Sequence record: OZ035743.1 | Strand: one strand, 5' to 3' | Origin: Phapecoctavirus DIJ07P1 | Length of the DNA: 64,000 nucleotides | Shown here: one piece after another, positions 1 to 64,000 of the stretch | Layout: each line of letters starts with the position of its first letter | Position numbering within the stretch: the first letter of the stretch is position 1 | Translations under genes and position numbers: made by a program | Notes under the pieces: generated by a model | Told to the model about the DNA's origin: nothing | What the model saw: the letters and a program-made list of their open reading frames with translations, nothing else | Databases searched by the model: none

Positions 1-7
1 GAGATAA

Positions 8-2032
8 ATGAATTTAACAAGACCTAATAGTGCGATAGCCGATCTAGTAGAAGCTACTTATCGAAAACGTCGCAGTTTTGAGGCAGGTTTTACATTACGT
101 AATTCCCGTGAAGTTTTGCTGTTAGCGGCAGAAGGGAATTATTACCAATGGAAAGGAACTTTTCCTAAAGTAGTTCCAGCAAACTCTACGCCAGCCACCA
201 CAGGTGGTATTTCTTCCCTTGCATGGCAAAGTGTTGGGACCGCTGATGATATAGCAATTATCAATGCCAAGTTTACGGCAATGCAGCAACAGATTGATGA
301 TCTGTCGGAAACAATACCTGAAGCTGGTAAATCGGCTTATCAGATCGCACTTGATAATGGTTTTGTTGGAACAGAAGCACAATGGCTTGCTTCTTTGAAA
401 GGGGATACTGGTGCTCAACTTAATATTAAAGGATCGTTAGCAAGCACTAGTGAACTACCATCTACAGGTAACGTTGCAGGGGATGGTTATATCGTAGGCG
501 ATGTGATTTACGCTTGGGACGGTTCTGTTTGGAAACTTATTTCTTCTCTTGGACCAGAAGGGAAATCAGCTTACGAGGTATGGTTGGCAGATGGTAATAC
601 AGGATCTGTTTATGACTTTCTTGCCTCTATAAAAGGTGATAAAGGAGACGTTGGTCCTACAGGTCCACAGGGTGCACCTGGTGTCAACGCTAATGGTTTT
701 GATTACCGTGGAGATTTGCCTTCTACAAGTAACTTACCACAACCCAACTCTGAAAACGTAAGCCAAGCTTATTCTATTAATGGTAATCTTTATGTCTCTA
801 ATGGGACAGCTTGGGTCAACATGGGTAATATTGTTGGTCCTCAAGGTCCACAAGGTGAGGCAGGTAAAGACGGTCTAGATGGAACAGATGGAGACGAAGG
901 GAAATCTGCATATCAAAGTTGGCTGGACGCTGGTAATGAAGGGACAGAAGTAGATTTTATTGCCTCGCTTAAAGGTCCAAAAGGAGACAAGGGAGAGCAA
1001 GGAGAACGAGGACCACAAGGCGAATTAGGTCCACAAGGACCAGTGGGTGCAACAGGATCAGGTTTAGAGATTATCGGGGTTCTGAACAGCGAAGCTGAAC
1101 TTCCTCCGACTGGAGAAGTAGGTGATGCATATAAAATTAATAATGATTTGTATGTTTGGGTTCAAGATGCTACAGAATGGATGAATGTTGGCAGTCTTGG
1201 AGGAACATCAATTACAGCCAAAGGTCATGTTCCGAACAGCGAGGCTCTCCCTGTTTATAATAACTATGGTGATGCCTACTTAACTGAGGACACTAGTAAT
1301 CTTTACATCTATACCTACGATCAAGACACCAATTCCGCATCTTTTGTTGACATGGGGAGTATTAAAGGTGACAAAGGTGAAAAAGGGGATAAAGGAGATA
1401 AGGGTGATCCTGGAACAAACGGAACCAACGGTACTGATGGAACCAACGGTAAGGACGGCGCACAGTGGTTTGTAGCAACAACTAATCCAGTCACAGGAGA
1501 TGGTGTTATCAATGATTACGCCTTCAATACTACCACTGGGGCAGTGTTTAAGAAAACAGATTCTTCTACGTGGACACTTATAGGAACTCTTCCTAGTATA
1601 CCAGAAGCCCCTCAAGATGGCTTGACGTATGGTCGTTCTGATGGAAACTGGATCGAAATATCAGGATCAGATCCTACGGAAGCTATAACACCAACTAGAG
1701 TTACAGCAGGTTTCATGGAACTTGAAACAACTACTGCCAACTCTGGAGCATCTTGGACTCCTTCTGGAACTTCCAATATGTATGTTGTTACAGTAACTGA
1801 CGCTTTGACAGTTGGAGCATGGCCTGGTGTCACTGGCTCTACAAAACCTAAAGCGTTTTCAGCAATGATTTATTTGATTCAAGATACAACGGGACACACG
1901 GTTACACTAGATGCGTCTTATGGAGCACTAAATGATACAGAAATAGCAACTACTGCTAACGCAGTAACAATTTTGCAATTAACGTATCCTGGTGTGGGCG
2001 ATATCGTGGACATGGTTGTTGTAACACGATAA
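8..2032 (+). CDS. Tail-fibre-like structural protein with collagen-like Gly-X-Y tracts
   Basis: 674-aa ORF; Gly-X-Y runs (GPKGDKGEQGERGPQGELGPQGPVGATG; KGDKGEKGDKGDKGDPGTNGTNGTDGTNGKDG) alternating with repeated GKSAYQ/GKSAYEVWL modules; terminator follows. Confidence 0.75.
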   Translation: MNLTRPNSAIADLVEATYRKRRSFEAGFTLRNSREVLLLAAEGNYYQWKGTFPKVVPANSTPATTGGISSLAWQSVGTADDIAIINAKFTAMQQQIDDLSETIPEAGKSAYQIALDNGFVGTEAQWLASLKGDTGAQLNIKGSLASTSELPSTGNVAGDGYIVGDVIYAWDGSVWKLISSLGPEGKSAYEVWLADGNTGSVYDFLASIKGDKGDVGPTGPQGAPGVNANGFDYRGDLPSTSNLPQPNSENVSQAYSINGNLYVSNGTAWVNMGNIVGPQGPQGEAGKDGLDGTDGDEGKSAYQSWLDAGNEGTEVDFIASLKGPKGDKGEQGERGPQGELGPQGPVGATGSGLEIIGVLNSEAELPPTGEVGDAYKINNDLYVWVQDATEWMNVGSLGGTSITAKGHVPNSEALPVYNNYGDAYLTEDTSNLYIYTYDQDTNSASFVDMGSIKGDKGEKGDKGDKGDPGTNGTNGTDGTNGKDGAQWFVATTNPVTGDGVINDYAFNTTTGAVFKKTDSSTWTLIGTLPSIPEAPQDGLTYGRSDGNWIEISGSDPTEAITPTRVTAGFMELETTTANSGASWTPSGTSNMYVVTVTDALTVGAWPGVTGSTKPKAFSAMIYLIQDTTGHTVTLDASYGALNDTEIATTANAVTILQLTYPGVGDIVDMVVVTR

Positions 2033-2035
2033 CAG

Positions 2036-2058
2036 AAGCCCCGAAAGGGGCTTTCTTT
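2036..2058 (+). terminator. Rho-independent terminator
   Basis: agccccgaaaggggct hairpin followed by T-run. Confidence 0.7.
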
Positions 2059-2073
2059 TTATGGAGGGTTTAA

Positions 2074-3840
2074 ATGTTTCCAATTCCAATATTTACTATT
2101 ATGACCAGCACTGGTGTCGTTCCTCTGCCAGCAGGTATTGTTAAAAAAGTAATCACTTTAGATTACCCAGATAATGCTGGTAATTCTAACAGCAGTTTAG
2201 CAATTTTGCTTAATGATGGTAGATTGTTTACTCAAGGCGCAAACCTTTTTGGTGAGATTGCAGATGGAACTCGTAGTGCACGATTCAATAATTTCCACTT
2301 AGCTTCTACTGTAGTAGCGGATGTGTTTACCGCAGATCGTTGTTTTGTTATTAAAACTAACAGTGGGGGATGGCAATATTCAGGATTGACAGCAGGGTTG
2401 GTAGGATCTATAGCAGCAGGTGGTACGGATGCATGTGTAACTACCTGGACCAGCTTTCCATCTGTAATAACAGGGACTATTTCTTTAGCCAATCTTAAAG
2501 AGGTTAAAGGAGGGTATAACAATACTCTCTGGTTAATGAATAGTGGTGTTCTTTATGGATCGGGTCAAAACACAGTGGGTAGTTTAGGTGCAAGCACTAC
2601 TAACGAAGTTTCTACTCCTCGTCAGATAACAAGCGCAGCAGTTGCTTTTGATGCAGGTTACAACCAATGCTCTTATGTCAACAATGTGGGAACCTTGCGT
2701 GTTTGTGGAGCTAGTAAAGGTTTAGCAGGTAATAATAACACAACAACAGCTTTTGTCAATGCCACAATATCCGCTACTGAAACAGTGTATGTCAAAGATT
2801 ACATCAATACAGTTTCCCAGACAATAGTTGTAGGAGATACCTCCGGTGGCACGGGTACAGTAAACTACTTATATGTTAGATCTAATACAGAAACAACCTA
2901 CACTAAACTGGATACCTTTGCAGCAGGTTTCTCAACATGGAAGTTTCCACCAAGCCGCCACTCTTTTTTCGTTGGGATCAATAATTCCTTGTGGGCTATT
3001 GGTAAGAACTACACTGCAAACTTAGGTTTGGGGTATGATTCTGCGAGCGGAGATCCACTCCAAGTGGGAAAACCAGTTAAACCTGAAGGAGTGGGTTCTT
3101 GGGATATAAACAAGCTCACAAGCGTTCATACGCTGAATATGGATGTTACTAACCAATTAGGTTATCAAGGAACCTTTTTCGTTTATAATGGAGATATGTA
3201 TTATTCCGGTATTTGGAAAGATGGGAAAGCCTCGTATCTGTTCAATAGTGGTCTAAACTATAATAAATTCACACCAATAGCAAGCTCCGTGATTACGGGC
3301 GATATTCTGGCAACTGGCTTAACTACAGATTCTTTAGGAATTTGTATTGTAGGTGGAACTAAACAGTTGACACATTCTGTTAGCCCAGAAGGAGGTAAAC
3401 TTTTCAATATTAAATACACTTCTTCTGCCCCTGCAAACATGACAATATCATCTACTGGTTTAATGACTTTCCATGCAGAAGGTGGTTTTGATGCAGGTAT
3501 GACAGCCTTAAACGCTGAAGGAACAACTTTATCAGATACCTCTGGAGGATATGCTTCAACATTGAGTGTTTACACCCCTAGCTTATCTGCGATGGATGTA
3601 GGAACAACACAAACAATGGTAGCAGAAATAACGCCAACAGGAGCAGCAAGCTTACCTGGTATGGTTGTTGAGTATTTCTCTAATGACCCTACGGTAGCAA
3701 CAGTTGACCCCGTTACAGGCGTTATTACAGCGGTTGCTGATGGAGGTTGTCGTATCGGTTGTAGAGCAACTTATCAAGGTGTGGTAACTGCCGAAGATAG
3801 TTCTTATCTCACAGTGAATGCTGTGGTGATTATGATTTGA
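2074..3840 (+). CDS. Tail fibre / structural protein with C-terminal Ig-like (Big_2-like) region
   Basis: 588-aa ORF, Gly/Thr/Ser/Asn-rich; C-terminal segment resembles bacterial Ig-like domain; RBS GGAGGG upstream. Confidence 0.65.
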   Translation: MFPIPIFTIMTSTGVVPLPAGIVKKVITLDYPDNAGNSNSSLAILLNDGRLFTQGANLFGEIADGTRSARFNNFHLASTVVADVFTADRCFVIKTNSGGWQYSGLTAGLVGSIAAGGTDACVTTWTSFPSVITGTISLANLKEVKGGYNNTLWLMNSGVLYGSGQNTVGSLGASTTNEVSTPRQITSAAVAFDAGYNQCSYVNNVGTLRVCGASKGLAGNNNTTTAFVNATISATETVYVKDYINTVSQTIVVGDTSGGTGTVNYLYVRSNTETTYTKLDTFAAGFSTWKFPPSRHSFFVGINNSLWAIGKNYTANLGLGYDSASGDPLQVGKPVKPEGVGSWDINKLTSVHTLNMDVTNQLGYQGTFFVYNGDMYYSGIWKDGKASYLFNSGLNYNKFTPIASSVITGDILATGLTTDSLGICIVGGTKQLTHSVSPEGGKLFNIKYTSSAPANMTISSTGLMTFHAEGGFDAGMTALNAEGTTLSDTSGGYASTLSVYTPSLSAMDVGTTQTMVAEITPTGAASLPGMVVEYFSNDPTVATVDPVTGVITAVADGGCRIGCRATYQGVVTAEDSSYLTVNAVVIMI

Positions 3841-3912
3841 CGCAAGAAACTATTCCGGCGGATTGGGGATCGAAGTTCATTACAGGTTTGAAATATTACG
3901 ACTAATAAAAAA

Positions 3913-3932
3913 GGGAACCCGCAAAGGTTCCC
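3913..3932. terminator. Bidirectional terminator between convergent genes
   Basis: gggaacc-cgcaaa-ggttccc hairpin flanked by A-run upstream and T-run downstream. Confidence 0.7.
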
Positions 3933-3968
3933 TTTTCTTTTATAAAAACTCTTTATAAATCAATAAGA

Positions 3969-4856
3969 TCAGAACGGAATATCATCGTCGAAGTCCATTG
4001 GAGGTTCTTCTTGATTACTTGGAGTTGGTTCTGGTTGTGGTTCAGGTTTCTTAACTTCTTTCTTCTCTTCTTTCTTAGGCTGTTCTGCGGAACCACGAAT
4101 GGCAGCAGCAACTTTATCAGACAGAGCCAGAACTTTACGAGCAGAGTCGATCAGATCTTCTACAGATACAGTCTTAATGGTATGGTCTTTACAAGCATTG
4201 AGGATAGCGTGACCAACAGATGCCCCAAGATCATAATCATTAATATCAACACCACGAGATTCAGCAATTTCCGATTTCAGTGTGACAGTTGCAGATTGAA
4301 CAACCCCAGCGATATCGAAAGCATCGCCTTTAACACCATTACGAATCAGTTCCAGTGCACCATTTACTGCGTGACCAGTTTCCAGACCTACAGTATCACG
4401 TTTTTTATAGGACTGCTTAGGAGCAGCATCGTTGGAACCTTTATTACCAGAAGATTTGTTAGACTTCTGAACACCATCGGTAGACAATACTGTAATACGA
4501 GATTTTTTAGTATTGTAGTAAGTTTTACCGCCTTTATTATCAACGCGATCAATATCAATACTTACTTCTACACCTTTTTCAATAGTGATCCAATTATCAC
4601 CTTCTTTGACTTGCAGGTTTTCATAACCTTCTTTCAGTTCAATGTCACCAAGAGAAATCCAAACACCTTTCTCATCTGGTTTAGCACCTTTCTCTTTCAG
4701 AACAAGAGAGGCTCGGTGAGTTGAAACAATCGTTTTTCCTTCCCAATGAAAAGTTTTAGGTTCAGCGAATTTATCCAGTTTAACGTAGTCTACGATACCA
4801 GTTGCATAAGTTACGGTTTTGCCTTTACGATCAGTTTCAGTATTAATTACGGACAT
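3969..4856 (-). CDS. ssb: Single-stranded DNA-binding protein
   Basis: 295 aa; C-terminus PMDFDDDIPF matches the acidic SSB tail (DDDIPF); Gly/Lys-rich linker before tail. Confidence 0.75.
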   Translation of the reverse strand: MSVINTETDRKGKTVTYATGIVDYVKLDKFAEPKTFHWEGKTIVSTHRASLVLKEKGAKPDEKGVWISLGDIELKEGYENLQVKEGDNWITIEKGVEVSIDIDRVDNKGGKTYYNTKKSRITVLSTDGVQKSNKSSGNKGSNDAAPKQSYKKRDTVGLETGHAVNGALELIRNGVKGDAFDIAGVVQSATVTLKSEIAESRGVDINDYDLGASVGHAILNACKDHTIKTVSVEDLIDSARKVLALSDKVAAAIRGSAEQPKKEEKKEVKKPEPQPEPTPSNQEEPPMDFDDDIPF

Positions 4857-4872
4857 TATTATCTCCTCTACA

Positions 4873-5265
4873 TTACATTAATTTTGCACAGAAAGAGCGG
4901 AGTCTTTCCATATCATCTTGCTCTAACAGGTATTTACCTTTACCTATTCCAACTCCAATTTCACCATTAGGAAAATGAACTATTTGCACTGGGAAACCTC
5001 CGAGTTTAATTGTGGCAGCTTTGCCTTCTTCGTCTATAACGTTTCGGATTGTATCTTGCAGTGAAATGAATTCTTTGTTTGTAACAGTGGTTTCAATTAT
5101 TTCAGATGTTTCGACACGAGCAGTTAGCTTCTTGTTTCCACCTTGAATAACCAAAATTTGAAAATAAAAAGAGTTGTCAAGACCTACAACATTTTTCTCA
5201 ACTAGTGTCAAACTGGTGTAGTTTCCATAAACAGTTTCAACAGCTATCTTAGAACGTTCAGTCAT
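4873..5265 (-). CDS. Hypothetical protein
   Basis: 130-aa ORF in compact minus-strand operon; no motif recognised. Confidence 0.55.
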   Translation of the reverse strand: MTERSKIAVETVYGNYTSLTLVEKNVVGLDNSFYFQILVIQGGNKKLTARVETSEIIETTVTNKEFISLQDTIRNVIDEEGKAATIKLGGFPVQIVHFPNGEIGVGIGKGKYLLEQDDMERLRSFCAKLM

Positions 5266-5310
5266 TGAATGCTATCCTATCATAAAATGTTTAATATTGT
5301 CAAGCTTTAA

Positions 5311-5904
5311 TTACCAAGGAATATCATCTTCTTCCAATCTGGTATCTACTTGAGGTGGACGTGGAACCTTAACCTCTTTCACAAAACGAAGATATGGGAA
5401 ACGTGTAGCAATTTTAATAACGTGTTTGGCATCTTCTCTAACATCTTTGTGCAAGAAGCAGATCCCTGTTTCCAAAGTTGTTTCAAAATCTTTAGAGTAA
5501 TAACAATCCTTCCCATCAAATGCAGCCTGGCAGATGGACAGATCAAACTCATTTAGAAAGGTTGTCATTACGCTTGGTTCCATAATCATAAGGTTGCAAA
5601 GCTGACCATCACGTTCAAACTCAAAAACGTGTTTAAGACCAGTAACACCCTCGTAGTTATCCGAAGCTTCTTTGTTTCCTAATTTACGAACATTAGTTCC
5701 CATCAAAGCAGATGCAATCAATTCTTGTATTTGCTCTTCTGATCGATGTGCAGGAAGAGACGTGTAAAAATCCAGATCACGTCCAGCAATATCAAGAATA
5801 CGCCAATCACGAACAGCGCCGCCAGCCAAGACAGAATTAGGATCAGCAATCTTTAATACGGTAAGAATTTCTTTGGCAATATTGATTTGTTTTGATTTAG
5901 TCAT
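5311..5904 (-). CDS. Pol-beta-type nucleotidyltransferase (CCA-adding-enzyme head-domain-like)
   Basis: 197 aa; LAGGAVRDW...DLD matches the GGxVRD plus DxD signature of tRNA nucleotidyltransferase head domains. Confidence 0.55.
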   Translation of the reverse strand: MTKSKQINIAKEILTVLKIADPNSVLAGGAVRDWRILDIAGRDLDFYTSLPAHRSEEQIQELIASALMGTNVRKLGNKEASDNYEGVTGLKHVFEFERDGQLCNLMIMEPSVMTTFLNEFDLSICQAAFDGKDCYYSKDFETTLETGICFLHKDVREDAKHVIKIATRFPYLRFVKEVKVPRPPQVDTRLEEDDIPW

Positions 5905-6115
5905 GGATACGCCCCACAGTTACTTTTACAACATCGTCCATATTAATCTCATCCCCCAAGACCTCAATAACACCTTCCTCATAAAGTCGAGCACATTCTT
6001 CCCACACTTCAGCTTCCGTCATTCCACCTGCAATCTTATTTGCAAGACCTTTAATAACATCTTCATTTTGTTCATCAACAAGAATTGAAACATTAAAGCT
6101 CACTAATTTACGCAT
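5897..6115 (-). CDS. Hypothetical protein
   Basis: 72-aa ORF, 8-nt overlap with upstream gene; RBS present. Confidence 0.5.
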   Translation of the reverse strand: MRKLVSFNVSILVDEQNEDVIKGLANKIAGGMTEAEVWEECARLYEEGVIEVLGDEINMDDVVKVTVGRIHD

Positions 6116-6125
6116 TGTTTTCTCC

Positions 6126-6293
6126 TTATACTTCTAAACGGAAAGTTTCTTTAGATACAAAATCGTATCCACCTTTTTCAAGCCAGTCATTGTAAACCTC
6201 ATCGGCTTGAGACTCTATCATAAAATACCGAGTGATAACTTCGTCTCCGACAATACGCACAATTTTATAGCAAATCATGATACCATTTCCCAT
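6126..6293 (-). CDS. Hypothetical small protein (below ORF-track cutoff)
   Basis: about 55-aa ORF read manually; ATG overlaps stop of upstream gene (TAATG); boundaries approximate. Confidence 0.35.
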   Translation of the reverse strand: MGNGIMICYKIVRIVGDEVITRYFMIESQADEVYNDWLEKGGYDFVSKETFRLEV

Positions 6294-6484
6294 TAATCTT
6301 CCTCCAGATCAATTTCATTATAACAATGTATGCAGAAACCATCATTGTGCATATGTTGTTCATAGGACATATCTTTACCACAAGACCAACAACGGATATC
6401 CCCATCGTCCCATTCACGTTCTTCTTCACCTTCAAATTCATCTGGTAGATAAGGCATACCAAGACAATCTAAATCGTAATGCAT
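6293..6484 (-). CDS. Small acidic zinc-ribbon protein
   Basis: 63 aa; CWSCG...CIHC Cys pairs; GGAGG RBS upstream; preferred over overlapping 6265..6462 frame. Confidence 0.6.
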   Translation of the reverse strand: MHYDLDCLGMPYLPDEFEGEEEREWDDGDIRCWSCGKDMSYEQHMHNDGFCIHCYNEIDLEED

Positions 6485-6500
6485 ATCTCCTCCTATAAAG

Positions 6501-6522
6501 GGGCAGAAGCCCCTTATAAAAC
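6501..6522 (-). terminator. Hairpin downstream of DNA polymerase gene
   Basis: aaggggc-aga-gcccctt stem-loop; weak T-tract. Confidence 0.45.
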
Positions 6523-6532
6523 AATGAGTTAA

Positions 6533-9130
6533 CTAGTGACAGGACGCCCAGGAGTTACCCACATCATATCCGGCAGTAAGCTGAACATTAAGATTGTAAA
6601 ATTCTCCAGCCTTAGTAACAGCTAAAGCAGCAAGTTCACCTGCCCGACTATAGGCTGTAAACCATCCACCTTTGGGAGATTCATGAATGTTAGCCCAAAT
6701 TTGCCCTGTCTCTTTTTCCTTATTATGCTTCCATTCTTCAACTTTAGCAAGGCATTCTTTATCAATTTTCTTTTGTTCTTCAGGATCGTCTACTTTCTTC
6801 CAACCTAATGATTCAGGTGAAAACCATTTAAATTCTACAAGGTTACGAGAAACTTCAAGCTGGGCTTCATCGTGATATGCAATCATTTGTTGCACGAAGT
6901 CTTTATTCTTCCAGTCATCTTTAAAGAAGTCAACACTTAGCCCTTCTTCTTCGATCATGTCGTCATAAATAACCATTGCACGTTTAGCACAGATAACCCC
7001 ACCACTTTGGAACAGAGAGTTAAGAATCGCGTGAGCAGAACGAGTAGGAACCTTACGACCGTCAATACCCAAAACATACTGTTTACCAGTCTTAACCCAG
7101 AAATCGTTTAAACGTTCTTTAAGACGCGCCAGTGGGAATGCAGCTTCCCAGAAAGCATCGAACACCAGTTGCCCTGTGTATTTATCGCTACCAATTGTTT
7201 TAGCAACCTTGTCTGCTTGTGCACCATAAGTGATCCCGTATTTAACAGATTTCGCCGGACTACGTTCAAATTTACGCCCAATAGTATCTGTAATACGTTT
7301 TGCCATCATGGTATGAACATCGTTAGGCTTCTCTAACAAGAGAGCGTTACAGTATTCATGAGGCTCCGGTTCGTAGCGCCAACAATAATGCGACTCAATC
7401 TTTGCTTCCAAAGAGTCGAAGTCATAACCGATCTGGAAGTATTTAGGAACTTCTACACCAAACAAGTTACGCATCTCCCATCCAAACAAAGATGTGACAC
7501 GAGGGATATTGGCTACAGACCTATGCTTCATACGAGAGGTTGCAGCATCACATGTAGCGGCTGGTGTAGGAATACGCCCATCCGCCCTTACTGCGGCTAA
7601 GAAACCTTTATCGTATTCTTGATCTTCTTCATCTTCTTCCCAATCAGCACCGCCACCTAAAATAGAGTTCCTACGATGCTTATACGTTAAGTATTCTACA
7701 ATCTGAGTAGCATAAGGAAATTTCTCACCCAAAGCTTGCAGGTTAGGACAAATTTCTTTTTCCTGGCCTTTGGTAAAACATGGGTTAGTCAATACTTTAA
7801 GACCGCGACCTTTACCTTTTGCTATACGCTCTTGAATCTTCCTTTCCAAGGTTTCCGGTGTGCACTCCAGATGATCACAACGATCCTGACAAAAATTAGA
7901 AGATAGAGTTTGCTCAACGTAAGCTCGAATACCTTTCTGAAGTTCTTCCTCGCTCTTTTTAATCTTGGTGCCAGATTTAAGAGTCAAGTCTTTATCTTTA
8001 TATTCAGACGGTACCCAACCTAATCCTACAAGCCAGTTTTTAATATGGGTTGTATCGTTCAATGTTGCAGGGATGTTAGGATCACATAGAGGTTCATCTG
8101 CTGCAACTGGCAGTTTCCACTCTTTCCCCAACATAACTAACCACCAATCGCCATCCCTCTCTTCCAAATGACCATCATGTTTCTTAGCAAAATTAATCAT
8201 ATGGTTAGTTGGCTCTAAGTTCTTTTTAATTTGCAACTTAGGTGGAATAAAAGCCTTAAGATAACCTTTTGTTGCTGGTTTAGGTGGCAAAATAGGCTCA
8301 ACGAGTAAACGAAGACGCTCCATTTCTGCATCCAAAAAAGCAAGGTTCTCTTCTGCTTGCTTCATGTTAAAAGCAAACCCACGGTGTTCCTGGCGTGTAA
8401 TAATGTCTGCTACACGTTGTTCAAGTTCAAATGGACCTTCCCATTTATCATAATCGCCCCATTCTTCCATAAGGTAATTATATACGCTCGTATTGGCTTT
8501 GTTGTCATAGATACAGTAATAAAGCATATCCGCAGCAAAAGTCTTAAATCGATCTTCTTCTGGAATCTCTTTACGGAAATCTATTTTTACATCACCACCT
8601 GCCTTTCGAGAAAGTGCTGCCAAACTATGTCCTGATTTGCCCTCAATCTTTCGATCTGGGTTTAACACTTTACTCAAAATCAAGGAGTCAATAAGTTTTA
8701 CCTTATTTTTGCCCCACGTATTATATTTAACACTGTAATCTAAGCCATAAAACAGTTTTGTAGCCAACCAGTCATAGTTGATACCGTTGTGAGCCACAGC
8801 CATTTCAACTAGATATTCAGGCTTATCTTTAAAATAACCTTCATGATTAATAAAATCTGGGAAATCTTTTAGTTGAAAATGTGTGTAATCTTGCGCCACA
8901 TATTCTTTAAGAACATATGTGTATTTACCATCTGACTCTTCATAAGGACGCCCATCAAAGATGTATTTAGGGCCATCGTGGAAAGCTACTATTTCTCCTG
9001 TTTCATGGTTCTCTAAGACAATACAGTGCATTTGAAATGTGTCTTTGAGACGATAAGGACTAGCTAAATAATCGATAGTGTCATTATTCAACAATCCGTT
9101 TGCTTCAATATCCCATGTAAACTTACTCAC
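6533..9130 (-). CDS. DNA polymerase, family A, with N-terminal 3'-5' exonuclease
   Basis: 865 aa; DIEANGL (Exo I); GYDFDSLEAKI (motif A); RSPAKSVKYGITYGAQ (motif B); YHDEAQLEV (motif C). Confidence 0.9.
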   Translation of the reverse strand: MSKFTWDIEANGLLNNDTIDYLASPYRLKDTFQMHCIVLENHETGEIVAFHDGPKYIFDGRPYEESDGKYTYVLKEYVAQDYTHFQLKDFPDFINHEGYFKDKPEYLVEMAVAHNGINYDWLATKLFYGLDYSVKYNTWGKNKVKLIDSLILSKVLNPDRKIEGKSGHSLAALSRKAGGDVKIDFRKEIPEEDRFKTFAADMLYYCIYDNKANTSVYNYLMEEWGDYDKWEGPFELEQRVADIITRQEHRGFAFNMKQAEENLAFLDAEMERLRLLVEPILPPKPATKGYLKAFIPPKLQIKKNLEPTNHMINFAKKHDGHLEERDGDWWLVMLGKEWKLPVAADEPLCDPNIPATLNDTTHIKNWLVGLGWVPSEYKDKDLTLKSGTKIKKSEEELQKGIRAYVEQTLSSNFCQDRCDHLECTPETLERKIQERIAKGKGRGLKVLTNPCFTKGQEKEICPNLQALGEKFPYATQIVEYLTYKHRRNSILGGGADWEEDEEDQEYDKGFLAAVRADGRIPTPAATCDAATSRMKHRSVANIPRVTSLFGWEMRNLFGVEVPKYFQIGYDFDSLEAKIESHYCWRYEPEPHEYCNALLLEKPNDVHTMMAKRITDTIGRKFERSPAKSVKYGITYGAQADKVAKTIGSDKYTGQLVFDAFWEAAFPLARLKERLNDFWVKTGKQYVLGIDGRKVPTRSAHAILNSLFQSGGVICAKRAMVIYDDMIEEEGLSVDFFKDDWKNKDFVQQMIAYHDEAQLEVSRNLVEFKWFSPESLGWKKVDDPEEQKKIDKECLAKVEEWKHNKEKETGQIWANIHESPKGGWFTAYSRAGELAALAVTKAGEFYNLNVQLTAGYDVGNSWASCH

Positions 9131-9924
9131 TATTCCTCCTTTCTAATGTTCTCCAGAACCCACTGAAGTTCTTTTAAACTTAAACTTCTTACTCCCGCAG
9201 TTTTACTAGCTTCAGCTTTAAGTAACGGGTAAGCCTCAATGATACGCGTTTTAAGATCAGAAGTCAAGGCTTTTAAAAAATAGGTAGATGCTTCAGATAA
9301 AGAATCTTCTTCTGATAACACTTTACCTGCACTTGCTCCCGCTCTCCTAACGGCTATATCGTAGTCTTTACTGTTACCTAATACGAATAGTCGATTCTCT
9401 CCTAAAACAACGGGAGAACGCTTCTCGTTGCGTTTAATCCATATCTGGAATACACAAGGAACATCCCAAGGTTCTCCATGAAGAATAAAAGATCCTTTTG
9501 GACATTCTTCTTCGTAAAGAAGATGCATATGGGGATTTAGTTTGTGTGCAAAAAAGATTTTTTGAAATGTGCGAGGCAAGATAAAACAAATACCACCTTC
9601 GTTATCCAGCATTTCAGCACAATGGTTAAAGAATTTAATGGCAAGACTAGCATTTTTTCCAAATGGAGGATTACCGACAAAAGCAGTTACACTACCAACA
9701 GACTCAACAGATTGAGCTAAAAAATCTGCCTCAATACAATCTTCAAACTTAGGGTCAATATCAAAAGAAGTTATGTTTTTAAAACAAGAAGAGAAAGCTC
9801 CTTCTCCCGCAGATGGTTCTACGTAGTTAGCTTCCTCTCCAAAAATTTCTTTGATCTTATCACATAAGAACCCCGCATAAGCGGGGTTAGTGTAATATTG
9901 ATCAAGTGTGTTCAACTTGCTCAA
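9130..9924 (-). CDS. DNA N6-adenine methyltransferase (orphan, no adjacent nuclease recognised)
   Basis: 264 aa; VEPSAGEGAF (AdoMet motif I) and FVGNPPFGK (NPPF catalytic motif). Confidence 0.75.
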   Translation of the reverse strand: MSKLNTLDQYYTNPAYAGFLCDKIKEIFGEEANYVEPSAGEGAFSSCFKNITSFDIDPKFEDCIEADFLAQSVESVGSVTAFVGNPPFGKNASLAIKFFNHCAEMLDNEGGICFILPRTFQKIFFAHKLNPHMHLLYEEECPKGSFILHGEPWDVPCVFQIWIKRNEKRSPVVLGENRLFVLGNSKDYDIAVRRAGASAGKVLSEEDSLSEASTYFLKALTSDLKTRIIEAYPLLKAEASKTAGVRSLSLKELQWVLENIRKEE

Positions 9925-9933
9925 TAGTCCTCC

Positions 9934-10365
9934 TTAGTTGTTAGCGAACTCAATAGTGAGGTCCACTTTACCATCATCAGAAATAACCATGTTTTTGGTA
10001 TTTTTAAAGATGATATCTACTTTACCTTCACTTACACGACAGAATGCAACACCATCTGCAACTTTATCAATATAATATTTGTAAGAAAGAATACCCACTT
10101 TACTACGACCAGCACCTTTTGTGAAAGAAGGGCTTACATCGAAACGGAAACCTTTAGAAGAAACAACACGGTAAGAACGTCCAGTTGGGATATGTTCAAT
10201 AACAGAGACATTGTTCTCAACAACTTTTACAGCAAACTCTTCAGGATGATCCTCAACAATCATGTGCGGAATGGCAAATGCCAACGCTTGTTTGTGTTTA
10301 ATAACACCAGCACCCAGAGCACCAGCAGCTTTAACTTTTGCATTCAGATCGATTGTCATACGCAT
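9934..10365 (-). CDS. Hypothetical protein
   Basis: 143-aa ORF between methyltransferase and primase-helicase. Confidence 0.6.
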   Translation of the reverse strand: MRMTIDLNAKVKAAGALGAGVIKHKQALAFAIPHMIVEDHPEEFAVKVVENNVSVIEHIPTGRSYRVVSSKGFRFDVSPSFTKGAGRSKVGILSYKYYIDKVADGVAFCRVSEGKVDIIFKNTKNMVISDDGKVDLTIEFANN

Positions 10366-10440
10366 TTTTACTTCTCCTCTTGTTTGGTTGATGAGACAAG
10401 TATAAGTCCCTTCCGCAAAGTTGTCAACAGGTATTTTTAA

Positions 10441-10459
10441 TAAAAGGGCCGAAGCCCTT
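10441..10459 (-). terminator. Terminator after primase-helicase
   Basis: gggcttcggccc hairpin followed by TTTTATT on minus strand. Confidence 0.6.
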
Positions 10460-12236
10460 AATAGTTGCTATCCGTAGGCAAATTAGCAGGATTGTTGAAA
10501 TACTGCTCTTTGTCATGCAGAGTTGCAGTTCTAATATCATAGTAAAACTGCCCTGCTGGACCAGTCTCTGAGAACTCACGGTTTTTTAGGATAAAGCAAT
10601 GAGTCGTATTTCGTTCTACAGGGTCTTCAGCGGCTTTATCTCGTTCCAAAGCCAAGGTAATACCAGCACCTTTAGCCAAGAAACTACTACCCATTGCATC
10701 GTCCTCTGTTAAGTGTTCATTGCCACCATTAGCCGATTTCTTAACGTGTGAGATGACGATAATAGTTATAGCATACTCTTTCATGATGCGCTTCAACCAT
10801 GTTGCTAACTCTTCCTGGGCTTGAACATCCATACCAGAAAGCAAATCAGAATAAGGGTCGATAACAAGAATTGTTACTCCAAAATAGATGATCATCTCCA
10901 AAACTTTTTCTTTGATAGACTCCACATCTGCTCCACGATCATCACACACATAAAAACGTGGTGATCCATCTTCTCTTTCGTAAAAATCTAGAATTTTTTC
11001 TTTATTCTCTTCCAGGATTTGAAATTTCTCTTCCGGTGTTTTCCTATGTAGAGGAATGTGCAGGAAAGAGGACAACAGGTTACGAGAATATTTCTTATAG
11101 GTTGCTTCCAATGACAGAATACCGAGGGTATGTTCTGGGTGTGCAACGATAATATGTTTGGTGATCTCGTTCACCATCAAAGTTTTACCGATACTGGTCT
11201 TTGCCAGGATAACTGTAATCTCTTCCTCTACTAAACCACCACCCAGCATATTTGCAGCAACACGCATAAAAGGAGGCAAGGTAATCATCTTGGATTCCAA
11301 GCATTCTAATGCAGCTTCATACAAGACATTAGAAGCATAAACACCTGCTGGGGTGTATAGACGAGCACTCCAAAAAGCTTTTACGAAATCTTTTGCACGA
11401 CCTTCTTCCAGATACTGATTGGCATCCTTAAGATCCATCTGCATACGGTAGACTTTGTTACGAGGCAGCACCTTAACAATATTTTCAAATGCCTCATTAC
11501 CCGCTTTGTCATTATCCATGCAAACAATAATCTTCTTAAATTTTTCAAAGAAAGGATATTGTGCCTGAACTTGTTTATACATACTGGTTTCACCAGTTGT
11601 GCCACTAACTACTGCTGGAAGTTCATATTTGTTGTCCAAGTTTTCAGACAGCATCTGATAAGCTGCCAGAGCATCGTGTTCACCACCTGTAATTACAACA
11701 GTATGAGAACGGTCTGCAAAACGAATTTGTCCAAAAAGATCTACATCTTTACCTACTTGACCAATAGGTTTACTGAAATCTTTAGGATGAATACGACGCT
11801 TAAAACCAACCAATTCTTTACCGATAGTAGTCGGATATAAACAACTTTCTACTACCATCTGATCCCCTTCCTGACGGTATTCATAACGAACACCATAGAA
11901 AGATGAAACTTTTTCTTTAATACCTCGATAACCACGTGGGTTGGTTGATGTTTCTTGAACAATTTTACGATGAATCTGTTTATTAAATTCCGAACCCACA
12001 ATCTCCTCCTCTTCTTCTAAAACTTCACCATTTTCTCGTAACCATTCTACGCTAGGAATAGTGTATTCACACGCAAAGCACTTAGCACCTTTATGCTCTC
12101 CATTAGAATCTAATCCATAAACCATCAGGTTATTACGAGAGCGATCCTTGCCATTTTTCATGCAGCGCGGACAACCTGTATGCCCTTCCTTGCTAAGATC
12201 AACATCAAATCCATATTTAGTTATAATGTGCGACAC
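10458..12236 (-). CDS. Primase-helicase (T7 gp4-like: zinc ribbon, TOPRIM, DnaB-like helicase)
   Basis: 592 aa; N-terminal CPRC...CFAC zinc ribbon; central VVITGGEHDALAAYQ; C-terminal Walker A AKTSIGKT. Confidence 0.85.
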   Translation of the reverse strand: MSHIITKYGFDVDLSKEGHTGCPRCMKNGKDRSRNNLMVYGLDSNGEHKGAKCFACEYTIPSVEWLRENGEVLEEEEEIVGSEFNKQIHRKIVQETSTNPRGYRGIKEKVSSFYGVRYEYRQEGDQMVVESCLYPTTIGKELVGFKRRIHPKDFSKPIGQVGKDVDLFGQIRFADRSHTVVITGGEHDALAAYQMLSENLDNKYELPAVVSGTTGETSMYKQVQAQYPFFEKFKKIIVCMDNDKAGNEAFENIVKVLPRNKVYRMQMDLKDANQYLEEGRAKDFVKAFWSARLYTPAGVYASNVLYEAALECLESKMITLPPFMRVAANMLGGGLVEEEITVILAKTSIGKTLMVNEITKHIIVAHPEHTLGILSLEATYKKYSRNLLSSFLHIPLHRKTPEEKFQILEENKEKILDFYEREDGSPRFYVCDDRGADVESIKEKVLEMIIYFGVTILVIDPYSDLLSGMDVQAQEELATWLKRIMKEYAITIIVISHVKKSANGGNEHLTEDDAMGSSFLAKGAGITLALERDKAAEDPVERNTTHCFILKNREFSETGPAGQFYYDIRTATLHDKEQYFNNPANLPTDSNY

Positions 12237-12248
12237 TTTGTTCTCCTG

Positions 12249-12527
12249 TTAAAATGGTTCGTTAGTCTCCATCATATATTCTGCTTCTAGTTCTTCCATA
12301 TGCTTTCTAAATTGGAAAGCAATTTCTGCTACAGTTACATTTAAATCTTTTTCAAAAACTTCTGTAGAGCCTTCATAAAAACGAATACCGTCAATTAAAA
12401 GCCCTCCGTGGTAATCCCAATCACTTTCACGAGAAAGCGGGTTAGGCTCTTCATAATAGTAATCCACCTCCACAACTAAGGCTTTCCCGTTACGAGTGGT
12501 GTATTCAAAATCAAAAGTGTTAATCAT
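12249..12527 (-). CDS. Hypothetical protein
   Basis: 92-aa ORF. Confidence 0.55.
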   Translation of the reverse strand: MINTFDFEYTTRNGKALVVEVDYYYEEPNPLSRESDWDYHGGLLIDGIRFYEGSTEVFEKDLNVTVAEIAFQFRKHMEELEAEYMMETNEPF

Positions 12528-13471
12528 TATAGCTCCTCAAATAAAAGTCTACGACGCTCATTCAACACATCAATGTGATAATGAGTCCTGACATACTTAG
12601 CTAATGCTAATCCTTTCTCCATGCAAACATTAGGAGCACTTAATAAGTATTCCGTAATATCTTTCCACTCGGAAGGTGTTTCAGCAAAGAATAACAAATC
12701 TTTAAACTCTTGTGTATGATAATTCTCACGAGGAGAACAGATCAAAGGTAAACCCTTAGCACCTGCCTCAAGAATTTTAAGATTGCTTTTTGCATTATTA
12801 AACACGTTATCAATCAATGGCGCAAGACTGATTTGATGACCATCGTAAGATTCCATGTAGTTGGCATATGGTCTTACACCTTCATAAACACAAGTTGGTG
12901 CGACATTTTCTCTGATTACAGACCATTCACGACTACTTAAAACTTCAGAATCCCTACGAAAACCACATATTGTAAGATCTTTACCAAAATCAGGCAAGAT
13001 AGCCAAATCTTGTTTATGTGTTTCACTTCCAGCCCAGACTAATGGAGTTTTGGAGTAGCGATCACGGGTCAACACAAATTGACCTTCATCGTAAGGAAGT
13101 CCATTAGGGATTATGTGCACATTATCATTGTATTGTGAAAGTTCAACTTGCAAGGCAGGTGTCGTAGTTGTAACAAGGTCACTGTGCTCTAAAAACCATT
13201 TTAAATGTTCACGAATACCTGATTCAAAAATACCTTCTAACATGTGTCCTTTTGGAATAACTAAAGAGTCATCCAAATCCATAACCATTTTAAAGCCTAG
13301 GTTTTTAAGGGCTAAAAAGCCCTCTTTACCTTTTGTTGGCACTCCGTTAAAAACGAAAACGTTGTGTTTAGGTTGTGAAGAGAACTGCCTTGAGTAAGGC
13401 AGCACTACCCTATGGAAATCGCAGACACTATAATTGATTCCGTTACGATTGTCAAGAATTATTTGTCCCAT
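12527..13471 (-). CDS. Glycosyltransferase, GT-B-like (paralogue 1)
   Basis: 314 aa; C-terminal KSNLKILEAGAKGLPLICS resembles GT1 motif; paralogous to next gene. Confidence 0.6.
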   Translation of the reverse strand: MGQIILDNRNGINYSVCDFHRVVLPYSRQFSSQPKHNVFVFNGVPTKGKEGFLALKNLGFKMVMDLDDSLVIPKGHMLEGIFESGIREHLKWFLEHSDLVTTTTPALQVELSQYNDNVHIIPNGLPYDEGQFVLTRDRYSKTPLVWAGSETHKQDLAILPDFGKDLTICGFRRDSEVLSSREWSVIRENVAPTCVYEGVRPYANYMESYDGHQISLAPLIDNVFNNAKSNLKILEAGAKGLPLICSPRENYHTQEFKDLLFFAETPSEWKDITEYLLSAPNVCMEKGLALAKYVRTHYHIDVLNERRRLLFEEL

Positions 13472-13478
13472 ACTTCAC

Positions 13479-14426
13479 CTACAAACTTTCAATAACCTGG
13501 CGTCGCAATTCGTTTGCATCTGCTAGATTATAGTGTGTTCGAACATGTTCCGCTAAGAACAAGCCACGATCTTCCCGATAGTTTGGATTGCGAAGAAGCT
13601 TAACAATTTCGTAATGCCATTCTGCTTTGTTCTCTGCGTAAGCAACAGCACGAGCATCTACAGGGTTAAAATAAGGTAATACCTTAGAACAAACAATCGG
13701 AATACCCTTTGCTCCAGCTTCCAGGATTTTGAGATTACTTTTACAATTATTAAAATCATTATCTACCAAAGGAGCTATAGCAATAGCATGACTTTCGTAA
13801 ACACTCATGTAATTATCTAAATCTTTTACAGCAGCTTTATATTTAGCGTTTGGTAAATTTCTGCGAATCTTAATCCACTCTTGTCCCGTGATGCTCTGTG
13901 ATGCTTCATATCCCGCAATAGTAAGAAGTTCATCATCGAAAGTATTAGAGACTAGTCGTAAGTCGGGTTCGTGACTAGCACCGCCAGCCCATACAACAGG
14001 GGTACCGGATGAACGATCATTTGACAAAGTGAATTGTCCACTATCAAAAGGAAGTGCATTTCGGATCACAACAACATTCCTATTTAAGTGACGGATCTTA
14101 TATGCCAAGTATTCCGTAGTCACAATAACCACATCAGCAAGCTTAACCATAGCCACAATAGCATGAGTGTTTGACTCGTATAAACTTGCCAAATAATGCT
14201 CTGGATTAAGTTGGTAAAAATCATCTAAGTCTACAACAATCTTAACACCTTGACGTTTCAAAGATAAAACGTATTCTGCACCTTTAGAGTGGATACGGTT
14301 AAACACAACAACATCTTTCTTAGGTTGAATATTATTGTTGTTAAATGGCATAACAATACGATGATAGTCACAACCGCTGTGAGGTTTTGCATCAATTTTT
14401 AGTTTAGACCATTTTTTATTTGACAT
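13479..14426 (-). CDS. Glycosyltransferase, GT-B-like (paralogue 2)
   Basis: 315 aa; KSNLKILEAGAKGIPIVCS; shares VVDLDD / ILEAGAKG blocks with 12527..13471. Confidence 0.6.
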   Translation of the reverse strand: MSNKKWSKLKIDAKPHSGCDYHRIVMPFNNNNIQPKKDVVVFNRIHSKGAEYVLSLKRQGVKIVVDLDDFYQLNPEHYLASLYESNTHAIVAMVKLADVVIVTTEYLAYKIRHLNRNVVVIRNALPFDSGQFTLSNDRSSGTPVVWAGGASHEPDLRLVSNTFDDELLTIAGYEASQSITGQEWIKIRRNLPNAKYKAAVKDLDNYMSVYESHAIAIAPLVDNDFNNCKSNLKILEAGAKGIPIVCSKVLPYFNPVDARAVAYAENKAEWHYEIVKLLRNPNYREDRGLFLAEHVRTHYNLADANELRRQVIESL

Positions 14427-15099
14427 GTGCTAGTGCCTCCTCATAGGAAATTCGGATTTTCCCATTTTTAATATCCTCTAAAGATGCTTTATATTCTTCC
14501 CAGTTAATCCCAATAGCAGCTTCTTTCTCTTCTTTTGTCAGATTAGCAAAAGGCATAGGATTGTTTCCAAAAACATCGTCTGGGTGGATATAAGCCATGA
14601 TACGAAGTGGACAAGGTGTTGCCTGAATACCATGATTCAAACCAGCAGCTTTCAAACGGTGTCCCCATTCGGCATCTTCAAAACCATAACCGTGAGTGTA
14701 AGGGCGGAAATAACCCATCTTCTCAACAACGGCACGAGAATACATTGCAAATTGACACATTGCAAGTTCCCAGAGAATAACTTCTCCTTTGCTTCCAACA
14801 ACTTTATCTTTGAAGTACTCCGGCATACCAAAAAAATCCCATCCTCCAGAAACAGCTTGATCTACAAAGTATGTTTCCCATCCTTCCATGACTGGGTAGC
14901 AATCATCATCAAAAATAAACCAATAATCATAACCTTCTTCATAAAACTGGTGCATAAGTTCATTCCTGGCGTAAGCTACACCTTTACGATCTGGATCGTT
15001 GAATACTCGAAAATCTGCATGTGGATCTGTTACAAGATAGTCTTTAAGTGGACGGACACCTACAGTGATAACACCCACTCCGATTTTAATATTTTCCAT
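14416..15099 (-). CDS. Glycosyltransferase, GT-A fold (DxD)
   Basis: 227 aa; FIFDDDCYP DxD motif and YGFEDAEWG block. Confidence 0.6.
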   Translation of the reverse strand: MENIKIGVGVITVGVRPLKDYLVTDPHADFRVFNDPDRKGVAYARNELMHQFYEEGYDYWFIFDDDCYPVMEGWETYFVDQAVSGGWDFFGMPEYFKDKVVGSKGEVILWELAMCQFAMYSRAVVEKMGYFRPYTHGYGFEDAEWGHRLKAAGLNHGIQATPCPLRIMAYIHPDDVFGNNPMPFANLTKEEKEAAIGINWEEYKASLEDIKNGKIRISYEEALAHVK

Positions 15100-15107
15100 T
15101 TTCTCTC

Positions 15108-15671
15108 CTAGATAGTTTTACTGTGATCGTGACAGTGTAATAAATGATGTATAGACCGTTGAGGATTTGTTTGACCTAATCTGTAAATGTGAAACAGATA
15201 CATTCCCCGCATCAATCCTAACCTCTTTCCTTTTTCATGTAAAGTGCGAGAGAAAATTAGGTCGAATTGGATAGATTTTTCTTCGAAAGGAATTTCATTC
15301 CACAATGATTTTCTAAAAAGCAAAAAGAAACCTGCCAGAGGTGTTCCGAAAGGAACTTCTTCAACACTCACTTTATGATATTCTCTTGCAATCTTAGCAT
15401 ATTCTATATGGTTTAGAATATCTGGATCATCGTTAATTTGGTTAGAGAAAAGCTGATAACCACTACCTAACCTGTTACAAGTTGCACCTATTACATCAAA
15501 AGGCGGGTTTGACATAACAAGCTCTTCAAGCATAGATGGTTGATCAGGCAGGAGGAACATTGTATCGGTATCTCTTAAGCACACCCAACTATCATCTGGA
15601 AGAACGGCAATAGCTTCATTGATAGCCTTGCCGATATTTCCTGTCAGATAGGGAGTAATATAATAAATCAT
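15108..15671 (-). CDS. Putative GT-A-like glycosyltransferase
   Basis: 187 aa; VCLRDTDTMF DxD-like motif. Confidence 0.45.
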   Translation of the reverse strand: MIYYITPYLTGNIGKAINEAIAVLPDDSWVCLRDTDTMFLLPDQPSMLEELVMSNPPFDVIGATCNRLGSGYQLFSNQINDDPDILNHIEYAKIAREYHKVSVEEVPFGTPLAGFFLLFRKSLWNEIPFEEKSIQFDLIFSRTLHEKGKRLGLMRGMYLFHIYRLGQTNPQRSIHHLLHCHDHSKTI

Positions 15672-15687
15672 TCTCCCCTCCGTTATA

Positions 15688-15879
15688 TTAACTGTCAGCT
15701 ACAATCCCACGTTTAATCATTTCTTGTTGGATTTGGATGACACGATCTCGTGCTTCCATATATTCTTTAAAAGATTCTTGGAGATGGTCACGAGCTACAT
15801 CCCGTAGTTTAATCAGCTTGTCGTTTGTCACTTCTTGAAGAGAGATCTCGCCAGTTTCATTGGTCCCAAGCGTTTTCAT
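15688..15879 (-). CDS. Hypothetical protein
   Basis: 63-aa ORF. Confidence 0.5.
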   Translation of the reverse strand: MKTLGTNETGEISLQEVTNDKLIKLRDVARDHLQESFKEYMEARDRVIQIQQEMIKRGIVADS

Positions 15880-16087
15880 TTACAACCTCCTTAATAGCTA
15901 CTGCACAGTTCTTACAAATACATTGACCTTTGTTCTTAGAAATTTCAATGTAAGGTTCATTTTCGTTTTCTCCGCGTCGTGAATCGTATATTACAGTATT
16001 GAAGCAGACAACGCAAATGTTTTTAATAACGACATATTTTTGCACTTTTTGTTTAGTGCGAAAATTGACTTCAATAACTTCTCCCAT
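15857..16087 (-). CDS. Small zinc-ribbon protein
   Basis: CVVC...CICKNC Cys pairs; start moved to internal Met (MGEVIEV) to avoid long overlap. Confidence 0.5.
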   Translation of the reverse strand: MGEVIEVNFRTKQKVQKYVVIKNICVVCFNTVIYDSRRGENENEPYIEISKNKGQCICKNCAVAIKEVVNENAWDQ

Positions 16088-16371
16088 CAGTGAATCTCCC
16101 CTAAAATGTTGTTTTGAGACATTACTGCGGAGCATTCTACAGCATCATGAGTCCTTGCAAAACGCTCCCACAACACAACATCTACTTTAAGAACCATACA
16201 AGGATAAATACTGTCGTTGATCATATCAATACTGTATTTATCTACATCCTTTTCATCTTCCATAAACAAAGTAGCGTATGCTTCCAAATGCTTACGGGTG
16301 TAGTATACGTCCTCTTCGGTAAGACCGACAACCAGGTAACTTGCTACAACAACAGTATTATCTTCTTGCAT
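16087..16371 (-). CDS. Hypothetical protein
   Basis: Start moved to internal Met (MQEDNT) preceded by GGGGAG RBS. Confidence 0.5.
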   Translation of the reverse strand: MQEDNTVVVASYLVVGLTEEDVYYTRKHLEAYATLFMEDEKDVDKYSIDMINDSIYPCMVLKVDVVLWERFARTHDAVECSAVMSQNNILGEIH

Positions 16372-16372
16372 T

Positions 16373-16894
16373 TTAACTCCCCTTTGGTAGATAGAAACCA
16401 TGCACTTTATCTCGATAAACAAGACGCATATCACGCTCCCAGTGTGTCTTTATATTCCGCTTCTTGAAGTATAGAGCACCTTTAGTAACATCTAAAACAG
16501 ACCGCAATTCAGGAAAATGTTTCTCTAAATAAAGTAAACGCTCCGCTATTGCTTTTGCTTCCTGCCACTTATCTTTCTCTGTTACGTTAAAAGTTTTCGC
16601 ATATGAGAATTGCCCTTTCTGGAACAAGACTCCTCTGACTGTGTTAGGAAAGTAGGCATCATTTCTTCTATTGATTACCACATTCCCAACGGCATTCATT
16701 CCTTTTTTACCCAGACCGCGACCTTCTGCGTAAATTGCACAAGCTAATAGAATTTTATCATTATATTGTTTTGTACATTTGTGAACTACTTTAGCGGTTT
16801 TTACGTTTGCAGCTTCGGCTTTCGCCACAACAGGTGTAAATGTAAAAGCAGTTAAGGATAGTAACGCAACTGTTACAAAGTTTTTTATCAGCAA
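16373..16894 (-). CDS. SleB-like cell-wall hydrolase with signal peptide (lysis-enzyme candidate)
   Basis: 173 aa; N-terminal hydrophobic signal ending AKA; resembles SleB/Hydrolase_2 family; own TTGCAA-17-TATACT promoter upstream. Confidence 0.65.
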   Translation of the reverse strand: MLIKNFVTVALLSLTAFTFTPVVAKAEAANVKTAKVVHKCTKQYNDKILLACAIYAEGRGLGKKGMNAVGNVVINRRNDAYFPNTVRGVLFQKGQFSYAKTFNVTEKDKWQEAKAIAERLLYLEKHFPELRSVLDVTKGALYFKKRNIKTHWERDMRLVYRDKVHGFYLPKGS

Positions 16895-16955
16895 ATTTTG
16901 CCTCCTTTTTAAGTTAACGAACTTCTAGTATAACACGATAGAGGCTTTATTGCAA

Positions 16956-16975
16956 GAGGGGGATTTCTCCCCCTC
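16956..16975. terminator. GC hairpin between TerD operon and hydrolase gene
   Basis: gagggggatttctccccctc perfect stem-loop. Confidence 0.5.
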
Positions 16976-16993
16976 AAAATCATTTGTTAATTA

Positions 16994-17596
16994 TTATGGA
17001 CATTCATACCATTCTTTTTTACCACCGAAGGCCATCACCACATCGCAAATATCCAGACCAGCTTTACCTACACCATATGCTTTCAGTTTCCATTCCCCAT
17101 CTTCACGAACCAAGGAAGCCACGTGGCAGATTGTGTTGCCAGCTACTTCAGGAGCCAGGAAGTCAAAATCCAGAATTTCCACATTGCGCTCGGAGTCGAA
17201 GATTTTAAGCATACCTTCAGAAGCATGACCAAAACGTTTCAGACCTGTATCATCATCAATGGTCAGAACAAAGGCAATCTCTTGTGCATCAGGAGAGATT
17301 TTAGCCAGAGTAATATCAATCTGCTCCATGCTGCCAGTTCCATCACGAACATCGTCACCAGCGAAGGTAGAACGTTCAGGATCAAACTTGTTAGCATAGC
17401 AAACCAGATGACGTGCAGACAGCATTTCAGGATTGCCAGCGGCATTGTGACGACAAACCAGTGCACTTACATCCAGATCCAGTTTAGAATCAGATTTCCA
17501 AGAGAATTCCAGGCGCAGTTCTTTCAGAGCCGGAGCAACTTTCTTCAGGGAAATTTTTTCGCTAGAGCCTTTTTTCAGGGAAATTTTATCAGTCAT
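16994..17596 (-). CDS. terD: TerD-domain protein
   Basis: 200 aa; N-terminal repeated ISLKKG/ISLKK and overall TerD-family character. Confidence 0.75.
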   Translation of the reverse strand: MTDKISLKKGSSEKISLKKVAPALKELRLEFSWKSDSKLDLDVSALVCRHNAAGNPEMLSARHLVCYANKFDPERSTFAGDDVRDGTGSMEQIDITLAKISPDAQEIAFVLTIDDDTGLKRFGHASEGMLKIFDSERNVEILDFDFLAPEVAGNTICHVASLVREDGEWKLKAYGVGKAGLDICDVVMAFGGKKEWYECP

Positions 17597-17611
17597 CTTT
17601 TGTCTCCTCTA

Positions 17612-17881
17612 TTATTTAAGTGTAATACCAGTTACAGTCAATTCTACTTCCAAAAGCTTAGATGTGTTTTGGATTGATACTAATTGTGCATGATGGTTTA
17701 GTTCTACAGCAGAATAATCGTTTTCCCCATCATCTACTTTTAAATAAACAATGACTTCACTAAGGTCTAAACCATTTTCGTCAAATGCATTTTCATAGAC
17801 GAAAGTATCTCCTACATCCAAATCCTTAATGGTAAGGCATCGTTTATTTATTTTTTGCTCATCAATTTCGAAGTTTAACAC
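17612..17881 (-). CDS. Small protein, paralogue A (immediately upstream of terD)
   Basis: 89 aa; shares FxI..E / DLG..F.Y / EVxLxVTxITLK blocks with 18903..19181. Confidence 0.6.
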   Translation of the reverse strand: MLNFEIDEQKINKRCLTIKDLDVGDTFVYENAFDENGLDLSEVIVYLKVDDGENDYSAVELNHHAQLVSIQNTSKLLEVELTVTGITLK

Positions 17882-18110
17882 TTCTTCCTCCTAATGTTAT
17901 CTCCGGTTTGTATATACGAAGAATTATAGCATTTTCATTTTCTTTGTCAACCCATTCTTCATAATCAGGCCATACATGAATCTCTACTCTACTTACAATA
18001 TCTTCCATTCGCACAGTCCCAATGAAATACTCTTTGAGACTGCGCATAATGAAAGCTTCTCTCTCGCGCCAATAATTTTCTATGACTTGAGAGGCAAGCT
18101 CGTCGATCAT
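17862..18110 (-). CDS. Hypothetical protein
   Basis: 82-aa ORF. Confidence 0.5.
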   Translation of the reverse strand: MIDELASQVIENYWREREAFIMRSLKEYFIGTVRMEDIVSRVEIHVWPDYEEWVDKENENAIILRIYKPEITLGGRSVKLRN

Positions 18111-18901
18111 TTTTTAGCACCTACTTTAACAACCCACTCTCCGAACTCTTCAGATAAGAGTTTGTCATAAAGCTCTGAATCTGTCAAGTCTAAATCTTTA
18201 ATGCCAATAAAACCAACATTATCATAAGCATTTGCCAGTTCTTTCAGGAAGCCAAACTTCTCATTACCAACGCCAACCATGAACCAATAAATAGGTTTAT
18301 TCTTATTCTCTTCAATAAGACGACGAACAGCACTAGGATCACCATTCTCACCATCCGTCTGGAAGAATACAACACCAGGGGTAACGTCAGCACCTGGTTC
18401 AGACACAGCTACAACCTTTTCACGCTCTACAGATACTGTTTCAGTTTTACCAAGCAGACGATTAAAGAAGCCTTTCTTTGGAGCCTCCTCTTGTACCACT
18501 TGTTTAGTGGTAATATATTTGGTAACAGTGCCAAAATACTCATCGTAGATATCTGCCATTACAGGGGCGTAATTTGTTCCACCTCCGATACGAACATTGC
18601 GCATACATTTACCAACATAGTCATCGTAAACGTCTGCTGTTGCTGGAGTAAGCTCTTGGGAACTCGTATTGAAGGCCCACATATCAATTTGTTGATTATC
18701 GTCGAACAGCATACCAAAAGGAAGCAGTTTACCTACAAAATCACTCACTACCCCACTAGAATATAGACCATGCATACTACCAGAAATATCTAGAGCACAT
18801 GCTACACGAAGAACAATCTTACCTTCATTCAGGTTCTTATTCTTTTTCAGAGAGAAAGCAAGGTTTTCTTGACGTTTTTTCAGGCTGATTTTCTCGGACA
18901 T
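18107..18901 (-). CDS. vWA-domain protein with TerD-like N-terminus (TerY/TerF-like)
   Basis: 264 aa; N-terminal MSEKISLKK...SLKK; MIDAS motif DISGSM (DxSxS). Confidence 0.75.
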   Translation of the reverse strand: MSEKISLKKRQENLAFSLKKNKNLNEGKIVLRVACALDISGSMHGLYSSGVVSDFVGKLLPFGMLFDDNQQIDMWAFNTSSQELTPATADVYDDYVGKCMRNVRIGGGTNYAPVMADIYDEYFGTVTKYITTKQVVQEEAPKKGFFNRLLGKTETVSVEREKVVAVSEPGADVTPGVVFFQTDGENGDPSAVRRLIEENKNKPIYWFMVGVGNEKFGFLKELANAYDNVGFIGIKDLDLTDSELYDKLLSEEFGEWVVKVGAKK

Positions 18902-18902
18902 A

Positions 18903-19181
18903 TTATTTCTCCTTCTTAAGTGTAATATTGGTAACTTCTAAATCTACTTCCACCATATTTGTATCTGGCGGGATGCAATGAGTATAGCCTCGTTGTGCTA
19001 GTGATCCATTAATACAGATCGCACTGTTTGTGGAATTTTTAATGAACACCAAGTTACGGTAGGTATCCAACCCTGCGTCTTCATAGGCATCATAATACAT
19101 GAATGTGGCCCCTATGCCAAGATCTTCGAAAGCAATAGGTAAATCCTGACTTTTTTCTTCTTGAATATTGAATCTAAACAC
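18903..19181 (-). CDS. Small protein, paralogue B (immediately upstream of vWA gene)
   Basis: Paralogous to 17612..17881; start set at GTG after GGAGG RBS (ORF-track ATG at 19247 would overlap upstream gene by 74 nt). Confidence 0.55.
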   Translation of the reverse strand: MFRFNIQEEKSQDLPIAFEDLGIGATFMYYDAYEDAGLDTYRNLVFIKNSTNSAICINGSLAQRGYTHCIPPDTNMVEVDLEVTNITLKKEK

Positions 19182-19737
19182 GCATACCTCCTCTACCAAT
19201 TTTGAAGCCCAAATCGTAAGCTTCCTTAGTGATCTTTTGTAACTCACTTATAGGAAGTGTTACAAGAGGATCATCTTCTTCAATTTCCATCTTGTCATCT
19301 TCTGTTTCAATGAGAGTATTATGCACTTTGTGATAAGGGTTGTCAACACGTTTAAACTTATTCTTTTCTGTGCTGAAAAAACAATCTGGATCTTCTTCAC
19401 CATCACCCCAACCTTGGTTAGGATCTCCGTCAGATTGTTCTGTAGGGATTTCACCTGTAAAATACTCTTCCAGCACCATAGCGATACCGTCCCTTGGATT
19501 TGAGGAATGCATCAAATCACAAACCTTACTCCAATCCATAGCCCATTCGAATCGTTCGCGAACACCATTTTCATCCTCCTTTCCAGAGAAAACACAACCA
19601 TAACTATCATAGTTGCCATACATCTCTTCAATAACAACACCGTCCTTCAAAAGAAAGAGGTAGCAAGGTGATCCGTCGAAAGAAGTAGAAAGGGCAGCTT
19701 TGCCCGATTCTTTGCACAAAAAACTAAAACAACCCAT
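19174..19737 (-). CDS. Hypothetical acidic protein
   Basis: 187-aa ORF. Confidence 0.6.
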   Translation of the reverse strand: MGCFSFLCKESGKAALSTSFDGSPCYLFLLKDGVVIEEMYGNYDSYGCVFSGKEDENGVRERFEWAMDWSKVCDLMHSSNPRDGIAMVLEEYFTGEIPTEQSDGDPNQGWGDGEEDPDCFFSTEKNKFKRVDNPYHKVHNTLIETEDDKMEIEEDDPLVTLPISELQKITKEAYDLGFKIGRGGMRV

Positions 19738-19940
19738 TACAAACCCTCCTTCAGATTATCAAGAGCTACAGTGGTTTCACAAAATTCTCCATAAGCTTTA
19801 TGATGTTCCAGAAAAGCTTCGGGTCCACCCCAGTCATTATCTTGTGTATTCCAACCATCAATAAAAGCATCTTCAATGATTGTGATCAGTTCTTGTCGGG
19901 TTAACTGGATAATATTAGGATCGTTATCGTAGTTAAACAT
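19737..19940 (-). CDS. Hypothetical protein
   Basis: 67-aa ORF. Confidence 0.55.
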   Translation of the reverse strand: MFNYDNDPNIIQLTRQELITIIEDAFIDGWNTQDNDWGGPEAFLEHHKAYGEFCETTVALDNLKEGL

Positions 19941-20106
19941 CTTCTTCCTCCTCTAAAATATGAAACCCGTAATTACAATAGTCCTGAAAGGTTTCGTGCG
20001 CAAGATCTTCTATATCCTCTTGAGACATATCATCTTCAATTTCGATATCCACAACCTCATTGCATCCACACCAAGCAGTTTCAATATTCACTCGTAATAT
20101 TTTCAT
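19936..20106 (-). CDS. Hypothetical small protein (below ORF-track cutoff)
   Basis: about 56-aa ORF read manually (MKILRVNIETAWCGCNEVVD...); ATG overlaps upstream stop. Confidence 0.35.
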
Positions 20107-20303
20107 TACTCCTCCTCCTCATTGAAGTCAATATCTGCAAGGAGTTGGAATTTACGGAAGTTACGACAACCTTCATAAATATAACAATCACGACAAACTG
20201 CTAGAACACTTGGGGGATATATGCCTCCCATCGGTGCGAATCGTTTTTCGTCATCATAACGGACACCAATGTCTTCATCAATTATATAGATACGGATTCT
20301 CAT
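20106..20303 (-). CDS. Hypothetical Cys-containing small protein
   Basis: 65-aa ORF. Confidence 0.5.
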   Translation of the reverse strand: MRIRIYIIDEDIGVRYDDEKRFAPMGGIYPPSVLAVCRDCYIYEGCRNFRKFQLLADIDFNEEEE

Positions 20304-21412
20304 TTACCAAGCCCTCGTTTCACAGCAGCTACCATCCCGTCTTCCAAAGATTGAACTTCATTAATATAATCAACACGAGCAGCACGGGCTTCCGTATTGA
20401 TGCGGTTAGTTTCTTCCAACATCTTAACCAAGTTTTCCTGATCGTGACGCAGAGTTTCAATATCCAACACTTGACGGTTAGCCAGTGCTGCTGCTTCGAT
20501 CTGATTCTGTGTGGCAAGATCGCTACCCAGTTTAATTGCCAGGTTAAATTCATCAAGAACGTTATTCTGCGTCTCTGCTGCTTTCATTTGACGTAAGCTC
20601 TCGATATACATTGAGAAGTTAGCAGAGTAAGCAGGAATAACATTATTTACTATGTTACGCGCAGATCGCATTAAGCTTGCAGAAACTTTTTGCATACCTT
20701 GTACACGCGGTCCCATTTGGACACACAGTAGGCGCAATGCTTTTAAATCTGCAATACGAATCTCCAGAAGATCCAAAGTATCTCGGATCACTTGTCGCTG
20801 TTCTACTGCATCTTCTGGAAGAGCAGCCAAAGCTTGTTCTTCTTTTTCATAGGTTGCTGTTAGAAGCTGCATATCTCGGTTCAAACTTGCAGCATATTGT
20901 CCAATAGCTTGATGTAGCTTTTCAAGATATACCAAGGAATCTTCTTCTTTGCGAATATCCATTTGAAGGTTTTTTACCAACTCTTCAATACGGTTATTAA
21001 CATTATCAAACTCCCCAAACAGATCTTCTTTCATACCCATAACTTTTTTAATGAGTTTAGTAATACCCTTGCTTTGTTTAATAGAGTTTGGATCAAGTTG
21101 TTTTGCCTGTTTAATCAAAGCTGTGAGTCGTTCACTCATCTGATCGCCTTGATTACTACGTTGATGTTTTAATACCTCGGCATTCAAGGAACGCAAGGTT
21201 GTTCCTGCCTCTGCTCCAATCTCTTCGATCTCCTGTCGGGTCATAGAAGGCAAAACTGGAACTTCTTGCGGTGCCGCTGGTGCATAAACAGGACTGGCAT
21301 CTAACACGCTTGGAGCGAATACAGATTTACTTGCATCTGTTGTTGCAGCAAATACGCTCATTTCAGGTTTCTTCTGACAGCCAGTAGCTGCTTTTAAAAA
21401 TGGACTTGTCAT
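20300..21412 (-). CDS. Coiled-coil protein, possibly TelA-like
   Basis: 370 aa, helical/coiled-coil composition; TelA assignment rests only on size, composition and Ter context. Confidence 0.6.
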   Translation of the reverse strand: MTSPFLKAATGCQKKPEMSVFAATTDASKSVFAPSVLDASPVYAPAAPQEVPVLPSMTRQEIEEIGAEAGTTLRSLNAEVLKHQRSNQGDQMSERLTALIKQAKQLDPNSIKQSKGITKLIKKVMGMKEDLFGEFDNVNNRIEELVKNLQMDIRKEEDSLVYLEKLHQAIGQYAASLNRDMQLLTATYEKEEQALAALPEDAVEQRQVIRDTLDLLEIRIADLKALRLLCVQMGPRVQGMQKVSASLMRSARNIVNNVIPAYSANFSMYIESLRQMKAAETQNNVLDEFNLAIKLGSDLATQNQIEAAALANRQVLDIETLRHDQENLVKMLEETNRINTEARAARVDYINEVQSLEDGMVAAVKRGLGK

Positions 21413-21999
21413 TCTTCATTCTCCTCTTCTGCATCTCTTATATATGGTGAAACACCGTACTCTTTAGCTACTTTAACCCAATCGTCCCATTTATACAACC
21501 ATAATTTTCCTTCGGTCCCTTCTTTATCTGATTTCAACCACATATTAGGTTGCTTACCTGGGTACATGCGATTAGGTTTACGATTATAACCTCTAACACA
21601 TCTTGTCGCAAACCTATCTACCAGAACAAGAACATATTTATATTCGTGGTTCAACGGCTCTTTGGAAGTGGCTTTAGGATTAGCCCCTAACTCTGCTGCC
21701 AGTTTTTGCCAATGAGCACCGTGTCTACTAAACTTACCCATACAACCATCAATAGCATGAGCAATTTCGTGCTTCATTGTATCCACGATCATATCTCTTG
21801 TAGAGTTCTTATGCAAGTGCCAATTTACAACAACAATTTTATCTCGGTAGTTGCACCAACCGAAAGAGTTATTCACTTTGTTTCTAACACAAGCTTTATA
21901 TCCTGCTTCACGTAACATGTTGTAGTAAACAGGAAAATCTTCTTTTATTTCCTGCATCACTTCCCACCACAAGAGTTGCAAGTCTCTCTCGGTATACAT
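21409..21999 (-). CDS. SprT-like zinc metalloprotease
   Basis: 196 aa; MKHEIAHAIDG HExxH motif. Confidence 0.65.
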   Translation of the reverse strand: MYTERDLQLLWWEVMQEIKEDFPVYYNMLREAGYKACVRNKVNNSFGWCNYRDKIVVVNWHLHKNSTRDMIVDTMKHEIAHAIDGCMGKFSRHGAHWQKLAAELGANPKATSKEPLNHEYKYVLVLVDRFATRCVRGYNRKPNRMYPGKQPNMWLKSDKEGTEGKLWLYKWDDWVKVAKEYGVSPYIRDAEEENEE

Positions 22000-22002
22000 A
22001 AC

Positions 22003-22596
22003 TTACACCTTAAAAGTGAAATGCGTGGTCGTGGTTTCAAAATCAGGACCAGATAAACGTGCACTGAAATCTGAAATATTTGTAATTAAAAAGCTTTTAT
22101 GCATACCTAACACAGCTACGCTTTCAATATCTTCTACTAACATTTCAATCATGTTAGAAACATGGCTGAACGTAGAGTTTTGTTTTTTGATGGTGTAGAA
22201 AGAAAGATTCCCACCTGCTGTATAAGATACCTCTTCAAAATCTTTAATGGTATATTGTGTGCCATCAGTAAAGAAAATGGTAGCTTTATTAGTAGCACGT
22301 TTCTTGTTTTTTGGTCCTTTTTTACGTTTACTGCGAGTAGGCAAACCGTTTGGGAACACCATAGCTACAAATTCTTCAGCAGAAACCTCCTTACCGAAAT
22401 CATAACCATAAGAAACAGCGTCTATAAACTCGTCATCTTCATTTTTAAAATAATGGAAATAGGGCCAATTTGAGAGATTATCGAGCATCTTATGCTCATC
22501 CACAGCAGAGAACGTATCCCTCAAAGCACGTGTGATTTGCAAAGCATTAGGCAAACTTTTAACACCTGTAATGGAAGTACGAATAGAAATTGTCAT
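22003..22596 (-). CDS. Hypothetical protein
   Basis: 197-aa ORF. Confidence 0.6.
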   Translation of the reverse strand: MTISIRTSITGVKSLPNALQITRALRDTFSAVDEHKMLDNLSNWPYFHYFKNEDDEFIDAVSYGYDFGKEVSAEEFVAMVFPNGLPTRSKRKKGPKNKKRATNKATIFFTDGTQYTIKDFEEVSYTAGGNLSFYTIKKQNSTFSHVSNMIEMLVEDIESVAVLGMHKSFLITNISDFSARLSGPDFETTTTHFTFKV

Positions 22597-22610
22597 TGTT
22601 TTTCTCCTTA

Positions 22611-23048
22611 TTAACGTCGCTTGCTACGAGATGAACTCTTTTTACTTAAAGGGCTATTGTAAGATTTACGAGTTGTATAGCTACTATTTGTTTTAAAAGT
22701 TTGTCTCGGCTTTTCATAAGTTTTTATCTCTTGTTTAGGCTTACTATAAAAATTAGTTTTCGGTTTAGGTGTATTATAATGTTTATTAATAATCGTTCTG
22801 TTATCGTTATAATCCCCACTGCTACGATTACTACCGCCACTCATCATATGCCCTAACAACATACCTGTAGCAAACTCACCAACACCGTTACTACTAGAAC
22901 CGCCACCATTGTTGATAATAGTTGTATCTCCGTCAGATCCTTGTTGAGCGTATTGTTGAGGAGGTTGTTGGTATTGTGCAGGATTTGTTTCATCCTCGCA
23001 AGCTGTTAAAAAGATACAACCAATTAAAATCAGGGCTAGTTTTTTCAT
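22611..23048 (-). CDS. Lipoprotein, Gly/Ser/Gln-rich
   Basis: Start set at MKKLALILIGCIFLTAC (lipobox LTAC); low-complexity mature region. Confidence 0.6.
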   Translation of the reverse strand: MKKLALILIGCIFLTACEDETNPAQYQQPPQQYAQQGSDGDTTIINNGGGSSSNGVGEFATGMLLGHMMSGGSNRSSGDYNDNRTIINKHYNTPKPKTNFYSKPKQEIKTYEKPRQTFKTNSSYTTRKSYNSPLSKKSSSRSKRR

Positions 23049-23231
23049 ATTTGCTTTCCTCGTTTTGGCTATTAATACATCTGTGTTTGAAATCTCCAGA
23101 GAAGCAATAAAGTTGCTCTCCATCTCGGTATAAACTCACTTTACTGCCGTTGATTACGCTTGTCAATACAAAAATTACAACAAACAACCCTATTGCAAAA
23201 CAAATATTTTCAAACACAACCAACAAGTATT

Positions 23232-23582
23232 TCATTTTAAAAATACCTCATCATCAGTTTCATTATCCCAGAAGAACAAGTCCCAACCATTCGGATCATT
23301 CCATTTAGCTGCTGGAGAAGTCCATATTTGCTCGATATCAATATTCAAAACTTCACCGTTTCGTTTTGAAACAGCTTTAGTTAATTCCCAACGGGATACA
23401 GGCTCCACTTCCCCTGAACCACTCCCACAACAAGCTACCACATTAGGAGGCAAATTAATTGGATCTTTGGTCACGATCATAACGCTTACCCCAGGGTAAA
23501 CTTTTGAAAGATAATCTAAAACGTAATCCACATCACCAGATAAATCCCAAACAAGTTCTTGAATTTCATCAAAATTATTCAT
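23232..23582 (-). CDS. Hypothetical protein
   Basis: 116-aa ORF. Confidence 0.6.
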   Translation of the reverse strand: MNNFDEIQELVWDLSGDVDYVLDYLSKVYPGVSVMIVTKDPINLPPNVVACCGSGSGEVEPVSRWELTKAVSKRNGEVLNIDIEQIWTSPAAKWNDPNGWDLFFWDNETDDEVFLK

Positions 23583-23602
23583 AAGTCTCTCCTATAAAAT
23601 AG

Positions 23603-23618
23603 CCTCCCGAAGGAGGCT
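23603..23618 (-). terminator. Hairpin downstream of terC
   Basis: gcctcc-cgaa-ggaggc stem-loop, A/T-rich tail on minus strand. Confidence 0.5.
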
Positions 23619-23624
23619 CATCTA

Positions 23625-24599
23625 TTAAACAGAAGCTTCTTCTTTTTCAGGGAAGATAAAGCTTGCAATAACACCAAGAGATAATGTGCCTAGAACAATC
23701 ATCAGACTTACGTTAGGGGAAATATCATGCGGGAGGAATGACCACTTGGCATGAAGTGTTTCACCGAACGGGTGATACATAAGTTTAGCACCAACAAACA
23801 CCAGAACCACAGCAACAGCTTTCTCTAAGTGAACCAGATATTTCACAGCTACACTTAACACAAAGAAAAGTGCACGTAAACCAAGAACAGCCATCAGCAT
23901 TGCAGAATAAACTAGCAGAGGTTCTTGTGTCACACCGATCACAGCCGGAACTGAATCAAAAGAGAAGACAATATCTGTAAGCTCAATAACAAACACACAA
24001 AGAAGAGCAGGAGTTGCATATTTAATACCATTCTTAATGGTGATGAACTTTTCACCATCCAGTGCATTGTGCACAGGCAGAACTTTACCTACTAAACGAA
24101 CAGCCCAATGTTTAGAGTAATCAATATCCTCTTCTTCGTCACCACCTTTGATGATAGCCACGGCAGACCAAGCTACAATCAAACCGAACAACACTTGGAC
24201 CGACCAATGAAGGTTAAACAAAGCGGTCCCTGCTGCAACAAAAATACCTCGGAAGACAATGGCTCCTGCAATCCCCCAAAGTAGAATCTTATGTTGGAGA
24301 TGTGTGCTCTTAATTCCAAAGCTTGCAAAAATTGCCATGAACACCATTAGGTTATCTACAGAAAGACTCTTTTCCAACACATAGCCACTTAGGAAAAGCG
24401 CGGCAAACTCTTTACCATGTTCTACCCAAATGAATGCGTAATACCCTAAAGCTAAAGCAATCCAAAAAACAGACCAAAGCAAAGCAGATTTAATTCCAAT
24501 TTCTTTATTCTCTTTATGACCAAAGAAATCGATACCAATAGACAATGCCAAAATACCAACTAAAACAACTACATCAATAATTGGGAAACCGAGTTGCAT
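23625..24599 (-). CDS. terC: TerC-family integral membrane protein
   Basis: 324 aa, multiple hydrophobic segments; EKSLSVDN matches TerC signature. Confidence 0.8.
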   Translation of the reverse strand: MQLGFPIIDVVVLVGILALSIGIDFFGHKENKEIGIKSALLWSVFWIALALGYYAFIWVEHGKEFAALFLSGYVLEKSLSVDNLMVFMAIFASFGIKSTHLQHKILLWGIAGAIVFRGIFVAAGTALFNLHWSVQVLFGLIVAWSAVAIIKGGDEEEDIDYSKHWAVRLVGKVLPVHNALDGEKFITIKNGIKYATPALLCVFVIELTDIVFSFDSVPAVIGVTQEPLLVYSAMLMAVLGLRALFFVLSVAVKYLVHLEKAVAVVLVFVGAKLMYHPFGETLHAKWSFLPHDISPNVSLMIVLGTLSLGVIASFIFPEKEEASV

Positions 24600-24616
24600 T
24601 CTTTTCTCCTCTCTCT

Positions 24617-24677
24617 GCGGGGGAACTATTCCCCCGCTTCATGTGATATATCTTACTCTTTTTAAGAACTATGTCAA
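24617..24677 (-). promoter_or_regulatory. Promoter-leader cassette driving terC (TTGACA-16-TAAGAT plus 5' leader hairpin)
   Basis: Minus strand reads TTGACA-tagttcttaaaaagag-TAAGAT-atatcacatgaa-GCGGGGGAATAGTTCCCCCGC-agagagaggagaaaag-ATG; same architecture as the 46.5-52.7 kb array. Confidence 0.7.
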
Positions 24678-24680
24678 CAC

Positions 24681-24902
24681 TTATTTTGTTGAATGAGAGG
24701 AAAAGATTCCTCGTAATACCGCCAGAATAAACGAAACACAAACCACGGTCCAGAAGGTTACTGGGACAGTGATATCTGCATGACCCATAACTTCAGCAAC
24801 ATAGTTGTAAGCCAGCAACAGTAACCAAGCTGGAATCAAACTAAGCATAAAAGCAATAACAAAAAAGCTTACCACTGCAACAATACCTGCAAAAACACCC
24901 AT
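24681..24902 (-). CDS. Small membrane protein
   Basis: 73 aa, two hydrophobic segments. Confidence 0.5.
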   Translation of the reverse strand: MGVFAGIVAVVSFFVIAFMLSLIPAWLLLLAYNYVAEVMGHADITVPVTFWTVVCVSFILAVLRGIFSSHSTK

Positions 24903-24914
24903 ACTAATCTCCTC

Positions 24915-25388
24915 TTAAAGTTTATAAATAGTCACATCGTGACCTGTTTTTACTAAAGTTTCTTCAATCATCACTTGGATGATAGCCCAATTACCTCCAG
25001 CATATCCAGCGCCAATCATAGGTAAGCCGATCTTACATTTTTGGTCACGGAGAAGCAAATCATTAGCCATAGCTATTAGTGCATCGTAAAGTGCATCATA
25101 GTCCAACTGACGACCTTTAGCATTGTATCCGTAACGGTATTGCCCGTATAGATTATATACCAAAGGGTCTGATTGTTCGTCTGGCACCCCTAAACTAAAA
25201 GAACCTAACTTACTTTGATCACCAGCCATTGTGTCTAAATCTGCCGCATATGCATAAGGGAATGCTCGTTTAATTTGCGGAGCAATTCCTGCTCCCATAT
25301 TACACATACAATTGCAACAATGAGCAATAACAGTTACTTCACCTGCTTTAGCGGCATCAATAAGATTACCTGTTTTCATTTTAAGCAT
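24915..25388 (-). CDS. Macro-domain protein (ADP-ribose binding/processing)
   Basis: GNLIDAAKAGEVTVIAHCCNCMCNMGAGIA and IGLPMIGAGYAGG blocks resemble macro-domain motifs; start set at Met after AAGGAG RBS. Confidence 0.65.
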   Translation of the reverse strand: MLKMKTGNLIDAAKAGEVTVIAHCCNCMCNMGAGIAPQIKRAFPYAYAADLDTMAGDQSKLGSFSLGVPDEQSDPLVYNLYGQYRYGYNAKGRQLDYDALYDALIAMANDLLLRDQKCKIGLPMIGAGYAGGNWAIIQVMIEETLVKTGHDVTIYKL

Positions 25389-25401
25389 TTTTAGCTCCTT
25401 A

Positions 25402-26229
25402 TTACAGAATGTGTTGTTTTGTGTAACGATCCAAGAATTCAAAGTTTTCAGCATACTTTGAAATTCGGTTGTAACCTTCTCCCAAACATCCGAAGAAAAG
25501 TTGCTCTACATAGTAGTGTGGCAATTGGCTAAGAATGATTTTGAAGTCTTCGTGATTTTGGCCCATAAGATACTTAATAGGACGAACAAGACACTGTGCA
25601 TCACGTTCTTCATTAATCATTTTAACAAACGCTTCTGGTGTATTGATGTAGTTAAAATTCAGTTTAGCTTCAGTATCTGCTTGATTACCTTCATATTTTG
25701 CAAAATACAAGAAGTAAACATCATTTTTAACTTGATTTTCATCAAGAATCTCAATCAGTTTGTCTTCATGAGTTCCGGTGATATTTACATCATCAATGAA
25801 CACAAGCTTCTTATCACCCCAGAATTCTTTGTTGCAGTAGAATGTATCCCCATCAATAAGTTTCTTACGACTAGCTTTATCCAAGAAACCATAATCGTTG
25901 ATATAGCTAACTTTACGATGAATAATATCCAGTTCTGCTGAACGACCTTGATCATATTGTGCTTGCAACATATTAAAGTAATTAATAAAATGATCTGTCA
26001 TCATTGTTGCAGCATTGTGCACATGGTTATAAGGAGAAGGGATGATAACAAATTGTTCCCCAATATGTTTCATTGCCACTTGAGCAAAAAACTGAAGTGC
26101 CAATTCTTTACCCATACGACGCGCAGCTTGGTTACTACCAAATTTCAATTTTGAATAGTCTTTGATATCAAAAGTAGCAGTTTCCAGGTCATCAAATTTA
26201 TTTGCAAAAATTTGAGTTTGATTACGCAT
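25402..26229 (-). CDS. Phosphoribosyltransferase-like (PRTase) protein
   Basis: 275 aa; KLVFIDDVNITGTHEDKL resembles PRPP-binding loop. Confidence 0.55.
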   Translation of the reverse strand: MRNQTQIFANKFDDLETATFDIKDYSKLKFGSNQAARRMGKELALQFFAQVAMKHIGEQFVIIPSPYNHVHNAATMMTDHFINYFNMLQAQYDQGRSAELDIIHRKVSYINDYGFLDKASRKKLIDGDTFYCNKEFWGDKKLVFIDDVNITGTHEDKLIEILDENQVKNDVYFLYFAKYEGNQADTEAKLNFNYINTPEAFVKMINEERDAQCLVRPIKYLMGQNHEDFKIILSQLPHYYVEQLFFGCLGEGYNRISKYAENFEFLDRYTKQHIL

Positions 26230-26899
26230 TTACAATTTCTCCTCTTTTAAGTTTCTCTAGTAAGTCGTTAGGGTTCTTAATATGACAGAAGTTAATCCCT
26301 ATGTCAACACATTTACCATCAAATTCTTCGCTGTCCCCAACATGTAAAATCTCTTCAGCCTTCAAAGGAATGCTTGAATATGTGGCGGTCCTAACAAAGA
26401 ATCTAGGATCTGGTTTACATAACAGATGTTCGTCTGAAAAATGCATAAATTCAAAACAATTCCAACTGTCGAACATACAAGCACGACGCAAAATATCCCC
26501 AGATATAAAATTAGTATTGCTTTTAATACTAAGATCATATTTACCAGACAAGTATAGCAAACAAACTGGCAAATCTAAAGCGATATGTGGAGGAAATTTA
26601 AGAAACCATTGCTCACACTCAAAACGCATTTGTGCAGATTCTACAGGGGTTAAACCTATCTTTCTTCCCAACATATTCCATGCATATGCTACACCTTCTG
26701 CACACCCATTTAGTGCAGCATTATCCATAATTTCTTTGGCATCTTTATATGCTTCTTTTGCCGCACGTTCAGACATTCTACCATATGTAGCAATAGTGTG
26801 CGTACGTGCATCTGCATAGTTTTGATTGGCAGAAATAAGAGTATTCCATACATCAAAAGAAATATGTTTTATTGTCATACTAGGCCCACCACGCATCAA
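26222..26899 (-). CDS. HAD-like hydrolase (non-canonical motif I)
   Basis: ISFDVWNTLI (DxWxT in place of DxDxT) and ILHVGDSEEFDG (motif IV-like); true start may be Met at 26878. Confidence 0.55.
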   Translation of the reverse strand: MMRGGPSMTIKHISFDVWNTLISANQNYADARTHTIATYGRMSERAAKEAYKDAKEIMDNAALNGCAEGVAYAWNMLGRKIGLTPVESAQMRFECEQWFLKFPPHIALDLPVCLLYLSGKYDLSIKSNTNFISGDILRRACMFDSWNCFEFMHFSDEHLLCKPDPRFFVRTATYSSIPLKAEEILHVGDSEEFDGKCVDIGINFCHIKNPNDLLEKLKRGEIVNA

Positions 26900-27485
26900 G
26901 ATTTAAGTTACTGTCTACCACAACTTGTTCTATGTGGTAGCCTTTTATCTGTATCCCACTGTTCAAGAGCATATCATACGCTTCATTGAAACGCAACTTA
27001 TCTTCTGCGGAATATAAGCGAGCATTATAAAATCGGTAATCAATTTCTTCAGCATTAGAAGAAATACGGAAGAAGTTTGTTTCTACTTCGGGATCACTTG
27101 CTGAAGTCTTAATGTGAACTTCTCCATAATTTTCTTTACTTAGATCCATGAAAAGAACACAGGCAACATGTTTAAACATTCGTTCCAGTTTGTAACGAAC
27201 AACATTGAAACCTGCATTCTCAAGTTTTTCTACACACTGCAACATTAAAGTAGTGTCGAGATCGCTTTGATACTTTGTTAACATACGATCACGTTGAGAC
27301 TTTGTATCCCGATGTAAATCAATTGTTGTGCATTTGGCACCAATAATCTTAGCTGCTTTCATCAACTCTTCAGAACTAACGTTAGATAAAGTAAGATGAA
27401 AATGGGCTTTCCACACTTTTTTAGCAGGGACACCAAAAGATTTATCCCCACTATTCGGCATGTTGACTACTACACTATGTTGCAT
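26880..27485 (-). CDS. Hypothetical protein
   Basis: 201 aa; one HxTx element (HLTL) but no second, so 2H phosphoesterase not supported. Confidence 0.55.
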   Translation of the reverse strand: MQHSVVVNMPNSGDKSFGVPAKKVWKAHFHLTLSNVSSEELMKAAKIIGAKCTTIDLHRDTKSQRDRMLTKYQSDLDTTLMLQCVEKLENAGFNVVRYKLERMFKHVACVLFMDLSKENYGEVHIKTSASDPEVETNFFRISSNAEEIDYRFYNARLYSAEDKLRFNEAYDMLLNSGIQIKGYHIEQVVVDSNLNLDAWWA

Positions 27486-27500
27486 TACTTATCTCCTCAC

Positions 27501-27725
27501 TTAAAATGGAAGTCTTTGAAGTTCATCTCCTCCAATATCAAGTAATTTAGCAACATCTCGATCAGAAAGCAACTCTTTTCTTTGTAAAATATCCACAAGG
27601 GTTGCAAGAATCTCCTTAACGTCCCGATCACTGTTCTTCAACAGTTCTCCTGCCGTCCCTACTCTATCTCCTACAGCAAAATATGTAACCATGAAACCTC
27701 CTAAGTTAATCTGATTGCCAACCAC
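27501..27725 (-). CDS. Hypothetical protein
   Basis: 74-aa ORF. Confidence 0.45.
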   Translation of the reverse strand: MVGNQINLGGFMVTYFAVGDRVGTAGELLKNSDRDVKEILATLVDILQRKELLSDRDVAKLLDIGGDELQRLPF

Positions 27726-28176
27726 TTGCCGTTTTGGTCCATAATCTTTGATTATCTGACCCTCTGAAAGGTTTTGTAGTTGGATTGTTTATTTCGTACT
27801 TTCCGTCTACAATAATGTCAATAAGATTTTTAATATACAAAGGCACTTCCTCAAAAGTATATCCTGTATACACCATTATATCTTTGCTTGACCCATAAAC
27901 GTCTCTAACCTTTTCTATAAGGCTTTTAACATTGTGAATATTCTGCGGATCTAATGGTTCTCCTCCTAAAATTGTTAAACCTTTTACAAATGGTCTTGAC
28001 AAATCTTTTAAAACTTGCTCTACATTTTCGTCAGTAAACGGTTTCCCATAAGAATAAGACCAGGCTTTTTGGTTAAAACAGCCACGACAACCGTGGCTAC
28101 AACCACTAACCCAGAGGGAGCACCTAACTCCCTCACCATTAATAAGATCTACAGGTTCATATCCTGCAAAATTCAA
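27706..28176 (-). CDS. nrdG: Anaerobic ribonucleotide reductase activating protein (radical SAM)
   Basis: 156 aa; CSLWVSGCSHGCRGCFN contains CxxxCxxC; directly downstream of nrdD with 4-nt overlap. Confidence 0.85.
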   Translation of the reverse strand: MNFAGYEPVDLINGEGVRCSLWVSGCSHGCRGCFNQKAWSYSYGKPFTDENVEQVLKDLSRPFVKGLTILGGEPLDPQNIHNVKSLIEKVRDVYGSSKDIMVYTGYTFEEVPLYIKNLIDIIVDGKYEINNPTTKPFRGSDNQRLWTKTASGWQSD

Positions 28177-29987
28177 AGATGTTTCTCCCTTTGCAAAACT
28201 TCCTGCATTTTACCTTTGTTATAAGGCCGTGAATTAGGGGCAGAAAGATACCCTGATACACGCCTAACTACAGAAATAGTTTCTTCTTCATGGTTGCCAC
28301 AATCAGGGCACTCAAACCCTTTAGCCGTTGCCTTAAATTCTCCATGAAAACCACACTTAAAGCATTGATCCACGGGCTGATTAATACCAAAATAGTGAAT
28401 ATGTTCATAAGCGTAGTCTACTAAAGTCTCCAAAGCTTCTAAGTTATTCTTTAAGTTTGGTGTTTCGACATAACTTATGTTACCACCATTGCTAATCTGT
28501 GCAAAACCTGCTTCATAATCCCATTTTTCAAAAGGATTTGTTACCAACCATACAGGTTGGTGAAAAGAGTTGGTAAGATAGTCTCTTTCTACCAAACCTG
28601 GGTATTTTTCATTTAAAGCTGTTGCAAACTTATAGCACAAGGATTCTGCTGGAGTTCCATAGAGACTAAACGCCAACTTAGATCGTTCTTTAAACACAGC
28701 ACACACATCTTTCATATGTTGCAGAACGCTTTTACCAAGTTCCTTTTTATCTTTTTCTTCTGGATAAAGGATTTCCAAAGCTTCGGCAAGACCTACATAA
28801 CCAATACTAATAGAAGCATAACCACCTTCAAACAAAACACCAATTTCATCATTGGCATTTAAACGCGCTAAAGCCCCTTCCATGAAAAGAATAGGGTTTT
28901 CAGATGCTTTGGTATGTTTAATACGGTTTACACGTAACATGTGAGCATCGTAGGCTATCTCCATATGTTTATTAAGGAGGTCGGTGAAAGATTCTCCTTT
29001 ACTTCTCGCTTCCGCAGCAATCAGAGGCAAGTTGATAGAAACTACTCCAAGGTTGAATCGTCCATCATATTTTTCTCCTTGTTCGGTGGCATAGTACGAC
29101 AAAAAGGAACGACAACCCATACTCGTAACAGTACCATCTGCTGATCCCGTAACTTCTTTGTTCAAAGGAACAGAAATAAAATCTGGATAAATGCGATCAG
29201 CACAACATGCCAAAGCTTGTTGCTTAAGGTCATAGTTAGGATCACTAGGTTTCATGTTCACACCTTCTTGTAAAAAGAAAATAACTTTAGGAAATACAGG
29301 TGTTACATGATCTTTGCCTAGACCATTACTATGCACTTTAAGATAGTTAGCTGTGATCATTCTGCCAAAAACAGAGGTATCCAGGCCCATACTGATTGTA
29401 ATAAAAGGAGATTGTCCATTTACACTCATTAAAGTATTAACCTGATACAAGAGAGTTTGCATAGCATCATATACATCTTGTTCGGTCATTTCTAGGGCTT
29501 CTTTCCTTGCATAACAACCGTAGCGACGTTTAGTTATCTCCATGTTTTTAAGGAAACTAGCTTCAACATAAGGACTAAGACCTTTATCAATGTGCGCACA
29601 CGTCTGACCTCCATACTGACTGGAGGCAACAGCTTGGATGATTTGAGTTAGCACTGTAGTAGCTACTCCAATAGATTTTGGTTTTTCTATCTGTGCAGCA
29701 CCGATCTTAAAACCATTCTCTAACATATCTTGATAATTAACAAGACAACAGTTTGTAAGAGGAGAGAGCAGATAATCCAAGTCGTGAATATGTCCAAAAC
29801 CTTCTGTATGCCATTCTGACAAGTTTTTTGGCAGTATCTGTGTCATTGCCATATGTTTGCTTAAAATCCCCGCCAAGAGATCCCTATGCGTGTTAACGAG
29901 GTGGGAAGGTTTGTTTGCATTCTCTCTAGTGTATGTTTCTGAAGTGCGATCTAAAAAAGAAAAAACATCTTGGTACAAATCTTTCAT
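28173..29987 (-). CDS. nrdD: Anaerobic ribonucleoside-triphosphate reductase
   Basis: 604 aa; C-terminal CFKCGFHGEF...CPDCGN zinc site followed by glycyl-radical motif RRVSGYL. Confidence 0.9.
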   Translation of the reverse strand: MKDLYQDVFSFLDRTSETYTRENANKPSHLVNTHRDLLAGILSKHMAMTQILPKNLSEWHTEGFGHIHDLDYLLSPLTNCCLVNYQDMLENGFKIGAAQIEKPKSIGVATTVLTQIIQAVASSQYGGQTCAHIDKGLSPYVEASFLKNMEITKRRYGCYARKEALEMTEQDVYDAMQTLLYQVNTLMSVNGQSPFITISMGLDTSVFGRMITANYLKVHSNGLGKDHVTPVFPKVIFFLQEGVNMKPSDPNYDLKQQALACCADRIYPDFISVPLNKEVTGSADGTVTSMGCRSFLSYYATEQGEKYDGRFNLGVVSINLPLIAAEARSKGESFTDLLNKHMEIAYDAHMLRVNRIKHTKASENPILFMEGALARLNANDEIGVLFEGGYASISIGYVGLAEALEILYPEEKDKKELGKSVLQHMKDVCAVFKERSKLAFSLYGTPAESLCYKFATALNEKYPGLVERDYLTNSFHQPVWLVTNPFEKWDYEAGFAQISNGGNISYVETPNLKNNLEALETLVDYAYEHIHYFGINQPVDQCFKCGFHGEFKATAKGFECPDCGNHEEETISVVRRVSGYLSAPNSRPYNKGKMQEVLQREKHL

Positions 29988-30007
29988 TATTAATCCTTAT
30001 TTTGTGA

Positions 30008-30025
30008 GTAGAACTATTATTCTAC
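30008..30025. promoter_or_regulatory. Inverted repeat upstream of nrdD (possible operator)
   Basis: gtagaa-ctatta-ttctac palindrome in nrdD 5' region. Confidence 0.3.
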
Positions 30026-30061
30026 CTCTTCCAACCGAAAAAAGCTTTGAGGGAAATCAAA

Positions 30062-30080
30062 AAAGGCGCAAAGTGCGCCT
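30062..30080 (-). terminator. Rho-independent terminator
   Basis: aggcgca-aag-tgcgcct hairpin followed by T-run on minus strand. Confidence 0.7.
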
Positions 30081-30090
30081 TTAAGTTTTA

Positions 30091-31476
30091 TCATTTGGAG
30101 AGGAATTGTCTTCCCATGATCTTACCGTTCTTCACAGCGGTCCCATCGTGTCCATTGTAATCCCAGGTTCCATCGATATTACGCAAGAAGCTATCACGAA
30201 CAGTATAGGCTTTACCGTTCTCTACTTTACTTTCTTCCACAATGATTGCCATAACAAGCTTATTTTCAATTTCGGTAGTAACCGATTCTTTGATACCCTC
30301 TGTAACTTCACGATCATATTGGATATAAACTCGCTCCTCGGTTACTTGCACGTCTACCACATTTTTAAATGTGTAGGTCTGTTGCGTAGTGTAGAGGACA
30401 CGAACGACACTCTTCTTACCTACCGGAGGCTTCTTACGAGGCTTACGGTAACGTGGTTTAGGGTTGTTAGTTGGAAGCCAACCAACAATATCCCGATCAT
30501 ATCCAACATGACCCCAAGTGAAATGCGTAGCCGATCCACTATCCGTAGTTCCGTCACGAAAGAGAACTTCTACGTGACCACCACAAGGGCGGTGTCCACC
30601 ATTATTATAGTTGTATTTTGCCGTGCGCGGGAGAATGAAGTATTCTTTAATCGCCCACTCTTCCAGATTGTCGATATTCCAAGTGAATACTGTTCCCTTA
30701 GCAACATCTGTTTGACCATTGTTGAAGCGAACCTGCACGAAATCTTCTGAAGGCATAACACCTGTGTTCGGCAGATATTCAAATGCAGTATCTTCCGCTA
30801 CAAACTGTTCTTCCTCTTGCTCCTCAATACTTGGCACAGGCGCAGCTTCATCGTATTTCGCAGCAAACATATTTTTAAATTCTTGAGCCGTGACTTCTAC
30901 AAGGCCGCGATCACCAGTAGCAGCAGAGTGTGGGCGTGGTAAATCCCCAACTTCAATATGCATTGCATCTAAGCCTGCTTGACGATCAAAGAAGATAACC
31001 TTGCGGAATTGTTTATCTTTATATTGTGGCAGTTCATACATACTTGGATCGATTGTCTTCAAACGTTCAGCATCTTCTGGCTTCCAGAAGCTTTTACCTG
31101 TTGCAAATCTAAAGTCTACCAGTAGTTTAACAACATCTCCTAATGATAAACTATCTGCATCTACGAAAACGTCTTCGATTCCCAATAACCCTGATTTCTT
31201 AAGAATCAGATCTAACATGTAACCTCCTGTGGTTTGTTCTGCATCTGGATAACGATCAACACTGGTGCTGGTTACACCGTTTATTTCACCAGTGGAGGCA
31301 TTGTAGGAAATATATGGGAAGGTCATATCGTTCATTGCAAAATCACCTGAACAGGTTGGATCATCTTCTCCCTCCCAACCATACACCTTCACAATACCTT
31401 CACACAATTTGTCATACACACCAGCGCGACGTGCTGCTTCAGCAACTTCCTGTTTACGGGCAAATTTATTAATCAT
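30091..31476 (-). CDS. Hypothetical protein
   Basis: Start set at MINKFARK after AGGAGG RBS. Confidence 0.6.
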   Translation of the reverse strand: MINKFARKQEVAEAARRAGVYDKLCEGIVKVYGWEGEDDPTCSGDFAMNDMTFPYISYNASTGEINGVTSTSVDRYPDAEQTTGGYMLDLILKKSGLLGIEDVFVDADSLSLGDVVKLLVDFRFATGKSFWKPEDAERLKTIDPSMYELPQYKDKQFRKVIFFDRQAGLDAMHIEVGDLPRPHSAATGDRGLVEVTAQEFKNMFAAKYDEAAPVPSIEEQEEEQFVAEDTAFEYLPNTGVMPSEDFVQVRFNNGQTDVAKGTVFTWNIDNLEEWAIKEYFILPRTAKYNYNNGGHRPCGGHVEVLFRDGTTDSGSATHFTWGHVGYDRDIVGWLPTNNPKPRYRKPRKKPPVGKKSVVRVLYTTQQTYTFKNVVDVQVTEERVYIQYDREVTEGIKESVTTEIENKLVMAIIVEESKVENGKAYTVRDSFLRNIDGTWDYNGHDGTAVKNGKIMGRQFLSK

Positions 31477-32023
31477 GATTCCTCCTGTTAATTGCCATAG
31501 ATGCACGAGGTTCGGCTATGGCTGTTGCATAAATATATGGATGACCTTGTGGGGACAATCTTGTTCCGAATGACCCTAATTCTAAACCATTCATGTCTTC
31601 CACGTCAAGACCAATATCTGTCTCTATGATTTGAGTTTGAACTTTGTAATACGTCCAAAAGAAATAGCGCATAGTTTCGGCATATTCTTTGACGGACGCT
31701 CCTGGATAAAACTCAATAATTTCCAACTTTAAGAAAATGTTAAAATGAGCATCATCCAACTCTTCTTCTGTTCGGTAGCAAGGTGTTAGAGCCATATAAG
31801 GATGATCTGTTGAAAATTCAAACCCATCTTTCTCCATCTGGAGGAAAGACTGCTCTGCACTGGCTACGTAGAACTTACCATTAGGATGCCCCAAGGGGCG
31901 ATCCTCTTTACCTTCTGGTAATGTATATGCAAGGATATCCGCATCTACAAGATAAGGGACTTCCAACATCTCCGCAAATCGCCCGTAGTAATCAATAGCT
32001 TGAGCAATAACAGCTACGTTCAT
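31469..32023 (-). CDS. Hypothetical protein
   Basis: 184-aa ORF. Confidence 0.6.
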   Translation of the reverse strand: MNVAVIAQAIDYYGRFAEMLEVPYLVDADILAYTLPEGKEDRPLGHPNGKFYVASAEQSFLQMEKDGFEFSTDHPYMALTPCYRTEEELDDAHFNIFLKLEIIEFYPGASVKEYAETMRYFFWTYYKVQTQIIETDIGLDVEDMNGLELGSFGTRLSPQGHPYIYATAIAEPRASMAINRRNHD

Positions 32024-32271
32024 GATCTTCCTCCTGTGCGGAAAGCGCGTTTAGTAATGCTGGACATAATGATTAAATCTTGTAAAGTCATATCTGGGAA
32101 CTGTTGTTCTAAAACTCCCTCAACAGCACCTATAATATCTGATAATTCAACAAGTTGCATTATTTTGCAATCCTGTTCAACAGCATCAAAAAGTTCTTCT
32201 ACTTCCTCTTTAATCTTTTCTATGCTGCCATAAGGTTGTTTCTTAATGTCTGTTATGTGATACCCCGCCAT
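32020..32271 (-). CDS. Hypothetical protein
   Basis: 83-aa ORF. Confidence 0.5.
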   Translation of the reverse strand: MAGYHITDIKKQPYGSIEKIKEEVEELFDAVEQDCKIMQLVELSDIIGAVEGVLEQQFPDMTLQDLIIMSSITKRAFRTGGRS

Positions 32272-33864
32272 TTAACGATCCTCTCTGATTTGATTAATCT
32301 TACGAGCAAGGGCAGCTATAAGCTTATCTTCTTCGGATACAGGAGCCGTGCTCTTACCTAAACGATGCATGTCTAGAATCTCTTGAACAGTCCGGTTCCA
32401 TTGTAGACATTTAATACAACGTGTATGTGCAACATACAGAAGATTTCGTTCTGATTCTTCAAGACCTACCCACTCACCCTTCTTATCATAATTAGAAGGA
32501 AAGTCATTTGCAACAATAACCTGATCCCATTCCAAACCTTTTGATTTGTGGGCTGTAGTTAAAGTAACTTTAGCCGTTGGAGAGTTACGGTGCATACGTA
32601 AAGTGTATGCAATATTATTAGCTTTACCAGAAACAACAATGTTTAAAAGTCGTTTTGCATCAGGATCTGATTCTGCACACTCTACAAATTCTTCCCAAGA
32701 AGTGTAAGGTAGAACTGTCTCATGCTTAACTTTGTCCAAATCACCTCTACGTAAAGCATTAACACTATCAACCATAGAAATGAAATCTTTGGTATCTACG
32801 TTAATAATAATCTCTTCTCCGTTAGCGATTCGGTCCATAGCTTCGAGCAACAAAGTCAAATTCTTACGGAAAATAATGGTGTAAGGTTTACTATAATCTA
32901 CCACATCAGAATGAAAACTTCCAGTGACAGTATCATAACCTTTGCCTACCAGCGGATGCTTCAGAGGTGAACGATCAGAAAGGATCGCATTAGCAATGTC
33001 CGCAACTTTAGGACCAAAGCGAAAACAAGCTGTCAGAGGCAACTCAACCCCATATGTAGCCGTTTGCTTCATCATGTTCTGGCTTCCACGGAACTGATAA
33101 ATACTCTGAAATTCATCACCCACAACAACAATACGTTTAGCCGATTTAGCATTGCGAAGGATAGACAGGAATGCAGGGTTAACATCCTGGAATTCATCTC
33201 CAAAAATAATATCGTATCCTAAGTCTTCTTTGCTCAATTCAAAGAGTTTCACATAGGTGTCATGAGTCATAATGGTTTCTGATTTAGGATCGATACGCTC
33301 ACGCCAAAGTTGCTTCGCATATTTAACAACTTCGTTAATAAGTTTTTGTTCGTTGATGTTTTTACGTTTTAGGTCTGACATGTGCACTTTAGGAAAATGT
33401 TTATGTCCGATATGTTCATCGTCAGAAAACTCATATTTAGCTAAAGTTTGTTTTACCATTAACCCGATCATTGCACGAGTCAGTAGCACTTTACCATTCT
33501 TATCGATCAAGTTCTGAATCTTGAATTTCTTGGCAATCTCACTACCAGTGCCAGCTACGTTAACATATTGACCTTCTGGACGAGATAATTTGTGTCGAAG
33601 GTTTTGTGGAAGACGCTGGTAACAGATAGAATGTAGCGTTCGGCACATAACATTGGGCGGCATTTTACGTCGAGCTTCCTCTGCCATACTTTTGTTAAAT
33701 GCTAAGTATAGGATACTATCATTTGTACCATTAGCCAACATATACAGCGTTGACGTTTTACCTGATCCAGATTTAGCTTGAATTGTAACGAAACGATTTT
33801 CTTGATACCCACTTTCAATAGCGTATTGTTCGTCGGTAGGTGTAAAACTCAATTGTGTAGACAC
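32272..33864 (-). CDS. UvrD/Rep-like superfamily 1 DNA helicase
   Basis: 530 aa; Walker A AKSGSGKTS, motif II GDEFQD, motif III-like QSIYQFRGS, motif VI-like TTAHKSKGLEWDQV. Confidence 0.8.
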   Translation of the reverse strand: MSTQLSFTPTDEQYAIESGYQENRFVTIQAKSGSGKTSTLYMLANGTNDSILYLAFNKSMAEEARRKMPPNVMCRTLHSICYQRLPQNLRHKLSRPEGQYVNVAGTGSEIAKKFKIQNLIDKNGKVLLTRAMIGLMVKQTLAKYEFSDDEHIGHKHFPKVHMSDLKRKNINEQKLINEVVKYAKQLWRERIDPKSETIMTHDTYVKLFELSKEDLGYDIIFGDEFQDVNPAFLSILRNAKSAKRIVVVGDEFQSIYQFRGSQNMMKQTATYGVELPLTACFRFGPKVADIANAILSDRSPLKHPLVGKGYDTVTGSFHSDVVDYSKPYTIIFRKNLTLLLEAMDRIANGEEIIINVDTKDFISMVDSVNALRRGDLDKVKHETVLPYTSWEEFVECAESDPDAKRLLNIVVSGKANNIAYTLRMHRNSPTAKVTLTTAHKSKGLEWDQVIVANDFPSNYDKKGEWVGLEESERNLLYVAHTRCIKCLQWNRTVQEILDMHRLGKSTAPVSEEDKLIAALARKINQIREDR

Positions 33865-33878
33865 GTATTTCTCCTCTC

Positions 33879-34394
33879 TTAATAAAAACTCTTGACAATC
33901 CTCATCATTTCCTTAGCTCTGCTGGCGTAAGGTTCTTTTAGATTAGGTGGCAAATGTGCATTAATGTACCCCATTTGTTTTTCCCATGTCCACTTATCTT
34001 TAAATCTTGGCATGGTGTCTCCTGCTAAACTGTTTTCTTTTCGTGTTTGAATAATCCAATTACATGGGAAATGCACACCACCTTTACGGAAGGGAATATA
34101 ATGTCCCAATGTGAATGCCTTATTGTTCTTTAAACGTCCAGCTAAATTAAGATTAACAATAAGACTACGAAACACGTAGTATTGATAAAGATTGTCAACA
34201 GTATATACAGAGTAGTATGCTCTAAGTGCATTATCTCTACTAAGATTACCAACATCCAAACTGCACCAGTTTAAATTACTTGGATCGTAGTTGTGATTAT
34301 CAATCCATTCTTCTCTTTCCTCAAATTCTGCATTAACAGCAGACTGCCCTGCTGTAGATACAAAAAGAGAATTTGCATCAAAGAACATACTCAC
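33879..34394 (-). CDS. Hypothetical protein
   Basis: 171-aa ORF. Confidence 0.55.
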   Translation of the reverse strand: MSMFFDANSLFVSTAGQSAVNAEFEEREEWIDNHNYDPSNLNWCSLDVGNLSRDNALRAYYSVYTVDNLYQYYVFRSLIVNLNLAGRLKNNKAFTLGHYIPFRKGGVHFPCNWIIQTRKENSLAGDTMPRFKDKWTWEKQMGYINAHLPPNLKEPYASRAKEMMRIVKSFY

Positions 34395-34401
34395 TCCCCC
34401 T

Positions 34402-34755
34402 TTAGTTTACATCGTTTAGAGCATTACCAATCTTTAAGATAATAACATCATTAAGAGCTTCTTCTCCATTAAGGCCAGAGAAAGCAGGAGTAACGAAAGT
34501 TACCATATAATAATGGTCTTCTTGTAGGATTGCGATAACACCGTCTAGTTTAACATCTCCTGTGAAACGAAAAACTTTCAACTTTTGTTCTAAAGGAAGA
34601 TCTCCTTCAACATTTAAAACCATATCTCCGACACCAAACTTTTCTGCCCCGATGTAGATGTAAGCTTGGTCCTCTTTTTTATGGTAATACAATGTTGCTT
34701 GTTTGTCTTGTAGTGTTGTGATACCAAACACATCTACATCAATAATATTTTTCAA
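34402..34755 (-). CDS. Hypothetical protein
   Basis: Start set at TTG after GGAGGAG RBS (ORF-track ATG would overlap upstream gene by 61 nt). Confidence 0.45.
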   Translation of the reverse strand: MKNIIDVDVFGITTLQDKQATLYYHKKEDQAYIYIGAEKFGVGDMVLNVEGDLPLEQKLKVFRFTGDVKLDGVIAILQEDHYYMVTFVTPAFSGLNGEEALNDVIILKIGNALNDVN

Positions 34756-35120
34756 AAATTCTCCTCCCAAATCCAATAATTGTCTACATAAGTAGGATGC
34801 CTTTTGTCCCACTCTTTTCTAGCCCAGGCCACGGCTGCTATCAATACATCTCCATGACAAGGTTGAGGGGAGCAGAAGCAAACTAAATCTTTCCCTTCTA
34901 ACTCTAATAAATCTTCGAGAGTGATCTTACCACAACGAATTTGCTCCCACAACCACTCTTTATACCTTTGTATAGTTGATCCTCGTGGTTCATCATCTTT
35001 TAACTTAAAAGGGTTTGCAAACTTAGAGGCTTTTAGTCCCATATGTGGCATTGCTCTACCAATATAAACAGCACCATCTGGGATTGTTTTGCCTAAATGG
35101 TAAAAGTTTAATACCTTCAT
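34752..35120 (-). CDS. Conserved phage protein (possibly DUF4326-like)
   Basis: 122 aa; FANPF...CFCSPQPCHGD block; family name is tentative. Confidence 0.5.
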   Translation of the reverse strand: MKVLNFYHLGKTIPDGAVYIGRAMPHMGLKASKFANPFKLKDDEPRGSTIQRYKEWLWEQIRCGKITLEDLLELEGKDLVCFCSPQPCHGDVLIAAVAWARKEWDKRHPTYVDNYWIWEENF

Positions 35121-35121
35121 A

Positions 35122-35484
35122 TTAACCTAAACACATACGTGCGATCAGACCCTGGATGAGTTTATCTGCTTCTTCACGATCATAGTCGGTATCTTCTATA
35201 CCACCATCTTCATCACGATAAACTTTACCTTCAAGGTAGCCAGCATCGATCAAACCAATAATCAAATCGAACTGCCAGCAAGAGTTACCGAAAGGGCGTT
35301 TTCCACTGAAACTATCTTCTTCTTCCCAAAGTGTAGAGAGCAGTCGTCTGAAATATTCACGCACAGTAACAGTGCCAAGATCATCGTCTTCAAAAACAAC
35401 ATCTAAAGCATCTGGTTCAGCTTTTTCTACAACAGGCACATAACGTTGACCATTAATAACAACATCTACAATCGTTTCTCTCAT
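35122..35484 (-). CDS. Hypothetical acidic protein
   Basis: 120-aa ORF. Confidence 0.55.
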   Translation of the reverse strand: MRETIVDVVINGQRYVPVVEKAEPDALDVVFEDDDLGTVTVREYFRRLLSTLWEEEDSFSGKRPFGNSCWQFDLIIGLIDAGYLEGKVYRDEDGGIEDTDYDREEADKLIQGLIARMCLG

Positions 35485-35843
35485 TTTTCCTCCTTCTTGT
35501 ATTCTAAGAACATGTCAACTTCATAAGCTGTCCGTTCATCAAATTTGCTAGGATCTACTAAAATAAAAAGTTGTTTATTTATATCTTGAAACTCTTTTAC
35601 TACAATGTAAAGGTGTTTCTTACAAGAGAAGCCTGTTGCTCGATAAGCATCGCCCCAATCATCCACACCTTTTAATGTTTCTACATACTTACATTTTATT
35701 TTATCTTTACCATCTTGGTAAAGTGCTTCACCTCCGAACCATGTGAAGAATTTAGTGCGATCTGCCCCAACCTTAAAGCCGTCACGAGCAAAAACACCAG
35801 CAGAGGCTAATAACAGCAAGGCAAACAGCACTTTTCTCATCAC
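35481..35843 (-). CDS. Secreted protein with signal peptide
   Basis: N-terminal MMRKVLFALLLLASAGVFA. Confidence 0.6.
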   Translation of the reverse strand: MMRKVLFALLLLASAGVFARDGFKVGADRTKFFTWFGGEALYQDGKDKIKCKYVETLKGVDDWGDAYRATGFSCKKHLYIVVKEFQDINKQLFILVDPSKFDERTAYEVDMFLEYKKEEK

Positions 35844-36151
35844 ATCTCCTCGTCGGACTTCAAGGCTTTAGAGAATACTACATTAAACATTTCACCGCAA
35901 CCATTATTAACATAATACATGATGTAATTATCATCTTCATCTACAGGCGCACGATACTCCAATTCATAACTATACAAATTAGAATTACTTGTGCAACCTT
36001 GTGGATACCAAAAGTAAAGTTCACCACAAGATTCTACCCATTTAAGACCAGTCCGATCTTCAAATACTAATGTAGATGGATTTTCTGAATCTTTTACAGC
36101 CTCTTCGTAATACTGGTGCACCGTAACTGCTAATGATAATGTACTCATCAC
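35840..36151 (-). CDS. Hypothetical protein
   Basis: 103-aa ORF. Confidence 0.55.
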   Translation of the reverse strand: MMSTLSLAVTVHQYYEEAVKDSENPSTLVFEDRTGLKWVESCGELYFWYPQGCTSNSNLYSYELEYRAPVDEDDNYIMYYVNNGCGEMFNVVFSKALKSDEEM

Positions 36152-36364
36152 GCCTCCAAATAGTGTTTACAAATGACAAAACGCCATGTTTGTTTATAAT
36201 AGTCTCTTTTTTCAAGAGCCTCTTTGTAAGAGGGTATACGTTGCGACAGAAGCATCCATTCACAATCTGCACCCATTCTTCCATAAAGCGCGTAACGGAT
36301 GTTACTTTGTTTATCTCCCATAAATGCCTCCTTAATCTTGTTTACAAGTATACCCTCTAATTAG

Positions 36365-36562
36365 TTACACTTTTTCCCAAGTACCAAAAGCACAGGAAGG
36401 GTAGATTCCAACTTGGGGGTTTCCGTTATCATCTTTGAAAGTAAAACTGTTGTTGTCTTTATCAAGAACTGTAGAATAAATCTTACCAACAGTAACGCAG
36501 TTGGAAGCTTGACCCAGTTCAGTGAGAGTAAGACATTTCATTTTCTGTTTCTTTGTAGCCAT
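36365..36562 (-). CDS. Hypothetical protein
   Basis: 65-aa ORF; TTGACA/TAGAAT promoter-like sequence upstream. Confidence 0.5.
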   Translation of the reverse strand: MATKKQKMKCLTLTELGQASNCVTVGKIYSTVLDKDNNSFTFKDDNGNPQVGIYPSCAFGTWEKV

Positions 36563-36644
36563 TTATAAAATCTCCTTAGTAAGTGAATCTTTATTCTACA
36601 CAAAGAGCTTTGCACATGTCAAGTAACTCTTTGTCAGATTAGTC

Positions 36645-36914
36645 TTAATGATTGGTGATGTTGATCACAATCTTGGTTTCAACTTTAGCCCAACAGGAGT
36701 CTGCTTCATTAAAACGACTATTCACAATGTATTCTCCTGCACGAGAACCTGTTAAACACACTGCACCTGTATCTGTAGCCAAATAGTATTCTCGTTCTTG
36801 TTCATCTACTTCTGCAATGTAATAGTAGAAAACAGACATAGGTTCAATTTCAGATAAACGGTATAACTTTGGAACAGGGGATTTCTCGATAAACTCAACA
36901 GAAGTTTTACTCAT
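36645..36914 (-). CDS. Hypothetical protein
   Basis: 89-aa ORF. Confidence 0.55.
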   Translation of the reverse strand: MSKTSVEFIEKSPVPKLYRLSEIEPMSVFYYYIAEVDEQEREYYLATDTGAVCLTGSRAGEYIVNSRFNEADSCWAKVETKIVINITNH

Positions 36915-37147
36915 TTGTTTTCTCCTAGATCTAAACTAATTAAGAAGTCACGAAGGATGATCATTTGTTCTGTAGACAATGATAATACACCTTCTCCATA
37001 AATATCACCAGACCATTCAGCAGTTAGATCTAGTGTACCAGTACCAGGAAACCAATCAACAGTGATCTGATTACCATTAGAGTCAGGTAGTATTTCACTG
37101 ACTAACATAACACACTCTCCTATTATTGTTCTTGATCTTACGATCAT
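36911..37147 (-). CDS. Hypothetical protein
   Basis: 78-aa ORF. Confidence 0.5.
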   Translation of the reverse strand: MIVRSRTIIGECVMLVSEILPDSNGNQITVDWFPGTGTLDLTAEWSGDIYGEGVLSLSTEQMIILRDFLISLDLGENK

Positions 37148-37284
37148 CTACCGATAAGAACAAGTACTTAAATCTCTGTTCTTCGAACATCTAACGATAG
37201 AGATTAATCTATTACATAATCTATACTCGCTATCGCTCGACCCTTCGGGGTTAGGGTAGCATATTTTTTGAAAAAAGTCAACAC

Positions 37285-37635
37285 TTATTTTTTGGTAAGT
37301 AGATAAATCAATTGTTCACCTGCTTCTGGTGCATATAGTGCTTTAGTATCGAAGTCAAAGAAGTGAGTGACTCCTGTTACTTTGGATGCATGAATAGATA
37401 ATCGTGCAAGCTTAAGCAGATTATCCATTTCCGCAATCTTTGCACGAAATACTGCACGTGTAGCGTCAAAAGCTGCATGTGGCATGTATTTACGATTTAG
37501 ACTACTACGTTTAAATTTACGATAATCTGCAATGATCTTGTTACGTTCTTTGTTCAAGTGCTTTACCAGTGCAGTGTATACATGTGGTTCTTTGTTAGCC
37601 ATTGTTAATCTCCTCTTCATATGTTGGTAGTGCAT
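37285..37635 (-). CDS. Hypothetical basic protein
   Basis: 116-aa ORF. Confidence 0.55.
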   Translation of the reverse strand: MHYQHMKRRLTMANKEPHVYTALVKHLNKERNKIIADYRKFKRSSLNRKYMPHAAFDATRAVFRAKIAEMDNLLKLARLSIHASKVTGVTHFFDFDTKALYAPEAGEQLIYLLTKK

Positions 37636-37807
37636 GGTATGCGATCACAGGTGCCAAGTCAAAATAAAAATGACCATTGATAACAGCTATCGTGCCATTG
37701 CGTGTTTTGTTAACTTCACAGAATCCCTTCTTGCCGTTTGCCATGATTACAAGCCACTCTCCGATAGGAACATCCTCGGTACCAGATACTTTAATCCATC
37801 CACTCAC
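37595..37807 (-). CDS. Hypothetical protein
   Basis: 70-aa ORF. Confidence 0.5.
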   Translation of the reverse strand: MSGWIKVSGTEDVPIGEWLVIMANGKKGFCEVNKTRNGTIAVINGHFYFDLAPVIAYHALPTYEEEINNG

Positions 37808-38061
37808 TTTACTTCCCCTTTGTAATCGGACACTATACCAGGTCTTACTTTTGCCTTAAGATGTTTCAACTCTACCATAGGAGTTGCCACTTGTATAGGG
37901 CTAACTTCAACCTTGTAGATAGTATATTCATAAGTCGCATATTTACCGATGGAATGCAAATACTTAATTGCGTGTTCAGGGGAATCTGCTTCAACATACC
38001 CTAAATCTTTCGTAGTACGACCTTCGGTATCGCCTTCAGTGGTTACGTGATAAAGTGTCAT
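37804..38061 (-). CDS. Hypothetical protein
   Basis: 85-aa ORF. Confidence 0.55.
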   Translation of the reverse strand: MTLYHVTTEGDTEGRTTKDLGYVEADSPEHAIKYLHSIGKYATYEYTIYKVEVSPIQVATPMVELKHLKAKVRPGIVSDYKGEVK

Positions 38062-38381
38062 AAAACCTCCTTCTGGTTGGCTGCTTCAATCATAACGTTA
38101 AGAGTCTCCATACCGCTTTCAACTGCTTGAGCAATCTCTTGGAACACTGTTTTCTTAAAGATGTATAAAGATCCTGCCTGTAAGCGTTGCACACAGCATA
38201 AGAGGGTTTGGTGATCCATAACAAAGTCTCCATAAGCACAATCAATTTTCCCTGTGATTGGGTTGTCTCGTGAGCGAGGATCGTATTCTAATGTGATATG
38301 CGTTACACCAGGTAAAGTAACAAACTGACAACGGATGTTGACACGTGGTGCAATTGACACGCTAAACAAACTGTTTGACAT
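38058..38381 (-). CDS. Hypothetical protein
   Basis: 107-aa ORF. Confidence 0.55.
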   Translation of the reverse strand: MSNSLFSVSIAPRVNIRCQFVTLPGVTHITLEYDPRSRDNPITGKIDCAYGDFVMDHQTLLCCVQRLQAGSLYIFKKTVFQEIAQAVESGMETLNVMIEAANQKEVL

Positions 38382-38528
38382 TTAAACCTCCTCGTAGTAA
38401 GGCAAAGCTTTGATCAGCTGTTCTGAAGTGCCATTCTCTGTCCATGTAACCCCGTTGTCAAGAGAAACATACCCTTTCTTATCGATAAATTTACGGAGAC
38501 AACCAGTGAACTTGTTTTTGTAGATCAT
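38382..38528 (-). CDS. Hypothetical small protein (below ORF-track cutoff)
   Basis: about 48-aa ORF read manually (MIYKNKFTGCLRKF...); ATG overlaps upstream stop. Confidence 0.35.
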   Translation of the reverse strand: MIYKNKFTGCLRKFIDKKGYVSLDNGVTWTENGTSEQLIKALPYYEEV

Positions 38529-38959
38529 TTCTTCTTTCCTTTCTTTAATTTGTTGTGACCTTTACCCTTATAAAGCTTGTGATTACGAGCAGATGGGTTA
38601 TTTTGGTTCTCCAGTCGGCTAACAGGTGTATTCCAAAGATTTCCTGCTACAAAAGATGCTGCCACAAGTTCTTCCAGGTATACAAAATCCAAAGCAGGTA
38701 TCTTTGTTTCCCTCATCTTGCGTTCTACATTAGACAACACGCCTTCTTCCTTACTGTCTTCTTTTTCAATTACAGACCAACCCTCTTCCTGCCAAGCTTC
38801 CCCTCTGAACCAAGTTTCCATGTTATAACCTTGTTCGTCGAGAATAACACCATCTCGCATCTCAAACCATTCACCACCGCAAAAATAACTGTGCTCAACA
38901 CGTCTACCTTCCTTCATTGCTTCTTTAGCTTCGGTCCAAGTCAGTTTGATGTTTTGCAT
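38525..38959 (-). CDS. Hypothetical protein, possibly DUF2829-like N-terminus
   Basis: 144 aa; N-terminal W.EA.EAMKEGRRV...W pattern; basic Lys-rich C-terminus; first gene after minus-strand promoter. Confidence 0.5.
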   Translation of the reverse strand: MQNIKLTWTEAKEAMKEGRRVEHSYFCGGEWFEMRDGVILDEQGYNMETWFRGEAWQEEGWSVIEKEDSKEEGVLSNVERKMRETKIPALDFVYLEELVAASFVAGNLWNTPVSRLENQNNPSARNHKLYKGKGHNKLKKGKKK

Positions 38960-39073
38960 TTGTTTTCTCCTCTTGTTTTGTATGAGTTGATCTTAACAGG
39001 ACTAAAAAGCATGTCAATACTTGATCTGAAATTATTTTCAGGTATCATATATGAACATTAACAAGAGAGGTAG
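38960..39073. promoter_or_regulatory. Divergent promoter region at strand switch
   Basis: Minus: TTGACA-16-TAAGAT; plus: TTGATC / TATCAT-like elements before 39074 ATG. Confidence 0.5.
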
Positions 39074-39367
39074 ATGATGAACATTACTTTAGCAACTAAG
39101 AATATTTCTGAGACAATTAACGGTTTTGGTGTCATTGTAGCCTTACACGGTAACAACGAGAAATGGTTGGCTTCTTTTGAAGAGGATCGTCAGCACAACA
39201 TTATTTTAGATGCTCCTATAAAAGTTATGCATATCGTTGGTGAAAGCAAAGTGCTCACTTCCTCCCGTTCAAAAGAACAAATTACAAATGAATTAGTAAA
39301 ACTGCTTGACAATGTTCTTAACATGTTTGATAATGCACCCATCGATACAAAACGTGTCTTAATGTGA
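39074..39367 (+). CDS. Hypothetical protein
   Basis: 97-aa ORF, RBS GAGAGG. Confidence 0.55.
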   Translation: MMNITLATKNISETINGFGVIVALHGNNEKWLASFEEDRQHNIILDAPIKVMHIVGESKVLTSSRSKEQITNELVKLLDNVLNMFDNAPIDTKRVLM

Positions 39368-39379
39368 GAGGAGAACCAA

Positions 39380-39667
39380 ATGTATTATTCACAAAATGAA
39401 GTAGCAAACATTAAACTGGCAGTTGGCGATCTTATTGTGTCACCTAACTACCATTGGGATAACACAGACTTGGTTGAAGTAGTAACTCATGTTGGGTTTG
39501 AGGGTGTTGTGCTCTACACCCTGGGTGGAGGTGTTGTTGGGGAAATGGAACGTTATACAACGACCAAGAAACTGGTAAGTTCTTATCGTATGTTCTTGCA
39601 TCAAGGCTCAGAAGAGTATGCAACCTTCTTGTTGAAATTGGACGCAGATCGGGAGAAGGCACGATGA
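39380..39667 (+). CDS. Hypothetical protein
   Basis: 95-aa ORF, RBS GAGGAG. Confidence 0.55.
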   Translation: MYYSQNEVANIKLAVGDLIVSPNYHWDNTDLVEVVTHVGFEGVVLYTLGGGVVGEMERYTTTKKLVSSYRMFLHQGSEEYATFLLKLDADREKAR

Positions 39668-40020
39668 AAATTGTACACGATGAAATTCAAATAGAAGAAA
39701 GTGACACGATGGATTTGGATGCAGCTTTGGGGAAGGTAATCTATGCAGGAATTAAAGCCTTCCGTGAGAAGGCAAACAATAGCACGTTTGTCATGATCCC
39801 CACTAAACTGATGCGTGTTTTGTATCCAAATAGAAGTGCGCCGTATACAGATGAAGAAGAGGAGACAGGTAGAAGAGAGTGGTTAAATATTTTAGAAAAG
39901 ATGGAGAATGCTTTTATTGATAGTGGTAATCCAGAAATCGTGTATGCTGAAGATCAAAGGAAGGCACGGTTAGAGGGCCGTCTTTTATTCGCTAGTTATT
40001 TTGATAATCTTTGGAGCTAA
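39664..40020 (+). CDS. Hypothetical protein
   Basis: 118-aa ORF. Confidence 0.55.
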   Translation: MKIVHDEIQIEESDTMDLDAALGKVIYAGIKAFREKANNSTFVMIPTKLMRVLYPNRSAPYTDEEEETGRREWLNILEKMENAFIDSGNPEIVYAEDQRKARLEGRLLFASYFDNLWS

Positions 40021-40199
40021 ATATGTCTGAATTCTTCACAATGGCTTTCTTAGGGATCTATCTGATTATTAGTGCTGTTGGCTTAATCATGTCTCTAATA
40101 GAGGAAATGGGAATTAAGTGGAATTGTGCATTCGGTATAGCTCTTATGCTCACTCCGGTTTGGATCTACATCTGCAAAGCAGTTGAACTCATTGGTTAA
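40011..40199 (+). CDS. Small membrane protein
   Basis: 62 aa, two hydrophobic segments. Confidence 0.5.
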   Translation: MELNMSEFFTMAFLGIYLIISAVGLIMSLIEEMGIKWNCAFGIALMLTPVWIYICKAVELIG

Positions 40200-40209
40200 T
40201 GGAGGTAAT

Positions 40210-40548
40210 ATGTTTAGTAAAGAAATGAGAGAGGTGATCGCTACTCTGGTAGTAGATCATGGTGTTGAAGTTGAGCGTCACGTTTGGAAAGATGAGCCTC
40301 CTTTCTTTGATTTGGCATCACGGGCTAAAAGTCACATGTATCTCCTTGAAGATGATAAGGATTTTATTCTGCGTATGCGTTATGATCGAGAGTTTAGAAT
40401 TCCTCTTGACACAGATCCTGATGATGTAGTATTGTGGTTGGCAGAGCATTTCGCATTTAACGCTCTACATGGAAGAAGTTTTGGTAATGAACGTTGGGAT
40501 ACCATTTGTCGTAAACATAATATTGAACCAGAATACGGGAGTATGTAA
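40210..40548 (+). CDS. Hypothetical protein
   Basis: Start set at Met after GGAGG RBS. Confidence 0.55.
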   Translation: MFSKEMREVIATLVVDHGVEVERHVWKDEPPFFDLASRAKSHMYLLEDDKDFILRMRYDREFRIPLDTDPDDVVLWLAEHFAFNALHGRSFGNERWDTICRKHNIEPEYGSM

Positions 40549-40799
40549 TGTTAAGTATCAAACCTAAAATGATTACTGAAGATCAAAAAGATTACATTTA
40601 TAAATGTGGTCGGGTGTGGAAAGAATACACTAAAGGTAATGAAGTTATTGTAGTTACGGAACATGCTATTTCTTTATCAGATCTTTTTGGTGATTATTTG
40701 CAAGTCATTAAAATTGGTATTGACAGAGGTTTGGTGCAGGTGTTAACATTATCCCAAGTTGAAGCAGAACACTTAGACAAAATCATTGTCGAGTTCTAA
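40548..40799 (+). CDS. Hypothetical protein
   Basis: 83-aa ORF. Confidence 0.5.
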   Translation: MLSIKPKMITEDQKDYIYKCGRVWKEYTKGNEVIVVTEHAISLSDLFGDYLQVIKIGIDRGLVQVLTLSQVEAEHLDKIIVEF

Positions 40800-40812
40800 G
40801 AGGAGAAAGAAT

Positions 40813-40977
40813 ATGATCTCTTTAGAATCAATAGCTTTTAAGAAGGGGTATACCGCAGGGTTCAAGTTTGGTATGTTTAATAAAGTAAATCCATATTGTC
40901 CAATGACACACAAAAAGGAATTCGAAGAATGGGAAGATGGATTTTCTAAAGGCTATCAGGCAAAAGGTTGGTTGTAA
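40813..40977 (+). CDS. Hypothetical small protein
   Basis: Start set at Met after GAGGAG RBS. Confidence 0.45.
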   Translation: MISLESIAFKKGYTAGFKFGMFNKVNPYCPMTHKKEFEEWEDGFSKGYQAKGWL

Positions 40978-40986
40978 GGAGAGAAT

Positions 40987-41151
40987 ATGATTTTAAACTT
41001 CATCATCAACTTGTGTTTGACATTGGGGTTACTCTGTGCAATAGTATCCCCTTTGGTTGGTGAATATTGTTCTGAACTGGCGATGTTTATAGTTCTTGGT
41101 GCGGCTATTGCTAATATGTTTGTCGCTGCGATTTGTATGTTGTGGGAATAG
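40987..41151 (+). CDS. Small hydrophobic membrane peptide (below ORF-track cutoff)
   Basis: about 54 aa (MILNFIINLCLTLGLLCAIVSPLVGEYCSELAMFIVLGAAIANMFVAAICMLWE); AGGAGAG RBS. Confidence 0.4.
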   Translation: MILNFIINLCLTLGLLCAIVSPLVGEYCSELAMFIVLGAAIANMFVAAICMLWE

Positions 41152-41162
41152 GAGGGAAGTTT

Positions 41163-41519
41163 ATGAAAAAACTAATCTTAGCCACATTGCTGGCTACCGT
41201 AAGCTTCACCACTTACGCTCAAAAATTTGTAGCAGTTAAAACAGATATTGGTAAAGATGTTGTGATCACAGGCAACAAGTTTTACTATACACCTGGGAAT
41301 GGTGTTCTAGAAGAGTGTAAAGATGTTGAGGCATATACGGGAAAAGAAGATAACACGGAACGTCCTTTTTATTCGATTATAGCTACTTGCAAAAATGAAA
41401 TAGTAGCTATTAAACAATACAAAGATGCCCCTGGAGGAGAATACTTATTAGTCAAGAATATTAAGAGTGAAAAAACTGCAAAGTTTACAGTAATTATTTT
41501 AAAAGGAGAAACGTTCTAA
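41163..41519 (+). CDS. Secreted protein with signal peptide
   Basis: MKKLILATLLATVSFTTYA signal; GGAGGG RBS. Confidence 0.6.
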   Translation: MKKLILATLLATVSFTTYAQKFVAVKTDIGKDVVITGNKFYYTPGNGVLEECKDVEAYTGKEDNTERPFYSIIATCKNEIVAIKQYKDAPGGEYLLVKNIKSEKTAKFTVIILKGETF

Positions 41520-42658
41520 TGAAATACACTATTTTTGGAGATGTAGCTGTTGTAAATAAGGAATATGGCGTTGAAGCTAATAAACTTCCTGCTGGAGTTT
41601 GGGTTGTCAACTGCGATCCGCACGGTAACTACTCTTTAGTGCGTGGTGAAAGTTTCTCTCTTCCGAACACTCTTTATGGGGAAACTAAAGATCGCGCCGC
41701 ACATGTTATTAAAACATTTGCTCGTCGTAGTAAAGAAGGTAAAAATACTGGGGTGTTACTGACAGGGACAAAAGGCAGTGGTAAGACGATGTTAGCTAAA
41801 CTAATTAGCATGTCTCTAATGTCCACAGAAGGTTTAGGTATTCCAACCATTTTGGTTACACAGCCTTACACAGATGCTGGCTTCTTAGAATTTATGAGTA
41901 AAATTACAGATCGTGCTGTTGTTTTATTTGACGAATTTGATAAAGTGTACGCTAAGAAAGAAGATCAGGAAGCACTGTTGACCTTGTTGGATGGAACAGG
42001 AAGTGGGAATAAACTTTACATCCTCACTAAAAATAGTGGTTATATCTCGGAATATTTTGTAAACCGTCCTAGTCGTATCTACTACAGTTTCAATTACGAT
42101 AAACTGTCTAGTGAAACTATGTTAGATTACTTGGATAAGAACTTGGTAAATAAAAAGCACGTAGATAACTTCCAACGTTTATGGGATGTTAGCACAGAGT
42201 TGTCTTTCGATGTTATTCAAGGCATTGTAGAAGAATTGAATTTCTATCCAAAAATGACTTTTAAAGAATGTCTTGAAATGATGGGTATTTCTTTAGGGAA
42301 CGATGCTAAATGGAATGTGGCTTCTATCGTAGCTAATGGCAAAACCTTGAAGGTGAATTGGATCAATAACTGGCACGACTTCACCCCTACTAAGTTTTTG
42401 TCGGGTGCTTGTTCCCTGAACATCTATCTACAAAGTTTGAAAGATGATGAAGTGGAAGCAATGGAAACCAACAGTTATGTTATCCTGGATGAAGATGGTG
42501 ATCCACATATTGATCTATGTGCAACGGCTGATGGTCTAACTTGTGATCTGATTGAAGGTGGTAAGATTCTGGTTATGAGCACTACACCAGGAAACACTTT
42601 GCGAGTGGTGCTGGAGCCTGTAACACAACGTTCCACTACACTTGGTAGCGTGTTCTAA
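41519..42658 (+). CDS. AAA+ ATPase
   Basis: 379 aa; Walker A GTKGSGKT, Walker B VVLFDEFD. Confidence 0.75.
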   Translation: MKYTIFGDVAVVNKEYGVEANKLPAGVWVVNCDPHGNYSLVRGESFSLPNTLYGETKDRAAHVIKTFARRSKEGKNTGVLLTGTKGSGKTMLAKLISMSLMSTEGLGIPTILVTQPYTDAGFLEFMSKITDRAVVLFDEFDKVYAKKEDQEALLTLLDGTGSGNKLYILTKNSGYISEYFVNRPSRIYYSFNYDKLSSETMLDYLDKNLVNKKHVDNFQRLWDVSTELSFDVIQGIVEELNFYPKMTFKECLEMMGISLGNDAKWNVASIVANGKTLKVNWINNWHDFTPTKFLSGACSLNIYLQSLKDDEVEAMETNSYVILDEDGDPHIDLCATADGLTCDLIEGGKILVMSTTPGNTLRVVLEPVTQRSTTLGSVF

Positions 42659-42663
42659 TAAAG

Positions 42664-42681
42664 ATGCCCCGCAAGGGGCAT
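42664..42681 (+). terminator. Hairpin terminator
   Basis: atgccccgcaaggggcat stem-loop followed by TTGTT. Confidence 0.55.
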
Positions 42682-42746
42682 TTGTTATGGAGGGATTTTA
42701 GTTATTCTTTTGTTGTAGGCTCGCACTAATAGCTAAAGGGGGAGGT

Positions 42747-44207
42747 GTGCCAAAAATAGTCACTTGGGAACAATATAAAACAGATATAAAACAAGCTTAT
42801 CAAGGTAAGTCTTGGACTGTTGTAGATTATATTGAGCCGTGGAACGGCAATAAAACTAAACTTAGATGCATCTGTGCTCTGCATGGAGAATGGAAAACAA
42901 CAAGCATAAATACCGCTAAACTAGGGAGGGGTTGTCCAGAATGCGGTAGGGAGATTATAAGTAAAGCAGTATCTATAAACAAATCAAAAACCTGGGAGCA
43001 ATATAAAGAAGAAGTGCAAACCACTTACAATCAGGCAGGTAAGTTTTGGACTGTTACAGGATGGCACGGAGAATGGAAAGGATGGAATACTAAACTGGTT
43101 TGTTGTTGTGCTTTACATGGGGAGTGGAGGTCTACTTCTATATCTTCTGCGAAAAACGGGAGTGGATGCAGGAAGTGTATGGGAGAAGCAAACAGAGAAA
43201 GAACATCGATTGCATGGGAGAAACATAAAGAAGAAGTAGAAGAAGCTTATAAAGAAAAACCCTGGATTGTTAGAGGCTATGTGGAACCGTGGAACGGTTC
43301 CCGCACTAAGTTGATTTGTGAGTGTAAGGTTCATGGTCAATGGTGCACTACCACTGTAAACAGTGCTAAACAAGGGACTGGATGCTACAGTTGTCAAAGA
43401 GAAATGACGAAACAAAGGAATACAATGGAGGATAAACAACATGTTGAAGATTTTATAAAAGCTTGTCCTGATAATGTAGAGCGTAAATATTATCGTAGCG
43501 ATAGAGTAGATAGATTAGGTCGTCAGGTTTACTGGATTGTAGAATGTCCTATATGTGCAGAGGATGATTATTGTAAAGAAGGCTTATGCGATAATAAATT
43601 TGAGATGAAGATGAGTCATTTGAAAAGGGGTGGCCTTCCTTGCCGTTGTTCTAAATATTATCATTACACTCCTGAACAATGGGCCTACCGTATGACCAAA
43701 GCTTGCCAGGAACGAGGGGATCAATTTATAGGATTCATTGATAAGGTAAGCAATAACAGCAAGTTTAAATATCTATGTAGGGAGCATGGAGAGCAAACGA
43801 TCACACCTACCGATTATCTCAATGGGAAAGGTTGTCCAGGCTGTAAGAACAGAAATATGCAAGAATTTTACATCAATATTATTCTTGATGAGTACGGAGA
43901 AGACACGGGAGCTTACAAGTTGGGGATTGCAAAGGACAGTGATATCAGGATCAAAGGGCAGAATGCAAACAACAATTACTCTATGCGCCGTATAGCATTG
44001 TTCGATCTGCCGTCCTACCAAGCTTGCAGGGCGTTAGAGAGTAAGCTAAAGTCTAAGACTGATCAGATTCTACCGTCTATTGGCTGTGTAGAACGCTTGC
44101 ACATGAAAGATGGTCATAGTGAAACCTTCCTGCGCGAGGATTTGGCTATCGTCTTAAGTGCTATCAACCAAGCAGGTGGAATAATGAGAGAGGAGGAAAC
44201 ATGTTAG
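42747..44207 (+). CDS. Zinc-ribbon tandem-repeat protein with C-terminal GIY-YIG-like region
   Basis: 486 aa; four tandem ~75-aa repeats (W..YK...W.V..Y.EPWNG..TKL.C.C..HGEW.TTS.N.AK.G.GC..C); C-terminal EFYINIIL...GAYKLGIA. Confidence 0.7.
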   Translation: MPKIVTWEQYKTDIKQAYQGKSWTVVDYIEPWNGNKTKLRCICALHGEWKTTSINTAKLGRGCPECGREIISKAVSINKSKTWEQYKEEVQTTYNQAGKFWTVTGWHGEWKGWNTKLVCCCALHGEWRSTSISSAKNGSGCRKCMGEANRERTSIAWEKHKEEVEEAYKEKPWIVRGYVEPWNGSRTKLICECKVHGQWCTTTVNSAKQGTGCYSCQREMTKQRNTMEDKQHVEDFIKACPDNVERKYYRSDRVDRLGRQVYWIVECPICAEDDYCKEGLCDNKFEMKMSHLKRGGLPCRCSKYYHYTPEQWAYRMTKACQERGDQFIGFIDKVSNNSKFKYLCREHGEQTITPTDYLNGKGCPGCKNRNMQEFYINIILDEYGEDTGAYKLGIAKDSDIRIKGQNANNNYSMRRIALFDLPSYQACRALESKLKSKTDQILPSIGCVERLHMKDGHSETFLREDLAIVLSAINQAGGIMREEETC

Positions 44208-44566
44208 TTGACGTTCAAATTATGCGCAACGAAAGAATGGACTTCTTTGAAGCAGTAGAGAAACATCTGATCAGATGGGACTATGAATTTGTTCCTGCTG
44301 GATGTGGACCAGTAGAGCATTTAGCGGAAGACGACGATGTATACATGATCATTCGTCAAGTGTACCAGACAGACCAGTGTGAAGAAACTCCCGAACTGAT
44401 TTTGTTTGAGTGTAAAGATCTTGCAAAATATTTTGACTATGGCGGAAAAGAGGGTCATAATCTCTCCAGATACAATAAACGTCTACTTATCTTAGACTAC
44501 ATGCGGAACAACAAACACAAACTCATCGACGCAGACGCAGTTTATGGCTACTGGTGGATGGACTAA
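44201..44566 (+). CDS. Hypothetical protein
   Basis: 121-aa ORF. Confidence 0.55.
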   Translation: MLVDVQIMRNERMDFFEAVEKHLIRWDYEFVPAGCGPVEHLAEDDDVYMIIRQVYQTDQCEETPELILFECKDLAKYFDYGGKEGHNLSRYNKRLLILDYMRNNKHKLIDADAVYGYWWMD

Positions 44567-44579
44567 CAAAGGAGAAACT

Positions 44580-44759
44580 ATGGCACGTTTAGCAGATCAT
44601 GAAATCTTTAAACCTATTCTGAACCACTATGATGAACTTAAAGCAGTGTTGGATTGTTATAGAGAGGATGAAGAACGTTTGGAAGTCAATCTTAAGATAG
44701 TTCTGATGAAAGCTTTTCAAGACGGGCAAGCTAAAGTTTTAGAAGGCATGAAAAAATGA
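44580..44759 (+). CDS. Hypothetical small protein
   Basis: Start set at Met after GGAGAAA RBS. Confidence 0.45.
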   Translation: MARLADHEIFKPILNHYDELKAVLDCYREDEERLEVNLKIVLMKAFQDGQAKVLEGMKK

Positions 44760-45298
44760 GAATAACTGATGAATATGTATTCTTCTTTTCACATAAAGAT
44801 GTGTTTAGTAATTGGTATATTGCACCCTTTACAGAAACTGAACCAGGTTACAATGAGACTTTCTGTTGTGTTGAGCAATATATGATGTGGCGTAAGGCTT
44901 TGCTGTTCAAGGATCATGCGATTGCAGCAGCTATCCTTGATCACTCAACTATACGTGACAACGAGAGGAAACAAGCATACTACAAACGTATGGGTCGAGC
45001 GGTATCTGGTTTTAATAATGATATGTGGGAAGAGAACCGTGAGCGTATTGTTATGCGAGGCTTATGCTTGAAATATGTACAGAATCCAGATTTGTATGCA
45101 GACTTACACCTTTACCAATACAAAACGTTTGTTGAAGCAAGTCCTTACGATAAGGTTTACGGTATTGGAATGGGAATGTATGAACCAGGGGTGCTAAACC
45201 CTGCTACCTGGAAAGGGCAGAATCTTTTAGGCAAATATCATAATAAACTGATCGAAATACTTTTCCCAGACAAAATACCGCAAAGACGATATTTGTGA
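44756..45298 (+). CDS. NADAR-domain (YbiA-like, DUF1768) protein
   Basis: 180 aa; VFFFSHKDVFSNWY...CCVEQYMMWRKALLF parallels E. coli YbiA INFYS...FSNF...SEHYFQAQKF. Confidence 0.65.
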   Translation: MRITDEYVFFFSHKDVFSNWYIAPFTETEPGYNETFCCVEQYMMWRKALLFKDHAIAAAILDHSTIRDNERKQAYYKRMGRAVSGFNNDMWEENRERIVMRGLCLKYVQNPDLYADLHLYQYKTFVEASPYDKVYGIGMGMYEPGVLNPATWKGQNLLGKYHNKLIEILFPDKIPQRRYL

Positions 45299-45353
45299 TA
45301 TTTTAACTTTTTTCATTTTTAGAACAAAGGTGTCACTTTGTAGCACAGAAATA

Positions 45354-45380
45354 AGGCTCCTACAGCACCGTAGAGAGCCT
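45354..45380 (+). terminator. Rho-independent terminator
   Basis: aggctc-ctacagcaccgtagag-agcct hairpin followed by gttattttgt. Confidence 0.65.
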
Positions 45381-45540
45381 GTTATTTTGTCCTATACAAA
45401 CCCTTGTCTTTTTCAGTTTGCATCACTAGGATTCGATCTGAGTGGGTTCCTGAAGGTTTACCAATAAGATTAAAGGTTATATCAAATTCCCACTATCTTT
45501 TATCTCAAAAATCCCTCAAATTATTTAAACTTTTTAAGAA

Positions 45541-45717
45541 TTTACAAAAATGAAAGTACAAAAGCAAAATTTAAAGTTTAGGAAAATTATCTTAAAATGT
45601 TAGATACAAAACAAAACTCAAAAGTCAAGGAAAATTTTAAAAATTTTGCGCGCCCACAGTATTTAAAGTTTTTTTGCTTTTACAAAAATGAAAGTACAAA
45701 AGCAAAATTTAAAGTTT
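45541..45717. repeat. 40-bp direct repeat pair in AT-rich intergenic region
   Basis: tttacaaaaatgaaagtacaaaagcaaaatttaaagttta at 45541..45580 and 45678..45717. Confidence 0.8.
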
Positions 45718-45740
45718 ACAAAAATTTTTATGCAGGTGAA

Positions 45741-45846
45741 AATGAGAAGAGTTCTCATATGGAAATGCAAATGATAATGATTCGCATTTAAGTTTATAAA
45801 TGAGATTGATTCTTATTTAATAAGGTAAATGACAATCATTCTCATT
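45741..45846. promoter_or_regulatory. Four tandem ~19-bp palindromes resembling the Fur box
   Basis: aatgagaagagttctcat; aatgataatgattcgcatt; aatgagattgattcttatt; aatgacaatcattctcatt at ~28-bp spacing; last copy matches GATAATGATAATCATTATC at 14/16 aligned positions. Confidence 0.45.
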
Positions 45847-46106
45847 TAGAGAATGACGCGCAGGGGCGGTGTTTGTCTCGCGCTCCCGTGTCCCCTCGCC
45901 ATGTAATAAGAATAACAGATCCAGCCAGGAAAGCAAGCGATTATTTTATCTTTACATTTCTTTACAAATATATAGCACCCAGCCTACCGGCGATCAACCT
46001 TCCAACCAGTGCCCCCTGGTATGTTAGCCCCGCCTTTACGCCGTGGGGTGGCGCTTCCTCTTCTGTATGTAAAACAGTATAAGCCCGATCCCTGGGCTTG
46101 TCAAGA

Positions 46107-46373
46107 TTATTTTTTGTTTTCTTGCCAGGATAGGACACCTAACCAAAAATACATATCGCCCCGCGCCCCTGGTGGTATCTTGCTTTCCCCGCCGCCACTG
46201 CAAGCCCATAGATAACCATTTGCGAACGTATCAAAATGATCTATCTCTTCCACCTTATGATCGCCCAGGTTGAGAACGGTTTCAACCTTTAAGCCCGTTG
46301 CGCTTGCTACCTGGTGCACCGTGCCGCCTTGCCAGCCCAATGAGTGCATAAGGTGTAATGTAGTATTTGTCAT
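46107..46373 (-). CDS. Hypothetical protein in GC-rich island
   Basis: 88-aa ORF; competing ORFs on both strands; weak RBS. Confidence 0.35.
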   Translation of the reverse strand: MTNTTLHLMHSLGWQGGTVHQVASATGLKVETVLNLGDHKVEEIDHFDTFANGYLWACSGGGESKIPPGARGDMYFWLGVLSWQENKK

Positions 46374-46482
46374 GATATCGCCCTTTCTTTGTTGTGCGCC
46401 CTGGTTGGCGCGGTAGAAAGATAATAGCCCTTTTCTTTATATATAGCAAGCAAAAAGAAAATAAAAAAGATTGAAAAATGGT

Positions 46483-46540
46483 TGACGTTAACCAGGCGGC
46501 GGCGTAGTATTCATCTTGTAGGGCGGCAATGGTGCCGCTC
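46483..46540 (+). promoter_or_regulatory. Promoter-leader cassette 1
   Basis: TTGACG-spacer-TAGTAT then tagGGCGGCAATGGTGCCGCtc leader hairpin. Confidence 0.6.
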
Positions 46541-46559
46541 ACTATTTGGAGTTAAGATC

Positions 46560-46757
46560 ATGGCAACATTGCACATTGTGGCGAAAGCTGGACAAATCAA
46601 CGTAGTGGTAAACGGTTTTACTGAGTTCAGTCACCCCCAGGATGATCATGAAACGGTTTTATCTTTCATTGATTCCCTGTTAGAAATGGGAGTCATTACA
46701 GAAGACCAGCACGCTACAAAATGCAAGCGCGTTAATCAAATTGCAGGAATAGAATAA
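46560..46757 (+). CDS. Hypothetical small protein
   Basis: Start set at MATLHIVAK after GGAG RBS. Confidence 0.55.
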   Translation: MATLHIVAKAGQINVVVNGFTEFSHPQDDHETVLSFIDSLLEMGVITEDQHATKCKRVNQIAGIE

Positions 46758-46763
46758 AAAGTA

Positions 46764-46823
46764 TTGACAACAAACAACAACCTGATAAGATGTATCACAT
46801 AGGGCGGCGGAATGGTCCACCGC
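46764..46823 (+). promoter_or_regulatory. Promoter-leader cassette 2
   Basis: TTGACA-16-TAAGAT-gtatcacat-aGGGCGGCGGAATGGTCCACCGC; then cacaacagaagagagattatcatc-ATG. Confidence 0.7.
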
Positions 46824-46848
46824 TCACAACAGAAGAGAGATTATCATC

Positions 46849-47121
46849 ATGGCATCATATAGCGCAACAATGATCGTAGCTGGCACCACTGGTAAACCTA
46901 TGCGCGGTGGCGGATCTTTCGCTAATATCAATATTGACGGGCGTTTATCCCTGGACGCAGCGATCACCGTGGCGCGGGAAACATTTAAGAAAGAATGTAA
47001 ATTCAATAAACAAGATTATCTCGGTTTTGCTATTGAAAAAACCGCGCGCTTTGTTGATTATAAAAGCCCGAAAATGGTTGACACTACATTAAAAGCGCAA
47101 GATGTAGCGTTTTTGCTTTAA
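46849..47121 (+). CDS. Hypothetical small protein
   Basis: 90-aa ORF after cassette 2. Confidence 0.6.
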   Translation: MASYSATMIVAGTTGKPMRGGGSFANINIDGRLSLDAAITVARETFKKECKFNKQDYLGFAIEKTARFVDYKSPKMVDTTLKAQDVAFLL

Positions 47122-47124
47122 GGC

Positions 47125-47180
47125 TTGACATTAACGAATAATTTGTTAATATGTTACATAAAGCGGGAATAGTTCCCGCT
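47125..47180 (+). promoter_or_regulatory. Promoter-leader cassette 3
   Basis: TTGACA-16-TAATAT then GCGGGAATAGTTCCCGC hairpin. Confidence 0.65.
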
Positions 47181-47197
47181 ATTTGTAAGGTGGTAGA

Positions 47198-47455
47198 ATG
47201 TTTTACATCAAATTAAAAGGTCACGTGATCGCGTTCAAAGATAACGCTTTTTACAGATTAGCAAAATATGCGTTAATACATCCCCACTATGTTTATATAA
47301 GGGGGCGTGATGAAATAAATATCTTTGATCAAACAACATGCGAGAACATCGAGATCCGCAAGGTTGGCGTACGTGATTATCGTACATCTTTCTACCCTTG
47401 CAAGGATTCAGCAAGTCTTTTTAAAGTATGCCAATTGTTGAAAAAAGGTGGTTAA
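47198..47455 (+). CDS. Hypothetical small protein
   Basis: 85-aa ORF, RBS AAGGTGG. Confidence 0.6.
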   Translation: MFYIKLKGHVIAFKDNAFYRLAKYALIHPHYVYIRGRDEINIFDQTTCENIEIRKVGVRDYRTSFYPCKDSASLFKVCQLLKKGG

Positions 47456-48014
47456 TATGGGCCGCGAATATGTGATCCAGTCTTGGGTAAAACATGAAGC
47501 AGATGATCCGCGCATCATTCCCGATCATCTTATCGATGAATCCACGGGATATAGTGGTGAGCAAATAGGTAACAGATTAGCACGTAGTAACGGCAACGTA
47601 AAAGCGCGTTATGTGCGCCCTGGTTGGCTGGCAAATGGTAACGCTGATTTATCCAGTGCGGAAGATGCGAGCGACGGCGCGAAAGATAATCCTTTGTACA
47701 AAGTTGATCCAGCTTTTCGTGTCCTGGATGAATACCCCAGCAAGATAGCGGCGCTCGATCAGGCCCTGGAAAGTAAGCGCATCACCTGGACCGCTTACAA
47801 CATGGCAAAAAACGTACTTGATGGTAAATTGATTCAAGCTGAAAGAAAATTAGCCAAAATTGCAGCCATAGCCCAGGAGGAAGACGAGGAGACAACGGAA
47901 GAGGAAGAGTACGAAGAGATCCCGCCGTTGTTGTGTGTTGATGCTTTTCCTGATTATCAGCCGACAGAGGAAGAAAAAAGGATCGCACTAGAAAACTTTG
48001 AAAATAGTCTTTGA
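47448..48014 (+). CDS. Hypothetical acidic protein
   Basis: 188-aa ORF co-transcribed with previous; start 47448 or 47456. Confidence 0.6.
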   Translation: MVNMGREYVIQSWVKHEADDPRIIPDHLIDESTGYSGEQIGNRLARSNGNVKARYVRPGWLANGNADLSSAEDASDGAKDNPLYKVDPAFRVLDEYPSKIAALDQALESKRITWTAYNMAKNVLDGKLIQAERKLAKIAAIAQEEDEETTEEEEYEEIPPLLCVDAFPDYQPTEEEKRIALENFENSL

Positions 48015-48068
48015 CATATCGCCGCCACTGGCATAATATTTACCACGTAGGGCGGCAATGGTGCCGCT
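48012..48068 (+). promoter_or_regulatory. Promoter-leader cassette 4
   Basis: TTGACA-16-CATAAT then GCGGCAATGGTGCCGC hairpin. Confidence 0.65.
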
Positions 48069-48096
48069 CATAGTGAAATTATGCAAGAGGCTTACA

Positions 48097-48192
48097 ATGA
48101 TTAATAAAGAAAATAGCTTGACGGTTGGAACGATTAACGCTATCATTCTAGCCGTTCCATTTTGGGTTGTAGTAGCGGCTATTATTTTCTAA
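48097..48192 (+). CDS. 31-aa hydrophobic peptide
   Basis: MINKENSLTVGTINAIILAVPFWVVVAAIIF read manually; RBS AAGAGG; only ORF after cassette 4. Confidence 0.4.
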   Translation: MINKENSLTVGTINAIILAVPFWVVVAAIIF

Positions 48193-48200
48193 AAATATTC

Positions 48201-48261
48201 TTGACAACGTTTTTTAATCTGATAAGATGTATCACATAGGGCGGCGGAATACTTCCCCGCC
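48201..48261 (+). promoter_or_regulatory. Promoter-leader cassette 5
   Basis: TTGACA-16-TAAGAT-gtatcacat-aGGGCGGCGGAATACTTCCCCGCC. Confidence 0.7.
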
Positions 48262-48284
48262 AAAACAAAAAAAAGGGTAACACA

Positions 48285-48647
48285 ATGAGCAAGCAAATCA
48301 ATACTATCATGTTTAATCTGGTATCTTTCCGCGATGATATGAAAAATTTACCACGTGAAACGGTTGATATTCATGTTTCAGCTTATCGCGCCCTTATTGA
48401 CATGTTACCGCTAAAACGTGATCAACATGCCGCTAATATGATGCTTAATGCTATGCTTAAAAAGATGATTCAAACGGATCTTACTCTGGCGTATGAGTAT
48501 CAAGGGCGCTTATATGCGACTTACAACAAAGCGGTACCTGGTCTGGGAAGTACCGAAGAGTTGCACGGCTTAAACCTGGATCAAAACACTTGGGATAGTA
48601 TGCGCCGCGTTATGGTATGGGCCGAAAGCGGTAAAATTTACGAATAA
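48285..48647 (+). CDS. Hypothetical protein
   Basis: 120-aa ORF. Confidence 0.6.
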   Translation: MSKQINTIMFNLVSFRDDMKNLPRETVDIHVSAYRALIDMLPLKRDQHAANMMLNAMLKKMIQTDLTLAYEYQGRLYATYNKAVPGLGSTEELHGLNLDQNTWDSMRRVMVWAESGKIYE

Positions 48648-48654
48648 AAACGGT

Positions 48655-48710
48655 TGACACTGTTTAAACTTCTGGTATAGTTTATCACGTAGGGCGGCAA
48701 TGGTGCCGCC
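48655..48710 (+). promoter_or_regulatory. Promoter-leader cassette 6
   Basis: TTGACA-16-TATAGT-ttatcacgt-aGGGCGGCAATGGTGCCGCC. Confidence 0.7.
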
Positions 48711-48730
48711 AACAATAAAAGGTTAACATC

Positions 48731-48910
48731 ATGGCTATCATTGCAAAAACTGAGATTATAGGTTTAGATTCGATCCTCCTGGCTTATGAGGAAACTTTAA
48801 AAATGTATGTAGTGACCTATGGTGATTATGTGCGTGAATACGAATACATTGATCTTGCTTTCGAATGTTACATTCGCCAGGTCAATAAAGCCTATAATGA
48901 TTATCGTTAA
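48731..48910 (+). CDS. Hypothetical small protein (59 aa, below ORF-track cutoff)
   Basis: MAIIAKTEIIGLDSILLAYEETLKMYVVTYGDYVREYEYIDLAFECYIRQVNKAYNDYR read manually. Confidence 0.5.
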   Translation: MAIIAKTEIIGLDSILLAYEETLKMYVVTYGDYVREYEYIDLAFECYIRQVNKAYNDYR

Positions 48911-48929
48911 AAGTTTTAGTCTTATACTA

Positions 48930-48981
48930 TTGACAATGAGTGATAGTATAAGCATAATAACTTTTATCGGGAATACTTCCC
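48930..48981 (+). promoter_or_regulatory. Promoter-leader cassette 7 (degenerate hairpin)
   Basis: TTGACA-17-CATAAT then CGGGAATACTTCCC. Confidence 0.55.
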
Positions 48982-49007
48982 ACTAACCAAAAAGAGAGAG
49001 TGACACC

Positions 49008-49373
49008 ATGGCTATTAATATCAATGTTTCCGCTTATGCTACCCTGGCTAACACGGCTAAAATTGAATTATCCAGCATTGAGGCGGTGCATATTAGCGCC
49101 CGTCGCTGGTTTCAACAGTCCTACGGTAACACATATTTTTCTTTAATGGTTGACGTTGAGATCGGCGGTAAACTGATCGAGGTGGTTAACGTTCCGTTTC
49201 AATATGGCTATGGTGATCATTTTGATACCGTCGCCCTGGAAGAATTTAGCAAGGTTATCAACCTTGAGGGCAAGGAATTTTCACGCGGCGCGTATCTTTC
49301 CCGTTTTTGCCGTGACAATGGGATCACTGTATACAGTCATGCAAGCGATGTAAAACGTAAAAAAGATTTATAA
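49008..49373 (+). CDS. Hypothetical protein
   Basis: 121-aa ORF. Confidence 0.6.
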   Translation: MAININVSAYATLANTAKIELSSIEAVHISARRWFQQSYGNTYFSLMVDVEIGGKLIEVVNVPFQYGYGDHFDTVALEEFSKVINLEGKEFSRGAYLSRFCRDNGITVYSHASDVKRKKDL

Positions 49374-49379
49374 AAAGCA

Positions 49380-49438
49380 TTGACAGCACGAATAAAAAGA
49401 GTAAACTGTATTACATAGAGAGCGGGAATAGTTCCCGC
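49380..49438 (+). promoter_or_regulatory. Promoter-leader cassette 8
   Basis: TTGACA-16-TAAACT-gtattacatagaga-GCGGGAATAGTTCCCGC. Confidence 0.65.
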
Positions 49439-49462
49439 CTCATTCAAAGAGAGATTATCATC

Positions 49463-49702
49463 ATGGCTATTACTAAAACTTACAACGGTCACAAAAACAA
49501 AACTCACTGGAATGTAAGCCTTTGGATTAATAACGACGAATCATTATATCGGTTGGCGAAAGAATTTATCGCCGCTAATACTAATCGTAATGATGCTGCC
49601 CGTGATATGATGTTATTCCTGGAACAAACTGGACAAGATAAAACTCCAGACGGTTTCAAGTATAGCACTACAGCGATCCGCGCCGCGATGGTTGGAATGT
49701 AA
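49463..49702 (+). CDS. Hypothetical small protein
   Basis: 79-aa ORF. Confidence 0.6.
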   Translation: MAITKTYNGHKNKTHWNVSLWINNDESLYRLAKEFIAANTNRNDAARDMMLFLEQTGQDKTPDGFKYSTTAIRAAMVGM

Positions 49703-49711
49703 TAAAAACAG

Positions 49712-49771
49712 TTGACAACGTTTAAAATTAGTGTAAGATGTATCACATAGGGCGGGAAGTGGTTTCCCGCC
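49712..49771 (+). promoter_or_regulatory. Promoter-leader cassette 9
   Basis: TTGACA-16-TAAGAT-gtatcacat-aGGGCGGGAAGTGGTTTCCCGCC (perfect 8-bp stem). Confidence 0.7.
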
Positions 49772-49793
49772 AACAACAGAGAGATTAAAGATT

Positions 49794-50021
49794 ATGGCTA
49801 TCAATATTGTTCGCGTATCCGGCACCGTTGGCACTTCCCAGGTTATTGCAGTTGTAACAAACAAAAAGATTAATGATGTATGTGAGATCTTGAATAAGTG
49901 GGCTATTGCTAATTTTGGGGAATATGCAAGCGTCGAGTACATCGAATCCTACCAGGTGCCAACCATCAGCCTGACCGATCTCAACGTTGATCGCCTGTTA
50001 TGCCTGGATGAATTAATCTGA
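49794..50021 (+). CDS. Hypothetical small protein
   Basis: 75-aa ORF. Confidence 0.6.
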   Translation: MAINIVRVSGTVGTSQVIAVVTNKKINDVCEILNKWAIANFGEYASVEYIESYQVPTISLTDLNVDRLLCLDELI

Positions 50022-50032
50022 AAAAGATTGTT

Positions 50033-50086
50033 GACACGGGAAAGAAAAAGAGTAAACTGTTACAGGTAGGGCGGGAATAGTGCCGC
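50033..50086 (+). promoter_or_regulatory. Promoter-leader cassette 10 (hybrid hairpin)
   Basis: TTGACA...TAAACT-gttacaggt-aGGGCGGGAATAGTGCCGC; 5' arm of one variant with 3' arm of another. Confidence 0.6.
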
Positions 50087-50111
50087 TCACAACAGAAGAG
50101 AGATTATCACG

Positions 50112-50324
50112 ATGGCTAATATCCGCACACTGTTAAAAAATGCAAGTCAAGTTTTATTTTCTGATCACGATCATTTTAATAAAGATATTACAGGCGTGAA
50201 GAATATCAAAGATGTAAAAAGTGTTATGGGTATATATTGCAATGTTAAACGTGTTGGAACGTTCGGTGATAAAGTATTGTACCAATCAGGTGATTACAAT
50301 TTTACTTTGACGATTATTTCATAA
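50112..50324 (+). CDS. Hypothetical small protein
   Basis: 70-aa ORF. Confidence 0.6.
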   Translation: MANIRTLLKNASQVLFSDHDHFNKDITGVKNIKDVKSVMGIYCNVKRVGTFGDKVLYQSGDYNFTLTIIS

Positions 50325-50329
50325 AACGC

Positions 50330-50391
50330 TTGCAATACTGCAAAAATAAAGTAAACTGTATTACATCAAGGCGGCGGAATGGTCCACCGCC
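50330..50391 (+). promoter_or_regulatory. Promoter-leader cassette 11
   Basis: TTGCAA...TAAACT-gtattacatca-aGGCGGCGGAATGGTCCACCGCC. Confidence 0.6.
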
Positions 50392-50415
50392 TAACAAAGA
50401 GAAGAGGAAAATATT

Positions 50416-50583
50416 ATGATCACTTTCGCTACCCGTGAAGCCGCTCGCAACGTTGCACGTAAAGTTAACGCCGCCAACCTGGGCGCTACGCTTAAAGCCC
50501 CTGTAAAAGATGAATCAGGAAAATGGATCTTCCCTGGTCTACGTCATGCTGACAAGTTAGGTACTTTAAGCCTTAAAAAATAA
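50416..50583 (+). CDS. Hypothetical small basic protein (55 aa, below ORF-track cutoff)
   Basis: MITFATREAARNVARKVNAANLGATLKAPVKDESGKWIFPGLRHADKLGTLSLKK read manually; shares MITFA start with 50836..51057. Confidence 0.5.
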   Translation: MITFATREAARNVARKVNAANLGATLKAPVKDESGKWIFPGLRHADKLGTLSLKK

Positions 50584-50585
50584 TC

Positions 50586-50625
50586 GTTGACTTTTCGTTA
50601 TAGCGCCTTATAATGGGCGCTATAG
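50586..50625 (+). promoter_or_regulatory. Promoter with -10 embedded in a palindrome
   Basis: TTGACT-17-TATAAT with atagcgcc / ggcgctat inverted repeat flanking the -10. Confidence 0.55.
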
Positions 50626-50660
50626 AGAAGAGAAACCAGTCACAACAGAGAGAAAATATC

Positions 50661-50822
50661 ATGACCAATAAAGAAAAAGCCATCATTAAAGCACATTATC
50701 CACATCTAACATTACGTTTTAAAGCCGATGGATCTGTTATGGCCTCCAGTGGGCGCGGGTATGCTTACGGTTTACTTTACACCGCACAACAAGCGCAAGA
50801 TCATTTAAACGCAGTAAAATAA
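50661..50822 (+). CDS. Hypothetical small protein
   Basis: Start set at MTNKEK after GAGAGAAAA RBS (ORF track begins 50613). Confidence 0.5.
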   Translation: MTNKEKAIIKAHYPHLTLRFKADGSVMASSGRGYAYGLLYTAQQAQDHLNAVK

Positions 50823-50835
50823 CAAGGAAACCATT

Positions 50836-51057
50836 ATGATCACTTTCGCTATTGTCGCCGTTGTTGCTGGTCAAGTTTACGTAAATGAGACATTTACTAC
50901 AGAAGACAAGGCAGCAGGAGATATAACCGCCGTTTACAATGAGTGCAAGGCAGTAGAAAGGATGTTAGCGCCTTGTATGCTAATGAGTGAACGCCAGGAC
51001 GGAATAACAGTATTTACTAACATTGGAACAGGGTACCAAATGGTAGTAACAAAATAA
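50836..51057 (+). CDS. Hypothetical small protein with hydrophobic N-terminus
   Basis: 73-aa ORF, RBS AAGGAAA. Confidence 0.55.
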   Translation: MITFAIVAVVAGQVYVNETFTTEDKAAGDITAVYNECKAVERMLAPCMLMSERQDGITVFTNIGTGYQMVVTK

Positions 51058-51060
51058 AGC

Positions 51061-51117
51061 TTGACACCGATTTAATTTTTAGTAAACTGTTACAGGTAGG
51101 GCGGGAATAGTTCCCGC
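51061..51117 (+). promoter_or_regulatory. Promoter-leader cassette 12
   Basis: TTGACA...TAAACT-gttacaggt-aGGGCGGGAATAGTTCCCGC. Confidence 0.7.
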
Positions 51118-51136
51118 TCAAAAAGAGAGAAAGACC

Positions 51137-51490
51137 ATGAAAGCACAAAATGCAATTAAAGAGTACATCCTTGCCGCTATCGATTTTAATGATTACGGTA
51201 TTACAACCGAAAAAGAGAAGATCGCGGAATTGATGCGCCGTTTTAATTCCGAGTACTGGTACCCTGATAACCAATCACGTTTTAATTATAGTATTGTTAA
51301 AGCACTTGCATCATGGTTACAAGGTTTGCCATCAGATATCAATATCGCTTTCGAATATTGGGAAATTGATCGCTTGTTAACATCCTGGGGATACATTAAA
51401 GAGAATAGCAGCGATGATAAAATCCAACGAGAAAGGGAAAATTATTGGCTTTATATTGCAGGCGTGATCCTTGCTTGCTCTTATGAATGA
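51137..51490 (+). CDS. Hypothetical protein
   Basis: 117-aa ORF. Confidence 0.6.
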   Translation: MKAQNAIKEYILAAIDFNDYGITTEKEKIAELMRRFNSEYWYPDNQSRFNYSIVKALASWLQGLPSDINIAFEYWEIDRLLTSWGYIKENSSDDKIQRERENYWLYIAGVILACSYE

Positions 51491-51496
51491 TAAACC

Positions 51497-51549
51497 TTGA
51501 CAATTTTACAAAACAGTTTAAATTAACAATATAGCGGCAATGGTGCCGC
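51497..51549 (+). promoter_or_regulatory. Promoter-leader cassette 13
   Basis: TTGACA-16-TAAATT...ataGCGGCAATGGTGCCGC. Confidence 0.6.
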
Positions 51550-51568
51550 TCATATGAAGAGGAAACAA

Positions 51569-51715
51569 AATGAATACATCTAATCGCGCAGAAAAAATTC
51601 AATCTTCCAAGATCCGCAAGGCCTGGAACGAGGAAGTGATCCGCAAAGGCGACAAGCGTAATAAAACAAAGCGCGGGAAGAGTGACAAATATAATTGGAT
51701 GGATTTAGAGGATTA
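51569..51715 (+). CDS. 48-aa Lys/Arg-rich basic protein (below ORF-track cutoff)
   Basis: MNTSNRAEKIQSSKIRKAWNEEVIRKGDKRNKTKRGKSDKYNWMDLED, codons checked manually; RBS GAGGAAA. Confidence 0.5.
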
Positions 51716-51722
51716 ACATAAC

Positions 51723-51749
51723 AAGGGCGCATCAAGCGCCCTTTCTTTT
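51723..51749 (+). terminator. Rho-independent terminator (copy 1 of a repeated terminator)
   Basis: agggcgcatcaagcgccct followed by ttcttttt. Confidence 0.75.
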
Positions 51750-51771
51750 TACATGTAGAGGATAAACAAAA

Positions 51772-51957
51772 ATGACTTTAAACGAGCTTAAAACAGCCTA
51801 CAACGCAACATTAAAAATAGCCGTGCGTTACCGTGATGCGTATGGTTTTATCGCGCAGGGCGTGATCCTGGGCTTTTCTGACGATGGTTTGATCTATGTT
51901 GATGCACATCACAACAAGGTTAAACCTGAAAACGTCATTAGCATAAAATATCTTTAA
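51772..51957 (+). CDS. Hypothetical small protein
   Basis: 61-aa ORF, RBS AGAGGA. Confidence 0.55.
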   Translation: MTLNELKTAYNATLKIAVRYRDAYGFIAQGVILGFSDDGLIYVDAHHNKVKPENVISIKYL

Positions 51958-51963
51958 AAACGG

Positions 51964-52020
51964 TTGACAGCATAACCAAGTATGATAAGATGTATCACGT
52001 AGGGCGGGAATAGTTCCCGA
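51964..52020 (+). promoter_or_regulatory. Promoter-leader cassette 14
   Basis: TTGACA-16-TAAGAT-gtatcacgt-aGGGCGGGAATAGTTCCCG. Confidence 0.7.
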
Positions 52021-52042
52021 CCACATAAAAGAGAAAAACATT

Positions 52043-52255
52043 ATGACCACTATCACAACAAAACAAGAAAAAATTATTACAGACATTGCCGCAGTAGCCG
52101 CTATTGCTATTATTGGTACCTACTATGACACCGCGCGACCTTCCTCCTTACATGAGATCGCCGCCGTTGCATCAGTTGGCGTACTGTTTTACGTTGGTAA
52201 ACGCTATTTATCACCAATGATTAACAAGCTGACACCGTGGAAAAATAAAGGTTGA
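52043..52255 (+). CDS. Small membrane protein
   Basis: 70 aa, hydrophobic core. Confidence 0.55.
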   Translation: MTTITTKQEKIITDIAAVAAIAIIGTYYDTARPSSLHEIAAVASVGVLFYVGKRYLSPMINKLTPWKNKG

Positions 52256-52261
52256 TCCTGT

Positions 52262-52316
52262 TTTATATTGTGTTATAGTTATCGTGTAGGGCGGCAATGG
52301 TGCCGCGCCCCTTTGA
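52262..52316 (+). promoter_or_regulatory. Promoter-leader cassette 15
   Basis: TTGATC-16-TATAGT-tatcgtgt-aGGGCGGCAATGGTGCCGC. Confidence 0.6.
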
Positions 52317-52326
52317 GGATGCAATC

Positions 52327-52611
52327 ATGCGTAAAGCTAACACCGTGCTAATGTTTTCCCTGATTAATAATGCCGCTTACTTGTCCAACATGACGCAGGA
52401 GGGTAACACATTAACGGCAACATTCACCAATAAGCTTGACCGAGTGATCATAATCTCACTGAAAACAGTTAGTAAAGGCTTTTACTCGTTAGCTTATCAT
52501 TGTATCACTGACACCGACGAGACAAGCCAGGACTATAGCGCCCCTTTCCCTGAATCAATGGCACGGGAGATCATCGCCGCCGTTGTAAATGATGGTTTGT
52601 TTACTGCATAA
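52327..52611 (+). CDS. Hypothetical protein
   Basis: Start set at MRKANT after GAGGATG RBS. Confidence 0.55.
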   Translation: MRKANTVLMFSLINNAAYLSNMTQEGNTLTATFTNKLDRVIIISLKTVSKGFYSLAYHCITDTDETSQDYSAPFPESMAREIIAAVVNDGLFTA

Positions 52612-52627
52612 AATAATTCAGAAAAGG

Positions 52628-52686
52628 CTTGCAATAATTTTCAGACCGTGTATATTTAATTCATAGGGCGGCGGGAATAGTTCCCT
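52628..52686 (+). promoter_or_regulatory. Promoter-leader cassette 16 (degenerate)
   Basis: TTGCAA...TATATT...catagGGCGGCGGGAATAGTTCCC. Confidence 0.55.
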
Positions 52687-52708
52687 AAGCAAACGAGAGG
52701 ATTACACG

Positions 52709-52828
52709 ATGAGCAAGTATACAGTAGAATACACGGTAGAAAATCCGGCAGTATCCGAAGGTAAAAAGATGACATTTGCCATCAGTATAATCGCTTTCGT
52801 TATCACTATCTTATCAATCATCTTATAA
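52709..52828 (+). CDS. 39-aa hydrophobic peptide
   Basis: MSKYTVEYTVENPAVSEGKKMTFAISIIAFVITILSIIL read manually; RBS GAGAGGA. Confidence 0.4.
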   Translation: MSKYTVEYTVENPAVSEGKKMTFAISIIAFVITILSIIL

Positions 52829-52966
52829 GGTGCGTACTATGAAAACAACAGACATTATCAAAGAGATCGCCCTTGCCGCTGACGTTGAGATCGAGGAAGT
52901 GATCGCGCTCAACCTTACAGAAAACGATCTACTCAATCTATGAAGCGTTATAATTGACAACAAAAC

Positions 52967-52993
52967 AAGGGCGCACCAAGCGCCCTTTCTTTT
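52967..52993 (+). terminator. Rho-independent terminator (copy 2, near-identical to 51723..51749)
   Basis: agggcgcaccaagcgccct followed by ttcttttt. Confidence 0.75.
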
Positions 52994-52994
52994 T

Positions 52995-54495
52995 GCCCGA
53001 ACAATGTTGATAGCTTTCGCCTATGAAAAACCGACACAGAACAAAACTGAATAAATCGCGGTATCGAGCTAATCAACCAGCAAACGAATAACCATACCTC
53101 CCAGGGTTACAGGCTGTTAGAGAGCCATTTAGAGCGGTTAAAATCGATCAACAACCAACAACAAACCATCAAAAACACCCTTTTACCTCCTTTCTAGTGC
53201 AATGATAACCATTATCATCTACCCATGATTATCTATGCAATATAAGCGCATAATTATAATGTTGATAATAGTTCGCAACAACTAACCAACAAACAACATA
53301 AAACAATAAGCAAACTAATCATAATCAAAGGAATAATAGCAAGATGATTGATAACGACAAACAATCAAACCATGATGAATACTAAGCAAGATAACGATAA
53401 CACGACAAAACAACCAACTAACGAACAATAACAAACGAAACCATTAAAATAATAACTATTAGCAAAATAGTGCATGAATGAAATCATTACAAAACGAATC
53501 ATTCACAGAGTCATCATTAGCACGCTATGCCGGACACATAGCGAGCTAATAATAAGCCAACTACACCCCAACAATCATAACCATCGGTGACGGTTATTTC
53601 TTGTTACTGCGTAGCTTGCAATAATTGCAAGCGTAATGACGCTTACACTTATTGCGCTGGCTTATTATTAGCATTATATGTAATTACCAAGATCATAACA
53701 TTAGCGCAATAACAATAGTCATTGTGATAATTACAAGATGAGATCATTAGCAAGATGAATAATTGCACGTAGCAACATGAGCGAATAGCGACAGGTTGCA
53801 TAGTGTGCACATAGTGTATAAACATACAAGAAAATAAAGGCTAATCTTTTGGGGGCGAATACTATCGCGTAGCGATATGTTGAGCACCTTCTCTTAAACG
53901 TAAATAAAATCAGAAAATTCTTGATTTATTTTGGCTTTTATGTTAATAAACGTTTAAATAATAATCATTCTCATATAAATAATAGTCTGCTTGTCATGAG
54001 CGGCATTAGTTGACATTGTTCCGTCATATGATGAAGTTGCCAAGCCATTGATAAATAAGTGTTTGTGTGATTTATAATCAGGTGGCCCACCTTGTCGCTA
54101 TGTTGGCATGAGCCTTGCATAAGTCATTGAATACGAATGATAATTATTCTCATTCGCATGATATTTGGGAATTGTCGCTGCGTGGACCTGACGGCCCGAA
54201 AATTCGCGTTAAGCACTTCTTACGTATGCGCCATGATTTTTGCCATATGATATTGATTCTATTAGATATTCTTGCCATTATTGCCATGAAACAGGGTGTG
54301 TCGAAATAATTGCTCCCCGTAGATATTTTGGGTTACTTTTTATACAAGAGTGGGGTGTCAAAAATAATCGGTATATATGGGATAATTGATAGGAATCCCC
54401 TATGATAATTCGATTGTAATTCCCTAAGATTGATCGTATGATGTTGGTGATTGATGATTGCCATGAAAGATGGCTAACGATGAGAGGAGATTGTC
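52995..54495. other. A/C-rich, strand-asymmetric non-coding region (~1.5 kb)
   Basis: No convincing ORF; plus strand dominated by A and C with recurring CAAGATGA / GATAACGA / ATCATTAGC words. Confidence 0.6.
53957..54157. promoter_or_regulatory. Fur-box-like palindromes (second locus)
   Basis: aataataatcattctcat (53957..53974) and cgaatgataattattctcattcg (54135..54157); same motif family as 45741..45846. Confidence 0.45.
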
Positions 54496-54840
54496 ATGCA
54501 AGAGAGTAAAAATGTTCCGTTGAGTAGTTTACGTCTAATGAAGTTTTACAAAGCTTGGCTTGCTGGTGAGGTAGAAGGTCACACAACGAGTGGTTTGTGC
54601 ATATGTTTGATTAAGTATGTAGAGGGAACATATCCTGATAAACTGTTACCTCGTCTACAACAGGAGATGAAATCACAGTTTATTAGTGCAGGATTGGATT
54701 ACAATTTCCCGTTTAATGAAGGTGGTTATGAAGAATACACCTTCGAACATAAAAAACATATTTGCCATAAAAACAAACATCGTATACAATGGGTGTTAGA
54801 TAGAATTCAGGATTATGAAGGAGAGAAAAATGACAAATAG
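54496..54840 (+). CDS. Paralogue family X member 1
   Basis: 114 aa; shares FYKAWL, TSGLC.CL, AGLDYN.PFN, R.QWV.DRI blocks with 54830..55198 and 60255..60569. Confidence 0.65.
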   Translation: MQESKNVPLSSLRLMKFYKAWLAGEVEGHTTSGLCICLIKYVEGTYPDKLLPRLQQEMKSQFISAGLDYNFPFNEGGYEEYTFEHKKHICHKNKHRIQWVLDRIQDYEGEKNDK

Positions 54841-55198
54841 TATTCCGTTGAGCAGTGCAACATTGCTTCGCTTCTACAAAGCATGGATTGCCAACTATCC
54901 TGCAATGAATCGCACAACGAGTGGCTTATGTGGTTGTCTGGTAGATTATGTAGATGATTTTGTTGGTGAGACAACTAGAGAAGAAGATAGAAGATGGCGG
55001 GATAGTTTGTTAGACCGTTTGAAATATGAAATGAGGAAACAATTTACATGTGCAGGGCTGGACTACAATCTTCCGTTTAATGCAGATTGCATGGATTACC
55101 TTTCAGAGTGTATAAACTTGGCGTGTCATACCAACACGTTACGTCTTCAATGGGTGAAAGACAGAATTGAAGATGCAAATAATGCTTGCATTGAATAA
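54830..55198 (+). CDS. Paralogue family X member 2
   Basis: Start set at MTNSIPLSS after GGAGAG RBS. Confidence 0.65.
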   Translation: MTNSIPLSSATLLRFYKAWIANYPAMNRTTSGLCGCLVDYVDDFVGETTREEDRRWRDSLLDRLKYEMRKQFTCAGLDYNLPFNADCMDYLSECINLACHTNTLRLQWVKDRIEDANNACIE

Positions 55199-55247
55199 AA
55201 ATGTCTGTATGATGGATGACATAACAGATAGCCAATGAGGAGATGAA

Positions 55248-55469
55248 ATGAAGAATTTGAAAACTGTCACAATGTTCTTGACTGATCCTACACGTGTGCA
55301 AGCACTGGCTAAAGCCAGCCGTGTAGCTGTAGAATTCCAAAACTTTAAGCCGTCCGTTGTGACAGGCAGTGAAACGTGTGTTATCGATTTCATTAACGAA
55401 TACTTCCGAGGGAATCCGGTTGGTCGTTACTTCATTAAAAACTTGAAGGATGCGGAGCAGGTACAATGA
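55248..55469 (+). CDS. Hypothetical small protein
   Basis: 73-aa ORF, RBS GAGGAG. Confidence 0.55.
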   Translation: MKNLKTVTMFLTDPTRVQALAKASRVAVEFQNFKPSVVTGSETCVIDFINEYFRGNPVGRYFIKNLKDAEQVQ

Positions 55470-55705
55470 TCCTTCCAGTAGATAATGAGATAGCTATGAA
55501 TGTTCTGGATACAGAATACTTCTACAATCACTACTCTGAGACAGAGTGGATGAACACGCAAACTCTAAAAGAGAAGACGCAAGCTTTGATTAAGTGTGAT
55601 CGCTACTTGCAACGTGCCGAGGAAGATAATATAACATTAGCATCTCGCGCACGACGCGTTTCCATTTTCAATAAAATGTTAGCATTATGGGGAGGTAGAA
55701 AATGA
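55466..55705 (+). CDS. Hypothetical small protein
   Basis: 79-aa ORF. Confidence 0.55.
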   Translation: MILPVDNEIAMNVLDTEYFYNHYSETEWMNTQTLKEKTQALIKCDRYLQRAEEDNITLASRARRVSIFNKMLALWGGRK

Positions 55706-56163
55706 GACAACTATCTATACTAGAAGCGCATGTGCAATGTGTTGTAGATTATGTCAAAGAACACTCAAGTTTGTTGAATGTAACCTGTGCAGTGCAAAAC
55801 GATGTAGGTGTTGTCTGTGTGCAACATATCTTATCTGAAACTCGTTATGAAGTATTTCGTGCCACGTTGTTTGGATGTGATCGAGTGCATGTAAACTTCC
55901 TGGACTCCAATTATCGTTATGCTTTAGAAGATATTGATAAGTATTTGCCTTGCTCTCCGACAGGATATGTAATGGTAACAGCAAACGAAGTAACACCGAG
56001 CAACAGTGAACAGGAAGCTTTGTTACGGAAGAAAATACGCCAACTGCAAGTGTTGAATGAACTGAAAGAAGAGATTGAAAAAGAACTGAAAGAAGATTTT
56101 GGTATGCTTCCAAAAGACGCTTTGAAATGGTATGATGAACTAGGAGGAGAAAGTTATGAATAA
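55702..56163 (+). CDS. Hypothetical protein
   Basis: 153-aa ORF, RBS GGGAGG. Confidence 0.6.
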   Translation: MRQLSILEAHVQCVVDYVKEHSSLLNVTCAVQNDVGVVCVQHILSETRYEVFRATLFGCDRVHVNFLDSNYRYALEDIDKYLPCSPTGYVMVTANEVTPSNSEQEALLRKKIRQLQVLNELKEEIEKELKEDFGMLPKDALKWYDELGGESYE

Positions 56164-56350
56164 AGGAACTACTGTATATTTAGTGACTAAGAACACCCCA
56201 GGTTGGAGCCAATGCAGCACTGTTCCTTACAAGATCTGTGCAACATTAGAACTAGCACAACGTGCAGAAGCAGAAGTGAATACCATGCAATACAGCTATG
56301 GTGAAATCATTCCTTTTACTCTTGAACAAGAAGGAGCACATCGTGTTTAA
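56156..56350 (+). CDS. Hypothetical small protein
   Basis: 64-aa ORF. Confidence 0.55.
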   Translation: MNKGTTVYLVTKNTPGWSQCSTVPYKICATLELAQRAEAEVNTMQYSYGEIIPFTLEQEGAHRV

Positions 56351-56798
56351 AGTAGGGTTTACTTATAAATTCAAAAGCGTTGCTGACCAAGGAGATATGG
56401 CAACACATGACAAAGCAAATATTGCTGTTTGCCAAGTGATTGGAAACGAAGTTTTCAAAGTTATGAATACAGATGATAAGTATGGTCATGTTCTTGAGTT
56501 TTATATCAACGGTACCCTCTATACAGCAGGTGTTACCCCAGGGTTTAATTCGTATACTTATTTGATTGATAACGAAGAATTTAAATATTTTGAAGAAGTA
56601 AAGGAGGAAACAATGGGTAAAGCAGAACCACAATGGCATGTTGTGATTGTAGGATCAGAGTGTGTAGATGTTTGTTCTAGTTTTGAAAAAGCTTCTGAAG
56701 TCGCTACAAAAGCTAAGAAGGATTATCCGTCGAAGACGGTTGAGATTTACGCTCGTGTTGCAGTAGCAAACGCCACAATCACTATTGATAAGGAGTAA
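56343..56798 (+). CDS. MFK-family tandem paralogue 1
   Basis: Start set at GTG after AAGGAG RBS, giving (M)FKVGFTYKFKS N-terminus matching paralogues; C-terminal TVEIYARV. Confidence 0.6.
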   Translation: MFKVGFTYKFKSVADQGDMATHDKANIAVCQVIGNEVFKVMNTDDKYGHVLEFYINGTLYTAGVTPGFNSYTYLIDNEEFKYFEEVKEETMGKAEPQWHVVIVGSECVDVCSSFEKASEVATKAKKDYPSKTVEIYARVAVANATITIDKE

Positions 56799-56803
56799 AA
56801 CCA

Positions 56804-57262
56804 ATGTTCAAAGAAGGTCATGTCTACCGTTTCCAGGATGAGGATTATATGCGACTATATTCTACCTTTGATAACAGTATTGCGGCTATCATTGGAGAGA
56901 ATTTTTTCGAGGTGTTGAGCACTGATGCAAATGGTAATATCTTGTCAATGGTTGTAATAGGTATGAGAGATGGTATTATCACTGCTGGTGATGGGGATCG
57001 TTACATAATCAATTCTGCTCATATAGATTATTTTGTTGACGGTGGTGTTCGTGGTGGTCGTGGAAAACCCCAAGAAGAACCTGTTGATACAACAAAAGAA
57101 GAGTGGTATGTTGTAATGACTGATGACACCTGTATTTCTGGATTTGAAAGTTATGAAGAAGCTTTGAAAGAAGCAGCAGAGCATAAAATGGCTAATCCTA
57201 CAGAAGAGGTTGAAGTTTATAAACGTATGGTTGTTGCTACCATCGGCGTATCTTTTGTTTAA
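56804..57262 (+). CDS. MFK-family tandem paralogue 2
   Basis: MFKEGHVYRFQ... EVEVYKRMVV. Confidence 0.65.
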   Translation: MFKEGHVYRFQDEDYMRLYSTFDNSIAAIIGENFFEVLSTDANGNILSMVVIGMRDGIITAGDGDRYIINSAHIDYFVDGGVRGGRGKPQEEPVDTTKEEWYVVMTDDTCISGFESYEEALKEAAEHKMANPTEEVEVYKRMVVATIGVSFV

Positions 57263-57274
57263 AAGGGGAATGTT

Positions 57275-58060
57275 ATGTTTAAAGTAGGTTTTGTTTATAA
57301 TTTCAAATCGGAAGATACCAAAAAGAATTTTGGTAAAGCCAGTATTCGTAACGCTTTCTTTGTAGGTTGCATTCAAGATAGCAAGTTTAAAGTTTTAGAT
57401 GTTGATTTTCTAGGTTCTGTGTCAAAGGTGAAGGTATTAGACACAAATAAGATCATCGAAGGTAGTTCTGGGCTTTTTCCTGAAGGCTATAAGCTTGTAA
57501 GTTGTATAGATTATAGTCGTTTTGAAGAACATCCTCCTGAAGATTATGAGGATTCTCCTACAGGAGGTTGTGTCTTTGTAGAAGGTGGTGTCTATAAGTT
57601 TGCAAGTGAACAAGATCGTAAGCTTTTCGCCAATTATATTGACGGCGGACAAACGACAAACAATGTAAACCGAAAAATTTCCGATCTTATTGGCGATGAT
57701 CCTTTCGTGATCACAAAGATGGTTGGACAAGATGTAACAGCAATCCGTAGGCTTGTATGTAATACAAATCATGTAGCAGGTGAAGGTTGGTTCAAAGAAG
57801 CTTGTGCACTGCTAATCAAAAGCGATAACCCTTACTTTAAAAATATTAAAGATGCTGTTGAGCCTAAACAAGAGGAACCCGCAGCGAATTTTAAACACTA
57901 TGCTATTGTTAAAGGTATGAATGTCCAACTGGTGTCACATTCTTACGAAGAGATCGCCACAGAAGCAAAAAAGATGAAGGAAGAATACCCAATTTCTACT
58001 GTTGAGATCTATGAGCGTATTGGTGTTGTTAGTATTGAGCCTACTGCGGTAATAAAATAA
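57275..58060 (+). CDS. MFK-family tandem paralogue 3 (duplicated N-terminal module)
   Basis: 261 aa; MFKVGFVYNFKS at N-terminus and internal GGVYKFASEQDRKLF repeat; C-terminal TVEIYERIGV. Confidence 0.65.
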   Translation: MFKVGFVYNFKSEDTKKNFGKASIRNAFFVGCIQDSKFKVLDVDFLGSVSKVKVLDTNKIIEGSSGLFPEGYKLVSCIDYSRFEEHPPEDYEDSPTGGCVFVEGGVYKFASEQDRKLFANYIDGGQTTNNVNRKISDLIGDDPFVITKMVGQDVTAIRRLVCNTNHVAGEGWFKEACALLIKSDNPYFKNIKDAVEPKQEEPAANFKHYAIVKGMNVQLVSHSYEEIATEAKKMKEEYPISTVEIYERIGVVSIEPTAVIK

Positions 58061-58069
58061 GGAGCTATT

Positions 58070-58507
58070 ATGTTCAAAGCTAATGCTGTTTACTGTTTCA
58101 AAAGTAAAGCTGCCTGTGAAGCTTTCTCTGTGATCTCGGATGAAAATTTCAAAATGGCAGCTTTGATTGAAGGGTCTTGTTTCCGCGTCGAAGATGTTAG
58201 TGAATCAGGGTCTGTTTGCTCATTGACTTTATTGGACAGCGGGGATATTATTGAAGCTGGACAGTATCCTTTCAGAAGTTGGGAGATATTGTTAGCTCGC
58301 GGAGAGCGTAACTTTTTTATGTGTGTGTCTGCGGGGGAAGTTGTGAAAGAAACTAATGATGTTTCTGTTTACAATTCTGAATTTATAAGTTATAGTGAGT
58401 ATCAACATCTGGAAGGCATTGTTGGTCACTTGTTATCTCTGATTGACGTTGAATGTGACCTGCCTGAATCATTGAAAGAAGAATTGAAAGCATTAGATCT
58501 GTTATAA
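58070..58507 (+). CDS. MFK-family tandem paralogue 4 (divergent)
   Basis: MFKANAVYCFKSKAA... Confidence 0.6.
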   Translation: MFKANAVYCFKSKAACEAFSVISDENFKMAALIEGSCFRVEDVSESGSVCSLTLLDSGDIIEAGQYPFRSWEILLARGERNFFMCVSAGEVVKETNDVSVYNSEFISYSEYQHLEGIVGHLLSLIDVECDLPESLKEELKALDLL

Positions 58508-58534
58508 TGTTTCGCACAACGAAAGGAGAATAAG

Positions 58535-58834
58535 ATGAATCTGACCGAACAGTTACGCCGTATTGCAAAAGAAGCTTCCTTCAACTTCCCTGTTGAAGAA
58601 GTGATCGAGACATGTTTTGCTGAAGCACGAGCGGGAAACTCTTCAAGAAATTTCACGCCATCTGATTTTGGTCTGGATAATTCCCCTACCCACCCAGGGG
58701 CGATCTACAATCAGGTGAAGTGGATGGATGAAGCAGTAGCAATTCTTCGTGAGCGTGGGCTTATTGTTTATAAAGAAATGGATTTGAACGGGGCATACGA
58801 GTGGATCACTATTGATTGGTCGGAGGTGAAATAA
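58535..58834 (+). CDS. Hypothetical protein
   Basis: 99-aa ORF, RBS AAGGAG. Confidence 0.6.
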   Translation: MNLTEQLRRIAKEASFNFPVEEVIETCFAEARAGNSSRNFTPSDFGLDNSPTHPGAIYNQVKWMDEAVAILRERGLIVYKEMDLNGAYEWITIDWSEVK

Positions 58835-59043
58835 TGGTTACTATCACATTGACAGTTACACAAGAGCAAGCAGAAGAATTGCGTGATGCTGTGGCATACA
58901 TGGGACGTTCTTATTATATGCCTCATAAGTCTCAAGATGTTTTTGCTACAGCCGTTGAGAAAGCTCTAAACAAATATCGAGAAACTCATGCCGTTCCTAA
59001 AGTATCAGCAGAAGAGTTTGGCACTTGGCACGAAGTTCACTAA
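58834..59043 (+). CDS. Hypothetical small protein
   Basis: Start set at MVTITLTV after GGAGGTG RBS. Confidence 0.5.
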   Translation: MVTITLTVTQEQAEELRDAVAYMGRSYYMPHKSQDVFATAVEKALNKYRETHAVPKVSAEEFGTWHEVH

Positions 59044-59053
59044 GGAGGTTTCG

Positions 59054-59287
59054 ATGAAAGGTAACAAGATGAAAGTTAATCAGGTACCGAGCGCATACAC
59101 TCTGTGGCTTGCGCGAGCGTTAAACCAGACGATCAAAAATCCTAAGAAGCCAATGAAGAGTGGGAAGAAGTTTATGTCTAAGGGCAAAACAACCTTTGGC
59201 TTCACTCGTATGTCTGTTAAGATGAAAAGGCTGGGGTATAAGCCAAACTACGCTCGTTACCCTTCCGAATACAACTGGTTTGACTAA
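59054..59287 (+). CDS. Hypothetical basic protein
   Basis: Start set at MKGNKMKV after AAGGAGG RBS. Confidence 0.55.
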   Translation: MKGNKMKVNQVPSAYTLWLARALNQTIKNPKKPMKSGKKFMSKGKTTFGFTRMSVKMKRLGYKPNYARYPSEYNWFD

Positions 59288-59302
59288 AGAGGAGAACAAA
59301 AC

Positions 59303-59521
59303 ATGAAAACATCTATTCGCGTGAAACATGATCCGAACAGCAGTTACCCATACGCGTATGTTGAACGTCATGAAGGAGACTATTACACCATAAAACGTAA
59401 AGTCCCAACTGATACAGGGTTTAACTTTGATGTTATTGCGCTGGATGATCAAGGTGTTGATAATCTGGTGAATGCATTACTCGCATTGAAGGAAGTACGA
59501 TATGAAAATCAGACTAATTGA
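59303..59521 (+). CDS. Hypothetical small protein
   Basis: 72-aa ORF, RBS GAGGAG. Confidence 0.55.
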   Translation: MKTSIRVKHDPNSSYPYAYVERHEGDYYTIKRKVPTDTGFNFDVIALDDQGVDNLVNALLALKEVRYENQTN

Positions 59522-59693
59522 AAAGGGTGATACCATCTTCGAAACCCGTAAAGGTGAAATCACAGAGATTCCAGAAGAAAGATCAACAATCCTTGTCGAT
59601 GGTGTTTTGAAATATTGCTGTAGTGTCTATAAATCTTACGAGAAGGATCAGTATGGCGATCCAGAAATCTGGTTTGTAGGAGATGTGTATTAA
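59502..59693 (+). CDS. Hypothetical small protein
   Basis: 63-aa ORF. Confidence 0.5.
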   Translation: MKIRLIEKGDTIFETRKGEITEIPEERSTILVDGVLKYCCSVYKSYEKDQYGDPEIWFVGDVY

Positions 59694-59702
59694 GGGGGTA
59701 AA

Positions 59703-60062
59703 ATGAGCGGAGAATTTCGTAAAGTAAAAGATATCTCCTTGTTTGAAGGAGATGTTGTTAGGATCAACGGAAGATTGTTAAAATTTCACCAGTTGATGCA
59801 TCCAAGCACAACACATAACGTGATGGTGGTCTTCCAGGATGCTTTTGCTGCCAGCGATTACACTCCGTATTCAGCAGAAACTGAAGTATATTTTGAAGGA
59901 TATGTTGATCGACCACTTGCAAAAGAGATGTGGGACAAGTATCATATAAACATTACAGATTCACGGGGTGTCTTCTGGAACTACCCTAGTGAAGGTAAGG
60001 TGGCTTTCGATTCTTGTGATCGTTTAGCCGAAGAGATTGCCGAATGGCGTGATACTCACTAA
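59703..60062 (+). CDS. Hypothetical protein
   Basis: 119-aa ORF, RBS AAGGGGG. Confidence 0.55.
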   Translation: MSGEFRKVKDISLFEGDVVRINGRLLKFHQLMHPSTTHNVMVVFQDAFAASDYTPYSAETEVYFEGYVDRPLAKEMWDKYHINITDSRGVFWNYPSEGKVAFDSCDRLAEEIAEWRDTH

Positions 60063-60077
60063 AACAGGAGAAAGATT

Positions 60078-60254
60078 ATGGCTACTTTTCAACAACTGAA
60101 AGATGTTTCACGTTTAGTAAGAAAAATCCGAGAAGCAGACGCTGCTGTGCGGAATGCATTAACGCCAGCAGAGCGTGAAGATCTTGAAGAGGAGGTGAAA
60201 ACAGCCGAGAATGCTTTTGCTGTGTATCTTTCAACACTGCATACGGGAGGCTAA
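60078..60254 (+). CDS. Hypothetical small protein (58 aa, below ORF-track cutoff)
   Basis: MATFQQLKDVSRLVRKIREADAAVRNALTPAEREDLEEEVKTAENAFAVYLSTLHTGG read manually; RBS AGGAGAAAG. Confidence 0.5.
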   Translation: MATFQQLKDVSRLVRKIREADAAVRNALTPAEREDLEEEVKTAENAFAVYLSTLHTGG

Positions 60255-60569
60255 ATGTCAGAGGAACTTAAAGAATTTTATCAAGCCTATCATAATTGGC
60301 TGTTAGCTGGTGCTCCAGATAATAATCCTTTCTGGCATGATAAAGGTTTGTGCAGTTGCCTCTATCTTTGGTCTGGTGGCTATGATGATCTAAATTATGA
60401 AATGCAAATGCAATTCCGCGAAGCAGGGTTGTCTGAAGAATACCCGTTTGATGACGGAGACTGGTTTAAATATGATTTTGCACAAAGAAACGGGCTATTG
60501 CATTTGAATGCTGCCCGTATAAAATGGGTAAAGGATCATGCTACACAGGAGGATGTGCAATGCCAATAG
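60255..60569 (+). CDS. Paralogue family X member 3
   Basis: FYQAYHNWLLAG...KGLCSCLYLW...AGLSEEYPFDDG...RIKWVKDHA. Confidence 0.6.
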   Translation: MSEELKEFYQAYHNWLLAGAPDNNPFWHDKGLCSCLYLWSGGYDDLNYEMQMQFREAGLSEEYPFDDGDWFKYDFAQRNGLLHLNAARIKWVKDHATQEDVQCQ

Positions 60570-60760
60570 TGTTTAGTTTCTTGGTAATTGTTATGGTTGT
60601 TCTTTTCGCGGCATGGCTTTGGGATTTTGACCCAGGAGCAGCGCAGCAAAGAGCTACAGACTGGAAAGAACAATGTATTGTGCTCAAACATGAACGAAAT
60701 GCGGAGAAATTTCTTGACCTGGAGTGTGATCGCCTTGTAAGATACAAGCAAGATAAATAA
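60560..60760 (+). CDS. Small membrane-anchored protein
   Basis: Start set at MPIVFSFLVIVMVVLFAAWLW. Confidence 0.5.
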   Translation: MPIVFSFLVIVMVVLFAAWLWDFDPGAAQQRATDWKEQCIVLKHERNAEKFLDLECDRLVRYKQDK

Positions 60761-60774
60761 CCTTGAGGTGCAAA

Positions 60775-60963
60775 ATGGTAATTGAGATTAAACTTGAATA
60801 TGCTGGGGCTGTTGCTTTGATCGCACAAATGCTTGGAGCAAAGATTGAAGAAGTGTATATCAATGCCTGGAGCGTAGAGATTGATGTTCCTATGGACAAC
60901 ATTGCTAATCGCTTGCTGGTAGCAGAGTGTGAACGCACCAACATAATCTACAAAGGGGCATAA
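60775..60963 (+). CDS. Hypothetical small protein
   Basis: Start set at MVIEIKLEY after GAGGTG RBS. Confidence 0.5.
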   Translation: MVIEIKLEYAGAVALIAQMLGAKIEEVYINAWSVEIDVPMDNIANRLLVAECERTNIIYKGA

Positions 60964-60964
60964 T

Positions 60965-61186
60965 ATGAAAATTAGAGTTTGTGATGTATTGGGTTATGTT
61001 GGTTTTGAGAATGTTCAGATTCCTTTTGTTGTTGAAGCACATCTTGTTAGTGATGATATGACAACATTCTTTGTTACGATAGAAGAAATGTCCAAAGTTG
61101 AGGGATGGGAGTGGTTTGAAGAAGATGTTTGGGAAGGTTGTGATTACGTATTTTTCTCTGACGAAGTGAATGTTCTTTCGGAGTAG
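60965..61186 (+). CDS. Hypothetical small acidic protein
   Basis: 73-aa ORF. Confidence 0.55.
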   Translation: MKIRVCDVLGYVGFENVQIPFVVEAHLVSDDMTTFFVTIEEMSKVEGWEWFEEDVWEGCDYVFFSDEVNVLSE

Positions 61187-61188
61187 GT

Positions 61189-61395
61189 ATGTCTTGTTTT
61201 ACAAAAGCAGTGTCCATATGTAAGAAACAGTATGAAAGTGATTACGGAATATTTAATATTCCAGCGGATCATGCAGAGTATTGTTCATGTGGTGGCAGAA
61301 TGAAGAAAACAGTGATTTATGCGGATAATGGAGATGAACTTGTTCCGGTTATGGTTTGCAAAGCTTGTCATTCTGTTAAAACATTAAAAGCGTAA
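61189..61395 (+). CDS. Small zinc-ribbon protein
   Basis: CSCGGRMKK...CKACHS Cys pairs. Confidence 0.55.
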   Translation: MSCFTKAVSICKKQYESDYGIFNIPADHAEYCSCGGRMKKTVIYADNGDELVPVMVCKACHSVKTLKA

Positions 61396-61399
61396 GGAG

Positions 61400-61466
61400 T
61401 CGGGACACCCGACGATTGGAGCTAAAAATTTTGCGTACAACCCTTTCCGCCCAACAGGGGGCGCAT
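61400..61466 (+). terminator. Two GC hairpins in intergenic region (terminator/attenuator candidate)
   Basis: gtcggg-aca-cccgac and cgccc-aacag-gggcg stem-loops. Confidence 0.4.
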
Positions 61467-61491
61467 CGGGTAAACAAAGAGGAGAGTTTAT

Positions 61492-61890
61492 ATGAAAAAG
61501 ATTATCGTAGGTTTATTGTTACTCATTGCATCTCTTGGAACAGCAAATGCGTCTCAAGTTTATGAGTGTGTATCAGATGTAGTTGTTAAAAATCTGAAAG
61601 GTGAAGTGATTTCTGGTCCTAAGAAAATGGCTTCTGTTGTCATTAATAAAGATAACTCTTTTATCCTTAAAAATTCGGGTGGTGCTTTGATGAGCGGTAT
61701 TCTTCAAAACACAGGAGGAAAGAGTAAAGATGGAAGTTCTATGTACGGTTCACAGCAGTTTATTGGCACTACCGAAGTTGTGATGATGCGCACAGAGTAT
61801 CGAGACACTTTGGCTTGGTTTGCATTTCTAAAAAATGATAAAACAATAACGAATGTTCTTACTCTAGAAGCTGATTGTACGCAACGATAA
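61492..61890 (+). CDS. Secreted protein with signal peptide
   Basis: MKKIIVGLLLLIASLGTANA signal; RBS GAGGAGAG. Confidence 0.65.
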   Translation: MKKIIVGLLLLIASLGTANASQVYECVSDVVVKNLKGEVISGPKKMASVVINKDNSFILKNSGGALMSGILQNTGGKSKDGSSMYGSQQFIGTTEVVMMRTEYRDTLAWFAFLKNDKTITNVLTLEADCTQR

Positions 61891-61899
61891 GGGGATATT

Positions 61900-62148
61900 A
61901 TGCTGAATGTTTTTACTACTGATCGTGTAGGAACACCGATTACCGAAGAAGAACGTGCAGAGATTACAAAAGAGTTGGAAGATCTTTACCGTGTTTTCTC
62001 TGATGAAGAAAGCATTAAAAAAGATGCTGAAAAGATGACAGATCTGTTGGGTTTTACTTGGTCCCCAGAATGGACCGCTGTTGCTCTTAGTGCAGATATT
62101 TGGGGGTATGAAGAAACCCTACGCACTGGGGTAGTGGCAGCTTGGTAA
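61900..62148 (+). CDS. Hypothetical small acidic protein
   Basis: 82-aa ORF. Confidence 0.55.
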   Translation: MLNVFTTDRVGTPITEEERAEITKELEDLYRVFSDEESIKKDAEKMTDLLGFTWSPEWTAVALSADIWGYEETLRTGVVAAW

Positions 62149-62220
62149 TATGATAGAGACTATCATTTTCATTGTTCTGGCTATTATTTTGGGTTTCTTA
62201 ATATATGAATAGAGGTATTT

Positions 62221-62676
62221 ATGACTAAAGTGCGACATTATGCTGTAAACTGCAACGATGTTTGGCGTTTGTGTCCTGATGATCCGACAGAAGGCACATT
62301 TGTAAGATATGAGGATTATAAAGAGTTATCGGATGCTGTGATCGCATTGTTAACCGATATCCGTTCACGTTATCCAGGACAAGATTTCACTTGCCCTCAC
62401 ATCAAACTTCTTGCTTGTCTGGTAGAAGGTGAGAAAGAAGTGGAAGATGGCTTCAAGCGTGTAGAGTATCAAGGTGAAACTTTAGATGTTCCTGAATTTG
62501 TTAATTATATTGCAACAGATTCAAGTGGCGAGCGTTATGGTTACACTCATAAACCGGAGATTCCAGATTTCGTTTATGCGTGGCGTATTCCTTATGAAGT
62601 TTTTAATGTTGCAGATTGCTGGTATTTAGGAGAAGGAAACAACCTTAATTGGCGTGACTCCTTGGTTCAGGTTTAA
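62221..62676 (+). CDS. Hypothetical protein
   Basis: 151-aa ORF. Confidence 0.6.
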   Translation: MTKVRHYAVNCNDVWRLCPDDPTEGTFVRYEDYKELSDAVIALLTDIRSRYPGQDFTCPHIKLLACLVEGEKEVEDGFKRVEYQGETLDVPEFVNYIATDSSGERYGYTHKPEIPDFVYAWRIPYEVFNVADCWYLGEGNNLNWRDSLVQV

Positions 62677-62941
62677 CAATATGAAAGAAACATTGCCAGC
62701 AGCATATCGTTTGAATGATGAACGTATTTGGGAGTGGACCGACGTTTCTTGTTTTTACCCTGAAATAGTTCAATATTGGCGAGCGAAAGGATGTGTTGTA
62801 GTTATCAACCCTTGTGGACCAGTAGATGAAGATTGCTTGTATCTCGATGGGAAGTGGCACAGTTATTGTCGCTGGCCTTTTGAGTGGATGTGTAAAGAAG
62901 ATCTCCCAGAGGGTTGGGAGTATCCAATTAATGACTCTTAA
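62654..62941 (+). CDS. Hypothetical Cys/Trp-rich protein
   Basis: 95-aa ORF; start uncertain (62654 or 62681). Confidence 0.5.
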   Translation: MTPWFRFNNMKETLPAAYRLNDERIWEWTDVSCFYPEIVQYWRAKGCVVVINPCGPVDEDCLYLDGKWHSYCRWPFEWMCKEDLPEGWEYPINDS

Positions 62942-63075
62942 GCACGGTTCGTTTGAGGTTTGGTTTGATGACATTGATGTAAATGGTTTTCATCCTGGCT
63001 ATAAAATCGCTATGCAGTTATCTTATCGTAGAGAAGTTGTAGCACATTTGGGTTTACATAACTAAGGAGAAAAGA

Positions 63076-63399
63076 ATGCAAGCAGTTGTTAACGAAGCTA
63101 TTATGAACTTATCCTTCTTGTTAGCTGGTTTAGGAGGTGTTCTCATAGGTTTGGCTCTTATCTGGTGTATTCGTCGATTAATCGGGTACCGACAAAAAGG
63201 TGTTTCATGTTTTGTATCTTACAATTTTACAACTGCTTACAGCAATGAGGTTGGATCTGGCAATGCTCAAGCATTTTTACCAACATATCCTCCTACGGTG
63301 GAAGATATTCGAAACTTGGAAGTAGAACTTATGGGACTAGGTGATAACTATACATCTCTAGTTATTCAAAATATTTTTCGACTAAAACAGGGGGCGTGA
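63076..63399 (+). CDS. Membrane protein
   Basis: 107 aa; hydrophobic N-terminal segment; RBS AAGGAGAA. Confidence 0.6.
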   Translation: MQAVVNEAIMNLSFLLAGLGGVLIGLALIWCIRRLIGYRQKGVSCFVSYNFTTAYSNEVGSGNAQAFLPTYPPTVEDIRNLEVELMGLGDNYTSLVIQNIFRLKQGA

Positions 63400-63612
63400 A
63401 TGAAGGTACATTACCCTCATCCATTTGATCCTAAAAACAAAGCCGTAATTCTTCGTCAGTGGCAACGGGTTTGTCGTACTAAATGTCCAATCAATAGCCC
63501 ACACAATGTAGACAAGGACTATCTTGGGACATTTGTTGAATACACTTACATAGACAAAAACAAGCGTAAACAACATGTCGAGGAATACTGCTTAAGAGTA
63601 GAATGGCTGTAA
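63400..63612 (+). CDS. Hypothetical small basic protein
   Basis: 70-aa ORF. Confidence 0.55.
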   Translation: MKVHYPHPFDPKNKAVILRQWQRVCRTKCPINSPHNVDKDYLGTFVEYTYIDKNKRKQHVEEYCLRVEWL

Positions 63613-63672
63613 ATAATAAAGACCTTGACAAGTGTTTATTCGTTTTGTAAAGTGAGAATACAGCAATGGTTT

Positions 63673-64000
63673 AGGAGTGGTTATGAAAAAGTTTGTTGTT
63701 TACAGTCGTCTTTCTAAACAGAAAAAAGGTGAGGCACAATATGGTATGGAGAGCCAAGAGAATGATATCCGTTACTTCTTAGACTCTGTGCCTGATGCGG
63801 AAGTTATTGGTCAATTTTCTGAATACTATTCGGGTAAGGGCGATTGGAAGCAACGTAAGGAACTGGTTAAAGCGGTTGAAATGTGTAAAGCTACCGGAGC
63901 AACTTTATTGGTAGCTAAAGTTGACCGCTTGGGTCGTAACAACGCCTCCGTAGCAACTCTTCTAGAAATGATCGATGTTAAGATAGCCATCATGCCAGAC
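63673..64000 (+). CDS. Serine recombinase (resolvase/invertase), N-terminal part; runs off window
   Basis: MKKFVVYSRLSKQKKGEAQYGMESQENDI...LLVAKVDRLGRN matches catalytic-domain pattern (YxRxS...Q...D...RLxR); RBS AGGAG; TTGACA promoter-like at 63633. Confidence 0.7.

Follow-up and report, generated by a model that had tools for sequence, protein, structure and literature searches.

The window, the whole 64,000-nucleotide stretch of DNA analysed here, comes from a Phapecoctavirus (a phAPEC8-like myovirus, an E. coli phage) and is 97% identical to Phapecoctavirus records. Four adjacent genes, G1 to G4, occupy its plus strand within a tight same-strand block of small ORFs of unknown function (Table 1). 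The intergenic gaps in the array are 5-27 nt and an AGGAG-type Shine-Dalgarno sequence precedes each of the four ORFs; for G1 it is AAGGAG, placed 6 nt before the GTG, and ESCO37 is annotated with the same G1 start. Two modules make up the encoded proteins. The N-terminal module, of about 90 amino acids, is common to G1-G4 and occurs twice in G3, and the C-terminal module, of about 55 amino acids, is common to G1-G3. The profile search returned no C-module match in G4, whose acidic tail looks helical from its sequence. Searches of the 64-kb window with two profiles detected no further family copy that would make a fifth member. The 64-aa ORF upstream of G1 was considered as a free-standing C module, for which the C-module profile gave no support.

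Table 1 Positions of the array genes and of the crossover sites within the window
Feature	Position	Strand	Description
64-aa ORF	56156-56350	+	phrog_24303, function unknown; same ~650-nt cassette as G1
G1	56343-56798	+	151 aa, GTG start; N module residues 1-~88, C module ~97-151; accessory copy
G2	56804-57262	+	152 aa; predicted N beta-barrel 1-82, disordered Gly/acidic linker 83-100, predicted C beta-beta-alpha-beta module 101-~145
Linker microhomology CAAGAAGAACC in G2	57071-57081	+	encodes QEEP; crossover site of the phAPEC8 chimera (BLASTN breakpoints, aligned junctions)
G3	57275-58060	+	261 aa, N-N-C; Na 57275-57565, Nb 57566-~57862, C module ~57896-58057; accessory copy
Start motif ATGTTTAAAGT of G3	57275-57285	+	crossover site for G3 loss in DE16-type phages
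Linker microhomology CAAGAGGAACC in G3	57869-57879	+	partner crossover site of the phAPEC8 chimera (BLASTN breakpoints, aligned junctions)
G4	58070-58507	+	145 aa; N module 1-~90, unrelated acidic C-terminal tail ~101-145; core copy
Start motif ATGTTCAAAGC of G4	58070-58080	+	partner of the G3 start motif in DE16-type G3 loss

Homology and selection within the array

An earlier note on this DNA had read the four genes as tandem paralogues with shared terminal motifs. Statistical support for this reading was found by BLASTP, by leave-one-out HMMs and with PHROG profiles. Pairwise BLASTP scores were 59 bits for G1-G2, 41 for G3-G4, 40 for G1-G3, 26 for G1-G4 and 22 for G2-G4. Leave-one-out HMMs, run against the 1,060 six-frame ORFs of the window with T4 GoF added as a control, recovered every left-out gene at E values from 1e-8 to 1e-14, each time ranking it first among the window ORFs that were not used for training. 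For the N module these values were 2.9e-11 (G1), 4.1e-8 (G2), 2e-14 (G3) and 1.1e-11 (G4), and for the C module 2e-11 (G1), 8.8e-9 (G2) and 1.1e-7 (G3), compared with E ≥ 0.03 at best for unrelated ORFs; with G2 left out, the GoF control scored slightly above G2. Independent PHROG profiles 3710, 622, 5347 and 5804 were all matched by each of the four proteins (3710 over full-length G2, E 5e-34), and phrog_22975 matched G4 at E 2e-98. The identity between paralogues is 25-40%. G1-G4 are genuine but ancient copies of one another, and the array originated by old tandem duplication and fusion. The motifs themselves proved looser than described. The start motif MFK.G.VY.FKS is approximate, with only M1, F2, K3, Y8 and F10 invariant across the four and with departures in G1 (TY for VY), G2 (FQD for FKS) and G4 (N for G). 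The end motif TVEIY.R..V, which had been assigned to three genes, is present in G1 (TVEIYARVAV) and G3 (TVEIYERIGV), reads EVEVYKRMVV in G2 and is missing from G4.

The internal duplication of the N-terminal module that had been seen in G3 is real, as the N-module HMM matches two stretches of the protein and PHROG matches fall in both halves. Copy a comprises residues 1-97, and copy b (residues 98-~200) is more divergent, with iE values of 0.0034-0.033 in the leave-one-out searches. Two goF profiles divide between the copies, phrog_13003 matching residues 1-51 (E 3.5e-7) and phrog_2980 matching residues 107-189 (E 3.3e-6), and a 258-aa protein, P0005, is colinear with the N-N-C form of G3 (27% identity, E 4e-22). 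An AGGAGG just ahead of the second barrel hinted at translation starting inside the gene, but downstream of it there is no start codon in frame; the hexamer is possibly a relic of gene fusion.

The description of the family as diversifying is not supported. Orthologues in six related phages gave pN/pS values of 0.12-0.15, no different from those of flanking genes (0.02-0.31), and are under purifying selection as real, constrained genes. The paralogues are old, and the variation present today is that of gene gain, loss and recombination, not of rapid sequence change.

Predicted fold and the relation to T4 GoF and Frd.2

The AlphaFold2 model of G2, computed from a 24-sequence alignment (mean pLDDT 89), predicts a barrel at residues 1-82, a disordered segment at 87-97 and a separate beta-beta-alpha-beta module at 102-140. 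A single-sequence model of G3 reached a pLDDT of 37 and was set aside. The predicted G2 barrel consists of five antiparallel strands (6-10, 35-40, 46-51, 58-60 and 77-82), and according to this model the N module of each protein is an SH3/FeoA-like five-stranded beta-barrel, the same barrel that is termed 'LSm-like' in the literature (PMC12152347). It is followed by a flexible acidic linker and a second module, which is the beta-beta-alpha-beta unit of about 50 amino acids in G1-G3 and the acidic tail (pI 4.2) in G4. The array proteins have pI values of 4.4-5.5, near those of GoF (4.6) and Frd.2 (4.4), and net charges from G1 to G4 of -7, -15, -5 and -14.

Foldseek searches of the PDB returned nothing significant, and all 56 BFVD matches are uncharacterised phapecocta- or T4-like phage proteins. 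In the fold ranking FeoA, EF-P and Tudor domains stand above any LSm, Hfq lies outside the top 60, and the Sm fold is not the best structural match. The relation to FeoA and to the C-terminal SH3-like domain of DtxR/IdeR/SloR exists at the fold level only (5-13% identity, Foldseek E ≥ 0.57); there is no sequence-level signal linking these proteins to the array N module, and the context of the array is not metal-related. Hfq and the Sm/LSm proteins have the small, bent five-stranded beta-sheet in common with the model, but the Sm fold has an N-terminal helix, in place of which two helices separate beta1 from beta2 in the G2 model. For the C module, the match to ClpS covers about half of ClpS at 13-16% identity, did not extend to a full ClpS core with sequence similarity, and most likely reflects a small alpha/beta motif of a generic kind.

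Profile comparison places G1-G4, as paralogues, in the phage GoF/Frd.2 protein family, itself already described. The family profile aligned by hhalign with residues 4-91 of GoF (probability 97.6%, E 3e-12), with Frd.2 (84%, E 7e-6) and with MotB.1 (50%, E 1.6e-4), and HMM E values were 3e-13 for GoF and 1e-4 for Frd.2. Leave-one-out profiles still recovered T4 GoF (E 1e-3 to 5e-9), goF PHROGs 13003, 2980 and 8944 were matched, and in some GenBank records G2, G3 or G4 carries the label 'goF mRNA metabolism modulator'. Pfam and NCBIfam searches gave no family above threshold. DUF2782 and DUF7336 were matched below their cut-offs, and Pfam FRD2 (PF03197) was matched by G1 only, at 15.6 bits under a cut-off of 29, with a weak match in four of 24 family members. 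The PDB sequence search returned nothing significant. Word-indexed homologue searches found 2 and then 11 proteins, and an exhaustive HMMER search found 45 matches among 1.84 billion representatives; five of the 45, large or repeat proteins that Pfam assigns to bacterial cadherin repeats (four) and choline-binding repeats (one), were rejected as composition or repeat artefacts. Tandem copies occur also in T4-like phages and in other Stephanstirmvirinae. Members with both N and C modules, which Pectobacterium phage PM2 has in the T4 30.x region, were sought in that region of T4, and none was found.

The likeness to GoF (comC-alpha) and Frd.2, the 'LSm-like fold' family of Tevenvirinae (Kim et al. 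2025, PMC12152347; PHROGs 13003/2980/8944), extends from the N-terminal beta-barrel of about 90 amino acids to size, acidity and plan (barrel, flexible acidic linker, small variable C-terminal module), to the presence of several paralogues per genome and to phage-only occurrence. The two groups differ by lineage, GoF and Frd.2 being found in Straboviridae and the G1-G4 array in Stephanstirmvirinae. While the T4 copies are scattered, those of the array are strictly tandem, one member has two barrels, and Pfam FRD2 is matched below threshold only.

Gain, loss and recombination of copies

Related phages carry 2-4 array copies, with two in phAPEC8, three in ESCO13 and DE16 and four in ESCO37. G1 was found in 23 phage records at ≥95% identity and G4 in 61 at ≥80% identity, and full-length G3 in only 16 records. 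G1 travels with the 64-aa ORF as one cassette of about 650 nt, both being present in ESCO37, ECO340P1 and DE16 and both absent from ev052, vB_Ec-G1 and phAPEC8. The natural loss of G1 or G3 from related viable phages argues that these two genes are dispensable. In phAPEC8, a chimera (phAPEC8_0024) combines the N domain of G2 with the C module of G3; in DE16, the region upstream of G3 and the first 11 nt of G3 join the body of G4 directly. Recombination at two short stretches of conserved DNA, ATGTTYAAAG at the start and CAAGARGAACC in the linker, reshapes the arrays of present-day phapecoctaviruses and has left them with 2-4 copies and, at least once, with an N/C chimera. The family was already known; the novelty lies in the ways in which its copies are added, lost and recombined among phages, and the locus does not represent a system of a new kind.

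A further reading, which we regard as speculative and rather doubtful, is that the array is a built-in domain-shuffling system. The start motif (MFK) and the linker (QEEP) would be kept similar in DNA, and short-homology recombination would delete, duplicate or swap barrels and C modules as cassettes. If so, close phages would obtain different sets of host-factor binders without fast evolution by point mutation. In a stronger version, the barrels could mimic KOW/Tudor domains docking on Rho, ribosomal protein S10 or RNA polymerase.

Proposed function and its alternatives

The goF gene first became known through genetics, decades ago, and frd.2 is reportedly the only T4 gene of unknown function that came out as a fitness gene in a genome-wide knock-down screen. 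GoF and Frd.2 are early, dispensable T4 proteins that have been discussed as host-takeover factors; GoF is early and abundant, and knockout of goF, motB.1 or frd.2 causes no plating defect (PMC12152347). In a CRISPRi-ART screen, frd.2 was a fitness gene (PMC11879866). The GoF(D25Y) variant stabilises an mRNA post-transcriptionally and the wild type does not; only for the T4 GoF mutants D25Y and G84R is it known that mRNA level or stability is affected or that rho alleles are suppressed (PMC12152347).

As a whole, the locus is best explained (with a probability of about 0.6) as a GoF/Frd.2-family array of early proteins that serve host takeover stoichiometrically, by binding or as adaptors. Their likely role is thus non-enzymatic; because they are acidic and have no catalytic motif, stoichiometric action is the most likely mode. 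G1-G4 would be transcribed together, within a long block of small accessory genes, and both this context and the example of T4 suggest that their expression is early. A sigma-70 promoter scan gave 39 sites against 34 expected from shuffles, without enrichment, and so no promoter is claimed. In favour of joint transcription, besides the short gaps, the plus strand of the array offers a single terminator-like match, a weak stem of 5 bp within G3. The barrel would dock on a macromolecule of the host, which is more likely to be a protein than RNA, and a further contact would come from the second module. The goF genetics (rho-allele suppression, a stabilised gene 41 mRNA) suggests by analogy that the target is probably to be found where transcription termination and mRNA decay meet. 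The earlier note had taken such families as typical of host takeover or anti-defence, and that interpretation is partly supported, through the tandem family, the small same-strand gene block and the N-module homology to early T4 GoF and Frd.2; diversification and a link to anti-defence are the parts without support.

Alternatively, the copies could be anti-defence inhibitors or decoys, each neutralising a different host immune system, a reading that we judge unlikely. Differing immune targets would explain why copy number varies among close phages, and phages with ~97% identity do differ in the genes that they have: of ~61 records, 23 have G1 and 16 have G3. Such a role would also suit small, acidic proteins that lack catalytic motifs, are encoded within a block of small accessory genes and occur in tandem copies in T4-like phages and other Stephanstirmvirinae as well. 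However, Pfam, NCBIfam, PHROG annotations, PDB sequences and PDB folds offered no likeness to any characterised anti-defence protein, the pN/pS of 0.12-0.15 is no arms-race signature, and work on the T4 relatives has up to now connected them with RNA levels and not with immunity.

That the proteins are direct RNA-binding, Hfq/LSm-like chaperones, with barrels that bind phage or host transcripts and shield them from decay, appears improbable. Both barrels of G3 are neutral to basic (pI 8.6 and 6.8), so this protein could bind nucleic acid, but G1, G2 and G4 are strongly acidic (charge -7 to -15). In their wild-type form GoF and MotB.1 did little, and D25Y is interpreted as a gain-of-function mutation. 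The position of the two helices in the model and the ranking of FeoA, EF-P and Tudor domains above any LSm, with Hfq beyond the top 60, also argue against an Sm-type protein, as does the lack of confident AlphaFold3 rings for GoF (PMC12152347). The notion that the shared motifs reflect chance or a DNA/RNA signal, such as a translation-initiation region, would fit the concentration of paralogue DNA identity in the first ~33 nt (28/36 for G1 versus G3), but has practically no chance of being correct and is already refuted by leave-one-out searches (E down to 1e-14 over ~90 and ~55 similar residues), by the confident model, in which the Y-x-F motif is buried in strand beta1, and by the GoF alignment, since the motif also sits within the protein, at residues 10-14 in T4 GoF and again in copy b of G3.

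This barrel family occurs outside the T4-like phages as well, in a tandem array of 2-4 copies; a second conserved C-terminal module recurs within the family, and natural chimeras show barrels and C modules swapped at the linker. The array copies, the C module and the chimeras are natural experiments, and constructs, for finding the targets. Comparison of phages with two, three and four copies, or module swaps at the natural crossovers, could reveal what each part binds.

Paralogy of the four tandem genes

The earlier note had read four adjacent genes (G1–G4) as tandem paralogues. This is confirmed by leave-one-out profiles and pairwise BLASTP (59 bits at the highest for G1–G2, 22 bits at the lowest for G2–G4), with the likeness spanning whole modules. 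The N-terminal barrel of ~90 aa (N module) occurs five times in the array, two of them in G3 (Na and Nb), and a C-terminal unit of ~55 aa (C module) in G1, G2 and G3; the C-terminal motif is indeed limited to these three genes, G4 being without it. As a control for chance, profiles lacking one gene each were run against the 1,060 ORFs that a six-frame translation of the window gives. In every search the left-out gene was the top window ORF outside the training set (with G2 left out, an added T4 GoF control scored slightly above G2). E values were 2.9e-11 (G1), 4.1e-8 (G2), 2e-14 (G3) and 1.1e-11 (G4) for the N module and 2e-11 (G1), 8.8e-9 (G2) and 1.1e-7 (G3) for the C module, against E >= 0.03 for unrelated ORFs. 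The modules that carry the shared motifs thus have statistical support. The start motif MFK.G.VY.FKS holds only approximately, as M1, F2, K3, Y8 and F10 alone are invariant across the four. The internal duplication proposed for the third gene is borne out by independent PHROG profiles matching both halves of G3 (goF phrog_13003 on residues 1–51, goF phrog_2980 on residues 107–189); Nb is the most divergent N copy (leave-one-out iE 0.0034–0.033), and a metagenomic protein sharing only 27% identity with G3 follows the same N-N-C order colinearly (E 4e-22). With identities of 25–40% among them, the paralogues are old. Profile searches found no further family members in the 64-kb window.

Features of the array and of the regions discussed with it
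Feature	Position	Strand	Description
GC skew sign change	~38000-40000		about -0.1/-0.2 to +0.2
Terminator hairpin	52967-52987		strong, bidirectional
A-rich stretch	~53000-54490		~1.5 kb
Second paralogue family	54496-54840, 54815-55198, 60255-60569	+	three proteins of ~105-127 aa
64-aa ORF	56156-56350	+	phrog_24303; overlaps G1 start
G1	56343-56798	+	151 aa, GTG start
G2	56804-57262	+	152 aa
G3	57275-58060	+	261 aa
G4	58070-58507	+	145 aa
CAAGARGAACC	57071-57081, 57869-57879		encodes QEEP in both linkers
Internal AGGAGG	57562-57567		within G3
PM2 members	L009 6001-6486, 6496-7005, 7428-7970		N+C tandem pair and third, weaker copy; hyperplastic 30.x region

The array sits in a tight same-strand block, and none of the genes around it has a known function. 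Gaps between the four ORFs measure 5–12 nt, an AGGAG-type ribosome-binding site precedes each of them, and the only terminator-like plus-strand match inside the array is a weak 5-bp stem within G3. For G1, the GTG that the GenBank record of the related phage ESCO37 also takes as the start lies 6 nt downstream of AAGGAG; an alternative ATG at 56298 would give a 53-nt overlap with the upstream gene. The 64-aa ORF diverges more between phages than G1 (89.7% versus 99.3% to ESCO37). The Shine-Dalgarno-like AGGAGG inside G3 lies 4 nt ahead of a GTC codon, the counterpart in the alignment of the paralogues' start codons, and no in-frame start codon comes after it; it may have been left behind when two adjacent genes fused into the two-barrel gene.

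The same block holds a second paralogue family with common FYKAW...TSGLC.CL...AGLDYNFPF...WV motifs, all three members matching phrog_2510 (E 1e-25 to 1e-29; function unknown) and standing under strong purifying selection (pN/pS 0.02–0.10). Between the terminator hairpin and the first gene of the block, the A-rich stretch has no credible ORF and many caacaa-type repeats; it is unannotated in related records, that of ESCO37 begins within it, and early promoters, an origin or the genome end may lie there. Farther upstream, the skew change coincides with a flip of the large ORFs from minus to plus strand and is a boundary of divergent gene blocks.

Family assignment and predicted structure

Phapecoctavirus comprises phAPEC8-like E. 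coli myoviruses of ~150 kb, in the subfamily Stephanstirmvirinae, and the array region is 97% identical to genomes of this genus. Pfam and NCBIfam gave nothing above threshold for G1–G4. In PHROGs, the four proteins all fall into a group of related families; three of these carry the annotation 'goF mRNA metabolism modulator', a label that a few GenBank records already give to G2, G3 or G4. A family alignment of 24 sequences from an exhaustive HMMER search matched T4 GoF residues 4–91 (hhalign probability 97.6%, E 3e-12) and Frd.2 residues 2–88 (84%, E 7e-6), and MotB.1 at only 50%, over 45 columns. We therefore place G1–G4 in the GoF/Frd.2 family, with a probability of about 0.9. The three T4 proteins were described in 2025 as a family of early proteins, alike in having a 'LSm-like' beta-barrel at the N terminus and a flexible linker but with C-terminal domains of diverse kinds, in a study that covers Tevenvirinae and leaves phAPEC8-like phages unmentioned (PMC12152347).

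G2 was modelled by AlphaFold2 with the family alignment, and the structure is predicted confidently (mean pLDDT 89): residues 1–82 form a barrel (beta1, two short helices and four more strands) with the invariant Y-x-F in beta1 (residues 6–10), residues 87–97 are disordered, and residues 102–140 form a beta-beta-alpha-beta unit. In the PDB, Foldseek gave no match below E 0.5, and no sequence relatives were found. Predicted viral structures gave 56 matches, all uncharacterised phapecocta- or T4-like phage proteins, many aligned across both modules. On the model and these searches, 'SH3/FeoA-like barrel' is a better description of the N module than 'LSm'; the fold by itself assigns no function.

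Among 1.84 billion representative proteins, an exhaustive search found only 45 matches at E <= 1e-3. Five were rejected as cadherin- or choline-binding-repeat artefacts; the rest are proteins of 120–350 aa, and the known sources are phage genomes of ~140–175 kb, namely Justusliebigvirus (phi92 gp003, alia), phiWec179/190 and Proteus and Pectobacterium phages of the T4-like kind. Tandem copies are common there too: phiWec179 has two members with adjacent accession numbers, and Pectobacterium phage PM2 has gp220 and gp221 adjacent, plus gp223, in its 30.x region, the equivalent place in T4 (L010) holding no members. Two- or three-barrel proteins recur (P0005, P0018, P0019, P0025, P0034, P0035). 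Records of Campylobacter phages B15, A150 and A110a and Acinetobacter phage vB_AbaM_ABPW7 also carry the locus. In B15 and ABPW7, the two compared at the DNA level, the locus is ~97% identical to its E. coli phapecoctavirus counterpart; for A150 and A110a the match is at the protein level only (~31%), as with the copy in Justusliebigvirus. The hosts named in these records look doubtful.

Selection and exchange of copies and modules

The earlier note had called the family diversifying. Taken as fast sequence change, this does not hold: Nei–Gojobori pN/pS between the window and six related phages, comparisons that are not independent as all share the window sequence, is 0.15 (G1), 0.13 (G2), 0.12 (G3) and 0.15 (G4), within the range of twelve flanking genes (0.02–0.31). 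The ORFs are therefore real genes under ordinary purifying selection.

What varies between related phages is which of the genes they carry. Across the phage collection, 61 records have G4, 23 have G1 (at >=95% identity) and 16 have G3 at full length, and at least four arrangements occur: G1-G2-G3-G4 (window, ESCO37, REC, ECO340P1, ECO340P2), G2-G3-G4 (ESCO13, ev052, vB_Ec-G1), G1-G2-G4 (DE16, and probably the other records covering ~71–72% of the query) and two genes in phAPEC8, the first of which, phAPEC8_0024, joins the barrel of G2 to the C module of G3 in one chimera. The 64-aa ORF and G1 form one ~650-nt cassette, always gained or lost as one and bounded exactly by the ribosome-binding site/ATG (56156) and the G2 ATG (56804). 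In DE16, the region upstream of G3 and its first 11 nt (ATGTTTAAAGT) join directly to the body of G4, so the crossover lies within the shared start motif; DNA identity between paralogues is focused in the first ~33 nt (28/36 for G1 versus G3). The phAPEC8 chimera is joined within CAAGARGAACC. These junctions are clear evidence that copies and modules have been swapped at two short conserved sequences.

A further natural chimera is P0006, a metagenomic protein of 141 aa. Judged by eye, its N-terminal part is similar to what the small gene at 60965–61186 encodes; at the residues 'EGW' this part meets the final ~90 residues of G3 (compare 57790–58060). Recombination in the block thus seems to go beyond the four paralogues.

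Possible role

Within the family, genetics gives the only functional anchor. Mutations in goF allow T4 growth on certain rho alleles; GoF(D25Y) lengthens the half-life of an mRNA independently of Hfq, wild-type GoF does not, and knock-out of goF, motB.1 or frd.2 leaves plating unaffected (PMC12152347). With CRISPRi-ART, by contrast, frd.2 scored as a fitness gene, alone among the T4 genes of unknown function (PMC11879866). The interpretation in the earlier note is supported in part: its association with families of the host-takeover type is upheld through GoF homology.

G1–G4 are modular (barrel, flexible linker, second small module), have no recognisable catalytic motif and, like GoF and Frd.2, are acidic (pI 4.4–5.5, net charge -5 to -15), the two G3 barrels being the only neutral or basic parts. 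They would be made early and act by stoichiometric binding, probably to a protein rather than RNA, given their charge and FeoA/Tudor/KOW-like barrel. Our best guess, a tentative one, is that, as adaptors or inhibitors, they target the machinery by which the host terminates transcription and degrades mRNA. An anti-defence role would fit the presence/absence pattern of copies and is rather unlikely. Direct RNA chaperoning is less likely again, as the same charge and barrel favour a protein target.

The family of which the locus is a member has been published, though its function is unsolved, and some databases already give the locus that label. What it adds, modest in newness overall, is that the family reaches Stephanstirmvirinae as a tandem array, that a C-terminal module recurs within it, and that copies and modules are, on clear evidence, exchanged at two short conserved sequences.

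Follow-up and report, generated by a model that had tools for sequence, protein, structure and literature searches.

A putative resolvase-type serine recombinase conserved among Phapecoctaviruses

Why do virulent phages retain a conserved site-specific recombinase whose catalytic site looks intact? This modest biological question is raised by the end of a 64,000-nucleotide stretch of DNA from Phapecoctavirus DIJ07P1 (sequence record OZ035743.1; hereafter the window), where a first-pass annotation had noted a serine recombinase gene in an otherwise virulent-looking genome. The question also has a practical side, as Phapecoctaviruses are popular candidates for phage therapy and biocontrol, and in screening pipelines any recombinase raises the suspicion of a temperate lifestyle. 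The following features were located at the window end.

63625-63653, + strand: sigma-70-type promoter-like site from a pattern scan, with -35 TTGACA (63625-63630), a 17-nt spacer and -10 TAAAGT (63648-63653)
63673-63677, + strand: ribosome-binding site AGGAG, read from the sequence, 5 nt before the ATG
63683-64000, + strand: 5' part of the serine recombinase gene (106 of 223 codons), from translation, PF00239 and identity to phAPEC8 and UP17; cut by the window end
63701-63715, + strand: active-site motif Y7-S8-R9-L10-S11 (YxRxS type), with Y7, R9 and S11 invariant in 64 homologues
63923-63937, + strand: active-site motif D81-R82-L83-G84-R85 (DRLGR), with D81, R82 and R85 invariant in 64 homologues

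Translation starts at the ATG at 63683-63685, and the frame is still open at position 64000, leaving 106 codons visible; the start coordinate given previously, 63673, is the first base of the ribosome-binding site and not the start codon. The visible fragment matches PF00239 (Resolvase, N-terminal domain) with an E-value of 1.6e-12 and 48.2 bits (cut-off 23.3) and contains all the catalytic residues, in agreement with the earlier description of a resolvase/invertase-type catalytic domain at the window edge. It is 100% identical to residues 1-106 of the phAPEC8 and UP17 proteins, which are 223 amino acids long each. Ser11, encoded at 63713-63715, is the predicted nucleophile. The PDB alignments span query residues 45-146 only, and place D81, R82 and R85 opposite D67, R68 and R71 of gamma-delta resolvase, an independent check of the second motif; in the N-terminal YxRxS motif, which lies outside this span, Y7, R9 and S11 would correspond to Y6, R8 and S10 of gamma-delta resolvase.

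The complete orthologue matches PF00239 over residues 5-142 (E=5e-18, 66 bits, cut-off 23.3), and its residues 187-216 match positions 19-48 of the 102 positions of PF07508 below the cut-off of 21.1 (E=0.003, 18.2 bits). In a Pfam search of the full protein at E<=1 these were the only matches, with no HTH_7 or Hin-type helix-turn-helix (PF02796). The C-terminal helices carry a motif, ...IA..LN..G..T.RGG.W....V..L, that is common to large serine recombinases. An AlphaFold model of the orthologue, built on 64 homologues (mean pLDDT 89), consists of an alpha/beta catalytic core, a long helix comprising residues 109-139 and five short C-terminal helices, with everything from the long helix onward lying past the window end. 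The roughly 75-residue helical end, a putative DNA-binding region, is apparently a cut-down start of the 'recombinase domain' of large serine recombinases. The first-pass annotation had proposed to distinguish between a large C-terminal domain and a short helix-turn-helix, and the protein has neither: it is 223 amino acids long, lacks HTH_7, and matches only the first third of PF07508 at a sub-threshold score.

The best Foldseek matches in the PDB are Sin, gamma-delta resolvase and Bxb1 integrase, and the closest PDB relatives by sequence are the Tn3 and gamma-delta resolvases. The hallmarks of the PF00239 family were found together, namely the domain score, the Y-x-R-x-S motif with the Arg/Asp cluster and, as seen in the model, the long E helix followed by a DNA-binding domain. 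No variation occurs at Y7, R9, S11, Q25, R58, D81, R82 or R85 in 64 homologues that range down to approximately 30% identity, and 62 records encode a protein with 99.6-100% identity, against only ~96-98% identity to the query in the surrounding DNA. Judged from its sequence, the protein looks like a catalytically competent small serine recombinase. The suspicion that the full protein might lack the catalytic serine context or be a truncated pseudogene is contradicted by the orthologues, which are intact and keep the catalytic residues, and finds some support in phage Schickermooser, where the gene is apparently broken.

The window belongs to Phapecoctavirus (phAPEC8-like myoviruses of the Stephanstirmvirinae), with 96-99% identity to dozens of records by megablast. 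A tblastn search detected the recombinase in 161 of 50,697 phage records. Identity is at least 99% in 62 of these, and falls to ~80% in Schickermooser (two records), ~74% in phiWec-type phages, ~57% in phi92-like Justusliebigvirus, 51-55% in Klebsiella Stephanstirmvirinae, 35-38% in Vibrio and Shewanella myoviruses and ~30% in some ICP1 isolates. The gene was matched in each of the 71 Phapecoctavirus-type records with a match to the local DNA. No difference was found to gp216 of phAPEC8 (YP_007348417), which is 100% identical over the 106 window residues and has the same promoter and flanks, whereas gp053 of phi92 ('putative recombinase, resolvase family protein / DNA invertase') is 57% identical over its full length and lies in another genomic block.

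The gene is already annotated in GenBank, as 'putative site-specific recombinase' (phAPEC8 gp216), 'serine recombinase', 'resolvase' or 'DNA invertase', and hence is not new. In many Phapecoctavirus records (for instance OR062524, MT496970 and OM386659) it is labelled '(putative) methionine ABC transporter ATP-binding protein', an erroneous name that has spread from record to record. A literature search found no experimental or functional study of a recombinase from this phage clade. One paper speculates on the handling of concatemers by the recombinase (PMC10282059), the absence of any recombinase is asserted in two papers on sister phages (PMC5374246, PMC10269720), and strictly lytic behaviour has been reported for these phages (PMC5374246, PMC10282059). 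The description of the genome as virulent-looking is consistent with its assignment to Phapecoctavirus-type myoviruses and with the absence of a prophage copy from 5,426 complete E. coli genomes.

The pattern TTGACA-17-TAAAGT taken alone is not above chance, with one occurrence found against 3.1 expected from shuffles of positions 62800-64000. Between the terminal repeat described below and the window end, the pattern scan gave 63625-63653 as the sole plus-strand site that scores at least 10/12 with a perfect TTGACA. The arrangement CTTGACAA...TTTGTAAA(G/A)TG is kept ahead of the orthologue in ESCO13 and phiWec181, even though these two phages have a different upstream ORF and lack the intergenic gap, itself just 70 bp long. 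A TTGACA or TTGACT likewise stands before the recombinase of phi92, KP13-16, Shewanella phage 1/4 and ICP1, and the promoter elements are conserved in six lineages. Promoter and recombinase gene thus appear to behave as one conserved unit, and early, autonomous transcription by the host RNA polymerase from 63625-63653 can reasonably be inferred. The gene's own promoter-like sequence, proposed in the first-pass annotation, is upheld by the site and by the conservation of its elements across lineages, with a presumed function as promoter. The same -35/-10 pair was considered as a crossover site, as it forms a loose dyad, TTGACAA...TTGTAAA; the spacing of this dyad differs by 1 nt between lineages, and the pair is therefore read as a promoter.

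Phage Schickermooser has a 329-bp direct terminal repeat (PMC6563267). This repeat maps to window positions 53883-54211, within the non-coding region 52950-54495, which places the physical left genome end inside the window. The ends and several inner blocks of the terminal repeat are also conserved in the repeat of Justusliebigvirus BME3. The recombinase gene is located approximately 9.8 kb from the terminal repeat in a block of small rightward ORFs; its neighbours are small co-directional ORFs with no tail-fibre genes among them, and in the orthologue genomes the next gene begins 8-9 nt past the recombinase stop codon.

The position of the gene varies between relatives. Its predecessor in phi92 and KP13-16 is a gp054-like gene, and the site is inside or adjacent to a block coding for PhoH, HslV, a phosphatase and a DprA-like protein, and in phi92 and Shewanella phage 1/4 it lies among PhoH, HslV and DprA-like genes, joined by a ligase gene in the Shewanella phage. 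ESCO13 has the same PhoH block gene for gene without the recombinase (locus L018, 15935-16378, against locus L003 of phi92, 4998-5660), and carries the recombinase in the left-end early region instead. The different slots in phi92/KP13-16 and ESCO13 imply that the cassette has moved between sister genera. Homology of ESCO13 to phAPEC8 begins exactly at the recombinase start codon. A mosaic junction is also present in the window itself at 62000-62920, as upstream of 62921 the relatives match elsewhere or not at all. In ICP1 isolates from the DRC, for whose genomes 10.6 kb of novel sequence has been reported (PMC9707599), the recombinase sits between gp30 and gp41, where a run of genes has been newly annotated, and the genes adjoining this homologue gave no Pfam matches.

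In Schickermooser (MK373788), positions 11303-11601 correspond to window positions 63683-64000 and contain six small deletions (1, 1, 7, 1, 2 and 7 nt) in the first 250 nt of the gene, and the alignments flanking the recombinase are gap-free. These deletions represent either a real inactivation that leaves a pseudogene or a local assembly artefact. Together with the presence of the gene in only some ICP1 isolates, they suggest that the recombinase gene is accessory; by comparison of the genomes, it appears not to be essential.

The reading that we favour, to which we tentatively assign a probability of about 0.4, is that the protein is an accessory enzyme of the resolvase type, expressed early and directed at the phage's DNA. 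Located in the left-terminal early block, the gene would be driven by a host-type (sigma-70-like) promoter of its own, and the enzyme would work in the manner of plasmid and transposon resolvases: a dimer would bind a specific site, two such sites would synapse, Ser11 would cut all four strands, and the ends would be religated after rotation of the subunits. The substrate would be phage DNA, for example replicating genomes that are monomerised or circularised. The catalytic domain, the active-site residues and the E helix match those of Tn3, gamma-delta, Sin, beta and RK2 ParA, a group that includes the best PDB matches by sequence and fold, and a resolvase-type directionality may be anticipated. 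By contrast with this group, the C-terminal domain of the phage protein is not of the HTH_7 type, its loop before helix E is shorter by approximately 8 residues, and dyad scans, which degenerate sites could escape, revealed no multi-subsite res region adjoining the gene.

The relatives of the phage protein on plasmids point in the same direction. Full-length homologues (35-40% identity, with 95-99% of the length aligned) were found on 110 plasmids, of which 92 are non-mobilizable; the plasmids include some of 5.8-6.5 kb with 5-6 genes from Klebsiella, Marinovum and Synechococcus. A lone serine recombinase on a small plasmid classically serves multimer resolution, as established for RK2 ParA, Sin and beta. 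We infer from this analogy that the plasmid homologues of the phage protein probably have the same role. On the 5.8-kb Klebsiella plasmid (NZ_CP118334), a 34-bp dyad (16+2+16), TATCATTTGTTTGCCG-aa-CGGCAAATTTATGATA, is present at 4323-4356, 34-67 bp upstream of the homologue, and is a candidate crossover or operator site.

Several observations speak against a resolvase. Multimer resolution is not an evident requirement for a phage that packages from concatemers, the homologues on plasmids are themselves uncharacterised, and neither a target site nor a res-like dyad array upstream of the gene was found. In the search of 15 homologues, no dyads of at least 10/12 occurred within 200 bp upstream of any phage orthologue, and 28-bp dyads (13+2+13) showed no genome-wide excess over shuffled controls; real sites can be more degenerate than either search assumes.

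It is possible, albeit unlikely, that promoter and gene form a moron-like, semi-autonomous cassette that is selfish or whose enzyme targets foreign DNA (for example satellites, co-infecting phages or host defence loci) and not the replication of the phage itself. Its appeal lies in the mobility described above, with promoter and gene travelling together while their position changes between phi92/KP13-16 and ESCO13, a mosaic junction right at the 5' end of the gene in ESCO13, an ICP1 copy amid newly annotated genes in genomes with novel sequence, and an apparently broken gene in Schickermooser. Against such a cassette, the gene is retained in 71 of 71 Phapecoctavirus-type records and throughout the subfamily, its catalytic residues do not vary, and no foreign target is known. 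Moreover, the 8-9 nt between the stop codon and the next gene leave no room for element ends. The IS607-family TnpA is of similar size and has a serine catalytic domain, and ISC1926 TnpA is among the fold matches; the order of the domains is nevertheless reversed, as TnpA begins with the N-terminal MerR-type DNA-binding domain of IS607-like serine transposases, which the phage protein lacks, its catalytic domain starting at residue 2-5.

A reading that we regard as distinctly unlikely takes the resolvase interpretation further: this whole subfamily of strictly virulent, terminal-repeat myoviruses would keep a plasmid-type multimer resolvase among its early genes since its genomes pass through a circular stage. 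Circularisation of the incoming genome might use a site within or close to the 329-bp terminal repeats; alternatively, the enzyme might monomerise circular replication intermediates. If true, this would constitute an unrecognised step in the replication cycle of phAPEC8- and phi92-like phages.

A DNA invertase, which would flip a distant phage segment or promoter in the manner of Mpi, or a segment of the host, is quite improbable. This reading draws on PHROG 125, 'DNA invertase', as the best PHROG match (E=2.6e-32), on a match to the Mpi master-invertase model that is weak (E=6.9e-5) and far below its cut-off, and on the several GenBank entries named 'DNA invertase'. Gin, Cin, Hin and Pin are, like the window protein, phage-encoded small serine recombinases and share its PHROG label; the window protein departs from them in lacking HTH_7, an invertible segment next to its gene and tail-fibre neighbours, and in showing no inversion polymorphism across ~60 genomes.

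The flanks of the gene were compared in a query reaching from approximately 1 kb upstream to 5.6 kb downstream, which is matched by 75 records; in 61 of the 75, a single place covers at least 80% of the query. Among the matches listed, the Phapecoctavirus-type records align with the recombinase flanks as a single colinear piece with 97-99% identity, and all split matches are due to record ends. Likewise, window positions 1-25000 and the 25-kb structural and tail-fibre module are colinear in Phapecoctavirus and Justusliebigvirus among the matches listed, where the differences consist of extra inserted sequence in some records and never of inversions; colinearity is read here from consensus assemblies, which could hide minority isomers. 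Scans for repeats revealed no credible segment flanked by inverted repeats in the surroundings of the phAPEC8 gene, across the whole window or in the remainder of the ESCO13 genome, at thresholds that could miss short degenerate or imperfect sites. The scans, for both inverted and direct repeats, also covered the ICP1 and prophage contexts, and their output consisted of terminator hairpins, promoter cassettes and weak pairs at chance level. The best pair flanking the gene (locus L002, 6290-6327 and 8426-8463) is 38 nt long and 74% identical, lies inside two co-directional ORFs and was treated as a chance match. We conclude that no invertible segment lies just downstream of the gene, and that there is no sign of one elsewhere. 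The first-pass annotation had suggested both such a segment and an invertase for tail-fibre switching; the former is contradicted by 5.6 kb of downstream sequence that is colinear in ~60 genomes without flanking inverted repeats, and the latter by the missing HTH_7 and tail-fibre neighbours and by a tail-fibre module that shows no inversion.

An integrase or a function in episome maintenance, implying a hidden temperate, carrier or plasmid-like state, is very improbable. In its favour, relatives are found on small plasmids and in prophage- or satellite-like loci, and Ralstonia phage phiRSM uses a resolvase-like small serine recombinase as its integrase. The C-terminal helix motif and the weak PF07508 match are shared with the Bxb1, phiC31 and TP901-1 integrases, and Bxb1 is the second-best fold match, with an alignment that extends past the catalytic domain. 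These integrases have more than 450 amino acids, and large serine recombinases in general more than about 400, as opposed to 223 in the phage protein, from which most of the recombinase domain is missing, with nothing matched beyond it and no prophage form found; the zinc-ribbon and coiled-coil parts of large serine integrases are absent from the full protein (Pfam, E<=1). At temperate or satellite-like loci, the relatives adjoin a separate large serine recombinase or tyrosine integrase. A megablast search with the gene and its flanks found nothing among the 20,395 records that make up 5,426 complete E. coli genomes, and the lytic behaviour reported for these phages also weighs against a temperate state. 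The integrase option put forward at the outset is thus disfavoured by a length of 223 amino acids with a partial PF07508, by the lack of an E. coli prophage copy and by the separate integrases of temperate relatives. In our view, the enzyme serves neither to integrate the phage nor to flip a tail-fibre cassette. The short architecture, the absence of E. coli prophage copies and the separate integrases of the temperate relatives argue that the recombinase gene is not a lysogeny marker.

That the gene is an inactive relic with no present function is hardly credible, as the six small deletions in Schickermooser and the lack of any reported phenotype are set against invariant catalytic residues, a conserved promoter and a protein that stays 99.6-100% identical in 62 records despite diverging flanking DNA.

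Other features of the window were noted in the course of the analysis. A region of ~1.2-1.5 kb from ~45299 contains only short unconvincing ORFs, together with a 72-nt direct repeat, 88% identical between its copies at 45517-45588 and 45655-45726, and a GC-rich stretch at 45850-46100. Scans of the window for tRNA genes and Rfam families found nothing, this region included.

A 19-bp palindrome, AATGAKAATWATTMTCATT, occurs in 7 copies in the window against 0.23 expected (45741-45846, 53201-53219, 53957-53975 and 54136-54154). Four of them follow each other in non-coding DNA at a spacing of exactly 29 bp, and two fall within the terminal repeat. The palindromes match the E. coli Fur box (consensus GATAATGATAATCATTATC) at approximately 14-15 of 19 positions, and could be iterons, origin sites or operator sites. 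The conserved copies in the terminal repeat were considered as a recombinase target and set aside, as they are of odd length and Fur-box-like, and nothing links them to the recombinase.

Window positions 46500-52700 contain at least 10 repeated cassettes, in which a strong promoter (TTGACA-N16-TAAGAT) leads into GTATCACRTAGGGCGG and a GC-rich hairpin. Each cassette precedes a short ORF, and an inverted copy is present at 24594-24664. These cassettes resemble the promoter-stem-loop 'mobile regulatory cassettes' of T4-type phages.
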